From positions 124,001 through 188,000 of the IMG/VR virus record IMGVR_UViG_3300042402_002641: 64,000 bases of DNA; one strand, given 5' to 3'. A program made the position numbers and the translations under genes. Each line of letters begins with the position of its first letter. The first letter of the stretch is position 1. Positions 1 through 64,000 of this stretch are shown here, in pieces. The notes beneath the pieces are model-generated. The model searched no databases, was not told the DNA's origin, and saw only the letters and a list, made by a program, of their open reading frames with translations.

Positions 1-1282
1 TTCGGAACTTGCGTATGTGTCCTTTGCGTATAGGTTCGCTGAGAAACAGACCGTAGAAGTTTTCTTCGCCTATGTCGTTGATCACTATCAACGCAGCTTC
101 ACCGAGGCTGTTGTTTTCCACTGAATAATAGATCTGCGGTACACCGCCCTGTTCTTCTCCACGGTCGTGTATGTATCTCAGTATTTCCCGCATGTGTTTG
201 ACCTGCTGCTGCACTGGAGTCTGGTTATGATGCCATTCTGCTACCTGAGTCATCGTAGGCATTTCATAGACCTGTATAGCACCATAATCTCCACCAGTGC
301 CTAGGCTGGGATCTAGAGCCACTAGATAAGTGGCCTTGTAGTCTACGTCCTTGTACCAGCGTGTCTGTCCCATGGTCATCACAGGATCTGAGCCGGCGAG
401 CTCAACCAGTTTCACAGAGTTGATTAGGGTTTCATCAAAAATCAAGAATTCGCATTCAAACTCACGGCGGAAACGTTCTTCACCAATTTTAGATCTTTCT
501 TGGTTGGCCCAGGCATCATCTCGATCTGGATGCTCCGACCAATGAGCTGTATATGAAGCAAATCCGTTTTGTCCTACATCAGCTTCGTTACCAAACTCAT
601 CAAATTTTTTGTTAGCCTCGGCCCATATCAACGCAAACTGATCTTCGTCTGAGTTTGGGGTTGATGTGATTATACACTTACCGCCAGTGGCTAGTGTAGG
701 GCTTAATGCAGTCCAGAATTCTTTGGCCTTTTCGGGAGGTTGCACGAACGCAAACTCATCGCAGTAGATCAATGAAAGAGATTTACCACGACCAGTGTTT
801 TCTGTTGTAGTTGTGGCCTGTATCCTAGCACCGTTGTCATATTCAATGGTGTTTCTATTATATGAATACACACCTGCACGTATGAAGTCTGGTAGATTTT
901 CGTAGCCAAATCGATATCTATCCATGATGTCTTTGGCACCTTCATATTTGTGGGCAGCTATCAATACCTGACAGTCTGGTATGAACATGGTGTACCAAAG
1001 CAGATAGCCAGTAGCACAGGTGGTCTTGCCCATCTGGCGAGGCAGCATGGCTATACACTGTCTATTGGTGTGTATGCTTTTTATCAATCTTTCTTGATAT
1101 TCGTAGGGTTCGAAATTAATAGCGCCACGAGTTGGATGCTGTATCTTTAAAAAATTGGTGCAGAAATACAAAGGTCCTGTAACAGGATCCAAGCAGGCTT
1201 CAAGATGCTTGACCTCATCCATTGTGTATTTGGTCTGAGCGTGAGCCTTTTTAATCAGTACGCCGTCGAGTGATTTTCCCAT
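1..1282 (-). CDS. terL: Terminase large subunit (T4 gp17-like), C-terminus truncated by window edge; absent from the ORF track
   Basis: Manual translation from ATG 1282 (MGKSLDGVLIKKAH...): Walker A LPRQMGKTT, Walker B LIYCDEFAF, coupling motif IITSTP, nuclease-domain VALDPSLG; open to the window start. Confidence 0.95.
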   Translation of the reverse strand, partial: MGKSLDGVLIKKAHAQTKYTMDEVKHLEACLDPVTGPLYFCTNFLKIQHPTRGAINFEPYEYQERLIKSIHTNRQCIAMLPRQMGKTTCATGYLLWYTMFIPDCQVLIAAHKYEGAKDIMDRYRFGYENLPDFIRAGVYSYNRNTIEYDNGARIQATTTTENTGRGKSLSLIYCDEFAFVQPPEKAKEFWTALSPTLATGGKCIITSTPNSDEDQFALIWAEANKKFDEFGNEADVGQNGFASYTAHWSEHPDRDDAWANQERSKIGEERFRREFECEFLIFDETLINSVKLVELAGSDPVMTMGQTRWYKDVDYKATYLVALDPSLGTGGDYGAIQVYEMPTMTQVAEWHHNQTPVQQQVKHMREILRYIHDRGEEQGGVPQIYYSVENNSLGEAALIVINDIGEENFYGLFLSEPIRKGHIRKFR

Positions 1283-1287
1283 ATGTT

Positions 1288-1293
1288 TATTTA
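1288..1293 (-). promoter_or_regulatory. Late-promoter-like TAAATA 5 nt upstream of the terminase ATG
   Basis: Minus strand TAAATA-aacat-ATG; matches the core of the T4 late promoter TATAAATA and recurs across the window. Confidence 0.7.
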
Positions 1294-1296
1294 ATG

Positions 1297-1324
1297 AAAA
1301 AAATAGGCTCCGGAGAGCCTATTT
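1297..1324 (-). terminator. Rho-independent terminator
   Basis: AAATAGGCTC-4 nt loop-GAGCCTATTT stem followed by a T-tract on the minus strand, after the 1341-2042 gene. Confidence 0.8.
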
Positions 1325-1340
1325 GGATATGTAGATATAA

Positions 1341-2042
1341 TTAAGTTGTTGGCAGAGTGGTACCGTCTATAGCAGTCACTGTGACATCTGTGTGAGCTGC
1401 TTTTGGAGTAATGGGTGCTTTCACTGTCAATACTGCTTGTGTTTCAGCGCCTTGTGTTCCGTCATAGACTCTGTAACTCCTAGTGAATATGTCGCCTGCC
1501 CCAACTGCTGTACTAACATCGGTCACATAATCTTGATAGCCTTTGGTGATACCACGAACCACTAATTCTTCAATAGCCAACGCAGTTGTGCTGGTAGTAG
1601 TAGCTGAGCCTAATGTTTCGTGATCTGAATTTTTAGCAACACCACCTGTGGTTCTGCCTTCTGCGATCAAGAAATTTTGTACGTTGCCCAACACAAAGGC
1701 ATCTCTGTCATACTGCACGGTAAATGTTAGAGTAACTGTGACATCGTCTGCATTATCTAATGCGCTTGGGCCTGTAGATTCTAATTCTTCTATGTCTAAG
1801 ATTCTAAAATCACCACCACGACCTAGATTTTCTAAAATTCCTTGCCAGCGTAGATTGCCTCGCGCTCTGCGTTGACCGTTAGCTAATGTAGTGTTTTGTG
1901 TTGCAAATGCACTGCTGTCTCTGGTTTCTACACCGCCTGCATCTGTGTCAGCTGCTGTGCTGGAATATCCTGAGAGATCGATCACAACACGGTATAGGCC
2001 TGGTGTAAGTTGATTTTCGTTTTGTTGAAATCCTGATGCCAT
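1341..2042 (-). CDS. Hypothetical protein, Thr/Ala/Gly-rich, probably virion-associated
   Basis: 233-aa ORF coupled to the upstream gene (stop/start overlap at 2042); no family recognised. Confidence 0.75.
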   Translation of the reverse strand: MASGFQQNENQLTPGLYRVVIDLSGYSSTAADTDAGGVETRDSSAFATQNTTLANGQRRARGNLRWQGILENLGRGGDFRILDIEELESTGPSALDNADDVTVTLTFTVQYDRDAFVLGNVQNFLIAEGRTTGGVAKNSDHETLGSATTTSTTALAIEELVVRGITKGYQDYVTDVSTAVGAGDIFTRSYRVYDGTQGAETQAVLTVKAPITPKAAHTDVTVTAIDGTTLPTT

Positions 2043-2797
2043 TATTTCGCTCCTTTAGCTTCTGCCAACCGTTGCATGAGTTCTGCACGTATGCCGGCAC
2101 GTAGTTGTTCTTTGCTTTCATAAGCGCCAGCTGCCATAGGGTTGTCACCACGATATGGTTTGCCACTGAAACTTTTCTTTGGTCTGTTTAGATCATCACC
2201 TTTGTTCATCACATCGGCAACGGTCTTGTAGCCTGGCTCACTATCATCCACACTGTTGCCGAACGCTTCGTCTTTTTCTTTTTTCTCTGCGTCATGGTCA
2301 TCCATGTCGTGATCGCCGTCGTCATCTCGATCTAGAGTTTTGATCAAAGGCTTTTCGTCTGCATGATCTTTTTCATGTGCATCTAGATCTCCGCTGTCGT
2401 CATAGTCGCTGTCCATTTCTCCGCCTGGCATGTCATCATTGTCCGAGTCTAGATCAGGCAACATCTTTAACGGACCTTTGTCTAGATCTCCAAGACCACC
2501 TAGTGGAGGCATTCCCATAGGTTTGTCCATAGGCTCAATACTAATGCTTGGTGGCATCGTCGGTTTATCCATGCTGGGATTCACCTTGGTGACCAGTTTC
2601 ATCAATGACTCGATGTTGTCCATGCCTTGAGCATTTAGATTGATGCTCATTGTAGGTGGCGGTGTGTCTGGCTTTGGCGAAGTCATGCTCATTGGCGAAG
2701 ACATAGGCGGTGCCATTGGCGCATCCATGCCGCAACCTCCTTCATTGGTAGGTTGATCTAATTCACGCATGCGTGCCATTAATTGATTGAAATCCAT
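2042..2797 (-). CDS. Hypothetical low-complexity protein (Met/Pro-rich, then Asp-rich)
   Basis: 251-aa ORF, SD-like GGAG upstream, likely disordered. Confidence 0.75.
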   Translation of the reverse strand: MDFNQLMARMRELDQPTNEGGCGMDAPMAPPMSSPMSMTSPKPDTPPPTMSINLNAQGMDNIESLMKLVTKVNPSMDKPTMPPSISIEPMDKPMGMPPLGGLGDLDKGPLKMLPDLDSDNDDMPGGEMDSDYDDSGDLDAHEKDHADEKPLIKTLDRDDDGDHDMDDHDAEKKEKDEAFGNSVDDSEPGYKTVADVMNKGDDLNRPKKSFSGKPYRGDNPMAAGAYESKEQLRAGIRAELMQRLAEAKGAK

Positions 2798-2800
2798 GTA

Positions 2801-3367
2801 TTAACTCCCTAAGGCGCTTCGAGCACCTGCTTTGTCTTGTTTGCCCTTGGGCAGTTTGTATTCTACGTTGATGCCATCCTTCTTGCGATCTTTGGCAGCT
2901 TTGTTCAAATCTTTTAAGAAACTCTTGTTGAAATCATCACCAAAATAGTCTTTGTGTTTGATTTTTCCTGTGCCTTTTTCCATGTCCTGTTCATCTAACA
3001 GTGCATCTCCTGTAGGCTCATTGTCCATAAACAGCTGATCTATTTCTGTAGGTTCATTGCTACCACGCACACGGAAACAGTCTTCGGTGATGCCAGATCC
3101 TTTGATCATGTCAGTGATTTCCGGAGGAGTTACTGGGTATTCTGTAACCACTTCGAATACAGTGACTTCCATGTTGGACTTGCCAGGAAAATCTAACGGA
3201 AACTTTTGTATAGGTGTTGTGCTCATCTTTTCAAAGGTTACCACCTTGCAGCGTTCTAGCTTGGTCTTGAGACTTTCCTGAAAATTCTCAGGAATTTCGC
3301 CAGCAACCTTAACCTTGAAGCTGTAGATTTTTTTGTTTTCAGTGAGATATTCTTTAAAAGTTTTCAT
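2801..3367 (-). CDS. Hypothetical protein
   Basis: 188-aa ORF beginning MKTFKEYL, preceded by TAAATA-N5-ATG. Confidence 0.75.
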   Translation of the reverse strand: MKTFKEYLTENKKIYSFKVKVAGEIPENFQESLKTKLERCKVVTFEKMSTTPIQKFPLDFPGKSNMEVTVFEVVTEYPVTPPEITDMIKGSGITEDCFRVRGSNEPTEIDQLFMDNEPTGDALLDEQDMEKGTGKIKHKDYFGDDFNKSFLKDLNKAAKDRKKDGINVEYKLPKGKQDKAGARSALGS

Positions 3368-3375
3368 ACTTGTAT

Positions 3376-3852
3376 TTATGCTTTTCCGCTTAATTTTTTC
3401 AGTAGCTCATTGCGGTCTGTGATCACATATGCTGCACCGTTGATCACTCCGTCCTGTTCATTGCCTGCGTCATTGTCTATTTTCAGCTTCTTCAGTTGTA
3501 GATCTACGCTTTTGAGTTTTTTATCTATTTTGTTGGTTTTAGCAGTAATAGCATTGCCCATCATGCTGGCAGCTACTTCGAATATACGACCAGCATAACG
3601 AACTTCTACGTTCATGCCTAGGTCCATGAGATCATCATAGGCAGCTTCTGCTTTTTTTGCCAGTTCATCCAGTTCTCGATCATCCAGCTCATCTAATTCT
3701 TTGATCTGCGGCAGGCCTCTGGTGATTTCTGCTACTCTACGATAGCTGTCATCTAGACTCTGCACCTGTTCATGCGTAGGTGCTTCGACTGGCGCTTCCG
3801 CTAGAGATTCGGTGGTTTCGAGATTCAACAATTCTTCAAGTCTTTTGGTCAT
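3376..3852 (-). CDS. Putative terminase small subunit (T4 gp16-like)
   Basis: Helical 158 aa; RIFEVAASMM resembles gp16 RAYEVAG; C-terminal ITDRNELLKKL resembles VGSTAELQKLL; near terL. Confidence 0.65.
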   Translation of the reverse strand: MTKRLEELLNLETTESLAEAPVEAPTHEQVQSLDDSYRRVAEITRGLPQIKELDELDDRELDELAKKAEAAYDDLMDLGMNVEVRYAGRIFEVAASMMGNAITAKTNKIDKKLKSVDLQLKKLKIDNDAGNEQDGVINGAAYVITDRNELLKKLSGKA

Positions 3853-3859
3853 ATCGTAC

Positions 3860-4300
3860 TTATCTTCGTTTTGTGCCCTGATGGAAAATGTCTGTTTCGT
3901 TAATCACACGAAACTTGATGTTCTGTTGTTTGCACCAAGCATTAGCAGCTTCCCATTTGGCCATATTTTTTACATACTGCTGTTGATTGTATTGACTCTT
4001 ACCCACAGCTTCTCTGAAGGTGTGATTAGAAGGTTTTACCTCCACAACTTCTGCGTGTTTAGTACCGTTCTTATCTTGATATACAATAAAGAAATCTGGC
4101 ACATATATGGTACTGCGACCAGTTAATGGATCTCTATAAGGTATCTTGATGCTTTCGCTAGCCCAATTCTGTACGCCTGGATGTTCATCTAGCATTCTCA
4201 TGAACACAAACTCCCACGAGCTACGAGCCAATGGAGTTTTTAATCCCACATATTTGGCAGGATTTTTCATTTCAAATCGACCTTGTGCGAATTTGCCCAT
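3860..4300 (-). CDS. Head completion protein (T4 gp4-like, TnsA/PD-(D/E)xK nuclease fold)
   Basis: KNPAKYVG...RSSWE...WASE...IPY...YVPDF...EVKP...KWEAA...FRVINE parallels gp4. Confidence 0.85.
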   Translation of the reverse strand: MGKFAQGRFEMKNPAKYVGLKTPLARSSWEFVFMRMLDEHPGVQNWASESIKIPYRDPLTGRSTIYVPDFFIVYQDKNGTKHAEVVEVKPSNHTFREAVGKSQYNQQQYVKNMAKWEAANAWCKQQNIKFRVINETDIFHQGTKRR

Positions 4301-4665
4301 TATGCAGCTATGTTTCTAGTCTGATTAGGTTTAATATCTGCAGTTCTGAAACCTAAAAGGCTGGTAGGTACTCGATTGTTGTTTAGTATCTCACCCACTA
4401 ATTGGCTTAGGGTGTTTTTGTTCAATCCTGTAAGTGTGTCTAAGATCTGTGAAATGGGTGTAGAATCAATTTTTGCCTGTCGTAACAGAGTCATAGCCAC
4501 GGTAGCTGCTGCATCCGAATCAAAGCCTGCACCGGTAAAAAAACTCACAGCGGCCGTGACGTCGTTGGCTGCGAACTCTAGTGCAGCTTCGCCGTAGGTA
4601 TCAAAATACAGCTTGGTGCCTGCAGCACTATCTTGGATTTCAAATGAGGGTAGATTAGTTGCCAT
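4300..4665 (-). CDS. Hypothetical protein
   Basis: 121-aa ORF tightly packed in the operon. Confidence 0.7.
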   Translation of the reverse strand: MATNLPSFEIQDSAAGTKLYFDTYGEAALEFAANDVTAAVSFFTGAGFDSDAAATVAMTLLRQAKIDSTPISQILDTLTGLNKNTLSQLVGEILNNNRVPTSLLGFRTADIKPNQTRNIAA

Positions 4666-4666
4666 A

Positions 4667-5770
4667 TTACGCTACGTTTCCTGGATCAGAAGGAAAATCT
4701 CCTACTAATGGTCTTTGGGTCGCTGAGGTAGAAGGTGAACGATTAGCACTTTTAGGAAACACAGCTCCTACTACTCCACCTACGGTGCTGATAGCTGAGG
4801 AAATATTACCCGGATTGCTGAGTATATTAATAGCTTCAGATTTTAATTGGGCCGATGATAATGACTTGATATTTTTATAAGTGTTGATTGACGCTATCGC
4901 TGTGCTGAGAAATCCACCCGGACTGTCGAAGGCTGCGCCTGATCCTAGATTACCAAATATCTGTTCAAGGCCATCTAATACCCCACCTTCTCCGGTAAGT
5001 GTAGCAACACCACCGCCTGCTACTGATATAGGACTTGGTACTGAATCATAGTGCAGTGTTGCAAATCCTTTGGGACTATTATAGGCTACCTGACCTGCTG
5101 AATATTTCACTGATTCATACTCTAAAGTCATTGTGCTTTCTGCGAATTCGCTAGCAGAGTAATCCATGTTGCCATGGCTCCAAGTTTTAATTTTCGGATT
5201 AATCAATGTATAGCCCAGAAATCTTCTACGAGCCATGGTATAGATACTAACTGATTTGAAAAATCCAGCGGTAACGTCGTTGTCCATACCATATCGAAAA
5301 TTATCTTTTGGTGTATCAGCTGCACGATATTTGGTTTCAGAGTAAGCTGATTCTGGAAGTTGTCTATCGGCAATATAATATCCATAGTACACAGCCCACA
5401 TGGCACTGATAACTCCGGTAGCATCGTCATGCATGGTGATGTTTACTGGTTCGTAATTGAAATTTTTATAGATTATTTTTTTTCTATTGTACTGGTTTTT
5501 TACCACACTATCAAAATTATATTTGGGCAGTTCTGCAGTTTTTACAAGTAACCCAACTTCATCGTGATGTTTATTAGAAAATGCTGGAACTCGCATCACA
5601 TTTTTGTCTATCTCAAATCTTACATAGTAGTTGAACTTGGTGCGAGGAGCCAGCCGCATGTTGCCATCTATGAACAGCTTAGTGGCGTGACGCCAGTTTG
5701 CGCTCTGTCCTTTGGGAGTCAATAAGCCTTCGCCGACACCAGTGAGAAATCGTGTGAAATAGTTTGCCAT
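4667..5770 (-). CDS. Tail tube-like / tube-initiator protein (gp19/gp54-like fold)
   Basis: LLVKTAELPKYNF...NQYNRK...YEPVNITMHDD...FAESTMTLEYE resembles the gp19 family; directly follows the tube gene. Confidence 0.65.
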   Translation of the reverse strand: MANYFTRFLTGVGEGLLTPKGQSANWRHATKLFIDGNMRLAPRTKFNYYVRFEIDKNVMRVPAFSNKHHDEVGLLVKTAELPKYNFDSVVKNQYNRKKIIYKNFNYEPVNITMHDDATGVISAMWAVYYGYYIADRQLPESAYSETKYRAADTPKDNFRYGMDNDVTAGFFKSVSIYTMARRRFLGYTLINPKIKTWSHGNMDYSASEFAESTMTLEYESVKYSAGQVAYNSPKGFATLHYDSVPSPISVAGGGVATLTGEGGVLDGLEQIFGNLGSGAAFDSPGGFLSTAIASINTYKNIKSLSSAQLKSEAINILSNPGNISSAISTVGGVVGAVFPKSANRSPSTSATQRPLVGDFPSDPGNVA

Positions 5771-5787
5771 ACAAATATTTATGTCAC

Positions 5788-5815
5788 AAAAAAAGCTCGA
5801 AATAATCGAGCTTTT
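5788..5815 (-). terminator. Rho-independent terminator after the tail tube gene
   Basis: AAAAGCTCGA-AATAA-TCGAGCTTTT perfect stem with T-tract; TAAATA-N5-ATG follows immediately. Confidence 0.8.
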
Positions 5816-5831
5816 CTTGATACAGGGTTAA

Positions 5832-6482
5832 TTATCCCTGTGCTGTTGAAGCGCCTGTTACGGCTGCACCTAAAGTACGTCCTACTGCTGCACCAATACC
5901 ACCAATTGGGCTGGTAGCTGCTGCACCTGCTGCAAACTGTGATAGATTGTCGTAGGCGATAGTCAGTGCCACTGTCATGTGTTCATTGGTTGAATAGTTG
6001 GCATCGCCGTAGTCTGCGTTCTGCACGAAACATCCATAGAGTTCAAATGTTTCTAGAGTTTCTGGAACTAGTGTACCGTTACCACCGTCTAGGACTTCTA
6101 TGCGTGTGGTAAACTTGTAGTCAATACCTGAACGAGCGGATGCCTGTTCCATGAAATCATATTGTTTCTGGATCTGTTGTCCCACAAGTTTTTGTACTTG
6201 ACCGCTGGCATCATCACGTAAGGTCAATGTAATATTTTCCAGGGTGTATCTGCCAGCCAGTTTGACTTTGGAGTTATAGACATCTAGTGTCATTTCTTCA
6301 AATGACACTTTGGGTCTGGTCACGTCCTGTACCTGCTTGGTAAGTTCTGTGGCAGCGGCAACTCCAAAACCTAATAGTGTTACTCTAAAGCGATATTTTA
6401 ATTTAGGCATCAACAACACCTGGGTGCTGCCAGCTGCATTGGTTGTTGGGATACCTAAATTATTCAGTGATGTAATTGCCAT
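5832..6482 (-). CDS. Tail tube protein (T4 gp19-like)
   Basis: PKLKYRFRV...QDVTRPKVSFEE...ITLTLRDD...FELYGCF...MTVALTIAYD; directly downstream of the sheath. Confidence 0.9.
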   Translation of the reverse strand: MAITSLNNLGIPTTNAAGSTQVLLMPKLKYRFRVTLLGFGVAAATELTKQVQDVTRPKVSFEEMTLDVYNSKVKLAGRYTLENITLTLRDDASGQVQKLVGQQIQKQYDFMEQASARSGIDYKFTTRIEVLDGGNGTLVPETLETFELYGCFVQNADYGDANYSTNEHMTVALTIAYDNLSQFAAGAAATSPIGGIGAAVGRTLGAAVTGASTAQG

Positions 6483-6484
6483 TT

Positions 6485-9400
6485 TTAAATTTCTCCTGTG
6501 TTCTTGACACGTAACGGAATGTAAATGAACTCAATAGCCTTCACAGGTTCAATTGCAATATCAACATACAATTCGTTGCGATCTATCCTTGACGGTGTGT
6601 TGTTACTTTCGTCACAGACAACCGCAAAGTCGTAGAGTGCTCTTAGTCCTACTAGTTCTAACAACAGACTTTCTACAGCTTGTTTGATTTCATCACGTGT
6701 GATTTTGTCATTAGGTTCAAAGATATACGGACGAGCCAACTTGTTCAATTGACTACGTAGATATACCACTAAACGTGCTACGTTGATACGATCTAGTGCC
6801 GACGCATTTCTTGCACGAGTCTTTTGACCATGTGCCACTAATCCTATTCCGTTGAAGAATGGAATTGGATTAACTTTTAGATCATACAAAGTATCCCGCT
6901 GTCCTTCATTTAGCGCAACTGTTTGGAACTCGCCTGTGGCAGCATCAATATAACCCACTGCTGTGGCATTAGTGATTCCACCTCGACGTGTTCCTGCCGG
7001 AGCAAACCATGGGAAGCTGACATTGTCACTGAGTGTGATAGTCTTCAACATCATATGGCTGGCTGGAACTACTGCAGGTGACCCAGCGAGGTCAGTGGTA
7101 AATCCGTTTGGATAGTAAACTGCACAGTACTCATCATAAGTTACGATACCATCATCACCGTTGTCAGTGACTAGATTAGCATTGGTACCCCATGTGGTCA
7201 ATGATGTAGCATCTGAAGCCAAACGCAACGGAGTGTCGCCTACCACAAACGCAGTAACACCGCGATCTATATTTAGGTTCACTAGATTGCTTAACAGTTC
7301 TGGATAACCAGGAGCAGCTATAATATTGAAGTTACGACGTTCTTCGTCACGTATCTCTTGGCTAGTGTCAACCACACTCTTCAAGGCCTGTGTTACAACC
7401 TTGCGCTGTGCTTTGCGACCAAATGATCCCGAACCATCTTCATTGTTACCTGACGCTGTGGTCCAACGATCGGTCCAATATGTTTCCATGCTTTCACCGC
7501 TTTGGAATGCTGAACCTGCGAGAGTCGCTGTGCCAGTTCTTGGATTGTCAGCAGTGGTATCAATGTAACTGTTTTGATACTGTTTGACGTTGCCACCACT
7601 TCTGCGTAGGTTCCATAGCAACATACCTTTGGGATATAATGCAGGATCCGGAGCATCTGGATCTAAGAAGTTGTTGGTAATTAGATCTTCTATGGTGCTG
7701 GCCACTGTTGAAGTACCTGCGGTATTCCAACGTGCATCTGCAAACAACACACCTTCTTCTGTGGTTTGATCTGCTTTGTCTACCAATTCCCAACGCTGTG
7801 CAAGATCAGCTATGTCACTTAGATTAGTGTTGTATCTGTAAATGGTTGGATAATTTTCAAGGTCTGCTGTGCTGATCCAAATATCGCCGTTGGCTGTGAT
7901 GCCGCTCTTGTACGGATTTGAAGCTGCAACTATAGGCAGATAGCCATTTCTTAATGTTGCTGTAGCTGCCTCATAGTAAGGTGCTGTGGAATGACGATAT
8001 CCTACCCAGGTGTTGCCGTTGTGTACCATTAGATCTACTTCTGAAAAATTAGGATTGTACCATAACTGTCCGTCTTGTGGTTCGTTTAATGGTGCATCAC
8101 CAGAAGCAGCAAATCTCGGATCTGTGGCTGCTAGAGGCTTCCAACCAGATGCTAAGTATCCGCCTACTGCAGATTGTGCTGCGTAGAAGTTTTCTGTACC
8201 TGCCAAGGTATCTATGTTGTAGGCAGTGAACATATTAGCAACTGCAGTGCCAGAACTATCTGCTAGCCTAAAATCACCACCTAGTGTATGACTGATAACA
8301 ACTCTATTCGACGTGGCACTGACTTCTGTCACTGAAGCCACAATGTTTGTGAATCCTGCTGCGTTGATAGCTGCTGCTATAAGATCTGCATCTGCACTGG
8401 TACCTACAGCGGTAAATGAAATGTTTTTAGCTGTGTCTAGTGCCAGCGTGGTCTTTAATGATTCGCTGATAGTAAATGTTTTAGCACCTGCTGAAATCGT
8501 ACCGGCTTTGATAATGTTACTAGTAATGCTGGTAGCTGCGCCAACACCAATGTTTCTACGCCACAGTCTAAATGTCGCTGTGGTAGGAGTCGTATCAAAT
8601 CCTGATGTTTCCTTGGCATTAGCCTGTGTGAACAACGCATCTTCTGCAATGCCTGCGCCGCCGCCGCTGCGATCTAGATAATATAGAGCTGCTGCAGTGT
8701 CGTCATATATTGGTGCTTCGTAGCTGACCCACGATAGTGTAGCTGAACTCCAACGCTTGGCTCTCCAACGAGCACCATTGTTAGGTTCTGTGGTTTTGAT
8801 CCATACGCTGCCTGAGGCTGCGCCGCCAACAGTATCTGTGTTTTCACTACGTTTGTAGCTAGGTATAGATGTATGAGGCTGCTGTGCTAGACGTGGGCTT
8901 AGATATACGCCTGCTGTGATACCTAGTGCGCTGAGAGCCGTGGTTCCGTCCTCAAGTAAAACACGACCGTCTGGGCCTGATGAATCACTAGGAGTGCCAT
9001 CAGCTGCTGAACGACCATCGGAATAGATATACAATCTGCCACTAATAGCCTGTGCGGTAACGCCTTGAATATTTGCAGCATTGATAGCTGTAGCTATTGC
9101 ACCAGTTGTTCCTGAACCACTGATTAGACTATTGTTGACATAAAAATTGTAGCTGACTGAACCACTTACTGCTGTACCGCTAACCACTGGCCAGCTAGCC
9201 GACCATTCGTTAGAACCTACTAGTACCCATTCGCCTGCATCGACAGCAGTTCCACCACCGCCAATACCGCCGTTACCTGCTGATTTGTAATAGATCCTTG
9301 CATATTCTTCTTCTGCACCAAATGAAGTGTCACCTTCTACTGTGCGGAAAACCACAGCATAGTCGCCGATCTGACCTACCGCTGCTTTAGGCGCATTGCC

Positions 9401-9940
9401 ATCGATCTTCGATGGAAAGTCTGCGTCTGTTAATACTAGTGGAACTTTGTATGTGAATTTTTGTCCGCCTGCTACTGTGGCAGCAGCACCGTTCCATTCT
9501 TGAATACCCCAGGTTGTGGCCTGTGTATCAATCCACCACTGGCCGTTCGTGGGATTCGCTCCCGGGGCGTCAGTCTGTGCTTCTAGTTCATCTAGATCAA
9601 TATCTGCTCTTACAATAAAAGCAGCGTTGCTTACACCTAATAAACTGTAGGCTGTAAGCAGTCCGTATTCGTTGCGCTCTGAACCATGTACAGGAGTAGC
9701 ACTGGCTGTTTTCTCAAAGAATGGAACACCAAATGTTTCTGTTAGTTCTCGCTGGCTGGTTATCTTAAAGGCCTTGCCAGCATTGGCCGCTGTGGTACCT
9801 AATGCAGTGCCTGTGCCTGCACCATTGGTTTTATCTTGCGCTGTTGCTACTACGATAAGAGGTGTAGTACCAGGTTCTGCTGGTGTATAAAAACTCTCGT
9901 CGATTACCGTAACTTGTACGCCTGGTGATTGTAGTGCCAT
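6485..9940 (-). CDS. Tail sheath protein (T4 gp18-like), 1151 aa with large insertions
   Basis: N-term MALQSPGVQVTVIDESFY; C-term PWFAPAGTRRG, LYDLKVNPI, RINVARL, IEPVKAIEFIYI; AGGAG SD supports a start at 9940 rather than 9985. Confidence 0.95.
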   Translation of the reverse strand: MALQSPGVQVTVIDESFYTPAEPGTTPLIVVATAQDKTNGAGTGTALGTTAANAGKAFKITSQRELTETFGVPFFEKTASATPVHGSERNEYGLLTAYSLLGVSNAAFIVRADIDLDELEAQTDAPGANPTNGQWWIDTQATTWGIQEWNGAAATVAGGQKFTYKVPLVLTDADFPSKIDGNAPKAAVGQIGDYAVVFRTVEGDTSFGAEEEYARIYYKSAGNGGIGGGGTAVDAGEWVLVGSNEWSASWPVVSGTAVSGSVSYNFYVNNSLISGSGTTGAIATAINAANIQGVTAQAISGRLYIYSDGRSAADGTPSDSSGPDGRVLLEDGTTALSALGITAGVYLSPRLAQQPHTSIPSYKRSENTDTVGGAASGSVWIKTTEPNNGARWRAKRWSSATLSWVSYEAPIYDDTAAALYYLDRSGGGAGIAEDALFTQANAKETSGFDTTPTTATFRLWRRNIGVGAATSITSNIIKAGTISAGAKTFTISESLKTTLALDTAKNISFTAVGTSADADLIAAAINAAGFTNIVASVTEVSATSNRVVISHTLGGDFRLADSSGTAVANMFTAYNIDTLAGTENFYAAQSAVGGYLASGWKPLAATDPRFAASGDAPLNEPQDGQLWYNPNFSEVDLMVHNGNTWVGYRHSTAPYYEAATATLRNGYLPIVAASNPYKSGITANGDIWISTADLENYPTIYRYNTNLSDIADLAQRWELVDKADQTTEEGVLFADARWNTAGTSTVASTIEDLITNNFLDPDAPDPALYPKGMLLWNLRRSGGNVKQYQNSYIDTTADNPRTGTATLAGSAFQSGESMETYWTDRWTTASGNNEDGSGSFGRKAQRKVVTQALKSVVDTSQEIRDEERRNFNIIAAPGYPELLSNLVNLNIDRGVTAFVVGDTPLRLASDATSLTTWGTNANLVTDNGDDGIVTYDEYCAVYYPNGFTTDLAGSPAVVPASHMMLKTITLSDNVSFPWFAPAGTRRGGITNATAVGYIDAATGEFQTVALNEGQRDTLYDLKVNPIPFFNGIGLVAHGQKTRARNASALDRINVARLVVYLRSQLNKLARPYIFEPNDKITRDEIKQAVESLLLELVGLRALYDFAVVCDESNNTPSRIDRNELYVDIAIEPVKAIEFIYIPLRVKNTGEI

Positions 9941-10053
9941 CCCATTTTCTCCTGGTAATAGTTGCTCATAATATTTAGCCGCCAAGTGTAAAAATGGATG
10001 GTTAATATCAGGATAAAAGGGGTGGAAAAGGTATAGATACGTTAAATATCTTT

Positions 10054-10389
10054 ATGAGACCAATGTGTAAGTGTGGTGTAAGGCCATGTGCTGTGAACTA
10101 CAAGAAAAATTCCAAGACCTACTACAGAAGTCTTTGTGAAATATGCATGTCACACGGTGTATACACAGGAGTACCTCGATGGTTACGTAGCGGCTACAAG
10201 ATGAAATCGCAGTGTGAGAAATGCGGCTTTAGGTCACCGCACGTAGAAGTATTCAGGGTATTTCACATAGACAGCAATCTAGACAACTGCCGTCCTGCGA
10301 ATCTCAAAACCATATGTCTAAACTGTGCTGGCGTTCTGAGCAAAGAGGGAATTGCTTGGAGACAGGGAGATCTCGTTGCTGATTATTGA
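10054..10389 (+). CDS. Zn-finger / HNH-like protein
   Basis: Cys pairs (CKC, CEIC, CEKC, CLNC) and FHIDSNLDNCRPANLKTICLNC resembling the HNH core; TAAATA-N5-ATG upstream. Confidence 0.65.
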   Translation: MRPMCKCGVRPCAVNYKKNSKTYYRSLCEICMSHGVYTGVPRWLRSGYKMKSQCEKCGFRSPHVEVFRVFHIDSNLDNCRPANLKTICLNCAGVLSKEGIAWRQGDLVADY

Positions 10390-10989
10390 TCTCACTGTGT
10401 CGTAGAGCTCGTCTATGCTGTGATCGTTAATCAAAACATGATCAAATTCTGTGCCTACCCAAGCAGTTTCCGAAGCATGTATCTTACGCATTTTGAGATC
10501 CTGATGTGCCCAATTGTAGCCTTGATTAGCTGCCACAGCGGTATCATACCACTCAGGTAACTCACCACGTTGTACCCAGATAATTCTGCCACCTGCATTG
10601 CGTATGCTGGCAATTTCATTAGGAAAACGGCAGTCTGAAATCACCACATGATCCTGTGAATTGCGCAGTTTGTTTTCCAAGCTGGCAATCCATATGTCGT
10701 CATGAAATGCTTTGCGGCAAACCTCTGTGCCCCAGTATTGCAGCACCCACCGCGGAGTCAGCGTAGGCATATCCAAGCGTTTGGCCCACCATGGATCTAC
10801 CTGCTCTCGCCATTCACGAGCTGCTTTGGTACGACCTTCCAACATGGTCCGGTCCCAACCGAATACTGCTGCCACCGCATCTTTTAGTGTGCTGGCAAAT
10901 GATTCTCGTCTAAATTCGTGGAAATTAACCAGATAGTCTGCGACTGTGTCCTTGCCGCTGCCAATAAAACCACATACCCCTATAATCAT
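10318..10989 (-). CDS. Deoxynucleoside monophosphate kinase (T4 gp1-like)
   Basis: IIGVCGFIGSGKDT P-loop, PRWVLQYWGTE, VVISDCRFPNE, HASE. Confidence 0.92.
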   Translation of the reverse strand: MIIGVCGFIGSGKDTVADYLVNFHEFRRESFASTLKDAVAAVFGWDRTMLEGRTKAAREWREQVDPWWAKRLDMPTLTPRWVLQYWGTEVCRKAFHDDIWIASLENKLRNSQDHVVISDCRFPNEIASIRNAGGRIIWVQRGELPEWYDTAVAANQGYNWAHQDLKMRKIHASETAWVGTEFDHVLINDHSIDELYDTVRSIISNEISLSPSNSLFAQNASTV

Positions 10990-11009
10990 AAATGTCTCCT
11001 TACAAAGAC

Positions 11010-11038
11010 AGTATACTATAGATCGATCACAAGGTCAA
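11010..11038 (-). promoter_or_regulatory. Sigma70-type promoter for the dNMP kinase gene
   Basis: TTGACC-N17-TATACT, then SD AAGGAG and ATG at 10989. Confidence 0.75.
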
Positions 11039-11044
11039 GAGTTT

Positions 11045-11803
11045 TTAACCAATTATCCAAGAATAACCACTGCCGCCGGGCACTAGTTTCATTAGATCAT
11101 CCACTAGTTTTTCCATTTCTGCAGTAGCTTCAGTTTTCATAGCAGCACCGTTAAGGCCTGATCCGCCCTGTGGTCCTGCTATCTGTGCGAATTTTTCGCG
11201 AGCCTGTCCCAGCATCATCTTGCAGTTGGCCAAGGTATAGTCCTTGATCCACTGTCCGGAATATATGTCATCTATGATGGCAAAGTCAGGTTTGGTGTTA
11301 TATACCTGTATCATCACTGACTCTTCACCTCTGGGACGCTGATGTATGATTAATTTGTGGCTCTGCGGATGCCATGTGAAGTTTATAAAAGACCCAAACA
11401 TTTTACCTATCAATTCTTGATACTGTGAGAATAATTCATATGTGGCTAATCCGCCCATGTTTGTGGAACTCAAAAGATAGGTATTAGAGTAGGCCAAGTT
11501 AAAGGGTTCAAACACAGTACCGCCCGTGCCATTACCTGTTCTAGATCCTACTGAACGACGAAATATCTGTCGAACCTGTTGTATTTCTTTAGGTAGGATA
11601 TATTCGTTAACACTTTCAGTTAGTGTTAGAAAACAATAACTTTCCTCTACGGCGTTGTCGCTGCGCTGCCGAAATACCGCTAGGCTGCGGTTTAGGGCAG
11701 TTTCGTAGTGTATGGGGTCTAGTTCTATGTCGATCATGCCGTCGCCCAGCATAGCCTTACAGTAGTCGAAAACCTGTTGTTTTGCTTGATCAGTTGTGCT
11801 CAT
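11045..11803 (-). CDS. Neck protein (T4 gp13-like)
   Basis: Start reassigned to 11803 (TAAATA-N5-ATG); LGDGMIDIEL, KMMLGQAREKF..I.GPQGGSGLNG are typical of gp13. Confidence 0.85.
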   Translation of the reverse strand: MSTTDQAKQQVFDYCKAMLGDGMIDIELDPIHYETALNRSLAVFRQRSDNAVEESYCFLTLTESVNEYILPKEIQQVRQIFRRSVGSRTGNGTGGTVFEPFNLAYSNTYLLSSTNMGGLATYELFSQYQELIGKMFGSFINFTWHPQSHKLIIHQRPRGEESVMIQVYNTKPDFAIIDDIYSGQWIKDYTLANCKMMLGQAREKFAQIAGPQGGSGLNGAAMKTEATAEMEKLVDDLMKLVPGGSGYSWIIG

Positions 11804-11836
11804 ACTCTTATTTATTGCAGCGGTAAATATATGACT

Positions 11837-13228
11837 ATGCCAAGACTCAGTCTCTACCGGCCTCAAAAAGGCAATGATTACCGTTTTATAGATAACACCA
11901 TCTGGGAAATGTTCCAGGTTGGTGGCACGGATGTGCTGGTGCACAAATATCTTGGACCCGCTGCCGCTGTGCAGGGCAACACACCCTCAACACCTACATA
12001 TGCTGCCGACGATCCTTTTAACATACAAGATCTCTTGTTCTTAGAAAATCGTGATCGTAAATATGATCCAGACATTTATCTGCTTAGAGGTGTATATAGT
12101 CTTTCAGACATAGATTTCAATCTCAGCCAATTTGGACTGTTTCTACAGAATGACACTATTTTTATCACCTTCCACATCACAGACACTGTGGAAAAAATTG
12201 GTAGAAAAATCATGGCAGGTGATGTGATAGAACTGCCGCACCTCACTGACGAATATGCTCTAAACGATCTACAGTATGCGCTGAAAAGATTCTATGTCAT
12301 TGAAGAAGTTAGCAGAGCTGCCGAAGGATTTTCTGTCACCTGGTATCCACATCTGTATCGAGCCAAATGCAAACCATTGGTAGACAGCCAAGAATACAAA
12401 CAGATCTTAGATGGTATCGCCAACACAGATGCAGACAAGGGAACCTATAATGCAAATATCACATACTACTCCGGTGACATTGTTACTGGTGCTGATGGTA
12501 AGAAGTATGAAGTCGTTCAAGAAGTTACTGGAATAGCACCGCCTAATGTAACCTACTATGCAATAGCAGACACGCTGAAAGATATCATCTCAACCTACAA
12601 CAAAGAAATGCAGATCACTTCGGCTGTGTTAAATCAAGCAGAAGCAGACGCTCCTAAGAGTGGTTATGACACTAGCAAGTTCTATACCTTACAGAGAACA
12701 GACGACGGTACTGCTGAAATTGCATCAACAGATGCCACTGATGTTACTGTAGATGCTGCTACGCAGGCTACTGATGAGAATGGAAATCTTCTTTACGATA
12801 CGAACGGTGAGCCTGTTTACGTAGGACAGACTGCTAGTTCTGTATTGATGCCCGCAGACGGCGACGGATATAATGGATACCTCACTCGTGATGGTGTTCC
12901 TCCCAACGGTGCTCCGTTTACCGCAGGCATTGCATTTCCTATTAACCCCACTGTGGGACAGTTTGCACTCAGAACAGATTACTTGCCTAATAGACTATTC
13001 AGATTCGACGGATCTAGATGGCGCAAATTTGAGGACAATGTACGTATGACTATGAACAATCTCGGTGCTAGTGATGTGGGTGCAGGTGACACTTATGCTG
13101 GCAAAGATATTCGCCAGACACAAAAGGCCACATTCGTAAACAACACCACAGTAACTACTATAGATGGTCATGTGACTGAAGAAAAACAAAGCCTTACCAA
13201 GGCACTAAGACCACAGGCGGACGAATAA
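11837..13228 (+). CDS. Neck protein (T4 gp14-like) with inserted and extended domains
   Basis: MPRLSLYRP...LSQFGLFLQND...GDVIELP...YRAKCKP resembles gp14; start could be 11831 or 11837. Confidence 0.7.
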   Translation: MPRLSLYRPQKGNDYRFIDNTIWEMFQVGGTDVLVHKYLGPAAAVQGNTPSTPTYAADDPFNIQDLLFLENRDRKYDPDIYLLRGVYSLSDIDFNLSQFGLFLQNDTIFITFHITDTVEKIGRKIMAGDVIELPHLTDEYALNDLQYALKRFYVIEEVSRAAEGFSVTWYPHLYRAKCKPLVDSQEYKQILDGIANTDADKGTYNANITYYSGDIVTGADGKKYEVVQEVTGIAPPNVTYYAIADTLKDIISTYNKEMQITSAVLNQAEADAPKSGYDTSKFYTLQRTDDGTAEIASTDATDVTVDAATQATDENGNLLYDTNGEPVYVGQTASSVLMPADGDGYNGYLTRDGVPPNGAPFTAGIAFPINPTVGQFALRTDYLPNRLFRFDGSRWRKFEDNVRMTMNNLGASDVGAGDTYAGKDIRQTQKATFVNNTTVTTIDGHVTEEKQSLTKALRPQADE

Positions 13229-14766
13229 TGGATTTTTTCTATGACGGACAAATAAGACGCTATGTCACACAGTTTATGCGTGTGTTCATAGGCTTCAAAT
13301 ACAAGGCAGGCGATGGTGATGAGATCAGTGTTCCTGTGAGCTACGGCGACCAGACTCGCCAAGTAGCTGCCATAATCAAAGAAAATTCAGAAAATAAAAT
13401 GAGTTCAGTTCCCAAGATCAGCTGTTACATCAGTGCTCTAGAAATGGATACGTCGCGGCTCAGTGATCCTACATTTGTTTCTAAGGTGCATGTGAGGGAA
13501 CGCAGATTCACAGATGCTGCGGGAACTAGAGATTATCAGAATGTGCAGGGCGGCAACTATACCGTAGAAAGATTAGCACCAACTCCTTTCAAGATGACTA
13601 TGAAAGCAGATATATGGACTTCAAACACAGATCAAAAACTACAATTATTAGAACAGATCTTGGTGCTGTTTAATCCCAGTTTGGAACTGCAGACCACCGA
13701 CAACTATCTAGACTGGACCAGTCTAAGCACACTGTATCTTACCAGCACTAATTTTACCTCAAGAACTATTCCTGCTGGCGCAGAAAGTGAAATCGATGTC
13801 TGCTCCTTAGACTTTGAAATTCCAATCTATATCACTGCTCCTGCAAAAGTTAAAAAATTAGGTATTGTTCAAAGTGTAATTTCGAATGTGTTTATGGAAA
13901 GCGGTGACATAGTAGATTTAGAGAGTTTGGTGTACAATCGTGCCAAAGGTTCATTTACCACAACTTCTAACAGATATCGTGTTTTGCTGTTCAAATCCAA
14001 CACAGGTAATCTCACAGATAATCAATATGACCTAACTCTAGTAAATCCTGACTCGGCGGTGCTGTCATTAGGACTTGCTCAACAGGAATATAAAAATGGT
14101 GAACCTATAGAATGGGATCGAATCCTAGAAGTGCAGGGCGGATACGTTCCGGGTAGCGATGTGTTTTTCCTCAAAGAGGATGACACTGAAATCATTGGCA
14201 CGTTTGTGATCAATCCTCTAGACAGAACCGTGTTGGCCGTGACTCTGGATCCGGATACATATCCTGCTAACACAGACATAGCAAGTGCTATAGAAACTAG
14301 AGGCACAGTAGATGCTATCATCGATCCCTACAAGTACAATCCTCTAGAAGTTTATGGTAATCATGCTGGTATTCCTGTAGGTTTGAGATTTTTGATGTTA
14401 GATGATGTCAACAACAGTGCGAATCGTGGGGGATTCATCGAATACCCAAGCAATCCTGCAGACAGCACCAATGTGCCTTATCGCGGCCCGCAGGCATGGA
14501 GAGATCCTAGCAACGACGATTCGTCATGGGACAACCAGGACGGCACAGATCCTATTATAAAAGCAAATTCGATTATTGAATGGACTGGAGCTACCTGGTC
14601 TACAATATGGGATCCCGATGACAACAGTATCGAAGATCCTGATTTTGCAGCCACATATATCCAAAACATTCGTACAGGTATCAAATACAAATGGGACGGC
14701 ACTCAATGGCTCAAGGCATTTGAAGGTGAGTATGCACCAGGACGTTGGAACTTCAGGATGGTCTGA
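13228..14766 (+). CDS. Tail terminator / sheath stabiliser (T4 gp15-like) with C-terminal extension
   Basis: FFYDGQIRRYVTQF...VPVSYG...VPKIS...P.P.....ADIWT....QLLEQILVLFNP parallels gp15. Confidence 0.85.
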   Translation: MDFFYDGQIRRYVTQFMRVFIGFKYKAGDGDEISVPVSYGDQTRQVAAIIKENSENKMSSVPKISCYISALEMDTSRLSDPTFVSKVHVRERRFTDAAGTRDYQNVQGGNYTVERLAPTPFKMTMKADIWTSNTDQKLQLLEQILVLFNPSLELQTTDNYLDWTSLSTLYLTSTNFTSRTIPAGAESEIDVCSLDFEIPIYITAPAKVKKLGIVQSVISNVFMESGDIVDLESLVYNRAKGSFTTTSNRYRVLLFKSNTGNLTDNQYDLTLVNPDSAVLSLGLAQQEYKNGEPIEWDRILEVQGGYVPGSDVFFLKEDDTEIIGTFVINPLDRTVLAVTLDPDTYPANTDIASAIETRGTVDAIIDPYKYNPLEVYGNHAGIPVGLRFLMLDDVNNSANRGGFIEYPSNPADSTNVPYRGPQAWRDPSNDDSSWDNQDGTDPIIKANSIIEWTGATWSTIWDPDDNSIEDPDFAATYIQNIRTGIKYKWDGTQWLKAFEGEYAPGRWNFRMV

Positions 14767-14780
14767 CGCTAAGTACACAG

Positions 14781-15176
14781 ATGCAACAGCGTGCCGGACT
14801 GCTATTTTTAGCCAAAACCACAGGTAGAATCCTGTTGATTCTTGAGGATCAACGATGGACTGTACCCACTTTTGTGAGGTCAGGACCGTTGTTGGAAGAC
14901 AGTGCACCACTGTTCAAAAATTATGCCACGGGTAGGATACTGCCTATTGAGTTGTATCTATCAGAGGATCGAGGATTTGAATACGGTACATATGTGTGTG
15001 TGGTGGACCAAGAGTTTTTAAACTCTGCTGTTCGAACTGTGTGCTGGGCCGACCTCGATGATCTTCCTAAACAACTGCACCTGGGTTTGAAAACCACGCT
15101 GAACAATCAAGTGATTAGAATTAAAATTGAAACTATCATGGAGTTAGAAAATGTCAAGCCTACTACAGAAATCTAG
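14781..15176 (+). CDS. Nudix-fold-like protein lacking a recognisable Nudix box
   Basis: AGLLFLAKTTGRILL...W...IELYLSED..FEYGTYVCVVDQEF...W.DLDDLPKQLH.GL recalls phage Nudix proteins; TAAGTA-N5-ATG supports a start at 14781. Confidence 0.55.
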   Translation: MQQRAGLLFLAKTTGRILLILEDQRWTVPTFVRSGPLLEDSAPLFKNYATGRILPIELYLSEDRGFEYGTYVCVVDQEFLNSAVRTVCWADLDDLPKQLHLGLKTTLNNQVIRIKIETIMELENVKPTTEI

Positions 15177-15414
15177 TAGATTTCAACAAGACCACGAACG
15201 ATATCTGGCTAAGATTCAACAGATTCCGGAAGGTACATTCAAACAAGAAGTTACTGAACTACTGAACAAATTGGTCTTTGAAGTTAAAAAACTAGACAGT
15301 ATGCACATTGAAATGGTTATTACTAAACAAATGCCTTCCATTGGCTCGGACATGAGACAAAATATTTTGTCTATTAGACAAAAGTTGGACACTAAACTTA
15401 AAAATATAGGCTAG
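15151..15414 (+). CDS. Hypothetical helical protein
   Basis: 87-aa ORF overlapping the upstream stop. Confidence 0.65.
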   Translation: MSSLLQKSSRFQQDHERYLAKIQQIPEGTFKQEVTELLNKLVFEVKKLDSMHIEMVITKQMPSIGSDMRQNILSIRQKLDTKLKNIG

Positions 15415-15425
15415 AACTATCTCAA

Positions 15426-17270
15426 TTAGAGAGCGACAAAGTTCTTGACAGTTATAGTTCCCACCATGCCTAGATGGGATTGACACTGATATCTGTAACC
15501 GCCTGATATGGAAGACGGAATTTTCCAATACAGCGTTCCGCTGGTTTTGGCCTGGGCCGCTGAACCTGTGCTAACTGCGCCAGTAGTGCTCACATGCACT
15601 AGTCCAGTATCGTAGTTTACTCCAGTGCCGTCTTGTATCAAGAATGGGTGACCGGAGGCTCCGGCTAAATTAAATGCAATAGTAGTGCCATTGATAGCGT
15701 ATATAGTAGGATCATCTGCGGTTCCATACTGATCGAATCTATAGGCCGATGTACCATTGGCAGTTACATCCAACATGGTGATGGCTGGAAGATATATTCG
15801 ATCTATGGTCAGGGATGCGGAAACTGCATCTGTAAGGTCATCAAATGCACTAGCACCTCCTGATGCTGTGCTGGTGATGGTGATAGTGTCCGTGCCTGCA
15901 ACTGTGGTTATCGATATGCCGGTGCCAGCTACTAGCGTAAGAGTGTCAGTGGCTGAATCAGCCACAACTGAAGTTTGTCCAGCCACTGCTATGGTGCTAA
16001 AACTATCAGATGAGACGCCGCCGCCAGTTGAATTGATAGTAATAGTGTCTGTACCAGCATCGGTGGTGATGGTAATATTAGTTCCTGCTACCAAGGTCAA
16101 CGTGTCTGTGGCAGAATCTGCCACAACATTCGATTGCCCCGCCACTGCGATTGTAGCAAAACTGTCTGCAGCTGGCGCAGCCCATGTGTTGTCTCCCCTC
16201 AGGAACGTGGTCACATTCCTAGTACCAGCAGTGCCTAGTCTCAGCACCGGAACAGTACCCGAATCTAAATTTGTAGCATTTAGTGCAGTAATATTGGCGC
16301 CACTGCCGCTGAACGATGTGGCAGTGAGTAATCCGACATCTGATATGGTTGCTGAACTGTTTTGTATAATAGTACCTGTAGTGCCATCATAGCGTATGAT
16401 AGCGTTGTCTACATACCCGCCGCCAGCACTAAGTACATCGCCAGTTCCTGCTCCTGATGCGCCGGCTGGTCCTGGGGGTCCTGGGGGTCCTTGTGTGCCG
16501 GTAGAAGAAGTACTTTGTCTAGAACCATCTGCAAAGACTATTTCATTTCCTACTACCACATCCGAATCAAAGGCCACCGTGGGGATGAATGTAATTGCAG
16601 AACTGTCATCGCTGTCTATGACTGTGCCTGCAAAGGTCACTGAGCCTGTGTTTGCTACCGATGAGATTGTGTAAACATCAGCAGTCGAATCATTACTTGA
16701 GATAATAGATATACCCGATCCTTCTACCAGCGTAACAGAATTAGGAACTATGGATTCACTGGCAACTGGCACCCAGGCACTTGCGTGTGCGTAATACAGT
16801 TTCCCTGTGTCATGTGCGTGAGCTATCATCCCATGATAGTCCACCGCAGATACTTCTGAAACTAAATCCGCCAATGTGTCCCAATGAAATCGTATTCGAT
16901 TTTTCTGTCCACTGACTTCAATTATTCCTGTAAGATTTAATGTACTGGTGTTAGCATCCCATGCTAAATTTGTGAGATCGTTGACCTGAGATCCTGCAGC
17001 GGGATAATAGGCTAATCTTCCAGCAACTCCTGCCTGCACTCCCCCACTGAATCCGGCTGCGTTTGCCTTGGCTAAGAAAGCTGCATTAGTAACATTTGCA
17101 AAATCGCTCCTAGCAAGAGCAACACCTCCTTTTGTGATTCCATCAAAAATTCTAAGAGTCTTGGTTTGTTTGTCATAGGCGATATCGCCATTTGACGCAG
17201 TTTGTCGATCAAGATACGCAGTTTCTTTAGGATCTACCCTGAGGGTTTTAAAAAAGTTAGAGTTTGACAT
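15426..17270 (-). CDS. Tail fibre/whisker-like protein: Mtd_N-like N-terminus, short collagen stretch, tandem beta repeats, C-terminal cupredoxin-like domain
   Basis: GDIAYDKQTKTLRIFDGITKGG; GPPGPPGPAG; two ADSATDTLTLVAGT repeats; GHPF...YQCQSHLGMVG. Confidence 0.75.
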   Translation of the reverse strand: MSNSNFFKTLRVDPKETAYLDRQTASNGDIAYDKQTKTLRIFDGITKGGVALARSDFANVTNAAFLAKANAAGFSGGVQAGVAGRLAYYPAAGSQVNDLTNLAWDANTSTLNLTGIIEVSGQKNRIRFHWDTLADLVSEVSAVDYHGMIAHAHDTGKLYYAHASAWVPVASESIVPNSVTLVEGSGISIISSNDSTADVYTISSVANTGSVTFAGTVIDSDDSSAITFIPTVAFDSDVVVGNEIVFADGSRQSTSSTGTQGPPGPPGPAGASGAGTGDVLSAGGGYVDNAIIRYDGTTGTIIQNSSATISDVGLLTATSFSGSGANITALNATNLDSGTVPVLRLGTAGTRNVTTFLRGDNTWAAPAADSFATIAVAGQSNVVADSATDTLTLVAGTNITITTDAGTDTITINSTGGGVSSDSFSTIAVAGQTSVVADSATDTLTLVAGTGISITTVAGTDTITITSTASGGASAFDDLTDAVSASLTIDRIYLPAITMLDVTANGTSAYRFDQYGTADDPTIYAINGTTIAFNLAGASGHPFLIQDGTGVNYDTGLVHVSTTGAVSTGSAAQAKTSGTLYWKIPSSISGGYRYQCQSHLGMVGTITVKNFVAL

Positions 17271-17362
17271 AGGTATAGTATTTATGCTCTAGTTTAAACA
17301 AGTTTCCAGAAATTTAAGTTGATTCGTTCGCTGCTGCTAAGTAGTTTAAAATAGAGGTTATT

Positions 17363-17941
17363 ATGGGTCGATACAGTGATTATATGCGTGACATTTGGGC
17401 TATTCAGGCCAACAGAAAAGTCTTAGGAATTACGTTGTTTGGAGTATTTTTTGATAATTCCAAACCGTTCACTCCTGGTGATCAGCTTCAACTAGCAGAT
17501 GGTGTAGAAACTGCTGTGCAACTATTGTCTCAAAAAGGATATGATTTATTGATTATTTCCGGACAGCCATCAAAGAAAACCAAAAATTTATCTATACAGG
17601 ATTTTGAAAACATATTGTCTGCTACCAGAGAAGGTGTAGAACGATTAGGAGGCAGAATAAAAAATGCATACTACGCACCCGGAACAGATAAAAATGATCC
17701 GTATGTTAAGCCCAATGCAGGCATGTTCGAAAAAGCACAAAATGAAGGTATGGTAGATTGGTCTAAATCTTATTACGTTGGGTTCGAAGCTAACGATATA
17801 AAGGCCGCAGTAAAAGTAAAGGCCTTACCAGTGCTTATAAAACCTGCCAACAGTGAAGTAAATGTAAAGGCCTTGGCGTTGACACATCACCTTAAAATTC
17901 AAGAATTTCCTAGCCTGTTGGAATTTGCTCAAAGCCTTTAA
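17363..17941 (+). CDS. GmhB/HisB-like HAD-fold protein, catalytic aspartates missing
   Basis: L.DGV..AV..L...GY.L.IISGQ...YYAP...KPNAGMF...SYYVG...DIKAA aligns by eye to GmhB. Confidence 0.7.
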   Translation: MGRYSDYMRDIWAIQANRKVLGITLFGVFFDNSKPFTPGDQLQLADGVETAVQLLSQKGYDLLIISGQPSKKTKNLSIQDFENILSATREGVERLGGRIKNAYYAPGTDKNDPYVKPNAGMFEKAQNEGMVDWSKSYYVGFEANDIKAAVKVKALPVLIKPANSEVNVKALALTHHLKIQEFPSLLEFAQSL

Positions 17942-17982
17942 TCATTATAATTGATTAAGAATAGTATCTAATACCGAAAGTA

Positions 17983-18636
17983 TTATGGTCTATTAAGAGT
18001 CACATCTAATCCGGTACAGCTTACTTCGTCGGGGTCAAGACTCAACGGCGATGTGTAGAAAGAATTAAACGCCAAACTTTTTCTAATCTTTTCACCCTCA
18101 TTTGGAGTTACCCAATGGTGCAACCAGCTCGGAAATATAACAAGGTCGTATTGTTTAGGAGTTATAAAAATTTGAGGAGTATTGAAAAAATTAATCTCAC
18201 CTCTGTGTTGTATAGTACCCTTTTGACGATTGTCTTCAAGAACTACATCGCCAGTAACACCTTCAGGAATACTTAGATAGAAAGTTCCGCTTAATACGGT
18301 GTTGTAATGATTATGCATATGATGCCCAGTGCCAGGTGGATTAAAATTCACCCAGCTTTGAGTAATTGCTAACGTATTATCATAAACACCGAAAATATCT
18401 TTAGCATATTGATTTAAATGCTGCTCTATGACCTGTGTGAGTTTAGAATTTTTGTATTTTTTAGTCAATACAAGTTTATCCGGAGTCATCCAGTTTCCAG
18501 CTTTGTTAGCAATTAAATCTTTAGAAGAGAAATACTCTTTATTGTATTCCCCGATCATTTCCTCGATTTCGTTAACGTCAATTAACTCTTCTAAGTTTAC
18601 CTGAATGTAGGTAAGTGGAAAAATGTGATTATACAA
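17983..18636 (-). CDS. 2OG-Fe(II) oxygenase (TIGR02466-like)
   Basis: SWVN...HMHNH...LSGTFYL...IFPSWLHH.V...RKSLAFN. Confidence 0.85.
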   Translation of the reverse strand: MYNHIFPLTYIQVNLEELIDVNEIEEMIGEYNKEYFSSKDLIANKAGNWMTPDKLVLTKKYKNSKLTQVIEQHLNQYAKDIFGVYDNTLAITQSWVNFNPPGTGHHMHNHYNTVLSGTFYLSIPEGVTGDVVLEDNRQKGTIQHRGEINFFNTPQIFITPKQYDLVIFPSWLHHWVTPNEGEKIRKSLAFNSFYTSPLSLDPDEVSCTGLDVTLNRP

Positions 18637-18637
18637 G

Positions 18638-20332
18638 TTATTCCTTGGTTAATAGTTTACCAATTTCAGGCAACCACAAATACTTCATGTCTGATCGCTT
18701 TAAGGTATCTAGTGCTTCTACGAGTTTTTCAACTAGTGGATCCCCTGCAAGATTGAAACTGGTATTGAATAAAATTGGAACTCCTTTAATTTTATCAAAT
18801 TCTGAAATCAATTCGTAGTAGTGTTTATTTTGTTCGGCAGTTACTGTTTGAACTCTGCATGTTCCGTCAACGTGTGTAATTGCTGGAATTAAATCTCTCT
18901 TGTTTTCCAACACATCAACTGCGTACATCATAAAAGGTGTCTCGTCTTTTGTTCTTAGATCGAACCATTCGCCGGCTTTTTCTGCAAGACAGGAACCAGC
19001 AAACGGCCTAAACCATTCACGTTTTTTAATAATGTTAACAATATCTTTTCCGTCTTTGACAGTTGGGTCAAATAATATGCTTCTATTTCCCAGTGCTCTA
19101 GGACCAGCTTCACTTCGTCCTTGAAATAACGTGACTATGTTACCTTCAGCAATTAATTTTGCTACATCAGCAGCACTTGTGTCCACTACGGTAAAGCCAC
19201 TGAAATCTGCATTTTCATAATCAGCTGATCTATCGGGACCTAGATATAAACTTGTTAAAGGTGTTTTGGTTGTATTTTCTGATATCAGTCTGTAAATGTA
19301 TTGACAGGCCCCCATAACATTGCCGCCGTCGTGGCTCACTGGTTCGTGATAAAATTCAATGTTTGGAAATTCTTTTAAAAGTTCGTAATTTGCTACACAA
19401 TTAAGCCAATAGCCTCCAGCCATGACAATTTTTTTCATGCCGGTAAGTTCTATGGTTTTTCTTATTAAATCAAATACTCGTTGCTCGGAAGATTTTTGTA
19501 CAGCATAGGCAAGATCTTTTCTATAATCTCCAACTAGTTCAGGATCATCGTGCCAAGATATATTTCCATTAAGTGCTGTTAGTTCGGCATCAAGATCGCA
19601 CCTTACGTGATTTCCCGCTGGAAAATTAGGCTTGATAAAACTTCTATTATTAAATCTACCATCGTGGATTTTTATGTTTGGATTAGGCTTCCCGTAAGGA
19701 GCCAGTCCCATAGTTTTACCTGCCTCAATGGCGTGGAATCCTAAAAATTGTGTAACAGCTTCATAACTTTTTACTATACCGTGCATGTCAGAGATTTCAA
19801 TATCTATACTGTCATTTTCTTTCAATGTAAAACTATCAATTAAATTAGTGCCATAATTTTTATAGTGGCACTGGAATTCTGCAGGATAATTTAGAGTCCA
19901 AATCGACTCGACCTCCCATGTTTGGTGCATGAGTTCTTCACTTAGTCTACACCCGCTGCCTGCACCATCAATGATTAGTCCTGCTGCTTCATCAAATCCG
20001 CTGTTATAAAAAGCAGTGAAAGCATGTGTGAGATGATGATCATCACCTAATTTAATTGTTTCAACCTTTACATTGGGTTGCATTTTCCTAATAAAACAGG
20101 TGTAAGCATCCTCGCCAGTCCACGGAACTTGACCAAATGCGTTTCTTGTACCGCAGATGACAAGATAATCTATATGATCTGTATAATCGTAGGCCAGTAA
20201 CATGCCTGCAAACGGGTTGCCATCATATTTGAGTCTTGATAATCTATCTTCCTCGATATAGAAAATTAATTCGGTATCTTTATACAGAGCCGTAGCACCG
20301 TTGTGTCCAACATTTATACCCAACATCCACAT
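18638..20332 (-). CDS. Carbamoyltransferase (NodU/CmcH/TobZ family)
   Basis: Kae1-like HHLTHA, GKTMGLAPYG, LNCVAN; YrdC-like GRSEAGPRALGNRS, REWFRPFA, HVDGTCRVQTV, NTSFN. Confidence 0.93.
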   Translation of the reverse strand: MWMLGINVGHNGATALYKDTELIFYIEEDRLSRLKYDGNPFAGMLLAYDYTDHIDYLVICGTRNAFGQVPWTGEDAYTCFIRKMQPNVKVETIKLGDDHHLTHAFTAFYNSGFDEAAGLIIDGAGSGCRLSEELMHQTWEVESIWTLNYPAEFQCHYKNYGTNLIDSFTLKENDSIDIEISDMHGIVKSYEAVTQFLGFHAIEAGKTMGLAPYGKPNPNIKIHDGRFNNRSFIKPNFPAGNHVRCDLDAELTALNGNISWHDDPELVGDYRKDLAYAVQKSSEQRVFDLIRKTIELTGMKKIVMAGGYWLNCVANYELLKEFPNIEFYHEPVSHDGGNVMGACQYIYRLISENTTKTPLTSLYLGPDRSADYENADFSGFTVVDTSAADVAKLIAEGNIVTLFQGRSEAGPRALGNRSILFDPTVKDGKDIVNIIKKREWFRPFAGSCLAEKAGEWFDLRTKDETPFMMYAVDVLENKRDLIPAITHVDGTCRVQTVTAEQNKHYYELISEFDKIKGVPILFNTSFNLAGDPLVEKLVEALDTLKRSDMKYLWLPEIGKLLTKE

Positions 20333-20335
20333 AAT

Positions 20336-21265
20336 TTATCCTTTGTCTAGAGTTTTTTTCATATGTTTTTTTATTCCAGCAATTATATCTTTCAATTCGT
20401 CTTTTGAAAAATTCATCAACATATCATTTAATCTGTCAGCTTCTTCTGATCCAAAACCTGCAATTCTTATCGGACTATACACCCGTTTAGCATCTTTCTT
20501 TTCCACAATATTAAAATGTTCTGGGTACGTGGTGTTTATAGGAAAAGTGGATCCGCAGATCACAGTACCTGGTTTATTAAATGAATAAGCAATATGCTGT
20601 CCGACGCTGTCACACCCGATAAAATAATCAGCTGCTTCAATAACTGCTGCCCAAACACGCAAAGGCATCTGTTCGTTTGGTTGGAAAATAGGTAAATTTA
20701 CCACTTCCAATTTATGTTCGCCCATGTAAACAATATTGTATTCTTTGCTTAATTCAGCTATTAGATCCATGAAAGTTGTTTGTTCAATACTTCTTGAACT
20801 GCCATCATATACAATACCAGAAGACATCGAACTACTCCGTCCAAACGGTTGTATTACTATCGTTTTTTCTTTTTGATGTTGTTTTCTTACTTGAGTTAGC
20901 ACGTCTACTGCTACCATTTCCTCGTGCTTACTTAACACAATCAATGGTTTTTTGTTAATCGACGTTCTTTCGCCTAGAATTTCAAACCAAAAACTCTGTT
21001 GTAGGCTGCTTTTTTGATTGTAATATTCGTGATCTCTATATGGCTCGGTCGACATACAGATATTATCCTTGATCAAAGAATCAAATAATCCTTTGTGATT
21101 AACATCCCATGCTTTATTCTGTAGTGTAGGGTGTCCAAGATAAAACTCCATTCCGCCCTCACACACTATGCCTGCGAGCTCTCCACGCTTTTCACTTTCC
21201 TCGAGCGCAGGGATACTTGCTATCACTCTTCCTGCGCCGCCGTTTATAAAAAATATTTTTTTCAT
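20336..21265 (-). CDS. Glycosyltransferase family 9-like (heptosyltransferase-like)
   Basis: IVIQPFG; AVIEAADYFIGCDSVGQHIAYSFNKPGTVICGST resembles the GT9 DSG..H.A.A...P motif. Confidence 0.7.
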   Translation of the reverse strand: MKKIFFINGGAGRVIASIPALEESEKRGELAGIVCEGGMEFYLGHPTLQNKAWDVNHKGLFDSLIKDNICMSTEPYRDHEYYNQKSSLQQSFWFEILGERTSINKKPLIVLSKHEEMVAVDVLTQVRKQHQKEKTIVIQPFGRSSSMSSGIVYDGSSRSIEQTTFMDLIAELSKEYNIVYMGEHKLEVVNLPIFQPNEQMPLRVWAAVIEAADYFIGCDSVGQHIAYSFNKPGTVICGSTFPINTTYPEHFNIVEKKDAKRVYSPIRIAGFGSEEADRLNDMLMNFSKDELKDIIAGIKKHMKKTLDKG

Positions 21266-21302
21266 GTCATCCCTTATCGTGCCAAGTATTTATATGCTAG
21301 TA

Positions 21303-22079
21303 TTATACCATTAATTTTTTTTCATTGATATATTGTATTAAAATATCGGCATACTCTCTGTGCACCTGGTGATGAAAATGGTTTTTTTGTCGGATTAGAT
21401 GTGGATATTTTTTAGTTCCCCACGAATAGAAACTTTCTCCCCAATCAAAACATACCGTTGGATCAATACTAAAATCAATCGATTGGTTAGTTGTCAGACA
21501 GCAATTAACAAATAGATGTTTGAATCCTTTCATTTTAAGATAATTGTGAAGAGCAATTACCAAGGCTGAGAGTTGTTGTATCTGCAGTTGATCATCCCAA
21601 AAATACATAGCACAAAATTCTGTTATCTGATCAGATAGGTTAATGTGTTTAGTATAGTTATTTTTACTCACTACTATATCGTGAGATTGATTTGGATTAA
21701 TAAAGAAGGTTCCAAAATCATGATACTCCTGATCATGTTGATGTACCGAAATTGTGTTTTGCTGCTTTAATAAATGTTGAAACAGAGGTTGTGCAACTAT
21801 TTCTTTTCTGAATAATGATGTCCATCCGACTAACACAAATATGTCTTCTGCTCTAGACGTTTTTAAAAATTCTTCTAGATCAAAAATAGTCCTACGGAAA
21901 ATAAATTCATTTGTAGCTGCATTGTAAGCATTGTTGGTATAGTCAAGATCAAACGCTGTCGCGATATGATTTGCAAATGAATATTTTTTATTGTCAGGAT
22001 GCCTGCTGTCGTCTTCAATGGCTTCCATTCCAAACACAAATGAATCACCGTTGGCATACAATCTTTTTGGTTGTGTCAT
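21303..22079 (-). CDS. SGNH/GDSL-like hypothetical protein
   Basis: LYANGDSFVFG block-I-like motif, N.A..AATN block, C-terminal NHF. Confidence 0.55.
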   Translation of the reverse strand: MTQPKRLYANGDSFVFGMEAIEDDSRHPDNKKYSFANHIATAFDLDYTNNAYNAATNEFIFRRTIFDLEEFLKTSRAEDIFVLVGWTSLFRKEIVAQPLFQHLLKQQNTISVHQHDQEYHDFGTFFINPNQSHDIVVSKNNYTKHINLSDQITEFCAMYFWDDQLQIQQLSALVIALHNYLKMKGFKHLFVNCCLTTNQSIDFSIDPTVCFDWGESFYSWGTKKYPHLIRQKNHFHHQVHREYADILIQYINEKKLMV

Positions 22080-22654
22080 GAAAAATCTATGTTAAGAACC
22101 GCTCTCACACTTGATTTTGTAGGCGGCTGCCCTGAGTGATATTGGTCGCCTGAAAATAAAACATAGCGTCCTTGTTTTGGTTCAATAGATTGAACTATAT
22201 TCCATTTTGTAGATTGTTTTTCAAATAGAAAGGTATTACCGTCGCTGTCGAAAGGGTAATATATCAAAACATTGTGCATGATATCTAAATCCACATGCGG
22301 TGTTAAATAATTTGTCTCGGGATAACTGTCTGTTTTTTCTTGTAGATTCAATTTCATTCTATGAATATTTTTGCAGGTGAACTTTGTTATCATCAGAAAC
22401 TTTCGTAAAACATGCGATAGTTCGTAAGAAAATCGATTACAAACTTCATTGTTTTCTATTATCATGGCAGACAATTGTGGATATTCTTGACAATTTTTAT
22501 CTTGGTTGTCTTCTTGTAATTCCGGTCCTACAGAATAATCACACGACAGGTATTTTAATTTTTTTGAATTAATTATATCTTGAATCGCTATTTGTTCTTC
22601 AACAGTAAGTATGTCGTCATAAATGTTACAATAATCAGTTTTTTGTACTTTCAT
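22076..22654 (-). CDS. 2OG-Fe(II) oxygenase
   Basis: PHVD...VLIYY...GNTFLF...EPKQGR.VLF.G..YHSG...VRAVLN. Confidence 0.8.
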   Translation of the reverse strand: MKVQKTDYCNIYDDILTVEEQIAIQDIINSKKLKYLSCDYSVGPELQEDNQDKNCQEYPQLSAMIIENNEVCNRFSYELSHVLRKFLMITKFTCKNIHRMKLNLQEKTDSYPETNYLTPHVDLDIMHNVLIYYPFDSDGNTFLFEKQSTKWNIVQSIEPKQGRYVLFSGDQYHSGQPPTKSSVRAVLNIDFS

Positions 22655-23652
22655 AATGGTATTTCCGATATCAACTTAAAAGATCTATATCTATCATCAA
22701 AATTGTGAGTCCATGTATTAATTACTATTTCATCAATCTCAAATTTATTAGTCAACTGCTTTATTTTATCACCTACTGTTTCTTTGGTACCTATAATTGC
22801 TTTAGATTTCCATAGATTGATTTGCTTCAATTCATCCTGTGTATAAATGTTTTCGGTCAAAATGCTAGGATCTTGTAATGGTTTTCTTTCTCCTTTTAAA
22901 AATCCTATACGCCAATGATATCGAGACCGTGCAATAAATTCTGCTCTTTCTTCAGTTTCTGCTGCCAGTGCCCATACACAAATATTTGCACATGGTTGTT
23001 GATATCTTTCGCTGGGTACAAAGTTTTCTCTATAGACATCTAGTGCTTGTGCTAGATGTTCCCCGTCATTAAAAAAGTGTGCGTATGAATATGGTAATCC
23101 GCGTTCAGCTGCAATTCTCGCACCGTCTATTCCGAACCCCATGATCCATATGTCTGGACTTGTATGCCCCATAGGATTGGCCGAAACAAGCCCATGGCCG
23201 TGAATGCTTTCTTTGGGCAAATCTCTACCTTCGGTCCAATGTAATAGTTCATCTATTTTTTCTTCATAATTTTCATTAGGCATTAAATTAGGATTCAGTG
23301 CTCTCGATGCTAATCCGTCCGCACCTAACCCTCGTCCTATTCCAAGATCAACTCTGCCCGGAGCAATAGATTCAATAACTGAAAATTGTTCGGCTACCTT
23401 ATAAGGACTATAATACTGTAATAACACAGCAGCACTGCCAACCTTGATTTTTTTTGTTACAGAAGCGATTGCAGCTACTAATATTTCAGGAGCAGTGCCT
23501 GCTACTGAATTGCTGTTATGGTGCTCTGATACCCAATATCGATGATATCCCCATTGTTCAGATTTTTGAGCGAGCTCTATTGTTTCGTTTATTGCCGCAC
23601 TCTGCGGCATAATATCGTTTACTGTAGATTGATCGAGAATAGAAATTTTCAT
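22651..23652 (-). CDS. Luciferase-like (LLM) flavin-dependent monooxygenase, YhbW/MsnO8-like
   Basis: GYHRYWVSEHH, IKVGSAAVLL..YSPYKVAEQF...PGRVDLGIGRG, LPYSYAHFFN, DEIVI. Confidence 0.92.
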   Translation of the reverse strand: MKISILDQSTVNDIMPQSAAINETIELAQKSEQWGYHRYWVSEHHNSNSVAGTAPEILVAAIASVTKKIKVGSAAVLLQYYSPYKVAEQFSVIESIAPGRVDLGIGRGLGADGLASRALNPNLMPNENYEEKIDELLHWTEGRDLPKESIHGHGLVSANPMGHTSPDIWIMGFGIDGARIAAERGLPYSYAHFFNDGEHLAQALDVYRENFVPSERYQQPCANICVWALAAETEERAEFIARSRYHWRIGFLKGERKPLQDPSILTENIYTQDELKQINLWKSKAIIGTKETVGDKIKQLTNKFEIDEIVINTWTHNFDDRYRSFKLISEIPL

Positions 23653-23656
23653 AATA

Positions 23657-25252
23657 TCAGTTTTTTTCAGCGTAGATGTTATCTCTTAAAAATTCATAAC
23701 TGGTAGGCAATGTTTTTATAAAATTCTCTGTATACAGTTTATGCTTTTCGTAATTCATTTTTGCATCTTCTAAAATTTTTAAATTTGTTCTATGAAACTT
23801 ATAATATGCCTGCACCATTTCTGGTGTAGACATAGATTTAATACCCATGCCTGCTGTAATAAATGTAGCACCCTGCATATCACTCGGATACGTGTTGCTT
23901 AAATTTAAATTTGCCAATAAGGTTCCATACCCTCCATGCCGCAATACATATTCATCAAATAATTTAGGTTGATATTCGTTGATTTGTGTGCACCATTTCC
24001 AATAAGGTGTGTCTGTTCGTCTTGATAGGCCGTAGTGCATTGATACAAAATCTCTAAAACCTAGCAAAATTATTTCAACCGCATAATTAAATCCATTTAT
24101 CTCTGTATTTGTAACGTATCCGCATCTACGATTCAATACATCAACTAATCTAATTAAGTTTTCATGTGTAGTTAACAATCCCGTAGATTCTAACGGTTCA
24201 ATAAATCCATATGAAAGTCCGATGCCTACTACATTTTTTACCCATGCTTTTTTCTTATATCCGTGTTTAATGTCCACACTACGCATAACAGATTCGTCGA
24301 CTCGATCCTGTCCAAATTTTTTCACTAGATGATTTTTAAACTCTAATTTTGCTTCTTCTTTTGAAACAAATTTGCTAGAGTAAACATAACCGGTGCCTAT
24401 CCTAGACCATAATGGCGTATTCCAAACCCACCCATTGTTCAACGCAGTGCAATCAGTCACGTTGGTGATTTCACTGGACTTATCAGAATATTCTATCGGG
24501 CATGCCCATGCAGAATCGTTGGCCAACTGATCACTGAACGATATAAAATCTTCACCCATCCATTGCTCTAGCAACAGAGATTTAAACCCGGTGCAGTCAA
24601 TCCATAGATCTGATTTGAGAATTTGACCGTCTACACATTTAATTTGTTCAATATTTCCCTCGGCATCTTTAATACAGCTTTCTATTTCATTGTGTATCAG
24701 TTCTACTCCATGCTTGAGAGCAATATTATTTTTCAACCATTGCCCGAACGCTGTAGCGTCCATATGATAGGCAGTATCATAATTAAAATCAAAATGTCTC
24801 AGGCGTGATTGTTTATTTTTAGTTTGCCTATTGTGTTTTGCCAATAATGTGTTACTGGTATTATAAAATTCTGCGAACGAATCGGGCGGAAACGATTCAG
24901 GATATAAACATGATAATTCTGACCATGAGTTTAATCCATTGTGTTTGTCTTCAAGATCAAATCCTCCAAACGGATATTCAAAATAAGTGCCGTCGTTGTC
25001 TCTAAAATTTGTAAAGCGTATACTATTTTTATATGTAGCCTGACAGTCCTTCATCCACATTTCATCAGTTACACCTAACATGTTAAACCATCGATTAATT
25101 TGTCCAAGAGTTGATTCGCCTACTCCGATAGTTGCATAATTTTTGGATTCAACAATAGTAATTTTCAAATGTCTGCAGAGTTTGGCCAGTGTGGCTGCTG
25201 CCATCCAACCGGAGCTACCCCCGCCTACAATCGTTACATGTTTGATTTCCAT
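23657..25252 (-). CDS. Flavin-dependent halogenase (tryptophan halogenase PrnA/RebH family)
   Basis: IVGGGSSGW, TIGVGEST, ATYK (catalytic Lys), AYH.DA, GWVWNTPL, FIEPLESTG; start at 25252 after AAGGA. Confidence 0.9.
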   Translation of the reverse strand: MEIKHVTIVGGGSSGWMAAATLAKLCRHLKITIVESKNYATIGVGESTLGQINRWFNMLGVTDEMWMKDCQATYKNSIRFTNFRDNDGTYFEYPFGGFDLEDKHNGLNSWSELSCLYPESFPPDSFAEFYNTSNTLLAKHNRQTKNKQSRLRHFDFNYDTAYHMDATAFGQWLKNNIALKHGVELIHNEIESCIKDAEGNIEQIKCVDGQILKSDLWIDCTGFKSLLLEQWMGEDFISFSDQLANDSAWACPIEYSDKSSEITNVTDCTALNNGWVWNTPLWSRIGTGYVYSSKFVSKEEAKLEFKNHLVKKFGQDRVDESVMRSVDIKHGYKKKAWVKNVVGIGLSYGFIEPLESTGLLTTHENLIRLVDVLNRRCGYVTNTEINGFNYAVEIILLGFRDFVSMHYGLSRRTDTPYWKWCTQINEYQPKLFDEYVLRHGGYGTLLANLNLSNTYPSDMQGATFITAGMGIKSMSTPEMVQAYYKFHRTNLKILEDAKMNYEKHKLYTENFIKTLPTSYEFLRDNIYAEKN

Positions 25253-25262
25253 TTGTGTGTCC

Positions 25263-25826
25263 TTATATATTAAACGAAAATGCCTTGCGTGGCTCATCGT
25301 TTGATTTTTGAAATACTTCGTGCTCTACCCAGTTGTCCCACATTAGCAATAACCCTGTTCTAGGAGGAATAATAACTTGGCTCTGTAATTGGTTAGTGTC
25401 AAATTTTGTGAAGGGCCTTGGATCGTGTATGACCAAAGGCGGAACGTCCTGCCCTGCATCTAAATAAAATGTTCCGCTAAACGTACATTCTTGATGTGCA
25501 TGTTTTCTTAAAAATGCATGCTTGTGCATTGAACTAAAAAATCCATAGGGTTTAAACATTGACTTTTCATACTCAACACCCTTGGTTTCTATTAGAGGCT
25601 TTGCATAATTTTCTAACAGATAGTCAAAAAACTCTAATACTTCTAATTCCGAATTCACTAATACATTAAACTTTTCGTTGGCCAAGGTCGATGGATAGTT
25701 TTCTGTACCTAGTAATCCGCTGTCTGTTAAGCTGGTATACTTGTTACAAAGAGGCAACAACTTTTCTGCAAACTCTACGTTAACATCTGATAATACTCGT
25801 GTAGGAAAAAAATTGTTTATCTTCAT
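25263..25826 (-). CDS. 2OG-Fe(II) oxygenase (TIGR02466-like)
   Basis: KHAH...FSGTFYL...DPRP...GLLLMWDNWVEHEV...RKAFSFN; ATGA overlap gives the start at 25826. Confidence 0.85.
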   Translation of the reverse strand: MKINNFFPTRVLSDVNVEFAEKLLPLCNKYTSLTDSGLLGTENYPSTLANEKFNVLVNSELEVLEFFDYLLENYAKPLIETKGVEYEKSMFKPYGFFSSMHKHAFLRKHAHQECTFSGTFYLDAGQDVPPLVIHDPRPFTKFDTNQLQSQVIIPPRTGLLLMWDNWVEHEVFQKSNDEPRKAFSFNI

Positions 25827-26416
25827 ACTATTACTGGCAAACATCCTATATTAACTCCTGGCGCTATATTCGTCTCTAAATCTAGTCCAAGAGTAACTCG
25901 TTTTTCAGAATAGTCTTTTAGATTTTTTACATAGTGTTTTCTTCTTCCTGGTCCTAGATAAATCTGCCCTACTTTGTTGACTATTTTGTATCTTACTATA
26001 TCGTATTCATCAACAAAAACTGTTTCGGTGAATCTGGGTTCTATAGCAACATATCCGTGTGCCATGACTTCGTGATCGTGCAATTTTAGAACTTCTGTAT
26101 GATCATGATAATTTAACCAATTTCGCATCCACAGATTAAATGTAGGGACATTATATTTTTTACAATATAACGATATACATTCATTTAGATCTTTGTAAAT
26201 TTGAAAATATGCAGGACTACCCGATGCATAAACAAATGCATTATATTTTTTGTATAGCCATGTAACATTGGGTGTCTCAGATTCTAGTCTATGTTGCAGT
26301 GTTTTTGCTATTATGTCTGTTTGATATAAAATTGAATCTATGTTATCTTCTATATACTTTGATTTAAAAAGCATATATGTAAAATCTTCATTGTTTTCCA
26401 AAAGTTCAATAGCCAT
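25823..26416 (-). CDS. Probable 2OG-Fe(II) oxygenase-like protein
   Basis: NWLN...LHDH...HGYV...G.IYL.PG..KHYV...KRVTLGLD. Confidence 0.65.
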   Translation of the reverse strand: MAIELLENNEDFTYMLFKSKYIEDNIDSILYQTDIIAKTLQHRLESETPNVTWLYKKYNAFVYASGSPAYFQIYKDLNECISLYCKKYNVPTFNLWMRNWLNYHDHTEVLKLHDHEVMAHGYVAIEPRFTETVFVDEYDIVRYKIVNKVGQIYLGPGRRKHYVKNLKDYSEKRVTLGLDLETNIAPGVNIGCLPVIV

Positions 26417-27122
26417 TTTTCAATGTATTCATGTATTGTGTCGCATATACCATCGCAGTGTGTTTTCCATAATGATGCCCGTCTCTTGCTTTATCAACAA
26501 CATCTATGTTTGGAAAAAATAAAATACGATCTTCATCTAACTTATCGTATATGATATAGTTATTATCTATTTTGTTAAATTCGGGAATAAATGAATGTAC
26601 GATTCTAGTATTTGCTTTATTAGACTCAACTGCCATGATATTCTTAAAAAAATTTCCAATGTCGTCAGAATCGTGTGGATCATGATGCATTAATCTTTGT
26701 TCGTCTGACAACAGTTGGTTGTTATTTTCACGACGATGCAAATAACTCCATTGTATAAAAATAGTCTTTGGTGCTGCGTTTTTTAAAATATAGCAGACCT
26801 TTCTGGAAATCCAATCATTGCTGGCTCCGTTTAAACTAATATTAATAATATTGTCTTTGGTTAATGTTGATAATTGTTGATGCCAGGTATGTTCAAATGG
26901 TTGTCCTAGTCCTACTGTAAAACTATCACCTACACACCAAATAGCATTATTGATATCGTTGGGCCATTCATTATCTCGAAAACCTCGGCTGTTAAAAAAA
27001 TAATATATTCTGTAAGGATAATTGGCAAAATATTCTTTATCTAGACATTGTTCATAGCTGTCTATTCCTAATTCTATTAGGCATTGATTAGCTGAAGTTG
27101 TCAAGAGCAGATCATTCAACAT
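26406..27122 (-). CDS. SGNH/GDSL-like hypothetical protein
   Basis: WCVGDSFTVGLG, NISLNGASN, C-terminal D..H (RDGHH). Confidence 0.6.
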   Translation of the reverse strand: MLNDLLLTTSANQCLIELGIDSYEQCLDKEYFANYPYRIYYFFNSRGFRDNEWPNDINNAIWCVGDSFTVGLGQPFEHTWHQQLSTLTKDNIINISLNGASNDWISRKVCYILKNAAPKTIFIQWSYLHRRENNNQLLSDEQRLMHHDPHDSDDIGNFFKNIMAVESNKANTRIVHSFIPEFNKIDNNYIIYDKLDEDRILFFPNIDVVDKARDGHHYGKHTAMVYATQYMNTLKNGY

Positions 27123-27124
27123 TG

Positions 27125-28270
27125 CTAATTGCTCGATGTGAAGTTGCTGTACCAGTCTTTGACTTCGCTAAATGCTTCTTGTGCAAGATTCTGCATATCT
27201 ACACACTGGTCTTCTTTTTGATTTTTCTTACACCACTTGTTAAATACTTCAACACATTCCGAAAAGTTTTTAATCAACAGTGCCTTTTCTGCTAGGGTCT
27301 GTAATTTAATAGGCATCTTAGAAGTAATAATTCTATCTGTTTCTAGACTATCGATCTTATAGTAAACGTCGGAATATTTTTCAATATTATTTCTAAGAAA
27401 GTTCTGATTTTCTAAACTTAACGAACTTCTTGTTAGCAATGCCGGCAGTGGTGTGTGATTGTTCAGTAGTTCGTCTTGTGTCGGTGACGGCAATGCTGCT
27501 AATTGGTTTTCTGAGTTTGCCAACAAAGGAACTTTATTCGAAAGTCCGCTCATATCACTGATCAGATAGTGGCAACTATTCCATTCTTTCCACGAAATTC
27601 CAAATACATCTTTCCATGATTTAGCAGTTTCTCCTGGTGGAAAAATGTTTAGTCTAGAAACAAACTGATCAATGTTTGGCATGTCTTTTTCATAATTGAA
27701 ATAGCTACTAACATTAAAATGGTCTGACACCCATTTCAAGTATTCAACATATCTATCAAGATAGTTTGTCATGGCTTCGGGGTCAACATGTATTCCACGT
27801 TTATATACATCGCTGAATACGTGTATTTTTTCTTCGTGTGTAAACACATTAAGATGCTTTGATTCGTTTACAATGCACCAACTAATGCCGTGTTCAAATA
27901 AATTTTTACGTCTAGCACTTATAATATAAAAATTTTCATTTAGATATTTGTAAAAACTTAATTTGTCAGTTAAATTGTCTTCTCTGTTGTTCAAATGATA
28001 CAGAGCTAATCTACTGGTTTTATAATGATCTGCATTTTTTAGATTATCTACAATCTCTGATAACGGCTGCCAATATCCCCATTGAGATTTTTCTGGCTTT
28101 CCCAGGACCTGCATTTGCAATTTTTCATTGTAGTAACTGATTATGCCATTTGTCAGTTCATGCAGATTGATAACAGGTTTACCATAATCGTAGGCCTGCA
28201 TGATAATTGTTAAATATCTTTGAAGAAAAGTAGATCCTACTCGATCTGGTGTTAAAATAAGTATGTTCAT
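27125..28270 (-). CDS. Sulfotransferase-like protein (P-loop PAPS-binding type)
   Basis: ILILTPDRVGSTFL resembles the 5'-PSB loop; RRKNLFEHGISW resembles the 3'-PB motif of Stf0-like enzymes. Confidence 0.55.
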   Translation of the reverse strand: MNILILTPDRVGSTFLQRYLTIIMQAYDYGKPVINLHELTNGIISYYNEKLQMQVLGKPEKSQWGYWQPLSEIVDNLKNADHYKTSRLALYHLNNREDNLTDKLSFYKYLNENFYIISARRKNLFEHGISWCIVNESKHLNVFTHEEKIHVFSDVYKRGIHVDPEAMTNYLDRYVEYLKWVSDHFNVSSYFNYEKDMPNIDQFVSRLNIFPPGETAKSWKDVFGISWKEWNSCHYLISDMSGLSNKVPLLANSENQLAALPSPTQDELLNNHTPLPALLTRSSLSLENQNFLRNNIEKYSDVYYKIDSLETDRIITSKMPIKLQTLAEKALLIKNFSECVEVFNKWCKKNQKEDQCVDMQNLAQEAFSEVKDWYSNFTSSN

Positions 28271-29046
28271 AGTTTTGGTTGCAGTGCTCTATATTGAAAA
28301 ATGTAACCTGTAAGGTCATTGCGTAAATTTTCTTCTAGTGATATTTCTAAAAACTTACATATTTCTGCTAACAAATAGTCAGCTGGATCGTTTATGTATT
28401 CATTATAAAAAATTTCTAGAATTCTTTTATCAAATTCGGGAGAGTTTTCAACAGTCTTATTCAATTTTGTAATAAATTTTGATGTCCATTCGAATTCGTC
28501 AAAATGATCTTTTAAATTTTGTATTTTAACTTTGGCGTTTTTAATTTCTGTCTCAGATAACCCGTTGTCTCTGCAAAAAGTTTCGAAATTTATTTCTGTT
28601 GTTGACAAAATTTTGAACAAGTAGTTAAATCTGCAAAGTTTTTTTTGATCGTCTGTAATATTAATTTGTACACATTTTGAATTTGGAAAAGCTTCTAAAA
28701 ATATATTAATATTTCTACAATGAATTGATATTACCTGGGGTACTGAATCTTTGGCTAACGGTGAGATCAACAAATTATCACGAAGATATGCTAAACGTTG
28801 TTGTTGAGAAAAATTTTCGTAATTGTTATCTTCAATAATGTCGGTGCCTTCCTTGCTGCCTAGAAAATCTTTATAGAAATTGTTTATGTATTGTATGGCT
28901 CTATTGCTATGTCCGGATCCCCTGTTATCAAATTCAAATGATTCACTTTGATCATAGGCAAAATATATGAGAGAAGCTAAAAACCAGCCTCCGGCTCCGA
29001 TTGGATAATGAACAAACACTATAGGAGCATCTTTTAGATATTTCAT
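28267..29046 (-). CDS. Hypothetical protein, possible sulfotransferase-like fold
   Basis: VFVHYPIGAGGWFL Gly-loop near the N-terminus; TAAATA-N5-ATG gives the start at 29046. Confidence 0.5.
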   Translation of the reverse strand: MKYLKDAPIVFVHYPIGAGGWFLASLIYFAYDQSESFEFDNRGSGHSNRAIQYINNFYKDFLGSKEGTDIIEDNNYENFSQQQRLAYLRDNLLISPLAKDSVPQVISIHCRNINIFLEAFPNSKCVQINITDDQKKLCRFNYLFKILSTTEINFETFCRDNGLSETEIKNAKVKIQNLKDHFDEFEWTSKFITKLNKTVENSPEFDKRILEIFYNEYINDPADYLLAEICKFLEISLEENLRNDLTGYIFQYRALQPKL

Positions 29047-29051
29047 GCTTG

Positions 29052-29097
29052 TATTTACTTTCATAAATTAACCATGCAATTTTAAATTATGTAAATA
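29052..29097. promoter_or_regulatory. Back-to-back divergent TAAATA promoters
   Basis: GTATTTAC (29051-29058) and GTAAATAC (29091-29098); each TAAATA lies exactly 5 nt from its ATG (29046 minus, 29103 plus). Confidence 0.75.
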
Positions 29098-29102
29098 CTC
29101 GT

Positions 29103-29657
29103 ATGATCTCACACATACAGATTTATGAAAATGCAGTACCTGCAACGTTTTGTGAACATTTAATAGGTTTATTTGATAAAAATGCAAAAGACATCATACA
29201 TGCACCTGCTTGGATGGATCATATCGGTATGTATGCCACTCCAGCAAAATATCCAGGGCAGGCAATGTCGTATGATTGGAAAAATGAAGTCAAAATTTTA
29301 GATGGTATTCTAGCTCCGATTATTGAAGATTATCGGAATAGAGTAGATGTTCTAAGTATGCTTCCAAAGAAATGTGGCCAGGAAGCGTATAGAATTAAAC
29401 GTTACAGAAAAAACGAACAAGAATTCAGGCTTCACGTCGATTGTTCTACCTATACCAACAGCAGTAGATTTTTGGCTGTTTTAATTTATCTTAATGATTC
29501 GGAAGCGGGCACTGAATTTCCCTTACAGGACATATCTATAACTGCCAAGCAGGGCAGCATCGTGGTTTTTCCTCCTTGTTGGCCATGGCCGCATCGAGGA
29601 TTGCGCCCCTCAATCGCAGATAAGTTTATTGTAAGCACCTATTACACCTACATCTAA
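29103..29657 (+). CDS. 2OG-Fe(II) oxygenase, prolyl-4-hydroxylase-like
   Basis: LHVD...RFLAVLIYLND...GTEF...KQGSIVVFP..W.WPHRG. Confidence 0.88.
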   Translation: MISHIQIYENAVPATFCEHLIGLFDKNAKDIIHAPAWMDHIGMYATPAKYPGQAMSYDWKNEVKILDGILAPIIEDYRNRVDVLSMLPKKCGQEAYRIKRYRKNEQEFRLHVDCSTYTNSSRFLAVLIYLNDSEAGTEFPLQDISITAKQGSIVVFPPCWPWPHRGLRPSIADKFIVSTYYTYI

Positions 29658-29660
29658 TAT

Positions 29661-30284
29661 ATGAAACGAATACTTAATTTATTTTCAGTTCCGATATTAG
29701 AAACAATTATAACAGATGTTGACAATCTCAACAAGGATTTGATAAGTTCAATTGACGCACTGTTTGCGTTAGATGATTCAAAAAGAATTTTGAGTCACAT
29801 GTGGAAAAATAATTTACAAACCAATGTAAAAAGCGAACTAGGCTACAGTTCATTCAATCAACATGACATCCTACAGCGTACAGAGTTTGACAGTTTATTT
29901 AATTTACTTACTCCTACAATAAATGGTTTTTTCACACAATTAAATTTTCCTGGCACTTGGCAGTGGGAAAATGCTTGGTGCAATGTTTATCCGCTTGATG
30001 CTTACGTGCCGTTACACGATCATAGAGGTGTTCATTGGAGCGGAGTATACTACGTGCAGGCTGAAACCGCGTGTGGAGATCTTTTATTGGTAGATCCTAA
30101 AGAATATGCATTGGCGAATGAACCTGATAATACCTTATATCGTGGTAATAAGATAACCAATTTTGTTCCGCAGCCTGGAAAATTGATTATGTTTCCCGGA
30201 TATTTAAAACATGAGTCAGAACCTAATCAATCCGATAAGGATCGAATTATAATTAGTTTCAATATAAATTGCCATGCAGACTAA
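29661..30284 (+). CDS. 2OG-Fe(II) oxygenase (TIGR02466-like)
   Basis: AWCN...LHDH...WSGVYYV...DP...PGKLIMFPGYLKHES...RIIISFN. Confidence 0.88.
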   Translation: MKRILNLFSVPILETIITDVDNLNKDLISSIDALFALDDSKRILSHMWKNNLQTNVKSELGYSSFNQHDILQRTEFDSLFNLLTPTINGFFTQLNFPGTWQWENAWCNVYPLDAYVPLHDHRGVHWSGVYYVQAETACGDLLLVDPKEYALANEPDNTLYRGNKITNFVPQPGKLIMFPGYLKHESEPNQSDKDRIIISFNINCHAD

Positions 30285-30858
30285 CGACATACACTTCTTT
30301 ACTGACAATCCGTATCTCCTTGTCACTAAAATAAATATCGTAGAAACACAAAGAAGACGGATGATCGATTGTGTACTATCTCAAAAAGATATAGCCAAGT
30401 ATCACGGAGGTTACACTTTTGAAATTATGGATCCGTATAATGACTTTGCAGAATTGTATAATATCTTCGTAGAATTAGCAAGACAGGTCTTTGAGAATTT
30501 TAGATTTAGTGTAAAACAAAAGAATTGGTGTTGGGCAAATGTATATAACTCCAGTAACAACAAGACTAATATGCATAACCATGTCAATACTTCAACTATC
30601 AATGGTGTGTTTTATCTGCATGTTCCAACTTTACCCGACGGCGAAGGTGGTCTTCAAATTACTAACAACGGTGTTGTTGATACATTTTATCCCGAAACTG
30701 GTGACTTATTGATTATGCCGTCGTGGATGCTGCATCAACCATGTGATCATAGTTCGGAAGAATATCGTATTTCAATTAACATGGAAATTAACACAATAGA
30801 ATCTGTAGATAATTTATATCTGTTAGATAAAATTCATAAAAACTGTACTCATGCATGA
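30274..30858 (+). CDS. 2OG-Fe(II) oxygenase
   Basis: WAN...MHNH...INGVFYL...GDLLIMPSWMLHQP...RISIN. Confidence 0.82.
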   Translation: MQTNDIHFFTDNPYLLVTKINIVETQRRRMIDCVLSQKDIAKYHGGYTFEIMDPYNDFAELYNIFVELARQVFENFRFSVKQKNWCWANVYNSSNNKTNMHNHVNTSTINGVFYLHVPTLPDGEGGLQITNNGVVDTFYPETGDLLIMPSWMLHQPCDHSSEEYRISINMEINTIESVDNLYLLDKIHKNCTHA

Positions 30859-31342
30859 TTCCTACAGTGTAATTTCAAAATCCTTTTTGACCTCGGATCA
30901 GTGTGACGAAATTATTGCTAACCATGATTGCAATTTAGAGCATGTAGAACAATCAATAAACCGCAAAGTTAATATTAAAGAAATTGATTTGTGTAGTGTT
31001 CCCAATCTAGTTGAGTTACTCAATGATGCCAACAATAAAATATTTCGCATGGACACCAATGGAGAAACTGAATGTTATTTTGCTCGGTATGATCCTGGCA
31101 ATCACTATGATAAATTGCACATTGATAGTCTGTCTGCAGAAATTACAAGAAAAATTTCCTTTAGTATCTTTCTAAATGATGATTTTGAAGGCGGTAATTT
31201 TGAAATGCTAGGTGAAAGTCTTGATATAAGAAAAGGAAAACTTTGTGTTTTCCCTTCCTTTTTACCTCACAGGGTAACCGCAGTTACTGCCGGCACCAGG
31301 TACGTTATTTTTGGATTCTTGTTAGGCCCCAGACTGAAATAA
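30851..31342 (+). CDS. 2OG-Fe(II) oxygenase (PKHD/P4H-like)
   Basis: LHID...RKISFSIFLNDDFEGGNFE...FPSFLPHRVTAVTAGTRY. Confidence 0.88.
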   Translation: MHDSYSVISKSFLTSDQCDEIIANHDCNLEHVEQSINRKVNIKEIDLCSVPNLVELLNDANNKIFRMDTNGETECYFARYDPGNHYDKLHIDSLSAEITRKISFSIFLNDDFEGGNFEMLGESLDIRKGKLCVFPSFLPHRVTAVTAGTRYVIFGFLLGPRLK

Positions 31343-31822
31343 CGGTGTAAAGAATGCTGTTCTAACTATCGCTTCCTCTCCCTCGAGTGTTTTAGTACTA
31401 CTACCACCAGGTCCTGTTGCTTTTAGACTCACATCAAGGGCTAGATCAGTTTGCCCTTTCTCGAGATTCAACACCACTTCTTCAGTAGTGTGTTTAACAC
31501 CATCAACAGTCCATTCGACACTCGTTACTGTTCCGGATATTCTCGATGTCAAAGTAATTTGATCGTGAGTTCTTGTTTGCTTGTGATCAATGTCTATATT
31601 TACAGAAGGTGGCCCTTCTGTTGGAATTGGATTCTCAGCCGCATGCTCTGTAGCCCATTGTCCTCCAGAGATCCATGTACCGTTTTTTAGTTTCCATCCT
31701 ACATGCACTCCTTCGTTGGGAATATCCATCCATTCAGCCAAAAGATCTGGATGGAACCTAGTTGCAGGATCATCATCACATATTTCAACTATTTCATTGT
31801 TTACAACTCTTGCCCATGTCAT
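31322..31822 (-). CDS. Hypothetical protein with possible C-terminal PKD/Ig-like domain
   Basis: SVEWTVDG...V.L.ATGPGGS.TKT is PKD-like; follows the Cys-rich pair. Confidence 0.6.
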   Translation of the reverse strand: MTWARVVNNEIVEICDDDPATRFHPDLLAEWMDIPNEGVHVGWKLKNGTWISGGQWATEHAAENPIPTEGPPSVNIDIDHKQTRTHDQITLTSRISGTVTSVEWTVDGVKHTTEEVVLNLEKGQTDLALDVSLKATGPGGSSTKTLEGEEAIVRTAFFTPLFQSGA

Positions 31823-31837
31823 AATATTTTCCTTTTA

Positions 31838-33496
31838 TTAAGCGTCTTTCCAGTATAAAATTGCCATCCCAGTCCCAGCTGGACTAGCTAGATAATCCAG
31901 TATGCATGGTGGAAATGCCAGTGCTGGGTTAGCTGTTGATCCGTTACAGCAGTCAAATGCTCCGCCATAGCAGATGCACAAAATATAGCTTCTATTTATT
32001 CCCGATCCGCCACCTTTACCAGCTTTTGACGATAGATGGCAAACTCCAACACCGCCTGCACCCCCTAGTGTTCCTGCACAGCTGATAATGAATGGAAATA
32101 ATGCATCCATCATTCTTTCTGCACAACAGACTTTGTTGGTGGTTCCTAGACAGCATACCAGTTCCCAATTTATGCTACCACATGCATTTGTTGCAGAACC
32201 CGCTACGCAACACTGCATGCCATAACTGCATAAATCGCAACAGTTAAACACAACACCACCAGTGCCTGCACCTTCGCCTGCGATTCTAGATGGTTTGTGG
32301 TTGTATGGATTAGCTGTAGCCCATCCACAAGAACCCCAATCATTGTTACCTACGTTAATATTTCTTCCTGCTGATCCACTACCAGCCATGTCGTGTATGT
32401 CGTGCCATGGATAGAATTTAGGGCTTAGTCCGGGTTCAGTAATACATGATCTAGGATGAATTGTTGATCCCCAAGGACTGTGATGTTGATAACCCCATAT
32501 CCAATAATCTTCTCGTCCTTCATTGTTCATCTTGCCGCCCCATCCTCCGGGGCCAGAACGATAACGTCCTGATTCGCAGCAGCCTTCGTAGTTCTGGCAG
32601 GTGCAGTATTCAATACACTGCCATTTAGAGCCGCCGCCGCCGCCGGCGTGTGCAGGATAAGATGATCTTGGAACCACAGATCCCGCATAATTACAGTTAC
32701 CCTTTACACATATACAGGCACAGATTGGATCTCTCACAGCGCAGCGGTTTATGTATCCGATTCCGCCACCACCTCCTGCTGAAGGTCCGTATCCTTGTCC
32801 GTAATTGTCCATGTTGTTGAAAGCGCATTGGCCAGCACCTCCAGTGGACCAAATCCATGATCCTGCACTGCCGCCGCCAGCATATCTAGCAACACAACAA
32901 ACACCAGAATCGTGTGCTGGGTCAAGCTGTCTTGCGCTAATTCCGCTCCATACCACACAATATCCGCAACAATTCTGTGCATAGGTGTAGATGCAGGCTC
33001 CGCAATAATGGCTGGCTCCGCCACCACAGTAATTTCTATTGTAACCGCCAGCACCGCCAGTGCTGTTCCAATCTCCGCCACTGGCACTACCGCCTGTACA
33101 GGCCGCTGCGCCGCCTCCTGTTACTAGAATGCCGCCTGGGGTATATGTTACTGCAGTATTTCCTTCTTGTCTTCCGACTGTGATTTGAACTGAATTGCCC
33201 GGAACCACGGTAAAATATTTTTCGGCATACCCACCTCCGCCACCTGCGGTGCCGCAACATTGAGGATTACAGGGTTTTGTTTTGCCGCCACCACCGACTG
33301 CGATGGCTCTCATACAGGTAACACCAGTCGGCACTGTAAATGTGTATGAGCCAGGTGTGTCAATTACTACTTTATTCTGCCAACATTCGTTGGCATCATA
33401 ACTGTATCTGTGAGTGCTTACATTATAACAAGTAGTCGCTACATTTGCTATGCAAGTACTTGGTTGTGATGCACCGGTGCTTATATAACGTCCCAT
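31838..33496 (-). CDS. Gly/Cys-rich putative fibre-tip adhesin, paralog A
   Basis: 552 aa, about 46 Cys by manual count, many GGxG motifs; DTPGSYTFTVP and AI.YW ends typical of glycine-rich tail domains. Confidence 0.7.
   Translation of the reverse strand: MGRYISTGASQPSTCIANVATTCYNVSTHRYSYDANECWQNKVVIDTPGSYTFTVPTGVTCMRAIAVGGGGKTKPCNPQCCGTAGGGGGYAEKYFTVVPGNSVQITVGRQEGNTAVTYTPGGILVTGGGAAACTGGSASGGDWNSTGGAGGYNRNYCGGGASHYCGACIYTYAQNCCGYCVVWSGISARQLDPAHDSGVCCVARYAGGGSAGSWIWSTGGAGQCAFNNMDNYGQGYGPSAGGGGGIGYINRCAVRDPICACICVKGNCNYAGSVVPRSSYPAHAGGGGGSKWQCIEYCTCQNYEGCCESGRYRSGPGGWGGKMNNEGREDYWIWGYQHHSPWGSTIHPRSCITEPGLSPKFYPWHDIHDMAGSGSAGRNINVGNNDWGSCGWATANPYNHKPSRIAGEGAGTGGVVFNCCDLCSYGMQCCVAGSATNACGSINWELVCCLGTTNKVCCAERMMDALFPFIISCAGTLGGAGGVGVCHLSSKAGKGGGSGINRSYILCICYGGAFDCCNGSTANPALAFPPCILDYLASPAGTGMAILYWKDA
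31895..31983. repeat. 89-bp perfect direct repeat, copy 1
   Basis: Base-by-base identical to 33556-33644. Confidence 0.97.
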
Positions 33497-33498
33497 GC

Positions 33499-35091
33499 TT
33501 AATAGTCCCTGTAATAAATTATTGCATAGCCTGAACCAGCATTACTGACCAAATTATCCAGTATGCATGGTGGAAATGCCAGTGCTGGGTTAGCTGTTGA
33601 TCCGTTACAGCAGTCAAATGCTCCGCCATAGCAGATGCACAAAAACTGACATTTAGCTTCGCCGCCACCACCACCGTAGCCTGCTTTTGAAGTCATGGAA
33701 CAAATTCCTACTCCTCCTGATCCGCCCAGTATTCCTGCGCATGTTATAAAGTTAGGAAACAAAGAATCTACCATTTTATAGGCCTGATCGGTCTGACCGC
33801 AAAGGCCAAGTTGACATATTTTCAGCCAATTTATTAGAGGGCCACCTGAATTATTGTTGGCTCCCATGCCCCATCCTTGCTGTTGTGCATCACAACAATA
33901 GTGCATGATGCCTCCAGTGCCCGACCCTTCTCCTGCATTCGCTGGACGAATACCCCATGATGTACCCATACAACTAAAACGCTGATGCCATTCAGCCACG
34001 TGGCCGGGTGATCCAGACCCTTTGATCTCTTGTATATCCCACCATGGTTCTCTAACTGGATCGCTGTATCCGCAGCGCACCTTCCATTGTGAGCAACAAC
34101 GAACTCCAAATGGCCAAGCGCAGTAGGCGCTCCAGCCCCATTCAAAGGTCCATCCTTCACTTTCATTTTGATCTGAACCGCCTGGACCTCCTGCGCCTCC
34201 AAGCCAAATACCGTTGATACATTGTCCTTGCCATGAACGGCAGCAGGCCGAAGGATTTATCTGTGTTCCGCCGCCGCCTTGGGCAGAACCTGGATGTGGC
34301 AAGCGAGGATGATCATGATCACTGTGCCCGTTGTTGTTGAATATGCAATTGCAGGTGCAACAATTGTAATGCCAATAAGTCGGCGCTTGGCCGCCGATAC
34401 CAGCGCCACCCGCAGCCACTCCAGAATGCAGATATCCGCAGACACAGCTGGCCGAACCACCACAAATATTCACTGGGCTTCCTGCACTGCCGCCACCGTT
34501 AACTATGGTATTACAGCAATCTGTGCCACCGTTTGAACTGTTCAAACATGTATAAACAACACAATATCCGCAACAGCTGGCAAAACAAAGATACTTGCAG
34601 CTGCCACACCAGTGGCTGACTGAGCCGGCGCATTGATTACAACCCCAGCCTCCGTATCCTCCCCTACTGTTCCAATCGCCTCCACTTCCGACTCCAGGAA
34701 TACACCCACTTGCTCCAGTAGCCGAATGAACTGCAACTGCGTTACAGGTTATGCTAGATGTTCCTTCTTGTCTACCAACGGTTATACCTATTGTAGCGCC
34801 AGGTGTCACGGTGAAGTATTTTTCACTTAGACCTCCGCCTGATCCTGCTGCAGAACAACAGGCGCCTATTGATATACATTTAGGTTTTCCGCCGCCGCCG
34901 ATCACTATTGTTCGAGCACAAACTATGCCTGAAGGAACGGTAAAGGTATATGTTCCTGGACGATCGTAGACCACCTTGTATGGCCAACACTGTTTTCCGT
35001 CATAGTATCCTTTTCCCCCTGTGACCTTAAAGGCAGAGGTTTTTTCTAAAACAGGATTTTCTGTTACTACTATTGGTACAAAACGTCCCAT
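33499..35091 (-). CDS. Gly/Cys-rich putative fibre-tip adhesin, paralog B
   Basis: 530 aa, about 45 Cys, collinear with paralog A. Confidence 0.7.
   Translation of the reverse strand: MGRFVPIVVTENPVLEKTSAFKVTGGKGYYDGKQCWPYKVVYDRPGTYTFTVPSGIVCARTIVIGGGGKPKCISIGACCSAAGSGGGLSEKYFTVTPGATIGITVGRQEGTSSITCNAVAVHSATGASGCIPGVGSGGDWNSRGGYGGWGCNQCAGSVSHWCGSCKYLCFASCCGYCVVYTCLNSSNGGTDCCNTIVNGGGSAGSPVNICGGSASCVCGYLHSGVAAGGAGIGGQAPTYWHYNCCTCNCIFNNNGHSDHDHPRLPHPGSAQGGGGTQINPSACCRSWQGQCINGIWLGGAGGPGGSDQNESEGWTFEWGWSAYCAWPFGVRCCSQWKVRCGYSDPVREPWWDIQEIKGSGSPGHVAEWHQRFSCMGTSWGIRPANAGEGSGTGGIMHYCCDAQQQGWGMGANNNSGGPLINWLKICQLGLCGQTDQAYKMVDSLFPNFITCAGILGGSGGVGICSMTSKAGYGGGGGEAKCQFLCICYGGAFDCCNGSTANPALAFPPCILDNLVSNAGSGYAIIYYRDY
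33556..33644. repeat. 89-bp perfect direct repeat, copy 2
   Basis: Identical to 31895-31983; encodes (L)CICYGGAFDCCNGSTANPALAFPPCILD. Confidence 0.97.
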
Positions 35092-35103
35092 ATTATTATC
35101 CTA

Positions 35104-35427
35104 TCATGCTGTAGATGTTTCAATGCCATATGCTATGGCATTAACTGATGTTGCGCTGGAATAAACTACTAACAATTTGCCCGCTTGCATCACTATTCCT
35201 GTTCTTTCAAGCACAGAATTTGCTCCTAAAGAAACTCCGTATTCTAAATATTCTGCGTTTGTAGGCGTCGAAGCAGACGCCACTGCAAGTCTCACTGTTA
35301 CTGCCGTTGCACCTCGATTTACAATAGAGACTGTGACTACTGCGAATGTTGTTGCAGGAACAGTATAGATTGTAGTATTAGTAGTTGCGGCTAAGTCCGA
35401 GGGTGTTCCTAAGATACCTGTTGCCAT
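35104..35427 (-). CDS. Small beta-rich virion protein
   Basis: 107 aa, AGGAG SD; similar pattern to 48878-49210 and 52098-52499. Confidence 0.7.
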   Translation of the reverse strand: MATGILGTPSDLAATTNTTIYTVPATTFAVVTVSIVNRGATAVTVRLAVASASTPTNAEYLEYGVSLGANSVLERTGIVMQAGKLLVVYSSATSVNAIAYGIETSTA

Positions 35428-35448
35428 AATTTATTCTCCATGATATAT

Positions 35449-38400
35449 TTAGTTCAAAAAGTAATTGAATGCCAAAGGAAGGCCAGTTACGCCGCCTCTA
35501 AACTCAAAAGTCGCTAACATTTGGATAGCAGCACCTGTAGTCGTTGTAATCTGATTGCTATTAATTACAATAGAACCAGCAGTTACTTGGTTTACGTTTA
35601 GACTTGCGCCTCCGCCACCAATTTGACTGGCAATAAATGCTTTTATCGCTTTCTGTGTGGGCACTACATTGTCTGAATCAGCAGTAAAAAACGGATCGGT
35701 AGAGAATTCGTTAATTGTAGCTGAAGATCCGCCTAATGTAACATTTCCTAGATTAAGTTCCTGAAGTCCGGAAATATTAAATGCATCTGCATTCAATGTT
35801 GCAATACCTGTGCTCTGCTCAATGTTGAACAGGTCTCCTACTCGGAAATTGCCGTCTTGGTCAGTTGATGTAAAGAATACTCGTCCTCCATTACCGTCTA
35901 CAGTTTCGTTAGCGGGTATTGCTTCCTGTAATGGCGTGCCAGGATAGTTTGTTTCTACAAAATTTCCTGTGCCTATACTTAAAAAATCGTGTCCTGTAAG
36001 TCTGACCTGACTATAACGTAGTCTAGTGGACACTGTTACTGCATCTTGCGGTGCCTCTGATATTGTCAACACTGGGCTAATTTGCAGAAATGCTGTATGA
36101 GATCCTGGGTTTTGTCCTAAAAATGTGATCACATTTACCAATTTGAATGTTCTGTCTGGCAGATGCCCAAACACAACATTGGCGCCTGGAGTGGGTCTTG
36201 CTGTAAGCTGTCTTACTGCTACAAAACCGCCAGATTGAAATAAATTTGAATATCCATCTCCTGCAGTGACTTCTGCACCGCTGGTGACATATGTAGCACC
36301 TCTATCTACAAAACTTGGATTTGCTAGCACTCCTGATCCTAGTCTTACAGATACTGGTGCTTCAAAGGTGTTGTTAGGATCAGTAAATGTTATAGACGGT
36401 TCGGTGGTATAACCAGATCCAGGCTCTGTGATATTGATCTGGAATATCTTGTTTGATGCTACCAACGCACGAGCTCTAGCAGTGGCTCCGGTTCTAATGT
36501 ATGTGGCCACTTGACCTGTGCTAGCGCCAACACCTACAAATTGACCATAACGATCTCTGTTACCAAAAGTGATAGCTGAGAATCCGCTGGCCGCTGCACT
36601 GGTCGTTCTTGTGGTCCATGTTACGCCGTCTGGAGAAGTTGCTGCTGCTGTGGTTGTACTTACAGCAAGGAATACTCCTTGACCGTATGTGACCTTGGTC
36701 CATTGTGCTGTTGCTGGCAGTGTGCTGGCAGTCCAAGTAATACCATCTAGACTGTAAGCAGCTATAGTGCCGCTGGTGTTGGAAACAGCAACAAACCTAT
36801 TATTACCGTAGGCTATGCTGTTCCAGTTTGAGCTAGAAGGCAATGTGCTTGCAGTCCAGGTTCCTGTAACACCTGTTGTGGTCGCATAGTTTGTGACATT
36901 GGTTCCGCTTTTAATGGCTACAAATCTGTTTTTACCGTATGCAATAGCTGTGAAACCAGTGGTGGTCAGTGTACCTGTTTGATCCCAATTTTCGCCATCG
37001 TTGCTGATTCTCACTGTAGTGACATCGCTGCTGATTGCTACAAATTTCTGTGAGTTAAACCCTCCAAATACCACATCGACCCATGTAGCAGAAGTTCCCA
37101 TATTAGCTGCTGTCCATGTGATACCATCTTCGCTGTATGCGGCTGTGGTGTTAGCGGCAACACCAGCTACTGCTACAAATTTGCTGACTTTGCCTACTGT
37201 GGACCCATCGTCGAATAGGCCAGCGGTCATCGCTGACCAGTCAGCAGCACTAGGCATCAGACTAGGTCTTGTAGTCCAGCTAACTCCATCTTCGGAGGTC
37301 GCGCCCACTGTAGATCCTTGACGCAGAGCCACATATCTGCCGCCGATACCGTAACCGCTGTGATCAAAATCTATAATAGCACCAGTCGCAGCATTGACCG
37401 CTGTGATGGTTATCACTAGGTCGTTGGCTGTGCTTAATCCGCCTAAACTAGTACCTAGTATGGTTATGGTCTGTAATCTCACATAACCTGTGCCAGCTGT
37501 CTGTAAAGAAGGTGTGTATTTCCATCCGTTGCGTATCACGGTAAAGTTTGCCCCAACACCGGCACCGCTGTAGGTGCCTGTTAATGATGTGTATACCGCA
37601 GCAGTTTCACCGTATTTCACTGCACTCCAGGTGCCTGAAGTTGGTAGTGTAGCTGCTGTGGATGTATAACCAGGTGCTGAGAATGTTACTCTAGGTTCAA
37701 TGATATAGGTGGTCGAAGCATCTGGAGCTACAATGGCTGTGCCTGCAACAAGATGATCAAAACCTGTTGTACCATCAGATTCTTTTATTAATCCTGCTAT
37801 CTTGGTACCTGAATTGTATGTGTTGATGATACCAAACTGTCCAACACCTGCACCACCGGTTAACACTAGTTTCATGCCTATATAAGCAGTGCTAGATTCC
37901 CCGTCTGTGGCAGCAATAGTCACTGAATTTGATGTTCCGCCCTGCGCAGTATTGGAATTAGTAATATATCCGAATCCGCCAAAATTGCCCACAGATTCTG
38001 GAGCATTCGTGCTATCGTCAACAAGATCTAACAAACGAGCTTCAAACACAGCATCATCACGGAATTCATCTGCTTGTACAGAACCTCCTGTACCGCCACC
38101 TGTTATCACATAAGATACTTCGGTGTAGTCAATACCAGCATTTAGAAATTCAAACTGAGTCAATGCAGATCCGTCAGTAACAATGTTATCGATCACAGCC
38201 TTAAATTTAAGACGATTATCAACTACTCCGGTATCTGGAGTTTCTGTAGGGTCAACTCCTTCTGCTACAGCCCCAAAATCTCCGTATGAGCAGTTGCCGT
38301 TGGTTCCACGAATTCTACCACCGTTTTCCGCTAGGTAGCCCACGTGAGCATAATATGTAAACACAGAAACTAGCTCAGCACGGCCGTTGTTAGTGATCCA

Positions 38401-41400
38401 AGCACCGATACCGTCGCTTAGAACCTGCGTAAAGTCGTTGGAAACTATAGAATCGTTGCCTCCGTTATGCAATGCGCCGTCGATCTTTTGGCCAACGCAA
38501 GCTGTACCTAATGTGGTTACGCCTTGTACGTATGGTGAACGGGTGTTAATCCAGGTGCGATAATCCTCTGGACCCCAACCTGGATCCAGTGATGCATACG
38601 CACCTGCAGAAACTCTTGAAGTTCCGAATTCATTAGGTGCAAGTAGATCACCTGTGAGTCCTTGCAGAGTTTGATCTCTTAGACCTGTGCCGTCTCTGAG
38701 ATAATACATGTCTTCTTCTAGACTTCCTGTTACACTGTTAGCATAGTACCTAGCAGCGTATCTTGATTTGTAATTGCCTGGATATTTCAAATCATACTTT
38801 AGTGCATCAATATAGGTGCCAACATCTCGTAGGCACGATGCACTATTGTAATACAATGCTACTGTCATAGATCCTGAGGCATCGGATGCGATGTCTAGTG
38901 CTGTGTTTGAATCTCTTGTTGTAGCGATTTTAAAGGTTGTTGAGCTTACAACGTTCTGTATGTAATATGTTGTACCTGCACTAATACCGCCAAACGTTGT
39001 TCCTGTAAATCTCACTGCTGCATTACGCTGCATCCAAGCAGTGCTGGTGCAGGTAAACACGTCTGTGGCCGCGGTGGCATTTGTTACTGTAGTTGTATAC
39101 GTTGAGTCTATGTAGGCATCGATCTCTGCAACTATGTAGTCTCTGTTTCTTTCTAATTGCAGAACTGCGTAATCGACCATCCTGTTGCCAGAGGCACAAC
39201 GACTACCTTCATTAGTAGCGCCATAAATGATATCATCTAACAGAGTCATTAGGGTTTCAATGCGAGCCTGTGCAGTGGTATCTCCGCCTACATTGGCCTT
39301 GGCTAGACCTTTGACGTAAGTGAATGCTGCTCTAGTGGCTGCTTTCTGTCCTAGACTATACACGTCTGATGAGCTGGCTCTTAGATAGGCCAATGCAGCG
39401 TTTCTAGTTTGTCCGTTGGCGTTAAACATAAAATCGTAGCCCACTGCATCTAATATGATCTTAGCATCGCGTTCACATTTTGCAGAATTGTAGACTAATG
39501 TGGGGAAGTTAGCAGCAATATACGCAGTCATCGCTGATACAATAGTACTGACCTGTGCATTTAATGTGGTAAACGCAGTGATCAATGCGGTGGTAGAACT
39601 TACACCGTTGGTGGCAATCGGACGATCCTCATAGGTCATTACCAAGGTTAAACCGGAACCGTTAGTAAATCCTGTTGCCGCTGAACCTGCATATGATGTT
39701 GACACTTTGAAATCTGTACCAGTTAACCCTGAAGCGATCACATAATAGCGTGTGCCTGCAGTTAGACCATTCTGTGTTTCAATAGGAACCACTAGATCTC
39801 CTGCTTGTAGGCTGTGACCAGCGGTGACAAAAGTATCTGTACCAGTGATTGAAGTCACTGTGACTATAGGAGGAGTAGCTGCTGTAGAGTCACCTGCCAA
39901 CAGATTAGTGATATTGTCAATGTTAGCGCCGATGAATGAGCTGGCTGCGGAACCTCCTGTGAGATTAGTTGCGTCAGTGAATTGTGTAGCAGCATTACCT
40001 GCGGATTTGGTCACTGTGGTGTTGGCAGCGATCTGCTGCATCACAGTTTTTAATCTGCCATAAGATGCCACAGTAGCGGCAACTTCTGATGCATCTATTT
40101 CTAATCCTGTAGTGCCATCAAAATAGGCTAATCCTGCATTGAGGGTCTGTGTAAAACCACCATAGGTCAAGTCATAGATCATTGCATCAACTATAAAGCC
40201 TGTGTCTCGTTTGCATATGGTTCTAGAATATTGCACTGAAGGATAGTTTGCCGTGATATAAGCAATAATTTCAGCCTTGATAAATTCTTTGTTTTCTTTT
40301 ATTAGTGTTCTAGCGGCACCGTAGCCTGTGAGATAAGCACCGTTGTATCCTGTAGGGTCTGTATTTGATACCATGTGTGTGGTACTGATACGATAATCGA
40401 TCTGATGCTGTATTACTCTTACCAGTTGTGTAATATCTGCCTGTTCATCTGCGCTGGCATACGGAAATGCTACACTCTGTGTAGCGGTGTTTCCTGAACT
40501 TTCCGTCACGTTCTGGCCAAAAATAATTTGGCTGACCACTGTTTCCATTCTTGACAGCGCACCAACAGAATAGTATGAATCTGCCAGATTGGTCAAGCTG
40601 CCTGCAGGACCAGCATTTGTTGATCGAAGTTCAGCTCCTATAACACAGGTCTGCTCCGGAACAATGATCGGCAGTGTTTCTCTATACTGGCCAGTAGCTA
40701 TGCGGATAAGATTGTTAGGGCTTACGCGAGCTGGAACACTGGCTAATGCTGCTGCAATCTGTGGGGCAGTAACCGCTGCTGCGCGAGCAGTGATAGCATT
40801 AGTTATCACTTCAACTAATTCAGCCGCTGTGGTGTAAGATCCTGATTCAGCATGGAGGTCGGCATTGAAATACTGCGCTACGGTAGCTGTTGAATTGTCA
40901 CCGTTTAGAGTTTGATAGTTTACTGCTGGTGCTGACTGTGCCAGAACATTCTCAACTAAAGTGACCATATAGTTATAGGCAGCTATAGATTCGTCTGATT
41001 CTGCAGCAAGTCCTGGATAAGCTTCGGTTTCTTCTGCGCTGAGTCCGCCTATGAGAGCATTGGCTGCACCTCTAGTTTTAACGTTACCACCATGTCTCAA
41101 ATCATAGATCAGTGCATCAACAACAAATCCTACATCTCTTTCACATTTGAAATCATCGTAGACGAACGCTGATGTAAACGGTGCGATGTTGTTGGTGATT
41201 TGATTTTGTATGAACTCAGTGGTTTCACGCTGTATAAACACGCGATTTAGTTCTAGTAGATATGTGGCATCGGGATTTCTTGGACCTCGTTCTACCTGTT
41301 CGCAGGCATATCGAATAGTCTTCCAAGGCTTGTCCCATGTTTTTCCGTATGTTGGTCCAGGAAGGTCGGTTCCGTCTGTACTAACAAAATATTCATGATC

Positions 41401-42984
41401 GATTTGATTAAGAGAAGCCCACTCGGGTATCGTCCCAGTAGATCTTAATATTTGTCCTTCATAGCCGATAGGCAGTCTTGTAGGACCACTAGGACTGTAG
41501 TATACTAAATCACCTACTGTGGTTAAAACAGAAACTTCCGATCCAACACTTAATAAACTCCAATAGATTCCTGTAGTATCTTGGTCAGGTCTAGAATTTG
41601 GCTGACCGCCGCCGGCTGATCCTACTGTAGATCCGTCATCACCTTCTGACCTATGTGCCAGCAAACAGATATATGTGTTAGATTCAAATCTAACAGCATC
41701 ACCTTGTAGATAATCTACATCATCAGTCCAGGTGCCTTGCCAGCTAATACCAGAATTCAATCTAGTCCAGTATGAGGCATTTGGTGGTTCTGCTGAAACT
41801 GTAGCGGTCATTGAACCAGTAGCATCGCCTGTGATATCAAATGTTGAGCCACCAGATGTAGTTGAAATTGTTATGTTACCTGCGGCCACAGTCTTAACAA
41901 AATATCTAGCAGTGGTAAACACGTTGCCAAATGTTGTGCCGGTGAATCTCACTGTCATACCTACTGCGATACCTGTTGTAGAAGCTATAGTGAAGGTGTC
42001 TGTGCTAGCGGTGACTGCTGTAACTGTGACTACTGTAGATGGTGAGTTAGCTGTGGCAAGATAGGTATATCCTCCTAGTCTGACCACTTCACCGATCTTG
42101 TATGATGTTGCGTTCGTCCAGTCTGATTGAAATTTCAGTCCTTCAGTGAACAGATCCCAATTAGAAGCGGTAATTGCAGGGTTAGCCGCGGCAGATGCGG
42201 CAGTGTGTACAGTTTTAGCTATGTATTGATTACCACCGTAGCCAACTATATCTCCTGGTTGATACAGTGTAGCTGAACTCCATGTGCTTTCATATGCTAC
42301 ACCTTCGACAAATTGTGCCCAGCGACCTGCAGTACTGTCTGTTAAGAATGCACCGGCCGCGGTATGTTGTATGATACAGATCCAAAGTCCTGCACCTTCT
42401 TTTACGACGTCATTGATTTTGTATCTGGTTCCAGCAACCCAAGTAGTTTTGTATTCTACTCCTTGGTTAAAACTATCCCATTTAGCTTGATCTGCCTCCA
42501 GTCCCGATGCAGTTGTGGATGCAGATGTATGATGAGTATTACACACATAGGTGTAGCCACCATATCTAACTAGATCATTTACCTTGTAACGAGTAGATAC
42601 GTTCCAGTCGGTTTTCCAATCAAATCCTTCTGCATACACAGTCCATTTAGCTTGATCAGCTTCAAGGCCCGATGCAGTAGTAGCAGCGGATGTGTGACTG
42701 TCGTTACAGATATATAACAATCCGCCATATTTGACCACATCGTTGAGTTTGTAGAATGTACCAACAGTCCAATCTCCGGTCCATGCCTGACCGTCGCTCA
42801 TTTGGTTCCATTTGGTAGGACTATATTCAAGGTCTGTGTTGAAATCTGCAGCAGAGGTATGTCCTACCGCGCAGATATAGGTGCGCCCACCATATCTTAT
42901 TACATCATCTATGTAATAAACTGTGGCGGCACTCCAGTTGCCTTTCCATACAAATCTAATTCTACCTAGTTTAAATTCTGCCAT
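35449..42984 (-). CDS. Giant tail-fibre/virion protein, 2511 aa
   Basis: 7 N-terminal CBM5/12-like repeats, CxRD helical repeats, beta-helix-like region, W..IAYG..RFVA propeller-like repeats, conserved RLTGHDFL/STDQDGNFR C-terminus. Confidence 0.85.
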   Translation of the reverse strand: MAEFKLGRIRFVWKGNWSAATVYYIDDVIRYGGRTYICAVGHTSAADFNTDLEYSPTKWNQMSDGQAWTGDWTVGTFYKLNDVVKYGGLLYICNDSHTSAATTASGLEADQAKWTVYAEGFDWKTDWNVSTRYKVNDLVRYGGYTYVCNTHHTSASTTASGLEADQAKWDSFNQGVEYKTTWVAGTRYKINDVVKEGAGLWICIIQHTAAGAFLTDSTAGRWAQFVEGVAYESTWSSATLYQPGDIVGYGGNQYIAKTVHTAASAAANPAITASNWDLFTEGLKFQSDWTNATSYKIGEVVRLGGYTYLATANSPSTVVTVTAVTASTDTFTIASTTGIAVGMTVRFTGTTFGNVFTTARYFVKTVAAGNITISTTSGGSTFDITGDATGSMTATVSAEPPNASYWTRLNSGISWQGTWTDDVDYLQGDAVRFESNTYICLLAHRSEGDDGSTVGSAGGGQPNSRPDQDTTGIYWSLLSVGSEVSVLTTVGDLVYYSPSGPTRLPIGYEGQILRSTGTIPEWASLNQIDHEYFVSTDGTDLPGPTYGKTWDKPWKTIRYACEQVERGPRNPDATYLLELNRVFIQRETTEFIQNQITNNIAPFTSAFVYDDFKCERDVGFVVDALIYDLRHGGNVKTRGAANALIGGLSAEETEAYPGLAAESDESIAAYNYMVTLVENVLAQSAPAVNYQTLNGDNSTATVAQYFNADLHAESGSYTTAAELVEVITNAITARAAAVTAPQIAAALASVPARVSPNNLIRIATGQYRETLPIIVPEQTCVIGAELRSTNAGPAGSLTNLADSYYSVGALSRMETVVSQIIFGQNVTESSGNTATQSVAFPYASADEQADITQLVRVIQHQIDYRISTTHMVSNTDPTGYNGAYLTGYGAARTLIKENKEFIKAEIIAYITANYPSVQYSRTICKRDTGFIVDAMIYDLTYGGFTQTLNAGLAYFDGTTGLEIDASEVAATVASYGRLKTVMQQIAANTTVTKSAGNAATQFTDATNLTGGSAASSFIGANIDNITNLLAGDSTAATPPIVTVTSITGTDTFVTAGHSLQAGDLVVPIETQNGLTAGTRYYVIASGLTGTDFKVSTSYAGSAATGFTNGSGLTLVMTYEDRPIATNGVSSTTALITAFTTLNAQVSTIVSAMTAYIAANFPTLVYNSAKCERDAKIILDAVGYDFMFNANGQTRNAALAYLRASSSDVYSLGQKAATRAAFTYVKGLAKANVGGDTTAQARIETLMTLLDDIIYGATNEGSRCASGNRMVDYAVLQLERNRDYIVAEIDAYIDSTYTTTVTNATAATDVFTCTSTAWMQRNAAVRFTGTTFGGISAGTTYYIQNVVSSTTFKIATTRDSNTALDIASDASGSMTVALYYNSASCLRDVGTYIDALKYDLKYPGNYKSRYAARYYANSVTGSLEEDMYYLRDGTGLRDQTLQGLTGDLLAPNEFGTSRVSAGAYASLDPGWGPEDYRTWINTRSPYVQGVTTLGTACVGQKIDGALHNGGNDSIVSNDFTQVLSDGIGAWITNNGRAELVSVFTYYAHVGYLAENGGRIRGTNGNCSYGDFGAVAEGVDPTETPDTGVVDNRLKFKAVIDNIVTDGSALTQFEFLNAGIDYTEVSYVITGGGTGGSVQADEFRDDAVFEARLLDLVDDSTNAPESVGNFGGFGYITNSNTAQGGTSNSVTIAATDGESSTAYIGMKLVLTGGAGVGQFGIINTYNSGTKIAGLIKESDGTTGFDHLVAGTAIVAPDASTTYIIEPRVTFSAPGYTSTAATLPTSGTWSAVKYGETAAVYTSLTGTYSGAGVGANFTVIRNGWKYTPSLQTAGTGYVRLQTITILGTSLGGLSTANDLVITITAVNAATGAIIDFDHSGYGIGGRYVALRQGSTVGATSEDGVSWTTRPSLMPSAADWSAMTAGLFDDGSTVGKVSKFVAVAGVAANTTAAYSEDGITWTAANMGTSATWVDVVFGGFNSQKFVAISSDVTTVRISNDGENWDQTGTLTTTGFTAIAYGKNRFVAIKSGTNVTNYATTTGVTGTWTASTLPSSSNWNSIAYGNNRFVAVSNTSGTIAAYSLDGITWTASTLPATAQWTKVTYGQGVFLAVSTTTAAATSPDGVTWTTRTTSAAASGFSAITFGNRDRYGQFVGVGASTGQVATYIRTGATARARALVASNKIFQINITEPGSGYTTEPSITFTDPNNTFEAPVSVRLGSGVLANPSFVDRGATYVTSGAEVTAGDGYSNLFQSGGFVAVRQLTARPTPGANVVFGHLPDRTFKLVNVITFLGQNPGSHTAFLQISPVLTISEAPQDAVTVSTRLRYSQVRLTGHDFLSIGTGNFVETNYPGTPLQEAIPANETVDGNGGRVFFTSTDQDGNFRVGDLFNIEQSTGIATLNADAFNISGLQELNLGNVTLGGSSATINEFSTDPFFTADSDNVVPTQKAIKAFIASQIGGGGASLNVNQVTAGSIVINSNQITTTTGAAIQMLATFEFRGGVTGLPLAFNYFLN

Positions 42985-43002
42985 TTTCTACTCCGTTATT
43001 AT

Positions 43003-46000
43003 TTATCTGAATGATCTATGAAACATCGATTGTGCTAACATTGTTCCTCTAATTCCTACTGTGGGTCCAACAAAGTCTGTACGTACTGGGAATATATTGC
43101 TTTGATTCGCAGTGGTGTCGATAAGATTTGGACCTACTAGTATAGTTCCTGCTATAAAACTTGTAACAGCTATTTCGCTACCGCCAACAGATAGTCTATA
43201 GGCCAGATAGGATTTGATTGCTTTCTGGGTCGGTACTACGTTATTTGAATCTTCTGTAAACAATGGATCAGTAGAAAATTCACGTACGACTGCTCCAGAT
43301 CCGCCTACACGTATTCCCCCAAGACGTAATTCACTTAATCCATTTAGATCAAAAAAGTCCGCAGAAATAGTAACAACACCTGTGGCCTGTTCTACAGCGA
43401 ATAATTCGCCTGCACGGAAGTTACCGCTTTGATCGGTAGATGTATAAAATACTCTACCACGATTTGCTTCCACTACTTCGTTTTCTGGTGCAGGAGTATA
43501 GAATCCACTGTATAATTCTGGGTAATTGGTTTCTTCGAAATTTCCTGTACCTATGTCTAAGAAATCGTGTCCAGTAACACGACACTGACTTATGTCTGTT
43601 CTAATAACTATTGATGTGTCGTGTTGTACAAAATCACGTGATTTAAATTCTGGACTGATTCTAATTTGTGCAGACAATCCTAAAGGTGTATCGTCAAGAG
43701 GTGTAATAGCAACCAACGTGTAAAAATCTGGAAGATTACCTATTGTTAGACTAGATCCAGGGCCCGGATACTGTGTTAGGCCGTTCAAAACACAGAATTT
43801 TCCTACCGGTATTACATCGGCATAGCCGTCTCCGGTGATTGTCACAGTTGTGCTGGTAGTTCTATATCCCAGTCCTCTGTTAATCCAACTTGGTTGTGCT
43901 AGAACTCCGTCGCCGGTTCTACATTCTACAGCAGGATCAGAAGAATTATTGGGATCTATGATTGTTAGAGTTGGTGATTCAATATATCCAGAACCAGGAT
44001 CCCATATTTTTACAGTACGGATTATGCCGCTACTCAGTGTCAGACGCCCTAATGCTGTGGCACCGGTTTGTATTTTATTGATATAATTAGAGTTATCAAC
44101 AGTGATCCACATTGGTGTTTTCTTGCCTACCGTTGAATCTCGCGAATCAATGTACGGATTACCAAATGCCAAGTTCTGCCATAGTTTACTGTTGGCCAAT
44201 TGCCTTGAAGTCCAAACTACTCCGTCATAACTGGTAGCGGCAAAATTAGTCTCAAAGGCACTGGCATCGTTTCCTATGTTTCGGCCACCGGTGTCACCTA
44301 TGGCAAAAAATACTCCTTGTCCATATTTGATTTTTTTCCAATAGTGTGCGGTTGATCCATCTTGTGTGGGCATCGTAGCAGGTAACCAATCAACGCCATC
44401 AAAGCTGTATGCAACTTCGCCTGTACTTGATAATGCCACAAATCTATTATTACCGTAACTGATACTGGTCCAATCTTTAGCAGACGAATCACCAATCACA
44501 TCCATGATATGTCCAGCCCACGACCATGTATTTGCTATAGAATTATAGGTTCCTACTGCAACAGTATTGCCGCTGTTTGCTAATACAACAAACGTGTTTT
44601 TACCATACGCAATATCGATCCATTCGTTGAGGGTGGAGTCGCCAAATGTAGGCAGTGCCACTGTGGTCCAACTTGTGCCGTTCAAACTATAAGCGGCAGA
44701 GTTAGAATTTGTGGCTATAGCAAGAAATACACCGCCACCGTAGATGGCACTATTCCAAGATCTAGATGCCGGCATGGATCTAGTGGTCCATGTAAATCCA
44801 TCCGGGGAGCTGGCTGCCACCGCACTGCCTGTGCGTATGGCCACAAATATATGATTACCCAATGCGGGATATGTAACTCTGCCTGCTGCAAGACATTGCC
44901 AATTTCCCGAGCTCGGCATGTTAAACCCAACCCAAGTTGTTCCGTCGTCACTATACATAGCGACATTGGTGCCGGAAGCCACAGCTATGAATTTGCCGCC
45001 TGCTCCAAAACTTTCATTTCCTGTATTTACAATCTGTTCTGCTACTGATAACACAGAGTTTGTGCTGTCATCGCTTACGTCAAGTACTTTCATTACTATG
45101 TCGTTGCCTGGAGTATCGCCACCGAGTAAATTTCCAGGAATAGTTAATAGTTGATTAACAGCATATCCTGCTCCTCCGTCATTCAGCGTGATGGTGTAGG
45201 TTCTACCATTTTTCACCACATTGAATGAGGCGTAGGCCGGAGTAACTTCAATCACAGTACCAGTTCCTGCTGTGGTGGTAGCTATATCTGTAAACGATTC
45301 AGTTGTTTCACCATAAATTATGTTGGTCCAAGATGCACTCTCTGGGCCAATAATCTGCGTGGCCGAATAAGGCGGTGCTGAAAACACCGGTCTTGGTTCT
45401 ATTCTATATACCGTATTAGTTAATAAGGGTACTGTTGCCGGTTTTCCTGATACCACATGATCCCAACCGATTGTGCCATCTGATTCTTTATAAATCGTAG
45501 CGATCTTAGTAATATTATCGTAGGCTCCTATATATCCGTATTGACCCGTTCCAGCACCGCTGGTTATGATAATTCTCATACCATTATACTGTGTAAATGT
45601 GTTTTGATCGTTTGAAGCCAATGTGATAGTGGTGGCATCTCCTCCTTGCGCATTGTTTCCTGTGGTAACAAAACCTCCCCCGCCTATTGATTGCGGTCCA
45701 GTGGTATTTTTATCTATAATTCTAGCTTCAAAAACAGCATCGTCTCTGAAATCTTCAAATATCACACTTGCATTAACACCGGCACCCTGAACACTGCCTT
45801 GTGCAGTGGTATAGTTTTCACCACAGTGAGAAAATTCAATATTCTGTATTTCGTCTACGAAATCTCCGGCAAATGCTGCAGCGACCGTTGCTTGTCCGCT
45901 GCGATTATCTATCACAGCAGTTCGCGGTATTTCGTCGACATTAACACCATCTGAAATCACGCCATACGATCCGTATGAACTGTTTCCGTTAGTGGCACGT

Positions 46001-48489
46001 ATTTTTCCGCCAGATTTTGCTAGATATCCTATGTGGCAATAGTATGAGAACACCGACACCAGTTCTGCTCGGCCGTTATTTTGAACCCAAGCACCGATTC
46101 CGTCACTTAGCACCTGAGTGAAATCGTTACTTACCATTGAACGATTTCCTCCGTTATGCAATGCGCCATCTATTTTTTGTCCGACACATCCAGTACCAAT
46201 AGTGGTAACACCCTGTATGTAGGGAGATCTAGTAGAAATCCAAGTTGTTGTGTCGTTTGGTCCCCAGCCCGGATCTAAACTTACATAAGTGCCACCCAAG
46301 GGCAATTGATACAGATCAAAAGCAAGGGGAGGACTTAATTCTGCCTCTATTCCAGTCAATGTACAGTTTCTTAACCCTGTGGCATTTCGCATGTAAAACA
46401 TGTTTACATTCGTGGTACAACCAAGCACACTGTTTACATAGTATTCAGCAGCTCTCAGTGTTTTGTAATTTCCTGTATATCTTAGATCATATTTTATCGA
46501 ATTCAAATATTCTTTTAAAAATACATCGAGTAATGTAAAATTGAAATTATATGAAGGATAAGAAAGTGCTAGATATGAACGAGCTTCTGCAAGTATAAAA
46601 TTGGTATTAGCTGTAAGAATTGTGCGAAGGTTTTCGATTTCTGCTGATAGGTTTGCGGTGTTTGTACCAACAAGGATTGGCGGAGTACCAGAAGAATTAA
46701 CATTGAAATTTATTGTAGATATAATATTTGTGAATAAATTTTCAACCACACTTGTAGCATTCACTGGTACAGCTAGAGTGAGCACCACGGGATTTTCTGT
46801 ATTATTACCGCTCTTTGAAGGAGTCACGGCATTTCCAGATATTAGATCATCTATCATGCTGCGTATTCTAGCTAATATTTCAATATGATAGACCGCATCT
46901 TGAGTTGGTAATACCGATGGTGATGCATTAATTCTGGTGGTGCGTAATTCTGCACCTAACACAACTGTGTTTGCTGGCACAATAATAGGACCAATTTCAT
47001 CGAACTGACCTGCTGTGACTTCAACTGTGGTGGTTCCGGAATATCCGTCGTTTACCTGTTCGCAGGCATACCTGATTGTGCGCCACGGTGTATCTATACT
47101 GTATCCTTGAAGCGGATTTTCTATTGTATCTATGCCATGTACCGAAACAAAAACAGTTCTGTTGAGGCTGCCCGAAGTTTCATAAGACAAAGATCCAGTT
47201 GAGCTTGCTGTTAATAACTTATTAGCATCACCGATACTCCTTGCTGTAACTCCAAATGTACTGTTATCACCTTTATTGCTGTTAACTAGATCAAATGTGA
47301 GCAAATCTCCGACACTGCTTAATCCTACTTCTGATCCTGCCTGTAACAACAAATCCCAATAATTAAATCCGCTACCGTTATCTCCTGGAAAATTTTCTCC
47401 AGAAGCAATATGTTCAACAGTACATTTATAAGCACTACCTAGATATACAATGACATCATTTATGCTATAAGAAGTTGTCTGCGTCCATGGTCCTCTAACA
47501 TTCTGTGCTGAAGTTAATAGTTCCCAATTGCTCGAATCTAAATAATCTAGGCTGCTTCCGTCGTTGACCGTGTCAGCTATAGCGATATATGTATTGCCTC
47601 CGCGACGTACTACATCCCCAGTTTTATAATCTTGGTCAGCACTCCATGTGCCTTGAAATCTAATTCCTTTACTAATTACAGCCCACTGAGTGCTGCCATC
47701 TGGATTCTCATTGTAGTTGTTGACCGTTGCATAGTAAAGATAGCCGCCATGCCGTACAATGTCGCCGATGGCAAAATAATCATTACTTGACCAACTGCTG
47801 GCGTAGTTGAATCCTGGAAATTCAGTTATAAAATTTGAATTCGTGATGACACTTTGAGCTTCGTGTCCCACGATACAGCGTAAAACGCTGCCGCCATATT
47901 TGACAAGATCATTTTCTCTATATCTGGTTCCGTTTACCCAGGTTCCGACATATTCTATACCTTCATGAACTATTTGCCAATTACCTGTCGAACTGTCGTC
48001 TGCTTCTAATCCGATTAGGACGCTTTCGCTGACGTGTTCATACCTACAACGATACACTCTACCATTGTACTTGACTACATCGCCTGGACCATAAAGAGTA
48101 TCAGGTTGCCAAGCAGTTCTCCAATTATCTGCAGATAGATAAACAGCCCAATTTGCTGCATTATCATCGAATATTCCTACAGATGTATGACTAGTCACAC
48201 ACAGATAGATAATTCCGCCGTATAGTGAAAGGTCTCCAGGATTATATAGTGTAGACGCTGTCCAGATGCCTCTCCAGGCATAACCGTCTGTCATCTTGAG
48301 CCAAGCTGGTCTTGGATCTACTCCTACTAGGAACGCCTGATCAGCAGCAAATGTTGAAGCGGTGTGTTGTCTTTGGCAAATCCATGTGCTGCCGCCATAT
48401 CTAATTACATCATCGCGATTGTATGCCGTACCGTTGCCCCACGTATTACGCCATGTGTATCTAATTCTACTGATCTTAAATTCTGCCAT
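43003..48489 (-). CDS. Giant tail-fibre/virion protein, 1828 aa, paralog of 35449-42984
   Basis: Same architecture; shared MAEFK start, GQKIDGALHNGG, NDFTQVLSDGIGAW, EFSTDP.FT.DS.NVVPTQKAIK. Confidence 0.85.
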   Translation of the reverse strand: MAEFKISRIRYTWRNTWGNGTAYNRDDVIRYGGSTWICQRQHTASTFAADQAFLVGVDPRPAWLKMTDGYAWRGIWTASTLYNPGDLSLYGGIIYLCVTSHTSVGIFDDNAANWAVYLSADNWRTAWQPDTLYGPGDVVKYNGRVYRCRYEHVSESVLIGLEADDSSTGNWQIVHEGIEYVGTWVNGTRYRENDLVKYGGSVLRCIVGHEAQSVITNSNFITEFPGFNYASSWSSNDYFAIGDIVRHGGYLYYATVNNYNENPDGSTQWAVISKGIRFQGTWSADQDYKTGDVVRRGGNTYIAIADTVNDGSSLDYLDSSNWELLTSAQNVRGPWTQTTSYSINDVIVYLGSAYKCTVEHIASGENFPGDNGSGFNYWDLLLQAGSEVGLSSVGDLLTFDLVNSNKGDNSTFGVTARSIGDANKLLTASSTGSLSYETSGSLNRTVFVSVHGIDTIENPLQGYSIDTPWRTIRYACEQVNDGYSGTTTVEVTAGQFDEIGPIIVPANTVVLGAELRTTRINASPSVLPTQDAVYHIEILARIRSMIDDLISGNAVTPSKSGNNTENPVVLTLAVPVNATSVVENLFTNIISTINFNVNSSGTPPILVGTNTANLSAEIENLRTILTANTNFILAEARSYLALSYPSYNFNFTLLDVFLKEYLNSIKYDLRYTGNYKTLRAAEYYVNSVLGCTTNVNMFYMRNATGLRNCTLTGIEAELSPPLAFDLYQLPLGGTYVSLDPGWGPNDTTTWISTRSPYIQGVTTIGTGCVGQKIDGALHNGGNRSMVSNDFTQVLSDGIGAWVQNNGRAELVSVFSYYCHIGYLAKSGGKIRATNGNSSYGSYGVISDGVNVDEIPRTAVIDNRSGQATVAAAFAGDFVDEIQNIEFSHCGENYTTAQGSVQGAGVNASVIFEDFRDDAVFEARIIDKNTTGPQSIGGGGFVTTGNNAQGGDATTITLASNDQNTFTQYNGMRIIITSGAGTGQYGYIGAYDNITKIATIYKESDGTIGWDHVVSGKPATVPLLTNTVYRIEPRPVFSAPPYSATQIIGPESASWTNIIYGETTESFTDIATTTAGTGTVIEVTPAYASFNVVKNGRTYTITLNDGGAGYAVNQLLTIPGNLLGGDTPGNDIVMKVLDVSDDSTNSVLSVAEQIVNTGNESFGAGGKFIAVASGTNVAMYSDDGTTWVGFNMPSSGNWQCLAAGRVTYPALGNHIFVAIRTGSAVAASSPDGFTWTTRSMPASRSWNSAIYGGGVFLAIATNSNSAAYSLNGTSWTTVALPTFGDSTLNEWIDIAYGKNTFVVLANSGNTVAVGTYNSIANTWSWAGHIMDVIGDSSAKDWTSISYGNNRFVALSSTGEVAYSFDGVDWLPATMPTQDGSTAHYWKKIKYGQGVFFAIGDTGGRNIGNDASAFETNFAATSYDGVVWTSRQLANSKLWQNLAFGNPYIDSRDSTVGKKTPMWITVDNSNYINKIQTGATALGRLTLSSGIIRTVKIWDPGSGYIESPTLTIIDPNNSSDPAVECRTGDGVLAQPSWINRGLGYRTTSTTVTITGDGYADVIPVGKFCVLNGLTQYPGPGSSLTIGNLPDFYTLVAITPLDDTPLGLSAQIRISPEFKSRDFVQHDTSIVIRTDISQCRVTGHDFLDIGTGNFEETNYPELYSGFYTPAPENEVVEANRGRVFYTSTDQSGNFRAGELFAVEQATGVVTISADFFDLNGLSELRLGGIRVGGSGAVVREFSTDPLFTEDSNNVVPTQKAIKSYLAYRLSVGGSEIAVTSFIAGTILVGPNLIDTTANQSNIFPVRTDFVGPTVGIRGTMLAQSMFHRSFR

Positions 48490-48502
48490 AATTTATTCCG
48501 TT

Positions 48503-48868
48503 TTAACTTGAATGTCCAGTGGGATAGATATAACCTTGATTGATACGTTGGGTTAGTCTACCTTCATTATCGATGTAGTAAAGCATGTTTCTATTGTCCC
48601 ATCTTTGCTGAACCCATACAAGGTTCTCAAATGCTAATTCATGATCTGCTTCAATTCCATCAAGAAAATCTACACCTGGTTCGAAGTCCTCGAAATTTTC
48701 TTCGGGCGCTCCTGGCAGATTTAATTCGATGGAATCTTTGTCTTTGAGTTGGTCGCTGCGTAGCAGAAATAATTCCCCGTCGGAATTTCTGCGCAGAGCA
48801 TACCAGTATCGAGGTGAATCTCCTAGTGCTTCGTCTGGACTTGTTCCTAGATAATATGTGCTTGGCAT
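48503..48868 (-). CDS. Hypothetical protein
   Basis: 121-aa ORF with AAGGA SD, in operon. Confidence 0.7.
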   Translation of the reverse strand: MPSTYYLGTSPDEALGDSPRYWYALRRNSDGELFLLRSDQLKDKDSIELNLPGAPEENFEDFEPGVDFLDGIEADHELAFENLVWVQQRWDNRNMLYYIDNEGRLTQRINQGYIYPTGHSS

Positions 48869-48877
48869 AATTATTCC

Positions 48878-49210
48878 TTATGATATCTCAACGTAACTTA
48901 CGGTAGCGTCAACACTGTCTGCTGTATCACTGACCATCCGCAGTTCTGTTTCTGCGGGGAGAATTAATTTTTCACCTTGTGTGATCACTTTCACAGATGT
49001 ATTTGGTGGAATTGTAAGACCTTTTATATAGTATACCACAGTGGTATCTACACCTACTATCTGAACGTCTACTACTACAGTGTCGTACTCCGTAACATTA
49101 GCTAGGTTACAGCCTATAACTGTGGCTCGGACTCCTGCACCAATCTCTACCACATCTGTGGGACTAGTGCCTATTTGTGTTACCAGAGCGTGTTTGAATA
49201 CTGTTGGCAT
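48878..49210 (-). CDS. Small beta-rich virion protein
   Basis: 110 aa, CNLAN motif, paralog-like to 35104 and 52098. Confidence 0.7.
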   Translation of the reverse strand: MPTVFKHALVTQIGTSPTDVVEIGAGVRATVIGCNLANVTEYDTVVVDVQIVGVDTTVVYYIKGLTIPPNTSVKVITQGEKLILPAETELRMVSDTADSVDATVSYVEIS

Positions 49211-49214
49211 ATGT

Positions 49215-50267
49215 TTATCCTAGTGTCAATGCTAATTGTGCTGCAATGTCGTTGGCTTCTGCGACAGAAACGGCTCCTGATGAACCTGCGGGACTTGCCC
49301 AGTCTGTGCCATCCCATATTTCTAAAGCCAGCGAATCTGAATTAAATCTTGTCATACCTAGTACAGCATAAGCAGTTGGTCTATTAGCATCTACACCTAC
49401 CGGAGGCACAAATCCGTTAGTGCCCTGTATCTTAAAATAACCAATGCCTGTCTGAACAATCTGCGACACAGCATCGGAGACCACATTAGTGATCACATTG
49501 TCTACTATGCGAAAATTTCCAAGCCTTACGCCGCCAACACCGTTGCCATCAATATAAAGATCTTGTCCTGTAGTAGTGGTAATTTCGTTATCGCGGAACA
49601 TCAAATTGCCCACATCTAATGCAGGCACAGAAATAGTATCTGTGAACAGATTTACAGAGTAAATGGCTCTCCAACGATAAGTGGCAGAACCTAGATCATA
49701 GGTATTGTCTGTTTCTGGAACGAGGTCGCTGCGGATGCTGGCATTGATAATGATATTATCTGTGAGCGCATCACCAATCTGTATGTTGCCGCCTATGACC
49801 ACGTTGCCTGTAGCGGAAATGTTGCCGGTGACTCCTAGATTACCGGTGATGTTAGTATTAGCAATTATATTAACTGTGCCCGACCCGTTAGGATCTAGTT
49901 CTATACTACTGTTGCTCACAGTGGTAGATATTGTATTGCCTTGTAACTGCAGATCATCTATCTGCAGTCTTGAATGATATACCGTGGCTTCACCTGCGGC
50001 AGCTGCAAAATTAATAGTATTTGAATCACTGGTGATAGTATTACCAGTGAAGTGTAGATCGCCTACATTTAGTTGTGTGTCTACAGTGAGATTGGTTGAT
50101 CGAGTATGACCGTTGACATCAAGGTCTGTGCTAGGGGCTGCTGTTTTTATCCCGATTCGAGAGTTAACAACATCCAAATAGAGTAAGTCTGTCTCGAAAG
50201 CTAAATTCTCGCCCGCACGGAGCAAGTTAGATTTCAAGAGCTGACCGGAAATACGACCAATAGCCAT
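49215..50267 (-). CDS. Tail/baseplate fibre-like protein, paralog 1
   Basis: GRISG...NLLRAG..LAFETDLLYLDV...RIGIK; C-terminal P.G....RP...G.TRFNSD...EIWDG..W. Confidence 0.75.
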   Translation of the reverse strand: MAIGRISGQLLKSNLLRAGENLAFETDLLYLDVVNSRIGIKTAAPSTDLDVNGHTRSTNLTVDTQLNVGDLHFTGNTITSDSNTINFAAAAGEATVYHSRLQIDDLQLQGNTISTTVSNSSIELDPNGSGTVNIIANTNITGNLGVTGNISATGNVVIGGNIQIGDALTDNIIINASIRSDLVPETDNTYDLGSATYRWRAIYSVNLFTDTISVPALDVGNLMFRDNEITTTTGQDLYIDGNGVGGVRLGNFRIVDNVITNVVSDAVSQIVQTGIGYFKIQGTNGFVPPVGVDANRPTAYAVLGMTRFNSDSLALEIWDGTDWASPAGSSGAVSVAEANDIAAQLALTLG

Positions 50268-50391
50268 TAGCTCTCCAAAATAACCCGGTGTTTCACCGTT
50301 AACCTCATTTGCAGCCTATTCGGCTCTTTGCGGGTTTACCACAGTCGGATCCTGCAGTAATTTGGTCAACTACTGCAATTAAAAGTATTTA
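50268..50391 (-). promoter_or_regulatory. TAAATA promoter plus ~110-nt structured 5' leader
   Basis: Four short hairpins between TAAATA (50391-50386) and SD GGAGAG; the longest intergenic gap in the window. Confidence 0.55.
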
Positions 50392-50404
50392 TCCATTTTG
50401 GAAA

Positions 50405-51499
50405 TTACCCCAGCATTAGGGTATAGGCGTGACCGAGATCTTCCATGATTTCTACCGTAACCTCGATACCACCACCTGTGCTTACAGCCCATACTGTGCC
50501 GTCATAGCATTCGAGATATCCCTCATCTGTGTTCCAGCGAGTTTCACCTACTTCGGGGCTTGCTCGACGTTGAGAGCTGTCTCCAGCCGGTATTACCATA
50601 CCGTTAGTACCTGCAAACTGATAGTAACCTATGCCTGTGCCTACTATAGTGAGTGCAGTGTTGCTGAGGTTAGTGATGTTATTGATCTGCCACTGAATAT
50701 TTTCGATATCTGTGATACCGGTGTTGGGATTTAGAAACACATCTTCATTTGATTGTATGGCAGATATCTTGTTTATGTTTCCGTTTAAGGTCAGTTGACT
50801 GCTAACTGTGACGAAGGGAGACACCAGGCCACTTCCAGGCCACGCTCCTGTAGAAATTCCTTGCCATTGGGGAGCATGTAGTTCTGTCCAACGGCGAGGA
50901 CTAGAATCACCAGCATCTGCACCCAAGGCATAGGTAGCATCATCTCCCGGAATAATACTCTGTGTAAAATCTGGGGATATTGTTACTGTATCTATAGGAC
51001 TATCGCCAACTATTACTGTGCCTAGACTGGTCAGATTACCTGGCAAAGTGATATTGCCTGTGACGGCTAGATCACCAACGATATCTGTGTTGGCTCGAAG
51101 TTCTACTGTGCCTGAACCGTTGGGGTCTAGAACTATGTTTGAGTTTGATATGCTAGATATCTGATTACCATCAACGACCAAATTATTTGTGATAACTCTG
51201 TCATGAAAGATTTCCCCACCGCCGTTGATAAAAACGTCTATGCCGCCTACACTGGTGGAAAAAGTGTTAGGAGCATTAATACGCAGATTACCCAGCGCAG
51301 CCTGTGTAGTTACCGTGAGTTCGTTGGTGAATATGTTGCCATTTACATCTAGATCATAGATAGGAGTAGAATCTTTAATACCGATTCTATTGTTGGTAAC
51401 GTCTAGATAAAGTAGATCAGTTTCAAACGCAAGATCAACTCCTGCACGTAGTAGGTTGTCTGTGAGTACCGGTCCACTTATGCGTCCTAGTTGACTCAT
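50405..51499 (-). CDS. Tail/baseplate fibre-like protein, paralog 2
   Basis: Collinear with 49215-50267. Confidence 0.75.
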   Translation of the reverse strand: MSQLGRISGPVLTDNLLRAGVDLAFETDLLYLDVTNNRIGIKDSTPIYDLDVNGNIFTNELTVTTQAALGNLRINAPNTFSTSVGGIDVFINGGGEIFHDRVITNNLVVDGNQISSISNSNIVLDPNGSGTVELRANTDIVGDLAVTGNITLPGNLTSLGTVIVGDSPIDTVTISPDFTQSIIPGDDATYALGADAGDSSPRRWTELHAPQWQGISTGAWPGSGLVSPFVTVSSQLTLNGNINKISAIQSNEDVFLNPNTGITDIENIQWQINNITNLSNTALTIVGTGIGYYQFAGTNGMVIPAGDSSQRRASPEVGETRWNTDEGYLECYDGTVWAVSTGGGIEVTVEIMEDLGHAYTLMLG

Positions 51500-51501
51500 G
51501 A

Positions 51502-52101
51502 TTAATTGGCGTATCCGTAGTATACAGTTACGTAAACTGGATTACCACCTCCTCCTGATGCTGGCACTGCTGATGCGAATTTGATATACCAGCCGTCTGC
51601 ATATGGTGCATTTGGTCCTGCCAAACTTCCACCAACACTTTGTAACACATTAAAATTTCCGCCAGTGTGTGTTGGCCCGCCACCTATTTGAAATACGTTT
51701 TCAATTAATACGATAATATTATCATCGCTGGCTGAATATGCTGTTACATATGCTGCTGTAGAATTCAACGGTCCAAACACTGTTTCTGTTCCATCACCTG
51801 GTCCTAGAGTTTGTTTAACAATTGCTGAAGCCACAGGACTAGCTACTATTACCCAATTGCCTCCTACATATGCTTCAATAGATGATAATGATGTGTTATA
51901 ACGAATAGTTCCGTTGGCATCTGTTGGTTGGCGAACACTGCTTAATTGTGGGCGTTGTGCTGTAGTTCCTTTAGGCAGCATCATTCCGCCTTTGGCATTT
52001 ACTACTACTCGATTGCCTGGACCTACTCCGTCAGGATAGGCAATCAATGTGCGATCATTGATACTGAATTTTGAAATACCTTTGGTCTTTAAGAACTTCA
52101 T
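51502..52101 (-). CDS. Virion structural protein
   Basis: LPKGTTAQRP...GTIRYNT...EAYVGGNW motif common in phage fibres; ATGA overlap gives the start at 52101. Confidence 0.7.
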   Translation of the reverse strand: MKFLKTKGISKFSINDRTLIAYPDGVGPGNRVVVNAKGGMMLPKGTTAQRPQLSSVRQPTDANGTIRYNTSLSSIEAYVGGNWVIVASPVASAIVKQTLGPGDGTETVFGPLNSTAAYVTAYSASDDNIIVLIENVFQIGGGPTHTGGNFNVLQSVGGSLAGPNAPYADGWYIKFASAVPASGGGGNPVYVTVYYGYAN

Positions 52102-52499
52102 ACTGCTAGTGCGCTCACTGTTACACTCAGTCTTGCTGCGGCAGATGTGCCAACCCACAGTTCATCACCGTTGTCAAACACCAATCTTTCTTCCGAGAAA
52201 AACACAGTTTCTCCTGCCGGTACTGTAAGATTGCTTACAATTAAATTACCACTGCCTGCGGTCTTGCCGCTGCGCACCACATAGATGTTCACAGTGACTG
52301 CGTTGGTTGTTTCATCAGCAGCACTAGGTGCAGCAGTATTACATAGTGCTATTGTTGTAATTGCATTTTGTCTACCTGTGACAGCGCCTCCGATAGGACC
52401 ACCTGTGGTTGAACTGGTAAACACCTTAACCGGCACGGTAACACTGGTTGAATCTATTAATAAAATTGTGTTTTCCGGATTTTCATAATTTCGTATCAT
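52098..52499 (-). CDS. Small beta-rich virion protein
   Basis: 133 aa, IALCN...LTVPAGET motif. Confidence 0.7.
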   Translation of the reverse strand: MIRNYENPENTILLIDSTSVTVPVKVFTSSTTGGPIGGAVTGRQNAITTIALCNTAAPSAADETTNAVTVNIYVVRSGKTAGSGNLIVSNLTVPAGETVFFSEERLVFDNGDELWVGTSAAARLSVTVSALAV

Positions 52500-52508
52500 A
52501 TTTGTCTC

Positions 52509-53570
52509 TTAAAATAACATGCTGAATACCAGGGCACGGTTTTTGCTAATTAACTCTCCATTCTGCTTTGCTGCTTCAGCTGAATCATTGACAAACCATA
52601 CACCTGATGTACCTGTACCGGGAGTATCACCGTAGAGCAGTATGTTGTCTGAGACATAGGTAGGTACCACACCTGTCTTCTCTAGCTGTATGGCATAGTT
52701 AGTCTGTAATTTACCTGTGCCCTGTGTTCTCACATAGACGTTGAGGTTAGTAATACCGTTCTTGGTGGTAATTTCATTGCTGTCTATGCCACCGCCAATT
52801 TCAAGATCTGAAATTTCTAAACGATTGTTATAGAACTGACCCACTAGTGTGTTGTCGACAATCACAGAAACAGCGCTTTCTCCGCTGGTCGAATAACCTG
52901 TTACTGTGTTGAAATATTGTAAAGATCCCGCAGTTGCGGCTAGATTGGGAGTTATTTCTTTGTCTGTGATTATGACTCTAGTGTCTTGGCTCTGCGGCGC
53001 TACGATCTGGAATGTGGGATTGTTTAGAATCGCGTCATCTACGTATTTTTTGTTTGGCAACACATCGTCGACACTGCCTGGGACCGCAGCTTCTCTGGCA
53101 AGTATCTGTGCTTCGTAGGTTGTTGTGCCAAAAACTTTGACTAAACCTGTACCTGTGCCTATCAATGTAAGATCACCATCGTCTGTGGTCGGATTAGTAT
53201 AGATCCTACGCAATCGCAGATTGCTTTCATCGTAGTTAAATGGACCTGGAGCGGAATTGTTTGCTATTAACCAGGTATCGGCTGTTTCGTCATACAATAG
53301 ACTGGCATTTGATAACGATCCTCTCTCAACCTCCAGACCAGAATAAACTAGTGTGATTCCAGCTCCAGTTTCACCATCATTGATTCTTATAATATTGTCT
53401 GTAATATTGAGATTGGCAGCAGCCACATTTAAGGTTTGTCCCTCAACAACAAGATCTCCAGTGATTCTTACTGACCCGCCGGAAGCAGCAGGACCAGTGT
53501 CAAGTGTTATCTTGGCACCTTCTGCTGTTTTTATATTATAGTCACCGTTGACTTTGAAAAACTGTCCCAT
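52509..53570 (-). CDS. Virion structural protein (baseplate/fibre-associated)
   Basis: LVVEGQT...LNITDNIIRINDGETGAG..L..SG.EVERG motif seen in T4-like structural proteins. Confidence 0.7.
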   Translation of the reverse strand: MGQFFKVNGDYNIKTAEGAKITLDTGPAASGGSVRITGDLVVEGQTLNVAAANLNITDNIIRINDGETGAGITLVYSGLEVERGSLSNASLLYDETADTWLIANNSAPGPFNYDESNLRLRRIYTNPTTDDGDLTLIGTGTGLVKVFGTTTYEAQILAREAAVPGSVDDVLPNKKYVDDAILNNPTFQIVAPQSQDTRVIITDKEITPNLAATAGSLQYFNTVTGYSTSGESAVSVIVDNTLVGQFYNNRLEISDLEIGGGIDSNEITTKNGITNLNVYVRTQGTGKLQTNYAIQLEKTGVVPTYVSDNILLYGDTPGTGTSGVWFVNDSAEAAKQNGELISKNRALVFSMLF

Positions 53571-53583
53571 TTACGATCCTATA

Positions 53584-53985
53584 TTAGGGAGTTGTTAATG
53601 AAATTACACTGGTAGACGAGTCGTTGACAACTGACCACTTGTATCTGTTACCGTTAAAATCTACTACGATTTTATTGAATAATTTAGCTAGTCTAATACC
53701 GGTACCGTTAGCAGTATAGCCCATGATGCTCATTTCATTAGCATCGAGTGAACCGTCGGCTTTGTCTACCAGTTGACAGACTCCTACATTACCTTCTGCT
53801 CCAGTATCACCAGCTAATTTATTTGTTCCGTCTTTAGTATCGTTAACTAAAAACCTCTTTGGTGATCGTTGACGCAGTATTTGTCCTTGTACAGATTCTG
53901 CATTTGATCCTACTTGGCAGTTTACTGTGATGTTAGTACCATCATCTAATAAACCAAAAAATCTCTTGTTTAGTGGACGTCCCAT
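53584..53985 (-). CDS. Hypothetical protein
   Basis: 133 aa, MGRPLNKRFFG, strong AAGGAG SD. Confidence 0.75.
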   Translation of the reverse strand: MGRPLNKRFFGLLDDGTNITVNCQVGSNAESVQGQILRQRSPKRFLVNDTKDGTNKLAGDTGAEGNVGVCQLVDKADGSLDANEMSIMGYTANGTGIRLAKLFNKIVVDFNGNRYKWSVVNDSSTSVISLTTP

Positions 53986-54054
53986 TTGTTTCTCCTTGTG
54001 TTTGACGTTCTAGGTCTACGCGGTGGGTACCGCATAATTACTTAGATACTTTAT

Positions 54055-54324
54055 TTATCCGCGGCTCAGCAGACTCATCAGTTCCATTTTTTCCACTGTG
54101 GCAACGATTCGGTTGATTTCATCTAGTTCTCGCTGTGCCTTTTCTAAATGGCTGCGACTATGTGTTTGTCTATAGCGTATGCCAGCGTTGCTGAACTCTA
54201 CGATGTGCTGTTCTACCATACGTTCAATTTGTTGAACATCGTGAGCAAACATAGGAAATCGCATGCGCCATTGATTGATGTGTCTGCGCAGTTGGGGGAA
54301 ATCTTGGTCACTGGTTACCTGCAT
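54055..54324 (-). CDS. Hypothetical protein
   Basis: Start reassigned to 54324 (TAAATA-N5-ATG after the capsid terminator). Confidence 0.65.
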   Translation of the reverse strand: MQVTSDQDFPQLRRHINQWRMRFPMFAHDVQQIERMVEQHIVEFSNAGIRYRQTHSRSHLEKAQRELDEINRIVATVEKMELMSLLSRG

Positions 54325-54340
54325 CAAGGTATTTACGCCA

Positions 54341-54367
54341 AACAAAAAGGCTCCGAAGAGCCTTTTT
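54341..54367 (-). terminator. Rho-independent terminator after the major capsid gene
   Basis: AAAAAGGCTC-TTCG-GAGCCTTTTT then GTTT on the minus strand. Confidence 0.88.
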
Positions 54368-54391
54368 GAAGTTTGCAAAACGTTCGGCGTA

Positions 54392-55561
54392 TTAAGCGAA
54401 ACGTAGATTTGCGCTTGTTACAGCAACAGTTGCCAAGTAGTCCGCAGCATTACCAAGAGATGATGCTGTGTTTGTTAGCTCAACATAACCATAACGTGTC
54501 ATGAATGATACGACTGGTTCGAAAGTTGCTGGATCAAGAACAACACCGCTGCTCATCAATGGAATGTATGGGCAATAGAATGCTGCTGCGTCTGACTCAG
54601 AACCGCCTTTGTAACCAACAAGAACGTTGTCGTTCTCAGCGTATGTGTTAACATACACTTTCATTGCACTGTTCAATGTACCAACAAACTTGGTGTTTGT
54701 AGGTGCTTCGAATGTACCTTCTGTTGTACGAGCAAATGCGCTGGTAGTAGCAGATTGTAGTAGTGTCAATGTAGTTGGGGAAACAACAGCCCAGTTACCT
54801 GCACCACGACGTGTACGCTGAGCGATCAAGTTAGCAGCACGGTTGATTTGAACAGCTAGAGCAGCGTGTTCGTCACCAACGAATGTTGCTGTACCAGATA
54901 CAGCAGCTTGGTCATAGGTCAATACAGTAGAGCTCAATGAAGCAAGGCTACGTAGAACTTCTTGATCGATCTCAGCTGTGATCTCTTGTGCAAGAGCAGC
55001 CATGATTTCTGCTTCGATGTCAATGCCTTGTTGAGCTTGTGCATCTTGAGCAGCTTCAAATGTCCAACGAGCTGATAGCTTACGTGTTTTAGCTTCAACT
55101 GTTTGTTTCAAGATTTGAATGCTTAGTTTGTTACCAGCAACACCTTCTAGTGCAGCGGTACTAGCTGGCTTACCTGGAGATGCTCCAGAATAGCCTTCAG
55201 CAATCTTGAATGGGCTTAGTGCCTCTTCACCGGCTGTAGTAGATCCGCCTGCGCCGCCGCTGAATGTATCAGAGTAGCGAACACGTAGAGTGTGGATCTG
55301 TCCAACTGGGCCAGTTAGTGGCTGTACGCCAACTAGTTCATTAGCGATGACCGTAGGCATCACACGTCTGATCACTGGAAGGATCACACGATTTAGGGTT
55401 GCAACGTTACCGGCGGATGTAGCTCCAGCAGTAGCACTCTCTGACAAATACTTGCGGGTATTTTCTAGAGTAGTTGCCATTACTGAACGCTTGTTACCTT
55501 GAAGACCTTCTAACAGTGCCTCTTTGGTTTCCGACCAGCGTGACTCGAGTAATTGTGACAT
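54392..55561 (-). CDS. Major capsid protein (T4 gp23-like)
   Basis: PVIRRVMP..IANELVGVQP.TGP, VEAKTRKLSARWTFE.AQD, EITAEID, FYCPYIPL, FMTRYG. Confidence 0.97.
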   Translation of the reverse strand: MSQLLESRWSETKEALLEGLQGNKRSVMATTLENTRKYLSESATAGATSAGNVATLNRVILPVIRRVMPTVIANELVGVQPLTGPVGQIHTLRVRYSDTFSGGAGGSTTAGEEALSPFKIAEGYSGASPGKPASTAALEGVAGNKLSIQILKQTVEAKTRKLSARWTFEAAQDAQAQQGIDIEAEIMAALAQEITAEIDQEVLRSLASLSSTVLTYDQAAVSGTATFVGDEHAALAVQINRAANLIAQRTRRGAGNWAVVSPTTLTLLQSATTSAFARTTEGTFEAPTNTKFVGTLNSAMKVYVNTYAENDNVLVGYKGGSESDAAAFYCPYIPLMSSGVVLDPATFEPVVSFMTRYGYVELTNTASSLGNAADYLATVAVTSANLRFA

Positions 55562-55572
55562 TATAGTTCTCC

Positions 55573-56667
55573 TTAAACTTTTAGTCCCGCAAGCCTGCGG
55601 ATGTCAAATATTTCAGCGGTTTTTTCTTCACTGCTGAATTGTTGTGCCTGTGCTTTGTCGCCTGTGATTTCTTTGCCTTCAGATAGTACTTTCTTCGCCG
55701 GGGTAGCACCGTTCATCACTGAACTGATATACTTGTCGAAAGCTGTACGTAGCTTTTCTGTCTGTACTGATTCTAGTAGACTGCTCATTACTTCACGCTT
55801 GTCACCGGTCAATGGGCCTAGCAATTCGCTCATAACTTCTTTGCGTTGGCTGCTTTCTTTGATGATGCGTAGTTCACGATTTCTATTTTCTACTAGTGAT
55901 TGTGTATCTGCAACAACTCGTGCTGCTTCTTCTAATTCTGCTTCTTTGACTGCAACTACTTTGAGAAGTTTTGCGGTTTCAGATTTTTCATTTAGATGAC
56001 TTGCAGCATATTCGCTGGCAAAGCTTTCAAAAATTCTGCGACCAAAGTCATTTCTACGAGCAGCTTCGATGTCTTCACGTAGCTGAGTCATTTCAGAACG
56101 CAGTCCTTTTGCGACTGTTTCTTCAATGATTTTAGCGGAACGTGCTACAAAATCTTTCTTGATCTGTTCAAATTTAGCCTTGCTTTCGCGAACCAATTTT
56201 ACTTTGGTTTCGGCCAAATCTTTCTTATCAGTGTGGAATTCTGCGATTTCTTTCGCTAGTGCATCCACGATAAAAGATTCTAATTTTTCAACATTACCAG
56301 CTACTGCTTTGCGATCTTCGTGTAGTTCTGCAAGTTCTTTCTTGAGATTCTGAAGCACAAATGATTCCATTGCTTTGGCATCGTCCTTCATTTTCTTTGC
56401 GTACTTGGCACGAGCTTCAATTAGTCCTTGGCGGTCTTCTGCAAGCTCGCCTAGTTCTGATTGCAGGCGATCTGTTAGCATAGCTTCAACAGCTTCTACC
56501 ATAGCGCCTTTGTCGTGTTCATATTTCTGTGCAAATTCTTCACGTAGTGTAGCAGTGACTTCATCACGGTTTTCTTGAATTCTGCTATTCCAAGCGGATT
56601 CAATTTCCGATTTGATTTCCTCGGAAATCACATTGTTTTCGAACAACTGTTTTACGATATCTAACAT
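55573..56667 (-). CDS. Prohead core scaffold protein (gp22-like)
   Basis: Long Glu/Lys coiled coil between protease and capsid genes. Confidence 0.85.
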   Translation of the reverse strand: MLDIVKQLFENNVISEEIKSEIESAWNSRIQENRDEVTATLREEFAQKYEHDKGAMVEAVEAMLTDRLQSELGELAEDRQGLIEARAKYAKKMKDDAKAMESFVLQNLKKELAELHEDRKAVAGNVEKLESFIVDALAKEIAEFHTDKKDLAETKVKLVRESKAKFEQIKKDFVARSAKIIEETVAKGLRSEMTQLREDIEAARRNDFGRRIFESFASEYAASHLNEKSETAKLLKVVAVKEAELEEAARVVADTQSLVENRNRELRIIKESSQRKEVMSELLGPLTGDKREVMSSLLESVQTEKLRTAFDKYISSVMNGATPAKKVLSEGKEITGDKAQAQQFSSEEKTAEIFDIRRLAGLKV

Positions 56668-56680
56668 GTGATTCTCCTTG

Positions 56681-57313
56681 TTATTTGAGATTTGAAATTA
56701 TTCGTTTCAAACTCTCTGCTAGGTATTTTTGTGCCTTAGGGTCGCCTTGAACTTGCTGTGCTATTTGATAGGCCTGATAACCGCCTGTGTTATTCATTAG
56801 GTGTTCATATACTGGTGTAGGATAAGCGCCGGGTGCGCTGGGCTGTGCTACAACATCTACAGTAATAATTTCAAATCCTTGTACTTTACCTTCGCCGTCA
56901 ACTTCTCCACTACCTCTGGAACTGACGCCTAGTTTAACTCCCGACTCCAACATGGTCTGAATCAACTGACCCATGGGAGTTGGAAGTATTTTAAGTTTTC
57001 CGTAGCCGTTAGGACCATCCATCCACATCTTGGTAATCATATGACTAACACGATCTAGATTGATTTTCAAATCCTGTGGGTGATCAACTTCCCCCAGCAC
57101 AGAGTAGCCACCAGCGATCTGCTCGTTGAGCGTTTTGACAGCCTTGCCAATTTCTTGAGAAGAATAAACACGTTGGTTTGCATTGCGGATGTCTCCCTGA
57201 ATGCAAATACCGTTTAAATGCAGCGACTTTTTACCGTCGCTGCCTTCTTCGCTCTCCAAGACAATCTTAGCCTGATCGTAACTCAAATGTTCTGCTAGCG
57301 TAAGTTTCTTCAC
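56681..57313 (-). CDS. Prohead protease (T4 gp21-like)
   Basis: GICIQGDIRNANQRVY, LGEVDHP, RVSH.I, GVSSRGSG, DVVAQPSAPGA. Confidence 0.95.
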   Translation of the reverse strand: MKKLTLAEHLSYDQAKIVLESEEGSDGKKSLHLNGICIQGDIRNANQRVYSSQEIGKAVKTLNEQIAGGYSVLGEVDHPQDLKINLDRVSHMITKMWMDGPNGYGKLKILPTPMGQLIQTMLESGVKLGVSSRGSGEVDGEGKVQGFEIITVDVVAQPSAPGAYPTPVYEHLMNNTGGYQAYQIAQQVQGDPKAQKYLAESLKRIISNLK

Positions 57314-57325
57314 CGTCCGATCCTA

Positions 57326-58171
57326 TTATCTACGACCACGGAAAAGGCTTTGCTTGTTGTCAGCTGATTCTTTCGCACCAGCTTTCTCAGCACCATGTCC
57401 GGGTTCTTTCTTAGAGAAAGCACCGCCTGCTTTGCCGCCTGGGACATTGATGTTACCAGCATTATCTTCAGTTGGCTTACCTTTTAACAGTCCGGAACCT
57501 TTGAGTTCGCCTGTTTCTGAACCAGGTGCGCCATTTTTGCCGCTGAGAATGTTAGCAGTTGTCCCGCCCATGTCATTCTTGCCAGCTACGATTGATTTAG
57601 TGTTGACACCGTTGTCGCCCATTTTTGCAGGAGCAACTTTCTCAACATACTCACGCACGGTTTCAAGATCGAAATCATCTTTCATTTTGTCGCCCATGCC
57701 GCCCATGTCGTCACCGCCCATGTCGTCACCGCCCATGTCGCCCATGTCACCACCACCTTTGAGTTCATCAAATTTGGCCTGTAGTTCATCAACAATGCTG
57801 TCTAGGTCTTGGAATAGTTCTTCTTCGGACTTTTCTTCCATGTCGTCGTCACCCATTTCTAGATCACCTTCTAGGTCATCTGTGGGGTCACCACCCATCA
57901 TATCTGGATCTTCGTCATCAGCTTCGATAGCGATGTCTTCAAATTCTTCGTCTACTTTTTCGTCTTCTGCATCATCATCTTTTGCAGCTTCTTCTACATC
58001 CTCGTCATCTTCATCTTTTTCTTCTTCTTCAGCGATTTCGCTGTCGATCAAAGATTCGTAGATTTCACGGGATTGTTGTACCACATACTCGTGGAATAAT
58101 TCTTCAGCTTTCGCTTGATCGTCGTTTACGAGATGCTCAAGCATCTGTTGCAACAATTTTTTGTCTGCCAT
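57326..58171 (-). CDS. Acidic prohead core protein (gp67/gp68-like position)
   Basis: Very Asp/Glu-rich with GGDDM repeats; lies between portal and protease. Confidence 0.65.
   Translation of the reverse strand: MADKKLLQQMLEHLVNDDQAKAEELFHEYVVQQSREIYESLIDSEIAEEEEKDEDDEDVEEAAKDDDAEDEKVDEEFEDIAIEADDEDPDMMGGDPTDDLEGDLEMGDDDMEEKSEEELFQDLDSIVDELQAKFDELKGGGDMGDMGGDDMGGDDMGGMGDKMKDDFDLETVREYVEKVAPAKMGDNGVNTKSIVAGKNDMGGTTANILSGKNGAPGSETGELKGSGLLKGKPTEDNAGNINVPGGKAGGAFSKKEPGHGAEKAGAKESADNKQSLFRGRR
57690..57757. repeat. Tandem 15-bp-unit repeat encoding GGDDM/GDM
   Basis: gcccatgtcgtcacc repeated with degenerate flanks. Confidence 0.8.
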
Positions 58172-58234
58172 GTTATGTTCTCCTTTATATAGTCAAGGCT
58201 GTAAGTTATTTAACACTAAGATTATAAACCAGGG

Positions 58235-58882
58235 TTAAATGGTAGTTTTTTGATTGATTTGATCGGAATATATAGTGCCCGGAAACGTTCTATCAAAATC
58301 CTCAAATGTGATGTGACTGAGGTTTGACAGGGTTGGGCCTAGTTTGTCTGGTATAAATGCGCCGGGATCTGCCACTCTGAAGAATTTCACGTGTCTAAAT
58401 TCTTTGATGGTTTTTTCAGTTTGGCTCAGCCAATTGCCAAAATAAGTGGCGCTGTCTGAGCTTTTTTTATAGTTGTGAGTGTCGGCATACACATTGTTGA
58501 ATTTGCCATTGTCGCCTTGATAGTCAAATCCAAATATGTAGATATCTTTGTGACCCTGCGTGGCTGCGAACCATAAAGCTGTGGGTCCTGAACTCCAGCC
58601 TTTGTGAGGTGAAAAGAAATTGATATTATGTTTGGTGCTGATACCTTTGTTGGGATTAGTCCAGACCTGATGCTTTTTGTGATAGCCTGCACCTATGATT
58701 TCATTGACCATTTTTACATCTACAGCTATCAAATAGTGCGGAGAATATTCTCTGTACTGTGCGTTACAGCCATAGACTATGCCGCGGTCCATTGCACTGA
58801 GATGATTTAATTTCAGTCTACTGGTGCCGTTGCCTATAACGAATGCAGGATTATTCTGCAGGTGCTTCTGCTGGGGTTGCAT
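58235..58882 (-). CDS. DUF115/Maf-like (MptE-like, GT29/42-type fold) protein
   Basis: AFVIGNGTSR, YGCNA, YLIAVD, GWSSGPTAL..A...G.K.IYIFGFDY. Confidence 0.6.
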   Translation of the reverse strand: MQPQQKHLQNNPAFVIGNGTSRLKLNHLSAMDRGIVYGCNAQYREYSPHYLIAVDVKMVNEIIGAGYHKKHQVWTNPNKGISTKHNINFFSPHKGWSSGPTALWFAATQGHKDIYIFGFDYQGDNGKFNNVYADTHNYKKSSDSATYFGNWLSQTEKTIKEFRHVKFFRVADPGAFIPDKLGPTLSNLSHITFEDFDRTFPGTIYSDQINQKTTI

Positions 58883-59093
58883 ACATTTGTCTAATAAATC
58901 CCAGTTCTGACTCTGATTCTACTTGATGTGCTTCCGCCTGCAGTCTCAGTTGATTGATCTGCCGTAGGGTCAAACGTATTTTTCTAGTATCACTTTTCTT
59001 CACAACTGATGAATCTCTGCCAGCATCGTATCTACGATCATTGGCAAAGTCGTTGTTTTTTTCGTTAAAATAAAAAAATTCGTTTAGAAGCAT
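58851..59093 (-). CDS. Hypothetical 80-aa protein
   Basis: Start reassigned to MLLNEF at 59093 (TAAATA-N4-ATG). Confidence 0.7.
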   Translation of the reverse strand: MLLNEFFYFNEKNNDFANDRRYDAGRDSSVVKKSDTRKIRLTLRQINQLRLQAEAHQVESESELGFIRQMYATPAEAPAE

Positions 59094-59103
59094 AATGTAT
59101 TTA

Positions 59104-60810
59104 TTATTGAACTGGAGCTTCTGCAGGTGCTGCTTCTGCACCTTCTGCACCTGCTTCTGCGGCAGCTGCCATATCTGCAGGTGCTTCTGCGGTCTGTGCT
59201 GCCGCGTCTGCGGCCATTCCGCCAGCTGAGACACCTACATTTCTCAACTGACTCTGTGCATCAAGATCTGGTTTTAATGTCGTTCCGTTTTCTTCTCTCC
59301 ATAGCTTTTCGTTTTCTTTGATTTCTTCTTCTGATAAACCTAGGAACCGTTTCATTGCAAATCTTTTGCTGAGATGTGGAATAGCTATGACCTGGCTGAA
59401 TGTTGCGGCTCTAGCTGTGTCAAGTTCTGATTGACGATAAGCAGCGAAGTTCTGTGGTGAGTTGAATTTCAATTCAAACAAACCGTTGTCTATGTTGATG
59501 CCCTGTGCGTTTAGCCACAGTTTGAATTCTAGATCAAAAGTTTCTACGATCATTGACTGTAGGCGTTTACAGTATTCGTTGAATCTCAGTTCTTGAATAT
59601 AGGCCGTACCAACCTTGCCATCTGCCATGGTGTTGGGCTGTTCATCTATGGCCGTAGGAAGATATGAACTAGGTATGCGTAAAGCCCTAAACAATTTGTT
59701 AGTAAAATAACGTAGATCGGTTATCTCACCTAGATTAGTACCGCCGGGCAGTGTTTCGACTTTAGATCCTCGACCTTCTGCGGTCTGTGGGAAGAAGTAG
59801 TCTTCGTTGACGCTTAATGGATTGTATGAAGCGTCTATGACATTAGCGCCACCTCCTGTGGATGAAGGAATACGGCGCTGTTGGATTTCGTTTTTCACAC
59901 GCTCAACAAAGCTCATGGCCATGTGTGCTGGCATGTTGCCTACGTCTACATAAAAAATTCTGCGTTCAGGCGCACGTTGGATGCGATAGATGATGATAGC
60001 GTCTTCAAGCAGTTCTTTCTGCTTGTAGACTTTGAACACTGATTCTAGTATTGAATTGCCAAAAGGATAGTTGTTGTCTAGTCCTTCGCTCATACTGATA
60101 TGCACCACATGCTTGGCATCTATGGTAACTTCATTGGTCTGGTTGCTGAATCTAGTGCCAGGAGGTTGTGCTGCTGCGCCAACCATACCGCGGCCAAAGC
60201 CACCACCTGTGGTATATGAACTAGTGCCGCTGGGTGCTGTGTTTGTGGTACCATGCGGAGTCACAGCCACCATGTCTTTGAAGTTGAAGTTGATATCACG
60301 GATCACGTACTGTTCAGGTATCTTGCCTTCGGATTCGTTGACTATGATCTTAGTAACCTTGGCAGCATCTACAAACAACCATTTTTTAGTTTCGGGGTCT
60401 CTCACAAAGAAACAGTCGCCATACTTGAGTGCGTTGCGGAAAATACGGAATATACGAGTTTCAAACTGCTGCTGTTTGCTCCATTTCTGCAGACTATCTT
60501 TCAACAGTTTTACTTCAGTGGCAGTAGGGTTACCTTTGAAAAATGTATTAAACGGTGTGCGATTTTCTTTTTCTTTTTGTGTGCAGAACTCTGTGAGGAT
60601 ATCTAGAGCAGCATTAACTTCTGAATCCATGTCCATGGTATCATACTGCATGTAGCGTTCCACACGATTGGGCGCACCTGCGTAGACATCTGGCAGGAAA
60701 CTAGAGTAATTGGCACGAGCCGGACCAGGGCGGCCGCGGCCACTGATTGGACTCATAGAGCCACCTGAGTTGTCAATTTTTACAGGGGTAAAGTGTCTTT
60801 TCCAGCTCAT
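59104..60810 (-). CDS. Portal protein (T4 gp20-like)
   Basis: EDAIIIYRIQRAPERRIFYVDVGNMP, EDYFFP...GRGSKVETLPGG, YF..KL.RAL.IP.S. Confidence 0.97.
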   Translation of the reverse strand: MSWKRHFTPVKIDNSGGSMSPISGRGRPGPARANYSSFLPDVYAGAPNRVERYMQYDTMDMDSEVNAALDILTEFCTQKEKENRTPFNTFFKGNPTATEVKLLKDSLQKWSKQQQFETRIFRIFRNALKYGDCFFVRDPETKKWLFVDAAKVTKIIVNESEGKIPEQYVIRDINFNFKDMVAVTPHGTTNTAPSGTSSYTTGGGFGRGMVGAAAQPPGTRFSNQTNEVTIDAKHVVHISMSEGLDNNYPFGNSILESVFKVYKQKELLEDAIIIYRIQRAPERRIFYVDVGNMPAHMAMSFVERVKNEIQQRRIPSSTGGGANVIDASYNPLSVNEDYFFPQTAEGRGSKVETLPGGTNLGEITDLRYFTNKLFRALRIPSSYLPTAIDEQPNTMADGKVGTAYIQELRFNEYCKRLQSMIVETFDLEFKLWLNAQGINIDNGLFELKFNSPQNFAAYRQSELDTARAATFSQVIAIPHLSKRFAMKRFLGLSEEEIKENEKLWREENGTTLKPDLDAQSQLRNVGVSAGGMAADAAAQTAEAPADMAAAAEAGAEGAEAAPAEAPVQ

Positions 60811-63803
60811 GCTTTATATAAATTTCCGTTTAGGTTCTTGGCAGCTTCGTAGGTAGCATAGGTGTTAGTTGTAGTTTTGGCTGTTAAATCTAATAATTTT
60901 ACCATATGTGTATTTAACTGCGCCATTAGGGATTCTAAAGATTCTGGTTTTTTCGCAGCATCTTCTTTCTTTTTGGCTTCATCTTCTTCGGCTTTTTTCT
61001 TGGCTGCTGCATCATCTTCCGCTTTCTTTTTGGCCGCTGCATCATCAGCTGTTTTCTTTGCTGCATCAGCTTCAATTGTTTTTCTTGTAGCATCTGCACT
61101 ACTAGATGCAGCAGGTGGAGCAGTGCCGCTGCGTTGTTTAGCTAACGCTAATGCTTCTTCTAGAGCTTTTAATTTAGCTTCAGCAGCTTCAATTTTTTCA
61201 GCAGCAGCTTTCTTTTCTGCACCGGTTTTGGCTGCTGCTAGTTCTGCGTCTGCTAGTTCTTTGTCTTTGGTAATTTCGCCTTTCTTGACACCTATCTCAA
61301 CTGCTCCACCTTCCTTGGCGCTGAATTGTTTTAATAATGCTTCTGGACCAGAGGCATAGTCTATAGACATTTCAGCTGCTTTGGCTGCGGCTTCTCGTCC
61401 AGCTAATTCTTTTTGTGCGATTTTTTTATTAGCTTCTGCAAACAAACTTCTTTCTTTGATTGTTTTTTGATTTTGATTTACTTCAGCAAGTTTTGCAGCT
61501 ACTTTTGCATCTTTTTCTGCTTTCGCTGTTGTAAGCGCCGCGTCTACTACCGTGTCACGTTGTTCTTTTCTAGCAGCTCTTTCTTTTTCTCGTTCTTCAT
61601 AAACGTCTTTGCTAATACCACCCAAAGCATTAGGCAGTTTCACACGTATGCTGTCTACTAATCCAACAAATCCATCTACAACTCCTTCCATTAGTGATTT
61701 AATACCTGCTACACTGAAATACTTTCTAAAGGTCTGCCATGCTTCTGATACCACAGTGCCTAGAGTCTTAAACATATCTACCACAAACTGTGACTTCAGT
61801 ACAGTTTCATTGAACCATTTGTACATGTCAGTAACTACACCTACCACTGCGCCTATGATGGCTCCAAGTATCTTAAATGCTTCTCCTATTACAGACCCCA
61901 CTTCAATGATAGTCTGTTTGAGCCAATCAAAACCGCCCCCCAGTTCATTCGTGGTACCCCAAATATCAGTTAGTGCTGTCCAAAGTTCACTGAATGGCTG
62001 CATGAGATCCTGTACAGCTTCAAATAATCCACCGAATGCTATTTCTAATCCTGCTACCACACTGTTCACAATACCGAATAAGAAATTAAATGCTTCATCA
62101 ACAACGTCAATTACACCTTTGAAATCTTCAAATTTCATGCTGACGCCTTCTAGGGCCTTGCCAATTCTTTCTACCACAGGCCCAAAAATCAGTTGCAGTC
62201 CTAGACTGATCTTTTCAAACAGAGCAGATACCACTGCCAGCACTGGTGGAAATACTTTCTGGAAAATATCTACGATAGGACGTATGCCTGCATCTAGAGC
62301 TTTTAATGCTGGTACAAGCACTGCATTAGCAATATCTGCTACCAGGCCAACAGCACTGATTAATAGATCTAAAAACCCGCTGTTGGCCAATATGCCTGTA
62401 AAAGTATTACTAAGACCAGATAACACTTCTTTCATTTTGTTCATTTTTTCATTGAACTTGTCTGTATTGGCCGCGGCTTTTTTTTGTTCTTCTGTGCCTT
62501 CTTTGAGTGCGTTGGCATTTATCTGTTGAGTAGCCGAAAGTTTGTTTACGGTTCCAGCAAGGTCTGCACTAGCAGCGCCTGCGCTCTTTATGCTCTGTAA
62601 TTGTTTTCCGCCTTCTGACTTCATGAGATTGTTTAATGCGTTACGTTCTTCTAAGGTCACTGCCTCACCACGCTGCATTTTTTGATTCATTCTCTGTAGC
62701 ATGGCCGCACTCTGAGGCATCATGGCCATGAGCTTTTGATTTTCTTCTGTGGTTGCTGTACCAGTGGCCATGATGTCTTTGGCAAAATCTTGTAGACCAT
62801 CCGGAAGTCCGGTTGTGACTGCAAGAAAACTTTTTCTCACGCCATCACCTAACCCAGACATTGACGCTTGGAACTGCGCATCTTTGGCCATCGCAGCCAT
62901 TTGATTTTCTACTTCTTGGCGACTTTTACCTGTGGCTTTGGCCAGCAGATCTAATTCTTTCATATAGCTTCTAGCACCTTGTGCTAGTTCTGCATTAGAT
63001 TTTTTGCCCTGCAGTCCCTGCAGTTTCATTAGATTACCATAACTGGCCAATCCTTGATTTATTTCTGCTGTGCTAAATCCCAATGCGTATAAGTCGCTGC
63101 TAGTAGATCTCAACTGTTTAGAAACCTTGGCAAAGTTAGCAGCACCGCCTTCTGTGGTAGTTCCAAACGCTCCCATAGCTTGACCATTTTTTGCAATCAA
63201 CGAACCAAATTCTTGTAGATTCATTCCGGCAGTAGTAGCTGCTGCTGAAAACTGACTGATACTACCCCCAAAACTAGATCCAGCGGCTGTAGCAGCACCA
63301 TAGGCAGCTAACATTCTGTCAGCGGCTCCTGCTACCATGGTGAATATTTTTCCTATCACAGGAAGACCGCTGAATATACTAGCAGCGTCTGAAGCATCGT
63401 CTCCCATGCGAGCTAGTGCGTCAGCAGCAGATAATCCTTTTTCAGCAAGGTCTATACCTTGTTTTACAACACCAAATAATGCGCCTGTGGCTAATCCAGC
63501 TCCGCTGGCTATTTTTCCAAGACCTCCGGCTACTACACCTGCAGCTTTACCGACTCCAAATAGTGCTGATCCTGCTGCAGAACCAGCTTTTCCGAATATG
63601 CCACCACCTCCTGCACCACCACCTCCTGCACCACCACCTCCTGCACCACCACCTCCTGCGCCACCACCACCTCCTGCGCCACCACCACCTCCACCGCGGC
63701 CACCTTTCATTACGGCCAGCAGTTCTCGAAGCGTGGATTCAGAAGCGGCATTTTTGGCTTCTACTTGTCCAATTCCTGGAATGTCGATCATTACTGCGGC
63801 CAT
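60807..63803 (-). CDS. Tape-measure-like protein
   Basis: 998 aa, Ala/Gly-rich helical, amphipathic middle, Lys/Ala/Glu-rich C-terminus; next to a baseplate hub gene. Confidence 0.65.
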   Translation of the reverse strand: MAAVMIDIPGIGQVEAKNAASESTLRELLAVMKGGRGGGGGGAGGGGGAGGGGAGGGGAGGGGAGGGGIFGKAGSAAGSALFGVGKAAGVVAGGLGKIASGAGLATGALFGVVKQGIDLAEKGLSAADALARMGDDASDAASIFSGLPVIGKIFTMVAGAADRMLAAYGAATAAGSSFGGSISQFSAAATTAGMNLQEFGSLIAKNGQAMGAFGTTTEGGAANFAKVSKQLRSTSSDLYALGFSTAEINQGLASYGNLMKLQGLQGKKSNAELAQGARSYMKELDLLAKATGKSRQEVENQMAAMAKDAQFQASMSGLGDGVRKSFLAVTTGLPDGLQDFAKDIMATGTATTEENQKLMAMMPQSAAMLQRMNQKMQRGEAVTLEERNALNNLMKSEGGKQLQSIKSAGAASADLAGTVNKLSATQQINANALKEGTEEQKKAAANTDKFNEKMNKMKEVLSGLSNTFTGILANSGFLDLLISAVGLVADIANAVLVPALKALDAGIRPIVDIFQKVFPPVLAVVSALFEKISLGLQLIFGPVVERIGKALEGVSMKFEDFKGVIDVVDEAFNFLFGIVNSVVAGLEIAFGGLFEAVQDLMQPFSELWTALTDIWGTTNELGGGFDWLKQTIIEVGSVIGEAFKILGAIIGAVVGVVTDMYKWFNETVLKSQFVVDMFKTLGTVVSEAWQTFRKYFSVAGIKSLMEGVVDGFVGLVDSIRVKLPNALGGISKDVYEEREKERAARKEQRDTVVDAALTTAKAEKDAKVAAKLAEVNQNQKTIKERSLFAEANKKIAQKELAGREAAAKAAEMSIDYASGPEALLKQFSAKEGGAVEIGVKKGEITKDKELADAELAAAKTGAEKKAAAEKIEAAEAKLKALEEALALAKQRSGTAPPAASSSADATRKTIEADAAKKTADDAAAKKKAEDDAAAKKKAEEDEAKKKEDAAKKPESLESLMAQLNTHMVKLLDLTAKTTTNTYATYEAAKNLNGNLYKA
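63601..63700. repeat. Tandem 15/18-bp repeat encoding GGGAG poly-Gly
   Basis: ccaccacctcctgca x3, ccaccacctcctgcg, then 18-bp variants. Confidence 0.9.
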
Positions 63804-63872
63804 GGCTTATTTTTTTCCTGGTAAAATACGCATATAAATACTTGTGAGCATTATATATTTACCGGAGATAAA

Positions 63873-64000
63873 ATGAACGAAATTCCTAACACGATGCAGC
63901 AAAAAAAGAATCCCCTGGCTGGGTTTTTTAGACAGCCTAAGATCTATGTGTCTTTGCCATCAAAAGGTAAATTCTATTCCCAAGGCGCACTAGATCGCAG
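63873..64000 (+). CDS. Baseplate hub assembly protein (gp26-like), partial
   Basis: MNEIPNTMQQKKNPLAGFFRQPKIYVSLPSKGKFY after a GGAG SD; runs off the window. Confidence 0.65.
   Translation, partial: MNEIPNTMQQKKNPLAGFFRQPKIYVSLPSKGKFYSQGALDR

What the first reader, a model, noticed from the sequence alone, without database searches (positions are those of the whole stretch)
31838..35091. Tandem pair of Gly-rich proteins with ~45 cysteines each
Seen: two collinear paralogs (552 and 530 aa) with ~8% Cys, many CC and CxC pairs, GGxG motifs alternating with divergent Trp/His/Asn-rich segments, directly downstream of the giant fibres. Established: T-even gp38 adhesins alternate glycine-rich motifs with hypervariable loops, but are not this Cys-rich; cytoplasm-assembled phage proteins are usually Cys-poor. 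Inference: polyglycine-II sandwich adhesins whose loops are locked by many disulfides or metal ions, possibly substrates of the neighbouring halogenase and oxygenases.
Basis: partly seen in the sequence, partly recalled or inferred. Interest (0 to 1): 0.75.

Follow-up and report, generated by a model that had tools for sequence, protein, structure and literature searches.

The report
Cysteine-packed glycine-rich tail-fibre adhesin pair
Two neighbouring genes of an uncultured lake-water jumbo phage most likely encode paired host-recognition proteins with a known glycine-rich tail-fibre fold, unusual because each carries about 46 strongly conserved cysteines whose chemistry is untested.

Summary
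ORFs 31838-33496(-) and 33499-35091(-) encode 552 and 530 aa with 46 and 45 Cys (8.3% and 8.5%; genome median 1.0%) and about 19% Gly. They are collinear paralogs (41% identity).

An AlphaFold2 model (pLDDT 80.5) matches the TNF-like plus glycine-rich ("TG", Pfam PF21722) receptor-binding domain: cyanophage Pam3 fibre gp24 (Z 11.0), the Bxb1 tail tip (Z 9.4-9.9) and ALK/LTK (Z about 7-9). Unrelated folds score 5.8 or less. S16 gp38 itself was not matched.

Sixteen conserved Gly motifs alternate with seven hypervariable, Cys-enriched segments. About 100 metagenomic homologs keep 39-56 Cys. After Gly, Cys is the most conserved residue type.

Every related locus that spans the region reads: fibre, fibre, 107-aa gene, B-type, A-type, 166-aa gene. 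A distant Cys-rich relative sits in a siphovirus-like tail module with the same small flanking genes.

Best reading: free-standing tip adhesins whose enlarged loops are cross-linked by disulfides after release into oxic water. The disulfide step is inferred, not shown. A link to the halogenase and oxygenases is not supported.

This is a new variant of a known kind.

The parts
33499..35091 (-). B-type Cys/Gly-rich TG-domain protein (530 aa, 45 Cys), upstream member of the tandem pair
   Evidence: ORF; composition. It belongs to the B-type clade (38 of 100 sequences, support 1.0). An ortholog sits in the same position in every spanning locus.
31838..33496 (-). A-type Cys/Gly-rich TG-domain protein (552 aa, 46 Cys), downstream member of the pair
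   Evidence: ORF. AF2 model pLDDT 80.5, pTM 0.84. Structure matches: Pam3 gp24 Z 11.0, Bxb1 tail tip Z 9.4-9.9, ALK/LTK Z about 7-9. It has 106 homologs.
35104..35427 (-). 107-aa Cys-free protein between the fibre and the adhesin pair; candidate adapter or structural partner
   Evidence: phrog_11338 'tail fiber protein', E 1.8e-10. More than 1450 homologs; the 120 best listed are 64-95% identical. Present in all related loci and, at 35% identity, upstream of the distant Cys-rich relative in L007.
31322..31822 (-). 166-aa companion protein: conserved N-terminal domain (1-63) plus PKD/Ig-like domain (70-157); candidate chaperone or accessory
   Evidence: Always directly downstream of the A-type gene. 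Its divergence tracks that of A and B. AF2 pLDDT 88.7. PKD domain match Z 9.8. A weak N-domain match follows the L007 relative.
35449..42984 (-). Giant tail fibre, 2511 aa
   Evidence: phrog_9851 tail fiber, E 5e-171. No Cys after residue 1565.
43003..48489 (-). Giant tail fibre, 1828 aa, paralog of the 2511-aa fibre
   Evidence: phrog_9851, E 8e-154. Shares repeats D1 and D3-D5 with the other fibre. Last Cys at residue 1636.
31895..31983 (-). 89-nt tract in A (aa 505-534) exactly identical to 33556-33644 in B: a recent gene-conversion tract
33556..33644 (-). The matching 89-nt tract in B (aa 483-512)

Best explanation
A and B are an anciently duplicated pair of free-standing receptor-binding (adhesin) subunits of the tail-fibre apparatus of a freshwater jumbo myovirus.

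Architecture (from the predicted model and the alignment):
- Each protein is one enlarged TNF-like plus glycine-rich (TG, Pfam PF21722-type) domain.
- A beta-sandwich base is built from the N-terminal strands and closed by the last strand (residues 544-549).
- From this base emerge hairpin loops. Their stems are 16 conserved Gly motifs, presumably packed as a polyglycine-II-like lattice as in Pam3 gp24.
- The loop tips are expanded into 12-34-residue hypervariable segments rich in Cys, aromatic residues and Asn. These tips would contact the host surface.

Inferred steps:
- The proteins fold in the reducing cytoplasm on the Gly lattice.
- After lysis into oxic lake water, most of the roughly 46 thiols oxidise to intramolecular, mainly inter-loop, disulfides. 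These would rigidify loops that lack a hydrophobic core.
- The conserved 107-aa and 166-aa neighbours act as adapter and chaperone or accessory.
- The two paralogs serve the two paralogous giant fibres or two receptors.
For: Fold:
- AF2 model of A: pLDDT 80.5, pTM 0.84.
- A Foldseek-independent PDB search gives Pam3 fibre gp24 Z 11.0 (171 residues aligned across model residues 17-552), Bxb1 tail tip Z 9.4 and ALK Z 8.7. The next hits score 5.8 or less.
- 155 BFVD viral hits and ESM Atlas clusters are PF21722 tail-fibre proteins.

Sequence link to PF21722:
- 18 of 47 family members hit PF21722.
- The family profile reaches PF21722-bearing proteins.

Published function of the fold:
- The Pam3 gp24 TG domain is proposed as the receptor-binding tip. 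That virion uses disulfides, and DTT releases its fibres (PMC9608196, PMC9942802).

Genomic context:
- The genes share a strand and have 2-21-nt gaps at the end of the structural module that runs portal, capsid, fibres.
- Every related IMG/VR locus that spans the region keeps the order fibre, fibre, 107 aa, B-type, A-type, 166 aa.
- A distant Cys-rich TG protein (614 aa, 64 Cys) occupies the receptor-binding-protein slot of a siphovirus-like tail module, flanked by homologs of the same small genes.

Evolution:
- Hypervariable tips lie between conserved Gly stems.
- A, B and the 166-aa gene diverge faster than the fibre C-terminus or the enzymes.

Cysteines:
- 39-56 Cys in 100 homologs, with 13 columns at least 95% conserved.
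- Cys retention is 74% at 50-65% pairwise identity, against 39-61% for all other residue types compared except Gly.
- At 93% identity, 46 of 46 (A) and 44 of 45 (B) Cys are kept.
- Other PF21722-like proteins have a median of 0.7% Cys.
- The motif spectrum is CC 9, CxC 4, CxxC 3. From general knowledge, this resembles disulfide-rich extracellular proteins more than Zn sites.
- The habitat is oxic lake water.
Against: - There is no virion or expression proof. Lake metatranscriptome contigs cover the genes, but DNA carry-over cannot be excluded.
- The redox state was not tested. The tool gave no model coordinates, so Cys-Cys distances and polyglycine-II geometry could not be measured.
- The Cys count is even in only 49 of 100 homologs. 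Only the N-terminal segment (A residues 1-67) shows an even-number bias, so not all Cys can be paired within the chain.
- Few variable Cys columns change together on independent branches.
- No thiol oxidase, DsbA or thioredoxin was found in the 280-kb record, which is about 79% complete.
- Complex prediction of A with the 107-aa and 166-aa proteins gave no answer.
- The 166-aa protein shows only a generic PKD/Ig-like fold, not a known tail-fibre chaperone fold.
- A and B themselves do not reach any Pfam threshold.
Confidence: 0.6

Rival explanations
1. The fold and adhesin role are as above, but the cysteines bind metal ions (Zn, Fe, Cu or Fe-S clusters) that organise the loops, rather than forming disulfides.
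For: - The Cys count has random parity (49 of 100 even).
- Invariant clustered motifs exist, such as CxCxC (C259/261/263), CCxxC (C176/177/180) and CxC (C507/509).
- The variable segments are enriched in His.
- From general knowledge, metal ions are known in other fibre tips (T4 gp37 Fe, gp12 Zn).
- A metal site can assemble in the reducing cytoplasm, and no phage thiol oxidase was found.
Against: - CxxC, the classical Zn motif, is rare (3-4 per protein), while CC pairs dominate.
- Two thirds of Cys positions move between homologs (80 variable columns). That is unusual for metal sites.
- Known fibre metal sites use His, not Cys.
- No metal-site model was run.
Confidence: 0.15
2. The cysteines serve as small, packable side chains in and around the Gly lattice and stay reduced. 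No redox or metal chemistry is involved.
For: - The lattice needs small residues.
- Some Cys columns alternate with Ser, Thr or Ala.
- The proteins must fold in a reducing cytoplasm.
Against: - In variable Cys columns the replacements are enriched for Tyr, Gln, Asn, Arg and Pro, and depleted for Gly (0.64x). These look like loop or surface positions rather than lattice positions.
- Cys is densest in the hypervariable tips (11.1% against 8.0%).
- Related PF21722-like domains build the same fold with a median of 0.7% Cys.
- About 46 free thiols are unlikely to persist in oxic water (inference).
Confidence: 0.12
3. A and B are substrates of the neighbouring enzyme island (2OG oxygenases, Trp halogenase, luciferase-like monooxygenase, GT9-like protein plus carbamoyltransferase), giving a post-translationally modified adhesin. 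This could coexist with the best explanation.
For: - An enzyme island follows the adhesin cassette in every related locus that reaches far enough downstream.
- The GT9-like plus carbamoyltransferase pair also lies 0.65 kb downstream of the distant Cys-rich relative in an unrelated tail module (L007).
- Iyer et al. 2010 proposed peptide-modifying roles for phage dioxygenase arrays (PMC2938197).
Against: - The evidence is adjacency only.
- The oxygenases next to the pair are on the opposite strand. The island has a different GC content (33-37% against 42-48%) and varies in gene content and order.
- The halogenase occurs only in the three closest relatives.
- L007 has no oxygenase or halogenase on record.
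- Similar dioxygenase arrays occur in cyanophages such as Syn9 and were described there without reference to such adhesins.
Confidence: 0.08
4. A and B are not virion adhesins but assembly factors for the giant fibres (T4 gp38-type chaperones), or non-structural proteins.
For: - There is a weak hit to phrog_863 'tail fiber assembly' (E 2.7e-4).
- There is no virion evidence.
- The N-terminus lacks the helical docking domain of Pam3 gp24.
Against: - The solved TG domains in phages are exposed fibre or tail-tip parts.
- Hypervariable tips and a conserved duplicated pair fit receptor binding.
- PF21722 domains usually sit at the distal end of fibre proteins.
Confidence: 0.05

Closest known systems
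Cyanophage Pam3 tail fibre gp24 (PDB 7YPX / 7YFW): TNF-like plus glycine-rich receptor-binding domain
   Same: - Best structural match: Z 11.0, 26% identity over 171 aligned residues spanning the whole chain.
- A TNF-like sandwich bears Gly-rich hairpin loops with conserved stems and variable tips.
- A small companion gene lies directly downstream.
- The Pam3 virion uses disulfides (PMC9942802).
   Different: - gp24 has about 280 aa and an N-terminal helical trimerisation and docking domain. A and B lack this domain (residues 1-25 are modelled as disordered).
- The gp24 loop tips are a few residues long, whereas here they reach 12-34 residues in a 530-552 aa domain.
- The reported Pam3 disulfides link fibre Cys28 to the baseplate wedge, not the Gly-rich domain.
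- Here the fibre C-termini and the 107-aa protein have no Cys to link to.
- The companion protein has a PKD/Ig-like fold and was not matched to gp25 or Tfa.
Pfam PF21722 Gly_rich_2 'glycine-rich domain' of phage and prophage tail fibres, also found in giant-virus collagen-like proteins
   Same: - The family profile reaches PF21722 proteins, and 18 of 47 members hit the model.
- 84 of the 100 nearest ESM Atlas clusters by language-model features carry PF21722.
- The context is tail-fibre genes.
   Different: - PF21722 domains have about 225 aa, usually sit at the C-terminus of a fibre, and have a median of 0.7% Cys.
- A and B are free-standing, 2.4 times larger and 8.3-8.5% Cys. Neither reaches Pfam significance itself.
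Salmonella phage S16 / T2-type gp38 adhesin (PDB 6F45), a polyglycine-II sandwich
   Same: - Works alike in outline: a separate adhesin gene downstream of the distal fibre gene.
- Conserved Gly-rich motifs alternate with hypervariable segments.
- The Pam3 authors report local similarity between the gp24 and gp38 Gly-rich domains.
   Different: - There is no detectable sequence match, and gp38 is not in the top 50 of any structure search.
- The base is a TNF-like sandwich, not the gp38 attachment and beta-helix domains.
ALK / LTK extracellular TG (TNF-like plus glycine-rich) domain, Pfam PF12810
   Same: Fold-level match, Z 6.8-8.8 over about 115 residues, with N- and C-terminal strands closing the sandwich.
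   Different: It is a eukaryotic cytokine receptor module. There is no sequence relationship by Pfam, and its biology is unrelated.

Membership tests
TG / PF21722 (Gly_rich_2) tail-fibre receptor-binding domain | Sequence match to the PF21722 profile | tested here: inconclusive
   A and B have no Pfam hit at E<0.1. 18 of 47 family members match (best E 2.4e-6). The family profile hits PF21722-bearing proteins such as P0120 and P0135. The homology is therefore transitive, and it covers only A residues about 40-170.
TG / PF21722 (Gly_rich_2) tail-fibre receptor-binding domain | TNF-like beta-sandwich base closed by N- and C-terminal strands, with Gly-rich loops inserted between strands | tested here: met
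   On the predicted model (pLDDT 80.5): Pam3 gp24 Z 11.0, Bxb1 Z 9.4-9.9, ALK/LTK Z 6.8-8.8, with aligned ranges spanning residues 17-552. Unrelated hits score 5.8 or less.
TG / PF21722 (Gly_rich_2) tail-fibre receptor-binding domain | Glycine-rich motifs packed as a polyglycine-II-like lattice | not testable with these tools
   16 conserved Gly motifs are present, and 339 of 552 residues are neither helix nor strand in a confident model. No coordinates were returned, so backbone angles and lattice packing could not be measured.
TG / PF21722 (Gly_rich_2) tail-fibre receptor-binding domain | Encoded in or at the distal end of a tail-fibre module | tested here: met
   A distant relative sits in a siphovirus-like tail module.
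T-even gp38 adhesin (S16/T2 type) | Sequence or fold match to gp38 (PDB 6F45) | tested here: not met
   No match in 50,697 phage records. gp38 is absent from the top 50 of the Foldseek, VIA re-alignment and wide VIA searches. There is only a weak hit to phrog_863 'tail fiber assembly'.
T-even gp38 adhesin (S16/T2 type) | Conserved Gly-rich motifs alternating with hypervariable segments, with the gene downstream of the distal fibre gene | tested here: met
   This shows a similar way of working, not membership.
Disulfide-rich extracellular protein | Cys paired in disulfides (even counts, spatially adjacent SG atoms, Cys columns changing in pairs) | tested here: inconclusive
   The Cys count is even in 49 of 100 homologs. 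Only the N-terminal segment of 17 tested shows an even-number bias. Few Cys columns change together on independent branches. Cys is nonetheless the second most conserved residue type. Distances could not be measured.
Diversity-generating retroelement target | A reverse transcriptase and a template repeat near the variable region | tested here: not met
   No RVT_1 match in the genome. The only repeat of A or B is the 89-nt identical A/B tract.

The most novel reading that the evidence does not exclude
The roughly 46 cysteines make these adhesins redox-programmed. They would fold reduced in the cell and become active or locked only after oxidation in lake water. Alternatively, they could engage the host envelope by thiol-disulfide exchange or through a bound metal. 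Another option is modification by the co-travelling GT9-like and carbamoyltransferase pair. Any of these would be a chemistry-dependent receptor-binding mechanism not described for phage fibres. It may have arisen independently in several Cys-rich TG lineages (P0121, the L009 pair).
Probability: 0.15. Interest if true: 0.8.

Novelty: new variant of a known kind. Interest (0 to 1): 0.55.

Why it matters
- Receptor-binding proteins decide phage host range. The TG fold is a recently solved and still little-studied type of such protein.
- This family shows the fold enlarged 2.4-fold. It carries a cysteine load (7-10%) that is rare for proteins assembled in the bacterial cytoplasm. That load is kept across about 100 lake-water homologs and in at least two other lineages.
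- If the cysteines form a disulfide web or bind metal, this would be a clear case of virion maturation or stabilisation by extracellular chemistry. It would also offer a rigid, loop-diverse scaffold.
- The conserved B-then-A pair and its small flanking genes form a portable host-recognition cassette shared between a jumbo myovirus and a siphovirus-like phage.

Tried and rejected
- **Cultured-phage relatives.** tblastn and megablast against 50,697 phage records found nothing.
- **Sequence search of the PDB.** Searches with the family profile and with the N-terminal part gave only chance hits.
- **Diversity-generating retroelement.** Rejected: there is no reverse transcriptase and no template repeat.
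- **Phage-encoded thiol oxidase, DsbA or thioredoxin.** None found. The Erv1 search had no positive control.
- **Cyanophage assignment.** No psbA match. The capsid is closest to PA5oct, Phosso and Vibrio 2.275.O jumbo phages. The habitat is lake water, not sea water.
- **In-frame stops or selenocysteine in the L003 B-type copy.** Rejected: the ORF is intact (566 aa) and the public gene calls are simply fragmented.
- **Disulfide docking to the fibre tip or the 107-aa protein, as in Pam3.** Unlikely: the fibre C-terminal parts and the 107-aa protein contain no Cys.
- **Complex prediction of A with the 107-aa and 166-aa proteins.** No answer (score 0.00). This is not evidence either way.
- **Chaperone fold for the 166-aa protein.** Only a generic PKD/Ig-like match was found.
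- **Pairwise Cys co-variation.** Raw correlations mostly reflect the A-type/B-type clade split. After correction on the tree, only about 7 column pairs share 3 or more events.
Full report
**Observation**

The two ORFs are real. A is window 31838-33496(-), 552 aa. B is 33499-35091(-), 530 aa. A has 46 Cys (8.3%) and 102 Gly. B has 45 Cys (8.5%) and 101 Gly. CC pairs number 9 and 8, CxC 4 and 4, and GGxG 14 and 12.

The proteins align end to end at 41% identity (E 8e-98). The window lies in a 280-kb IMG/VR virus record, and these are the only two copies in it. Median Cys content of 273 ORFs in that genome is 1.0% and the 95th percentile is 3.3%. A and B are the only long ORFs above 6%.

Against a 93%-identical relative, dN/dS is 0.11-0.15. 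All 46 Cys of A and 44 of 45 in B are retained. These are therefore genuine, constrained coding genes.

**Genome and habitat**

The surrounding - strand carries portal, major capsid and two giant fibres of 1828 and 2511 aa. The two fibres are paralogs of each other. The capsid protein is 66-71% identical to those of jumbo phages PA5oct, Vibrio 2.275.O and Sinorhizobium Phosso.

The DNA occurs in at least 16 lake-water metagenomes. Lake metatranscriptome contigs cover A, B and their neighbours at 90-99% identity. One 1142-nt contig bridges the A/B junction. DNA carry-over cannot be excluded.

**Family**

A word-seeded search of 5.8 billion proteins gave 106 homologs. Nearly all are 528-570 aa, all are unnamed, and all are metagenomic. 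An exhaustive profile search of 1.84 billion cluster representatives found only 16 at E<1e-30. About 170 further hits match only profile positions about 40-170. Some of those proteins carry Pfam PF21722 Gly_rich_2 across a whole domain of about 225 aa.

A and B themselves hit no Pfam model, but 18 of 47 family members hit PF21722. The family splits into an A-type clade (62 sequences) and a B-type clade (38 sequences, support 1.0).

In every IMG/VR or other locus that spans the region, the order is fibre, fibre, 107-aa gene, B-type, A-type, 166-aa gene, then an enzyme island. The duplication is therefore old and both copies are kept.

**Fold**

AlphaFold2 on a 47-sequence alignment gave pLDDT 80.5 and pTM 0.84. 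Of 552 residues, 339 are neither helix nor strand.

Three structure searches agree:
- Foldseek puts the cyanophage Pam3 fibre first.
- VIA re-alignment of Foldseek's hits gives Pam3 gp24 Z 11.0, Bxb1 tail tip Z 9.9 and ALK/LTK TG domains Z 6.8-8.8.
- The Foldseek-independent wide search repeats this order, and the next hits score 5.8 or less.

The aligned ranges run from residue 17-41 to residue 549-552. The whole protein is thus one TNF-like plus glycine-rich domain whose sandwich is closed by the last strand. BFVD, AFDB and ESM Atlas neighbours are PF21722 'glycine-rich domain' proteins and tail fibres.

The Pam3 papers describe this domain as the receptor-binding tip. It has conserved Gly-rich stems in a four-layer lattice and variable distal tips (PMC9608196). 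Salmonella phage S16 gp38 did not appear in the top 50 of any search. The gp38 comparison therefore holds as an analogy, not as family membership.

**Anatomy**

Sixteen conserved Gly motifs alternate with seven hypervariable segments. Examples are GGGG at 68-71, 85-88 and 286-289, GGGGGIG at 241-247, GEGAGTGG at 407-414, GTLGGAGG at 475-482 and GKGGGSG at 493-499.

The hypervariable segments are enriched in Glu, Met, His, Gln, Asn, Arg, Trp, Phe, Asp and Cys, and depleted in Gly. Compared with a PF21722 domain of about 225 aa, the loop tips are greatly enlarged.

**Cysteines**

All 100 full-length homologs carry 39-56 Cys (mean 46.2). Thirteen columns are at least 95% Cys, 11 more are 70-95%, and 80 are variable. 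Fifteen columns are conserved in both clades.

Cys is the second most conserved residue type after Gly at every divergence level. At 50-65% pairwise identity, 74% of Cys are retained, against 39-61% for the other residue types compared. Cys is denser in the hypervariable tips (11.1%) than elsewhere (8.0%). In variable columns it is replaced mainly by Tyr, Gln, Asn, Arg and Pro rather than Gly.

Other PF21722-like proteins have a median of 0.7% Cys. A few independent lineages are also Cys-rich:
- P0121: 614 aa, 64 Cys, with CCCC runs.
- A tandem pair of 254 and 259 aa in L009, with 25 and 27 Cys.

Evidence that would separate disulfides from metal sites is lacking:
- Cys counts are even in only 49 of 100 homologs.
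- Only the N-terminal segment shows an even-number bias.
- Few Cys columns change together on independent branches.
- The tools gave no model coordinates.
- No thiol oxidase, DsbA or thioredoxin was found in the genome record.

The fibre C-terminal regions and the 107-aa protein contain no Cys. A Pam3-style disulfide anchor to them is therefore unlikely.

**Companions**

The 107-aa protein hits a PHROG tail-fibre family. It has more than 1450 homologs, and the 120 best listed are 64-95% identical.

The 166-aa protein has a conserved N-terminal domain and a PKD/Ig-like domain. Its divergence tracks that of A and B.

In locus L007 the gene order is tape-measure gene, further tail genes, a 102-aa homolog of the 107-aa protein, the 614-aa Cys-rich TG protein, a 101-aa protein weakly like the 166-aa N-domain, then a GT9-like protein (47% identical) and a carbamoyltransferase (47% identical). 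The cassette is therefore portable between phage morphotypes. Complex prediction was uninformative.

**Enzyme island**

Window region about 18.6-31.3 kb has 33-37% GC. It encodes a carbamoyltransferase, a GT9-like protein, a DUF6071 protein, a luciferase-like monooxygenase, a Trp halogenase and at least seven 2OG oxygenases.

Its content and order vary among relatives. The halogenase is present only in the three closest ones. L007 has no oxygenase or halogenase on record. The suggestion that A and B are substrates of these enzymes rests on adjacency alone.

**Conclusion**

A and B are best read as paired, free-standing TG-fold adhesins of the fibre apparatus. The step from 'many conserved Cys' to 'disulfide-locked loops' is an inference. 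It rests on the oxic habitat, the motif spectrum and the Pam3 precedent of virion disulfides (PMC9942802). Metal binding and reduced packing remain open.

I found no description of such Cys-rich TG adhesins in the searchable literature. I rate this a new variant of a known kind, of moderate interest.

Noticed in passing
window 31895-31983 and 33556-33644: An 89-nt tract is exactly identical between A (aa 505-534) and B (aa 483-512), although the genes are otherwise about 50% identical at the DNA level. It is absent from the 93%-identical relatives L010 and L011 (longest shared run 13-22 nt). An independent 74-nt tract occurs at the same place in L022. This points to recurrent gene conversion in the conserved C-terminal segment.
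   Followed up: yes
L007:7689-13216: A siphovirus-like tail module ends with a 102-aa homolog of the 107-aa protein. After it come a 614-aa TG protein with 64 Cys, a 101-aa protein weakly like the 166-aa N-domain, a GT9-like protein and a carbamoyltransferase (both 47% identical to window genes 20336-21265 and 18638-20332). The host-recognition cassette and this enzyme pair travel together across phage types.
   Followed up: partly
L009:177-1731; protein P0144: Small Cys-rich TG proteins also come as tandem pairs: 254 and 259 aa with 25 and 27 Cys, including CCC/CCCC runs. P0144 (264 aa, 20 Cys) is likewise followed by a 259-aa gene and preceded by a 105-aa gene. High Cys load and pairing recur in separate lineages.
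   Followed up: partly
window 18638-31342: A low-GC (33-37%) enzyme island encodes a carbamoyltransferase, a GT9-like protein (phrog_8954), a DUF6071 protein, a luciferase-like monooxygenase, an FAD-dependent Trp halogenase and at least seven 2OG-Fe(II) oxygenases, plus several ORFs without any family. Gene content and order differ among relatives.
   Followed up: partly
window 35449-42984 and 43003-48489: The two giant fibres are paralogs. They share repeats and similar starts and upstream sequences (D5), and their last 120 residues are similar. Their N-terminal parts carry repeated motifs that public annotation scores weakly as CBM_5_12.
   Followed up: partly
L003:8301-9998: The public gene calls split an intact 566-aa B-type ORF into four short genes (42, 61, 110 and 131 aa). 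Fragments of this family in protein databases can therefore be gene-calling artefacts rather than pseudogenes.
   Followed up: yes
window 35104-35427: The 107-aa Cys-free protein has more than 1450 homologs, and the 120 best listed are 64-95% identical. It is far more abundant than the adhesins it precedes, so it probably also accompanies other fibre or adhesin types.
   Followed up: partly
window 31322-31822: Some relatives of the 166-aa protein have about 250 aa, with an insertion of about 85 residues in the Ig-like half. The 3' end of this gene overlaps the convergent oxygenase gene (30851-31342) by 21 nt.
   Followed up: no
window 10054-10389 (+): A 111-aa ORF has 9% Cys. Three other ORFs of about 100 aa elsewhere in the genome have 8-10% Cys. 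They were not examined and may be zinc-binding proteins or spurious ORFs.
   Followed up: no
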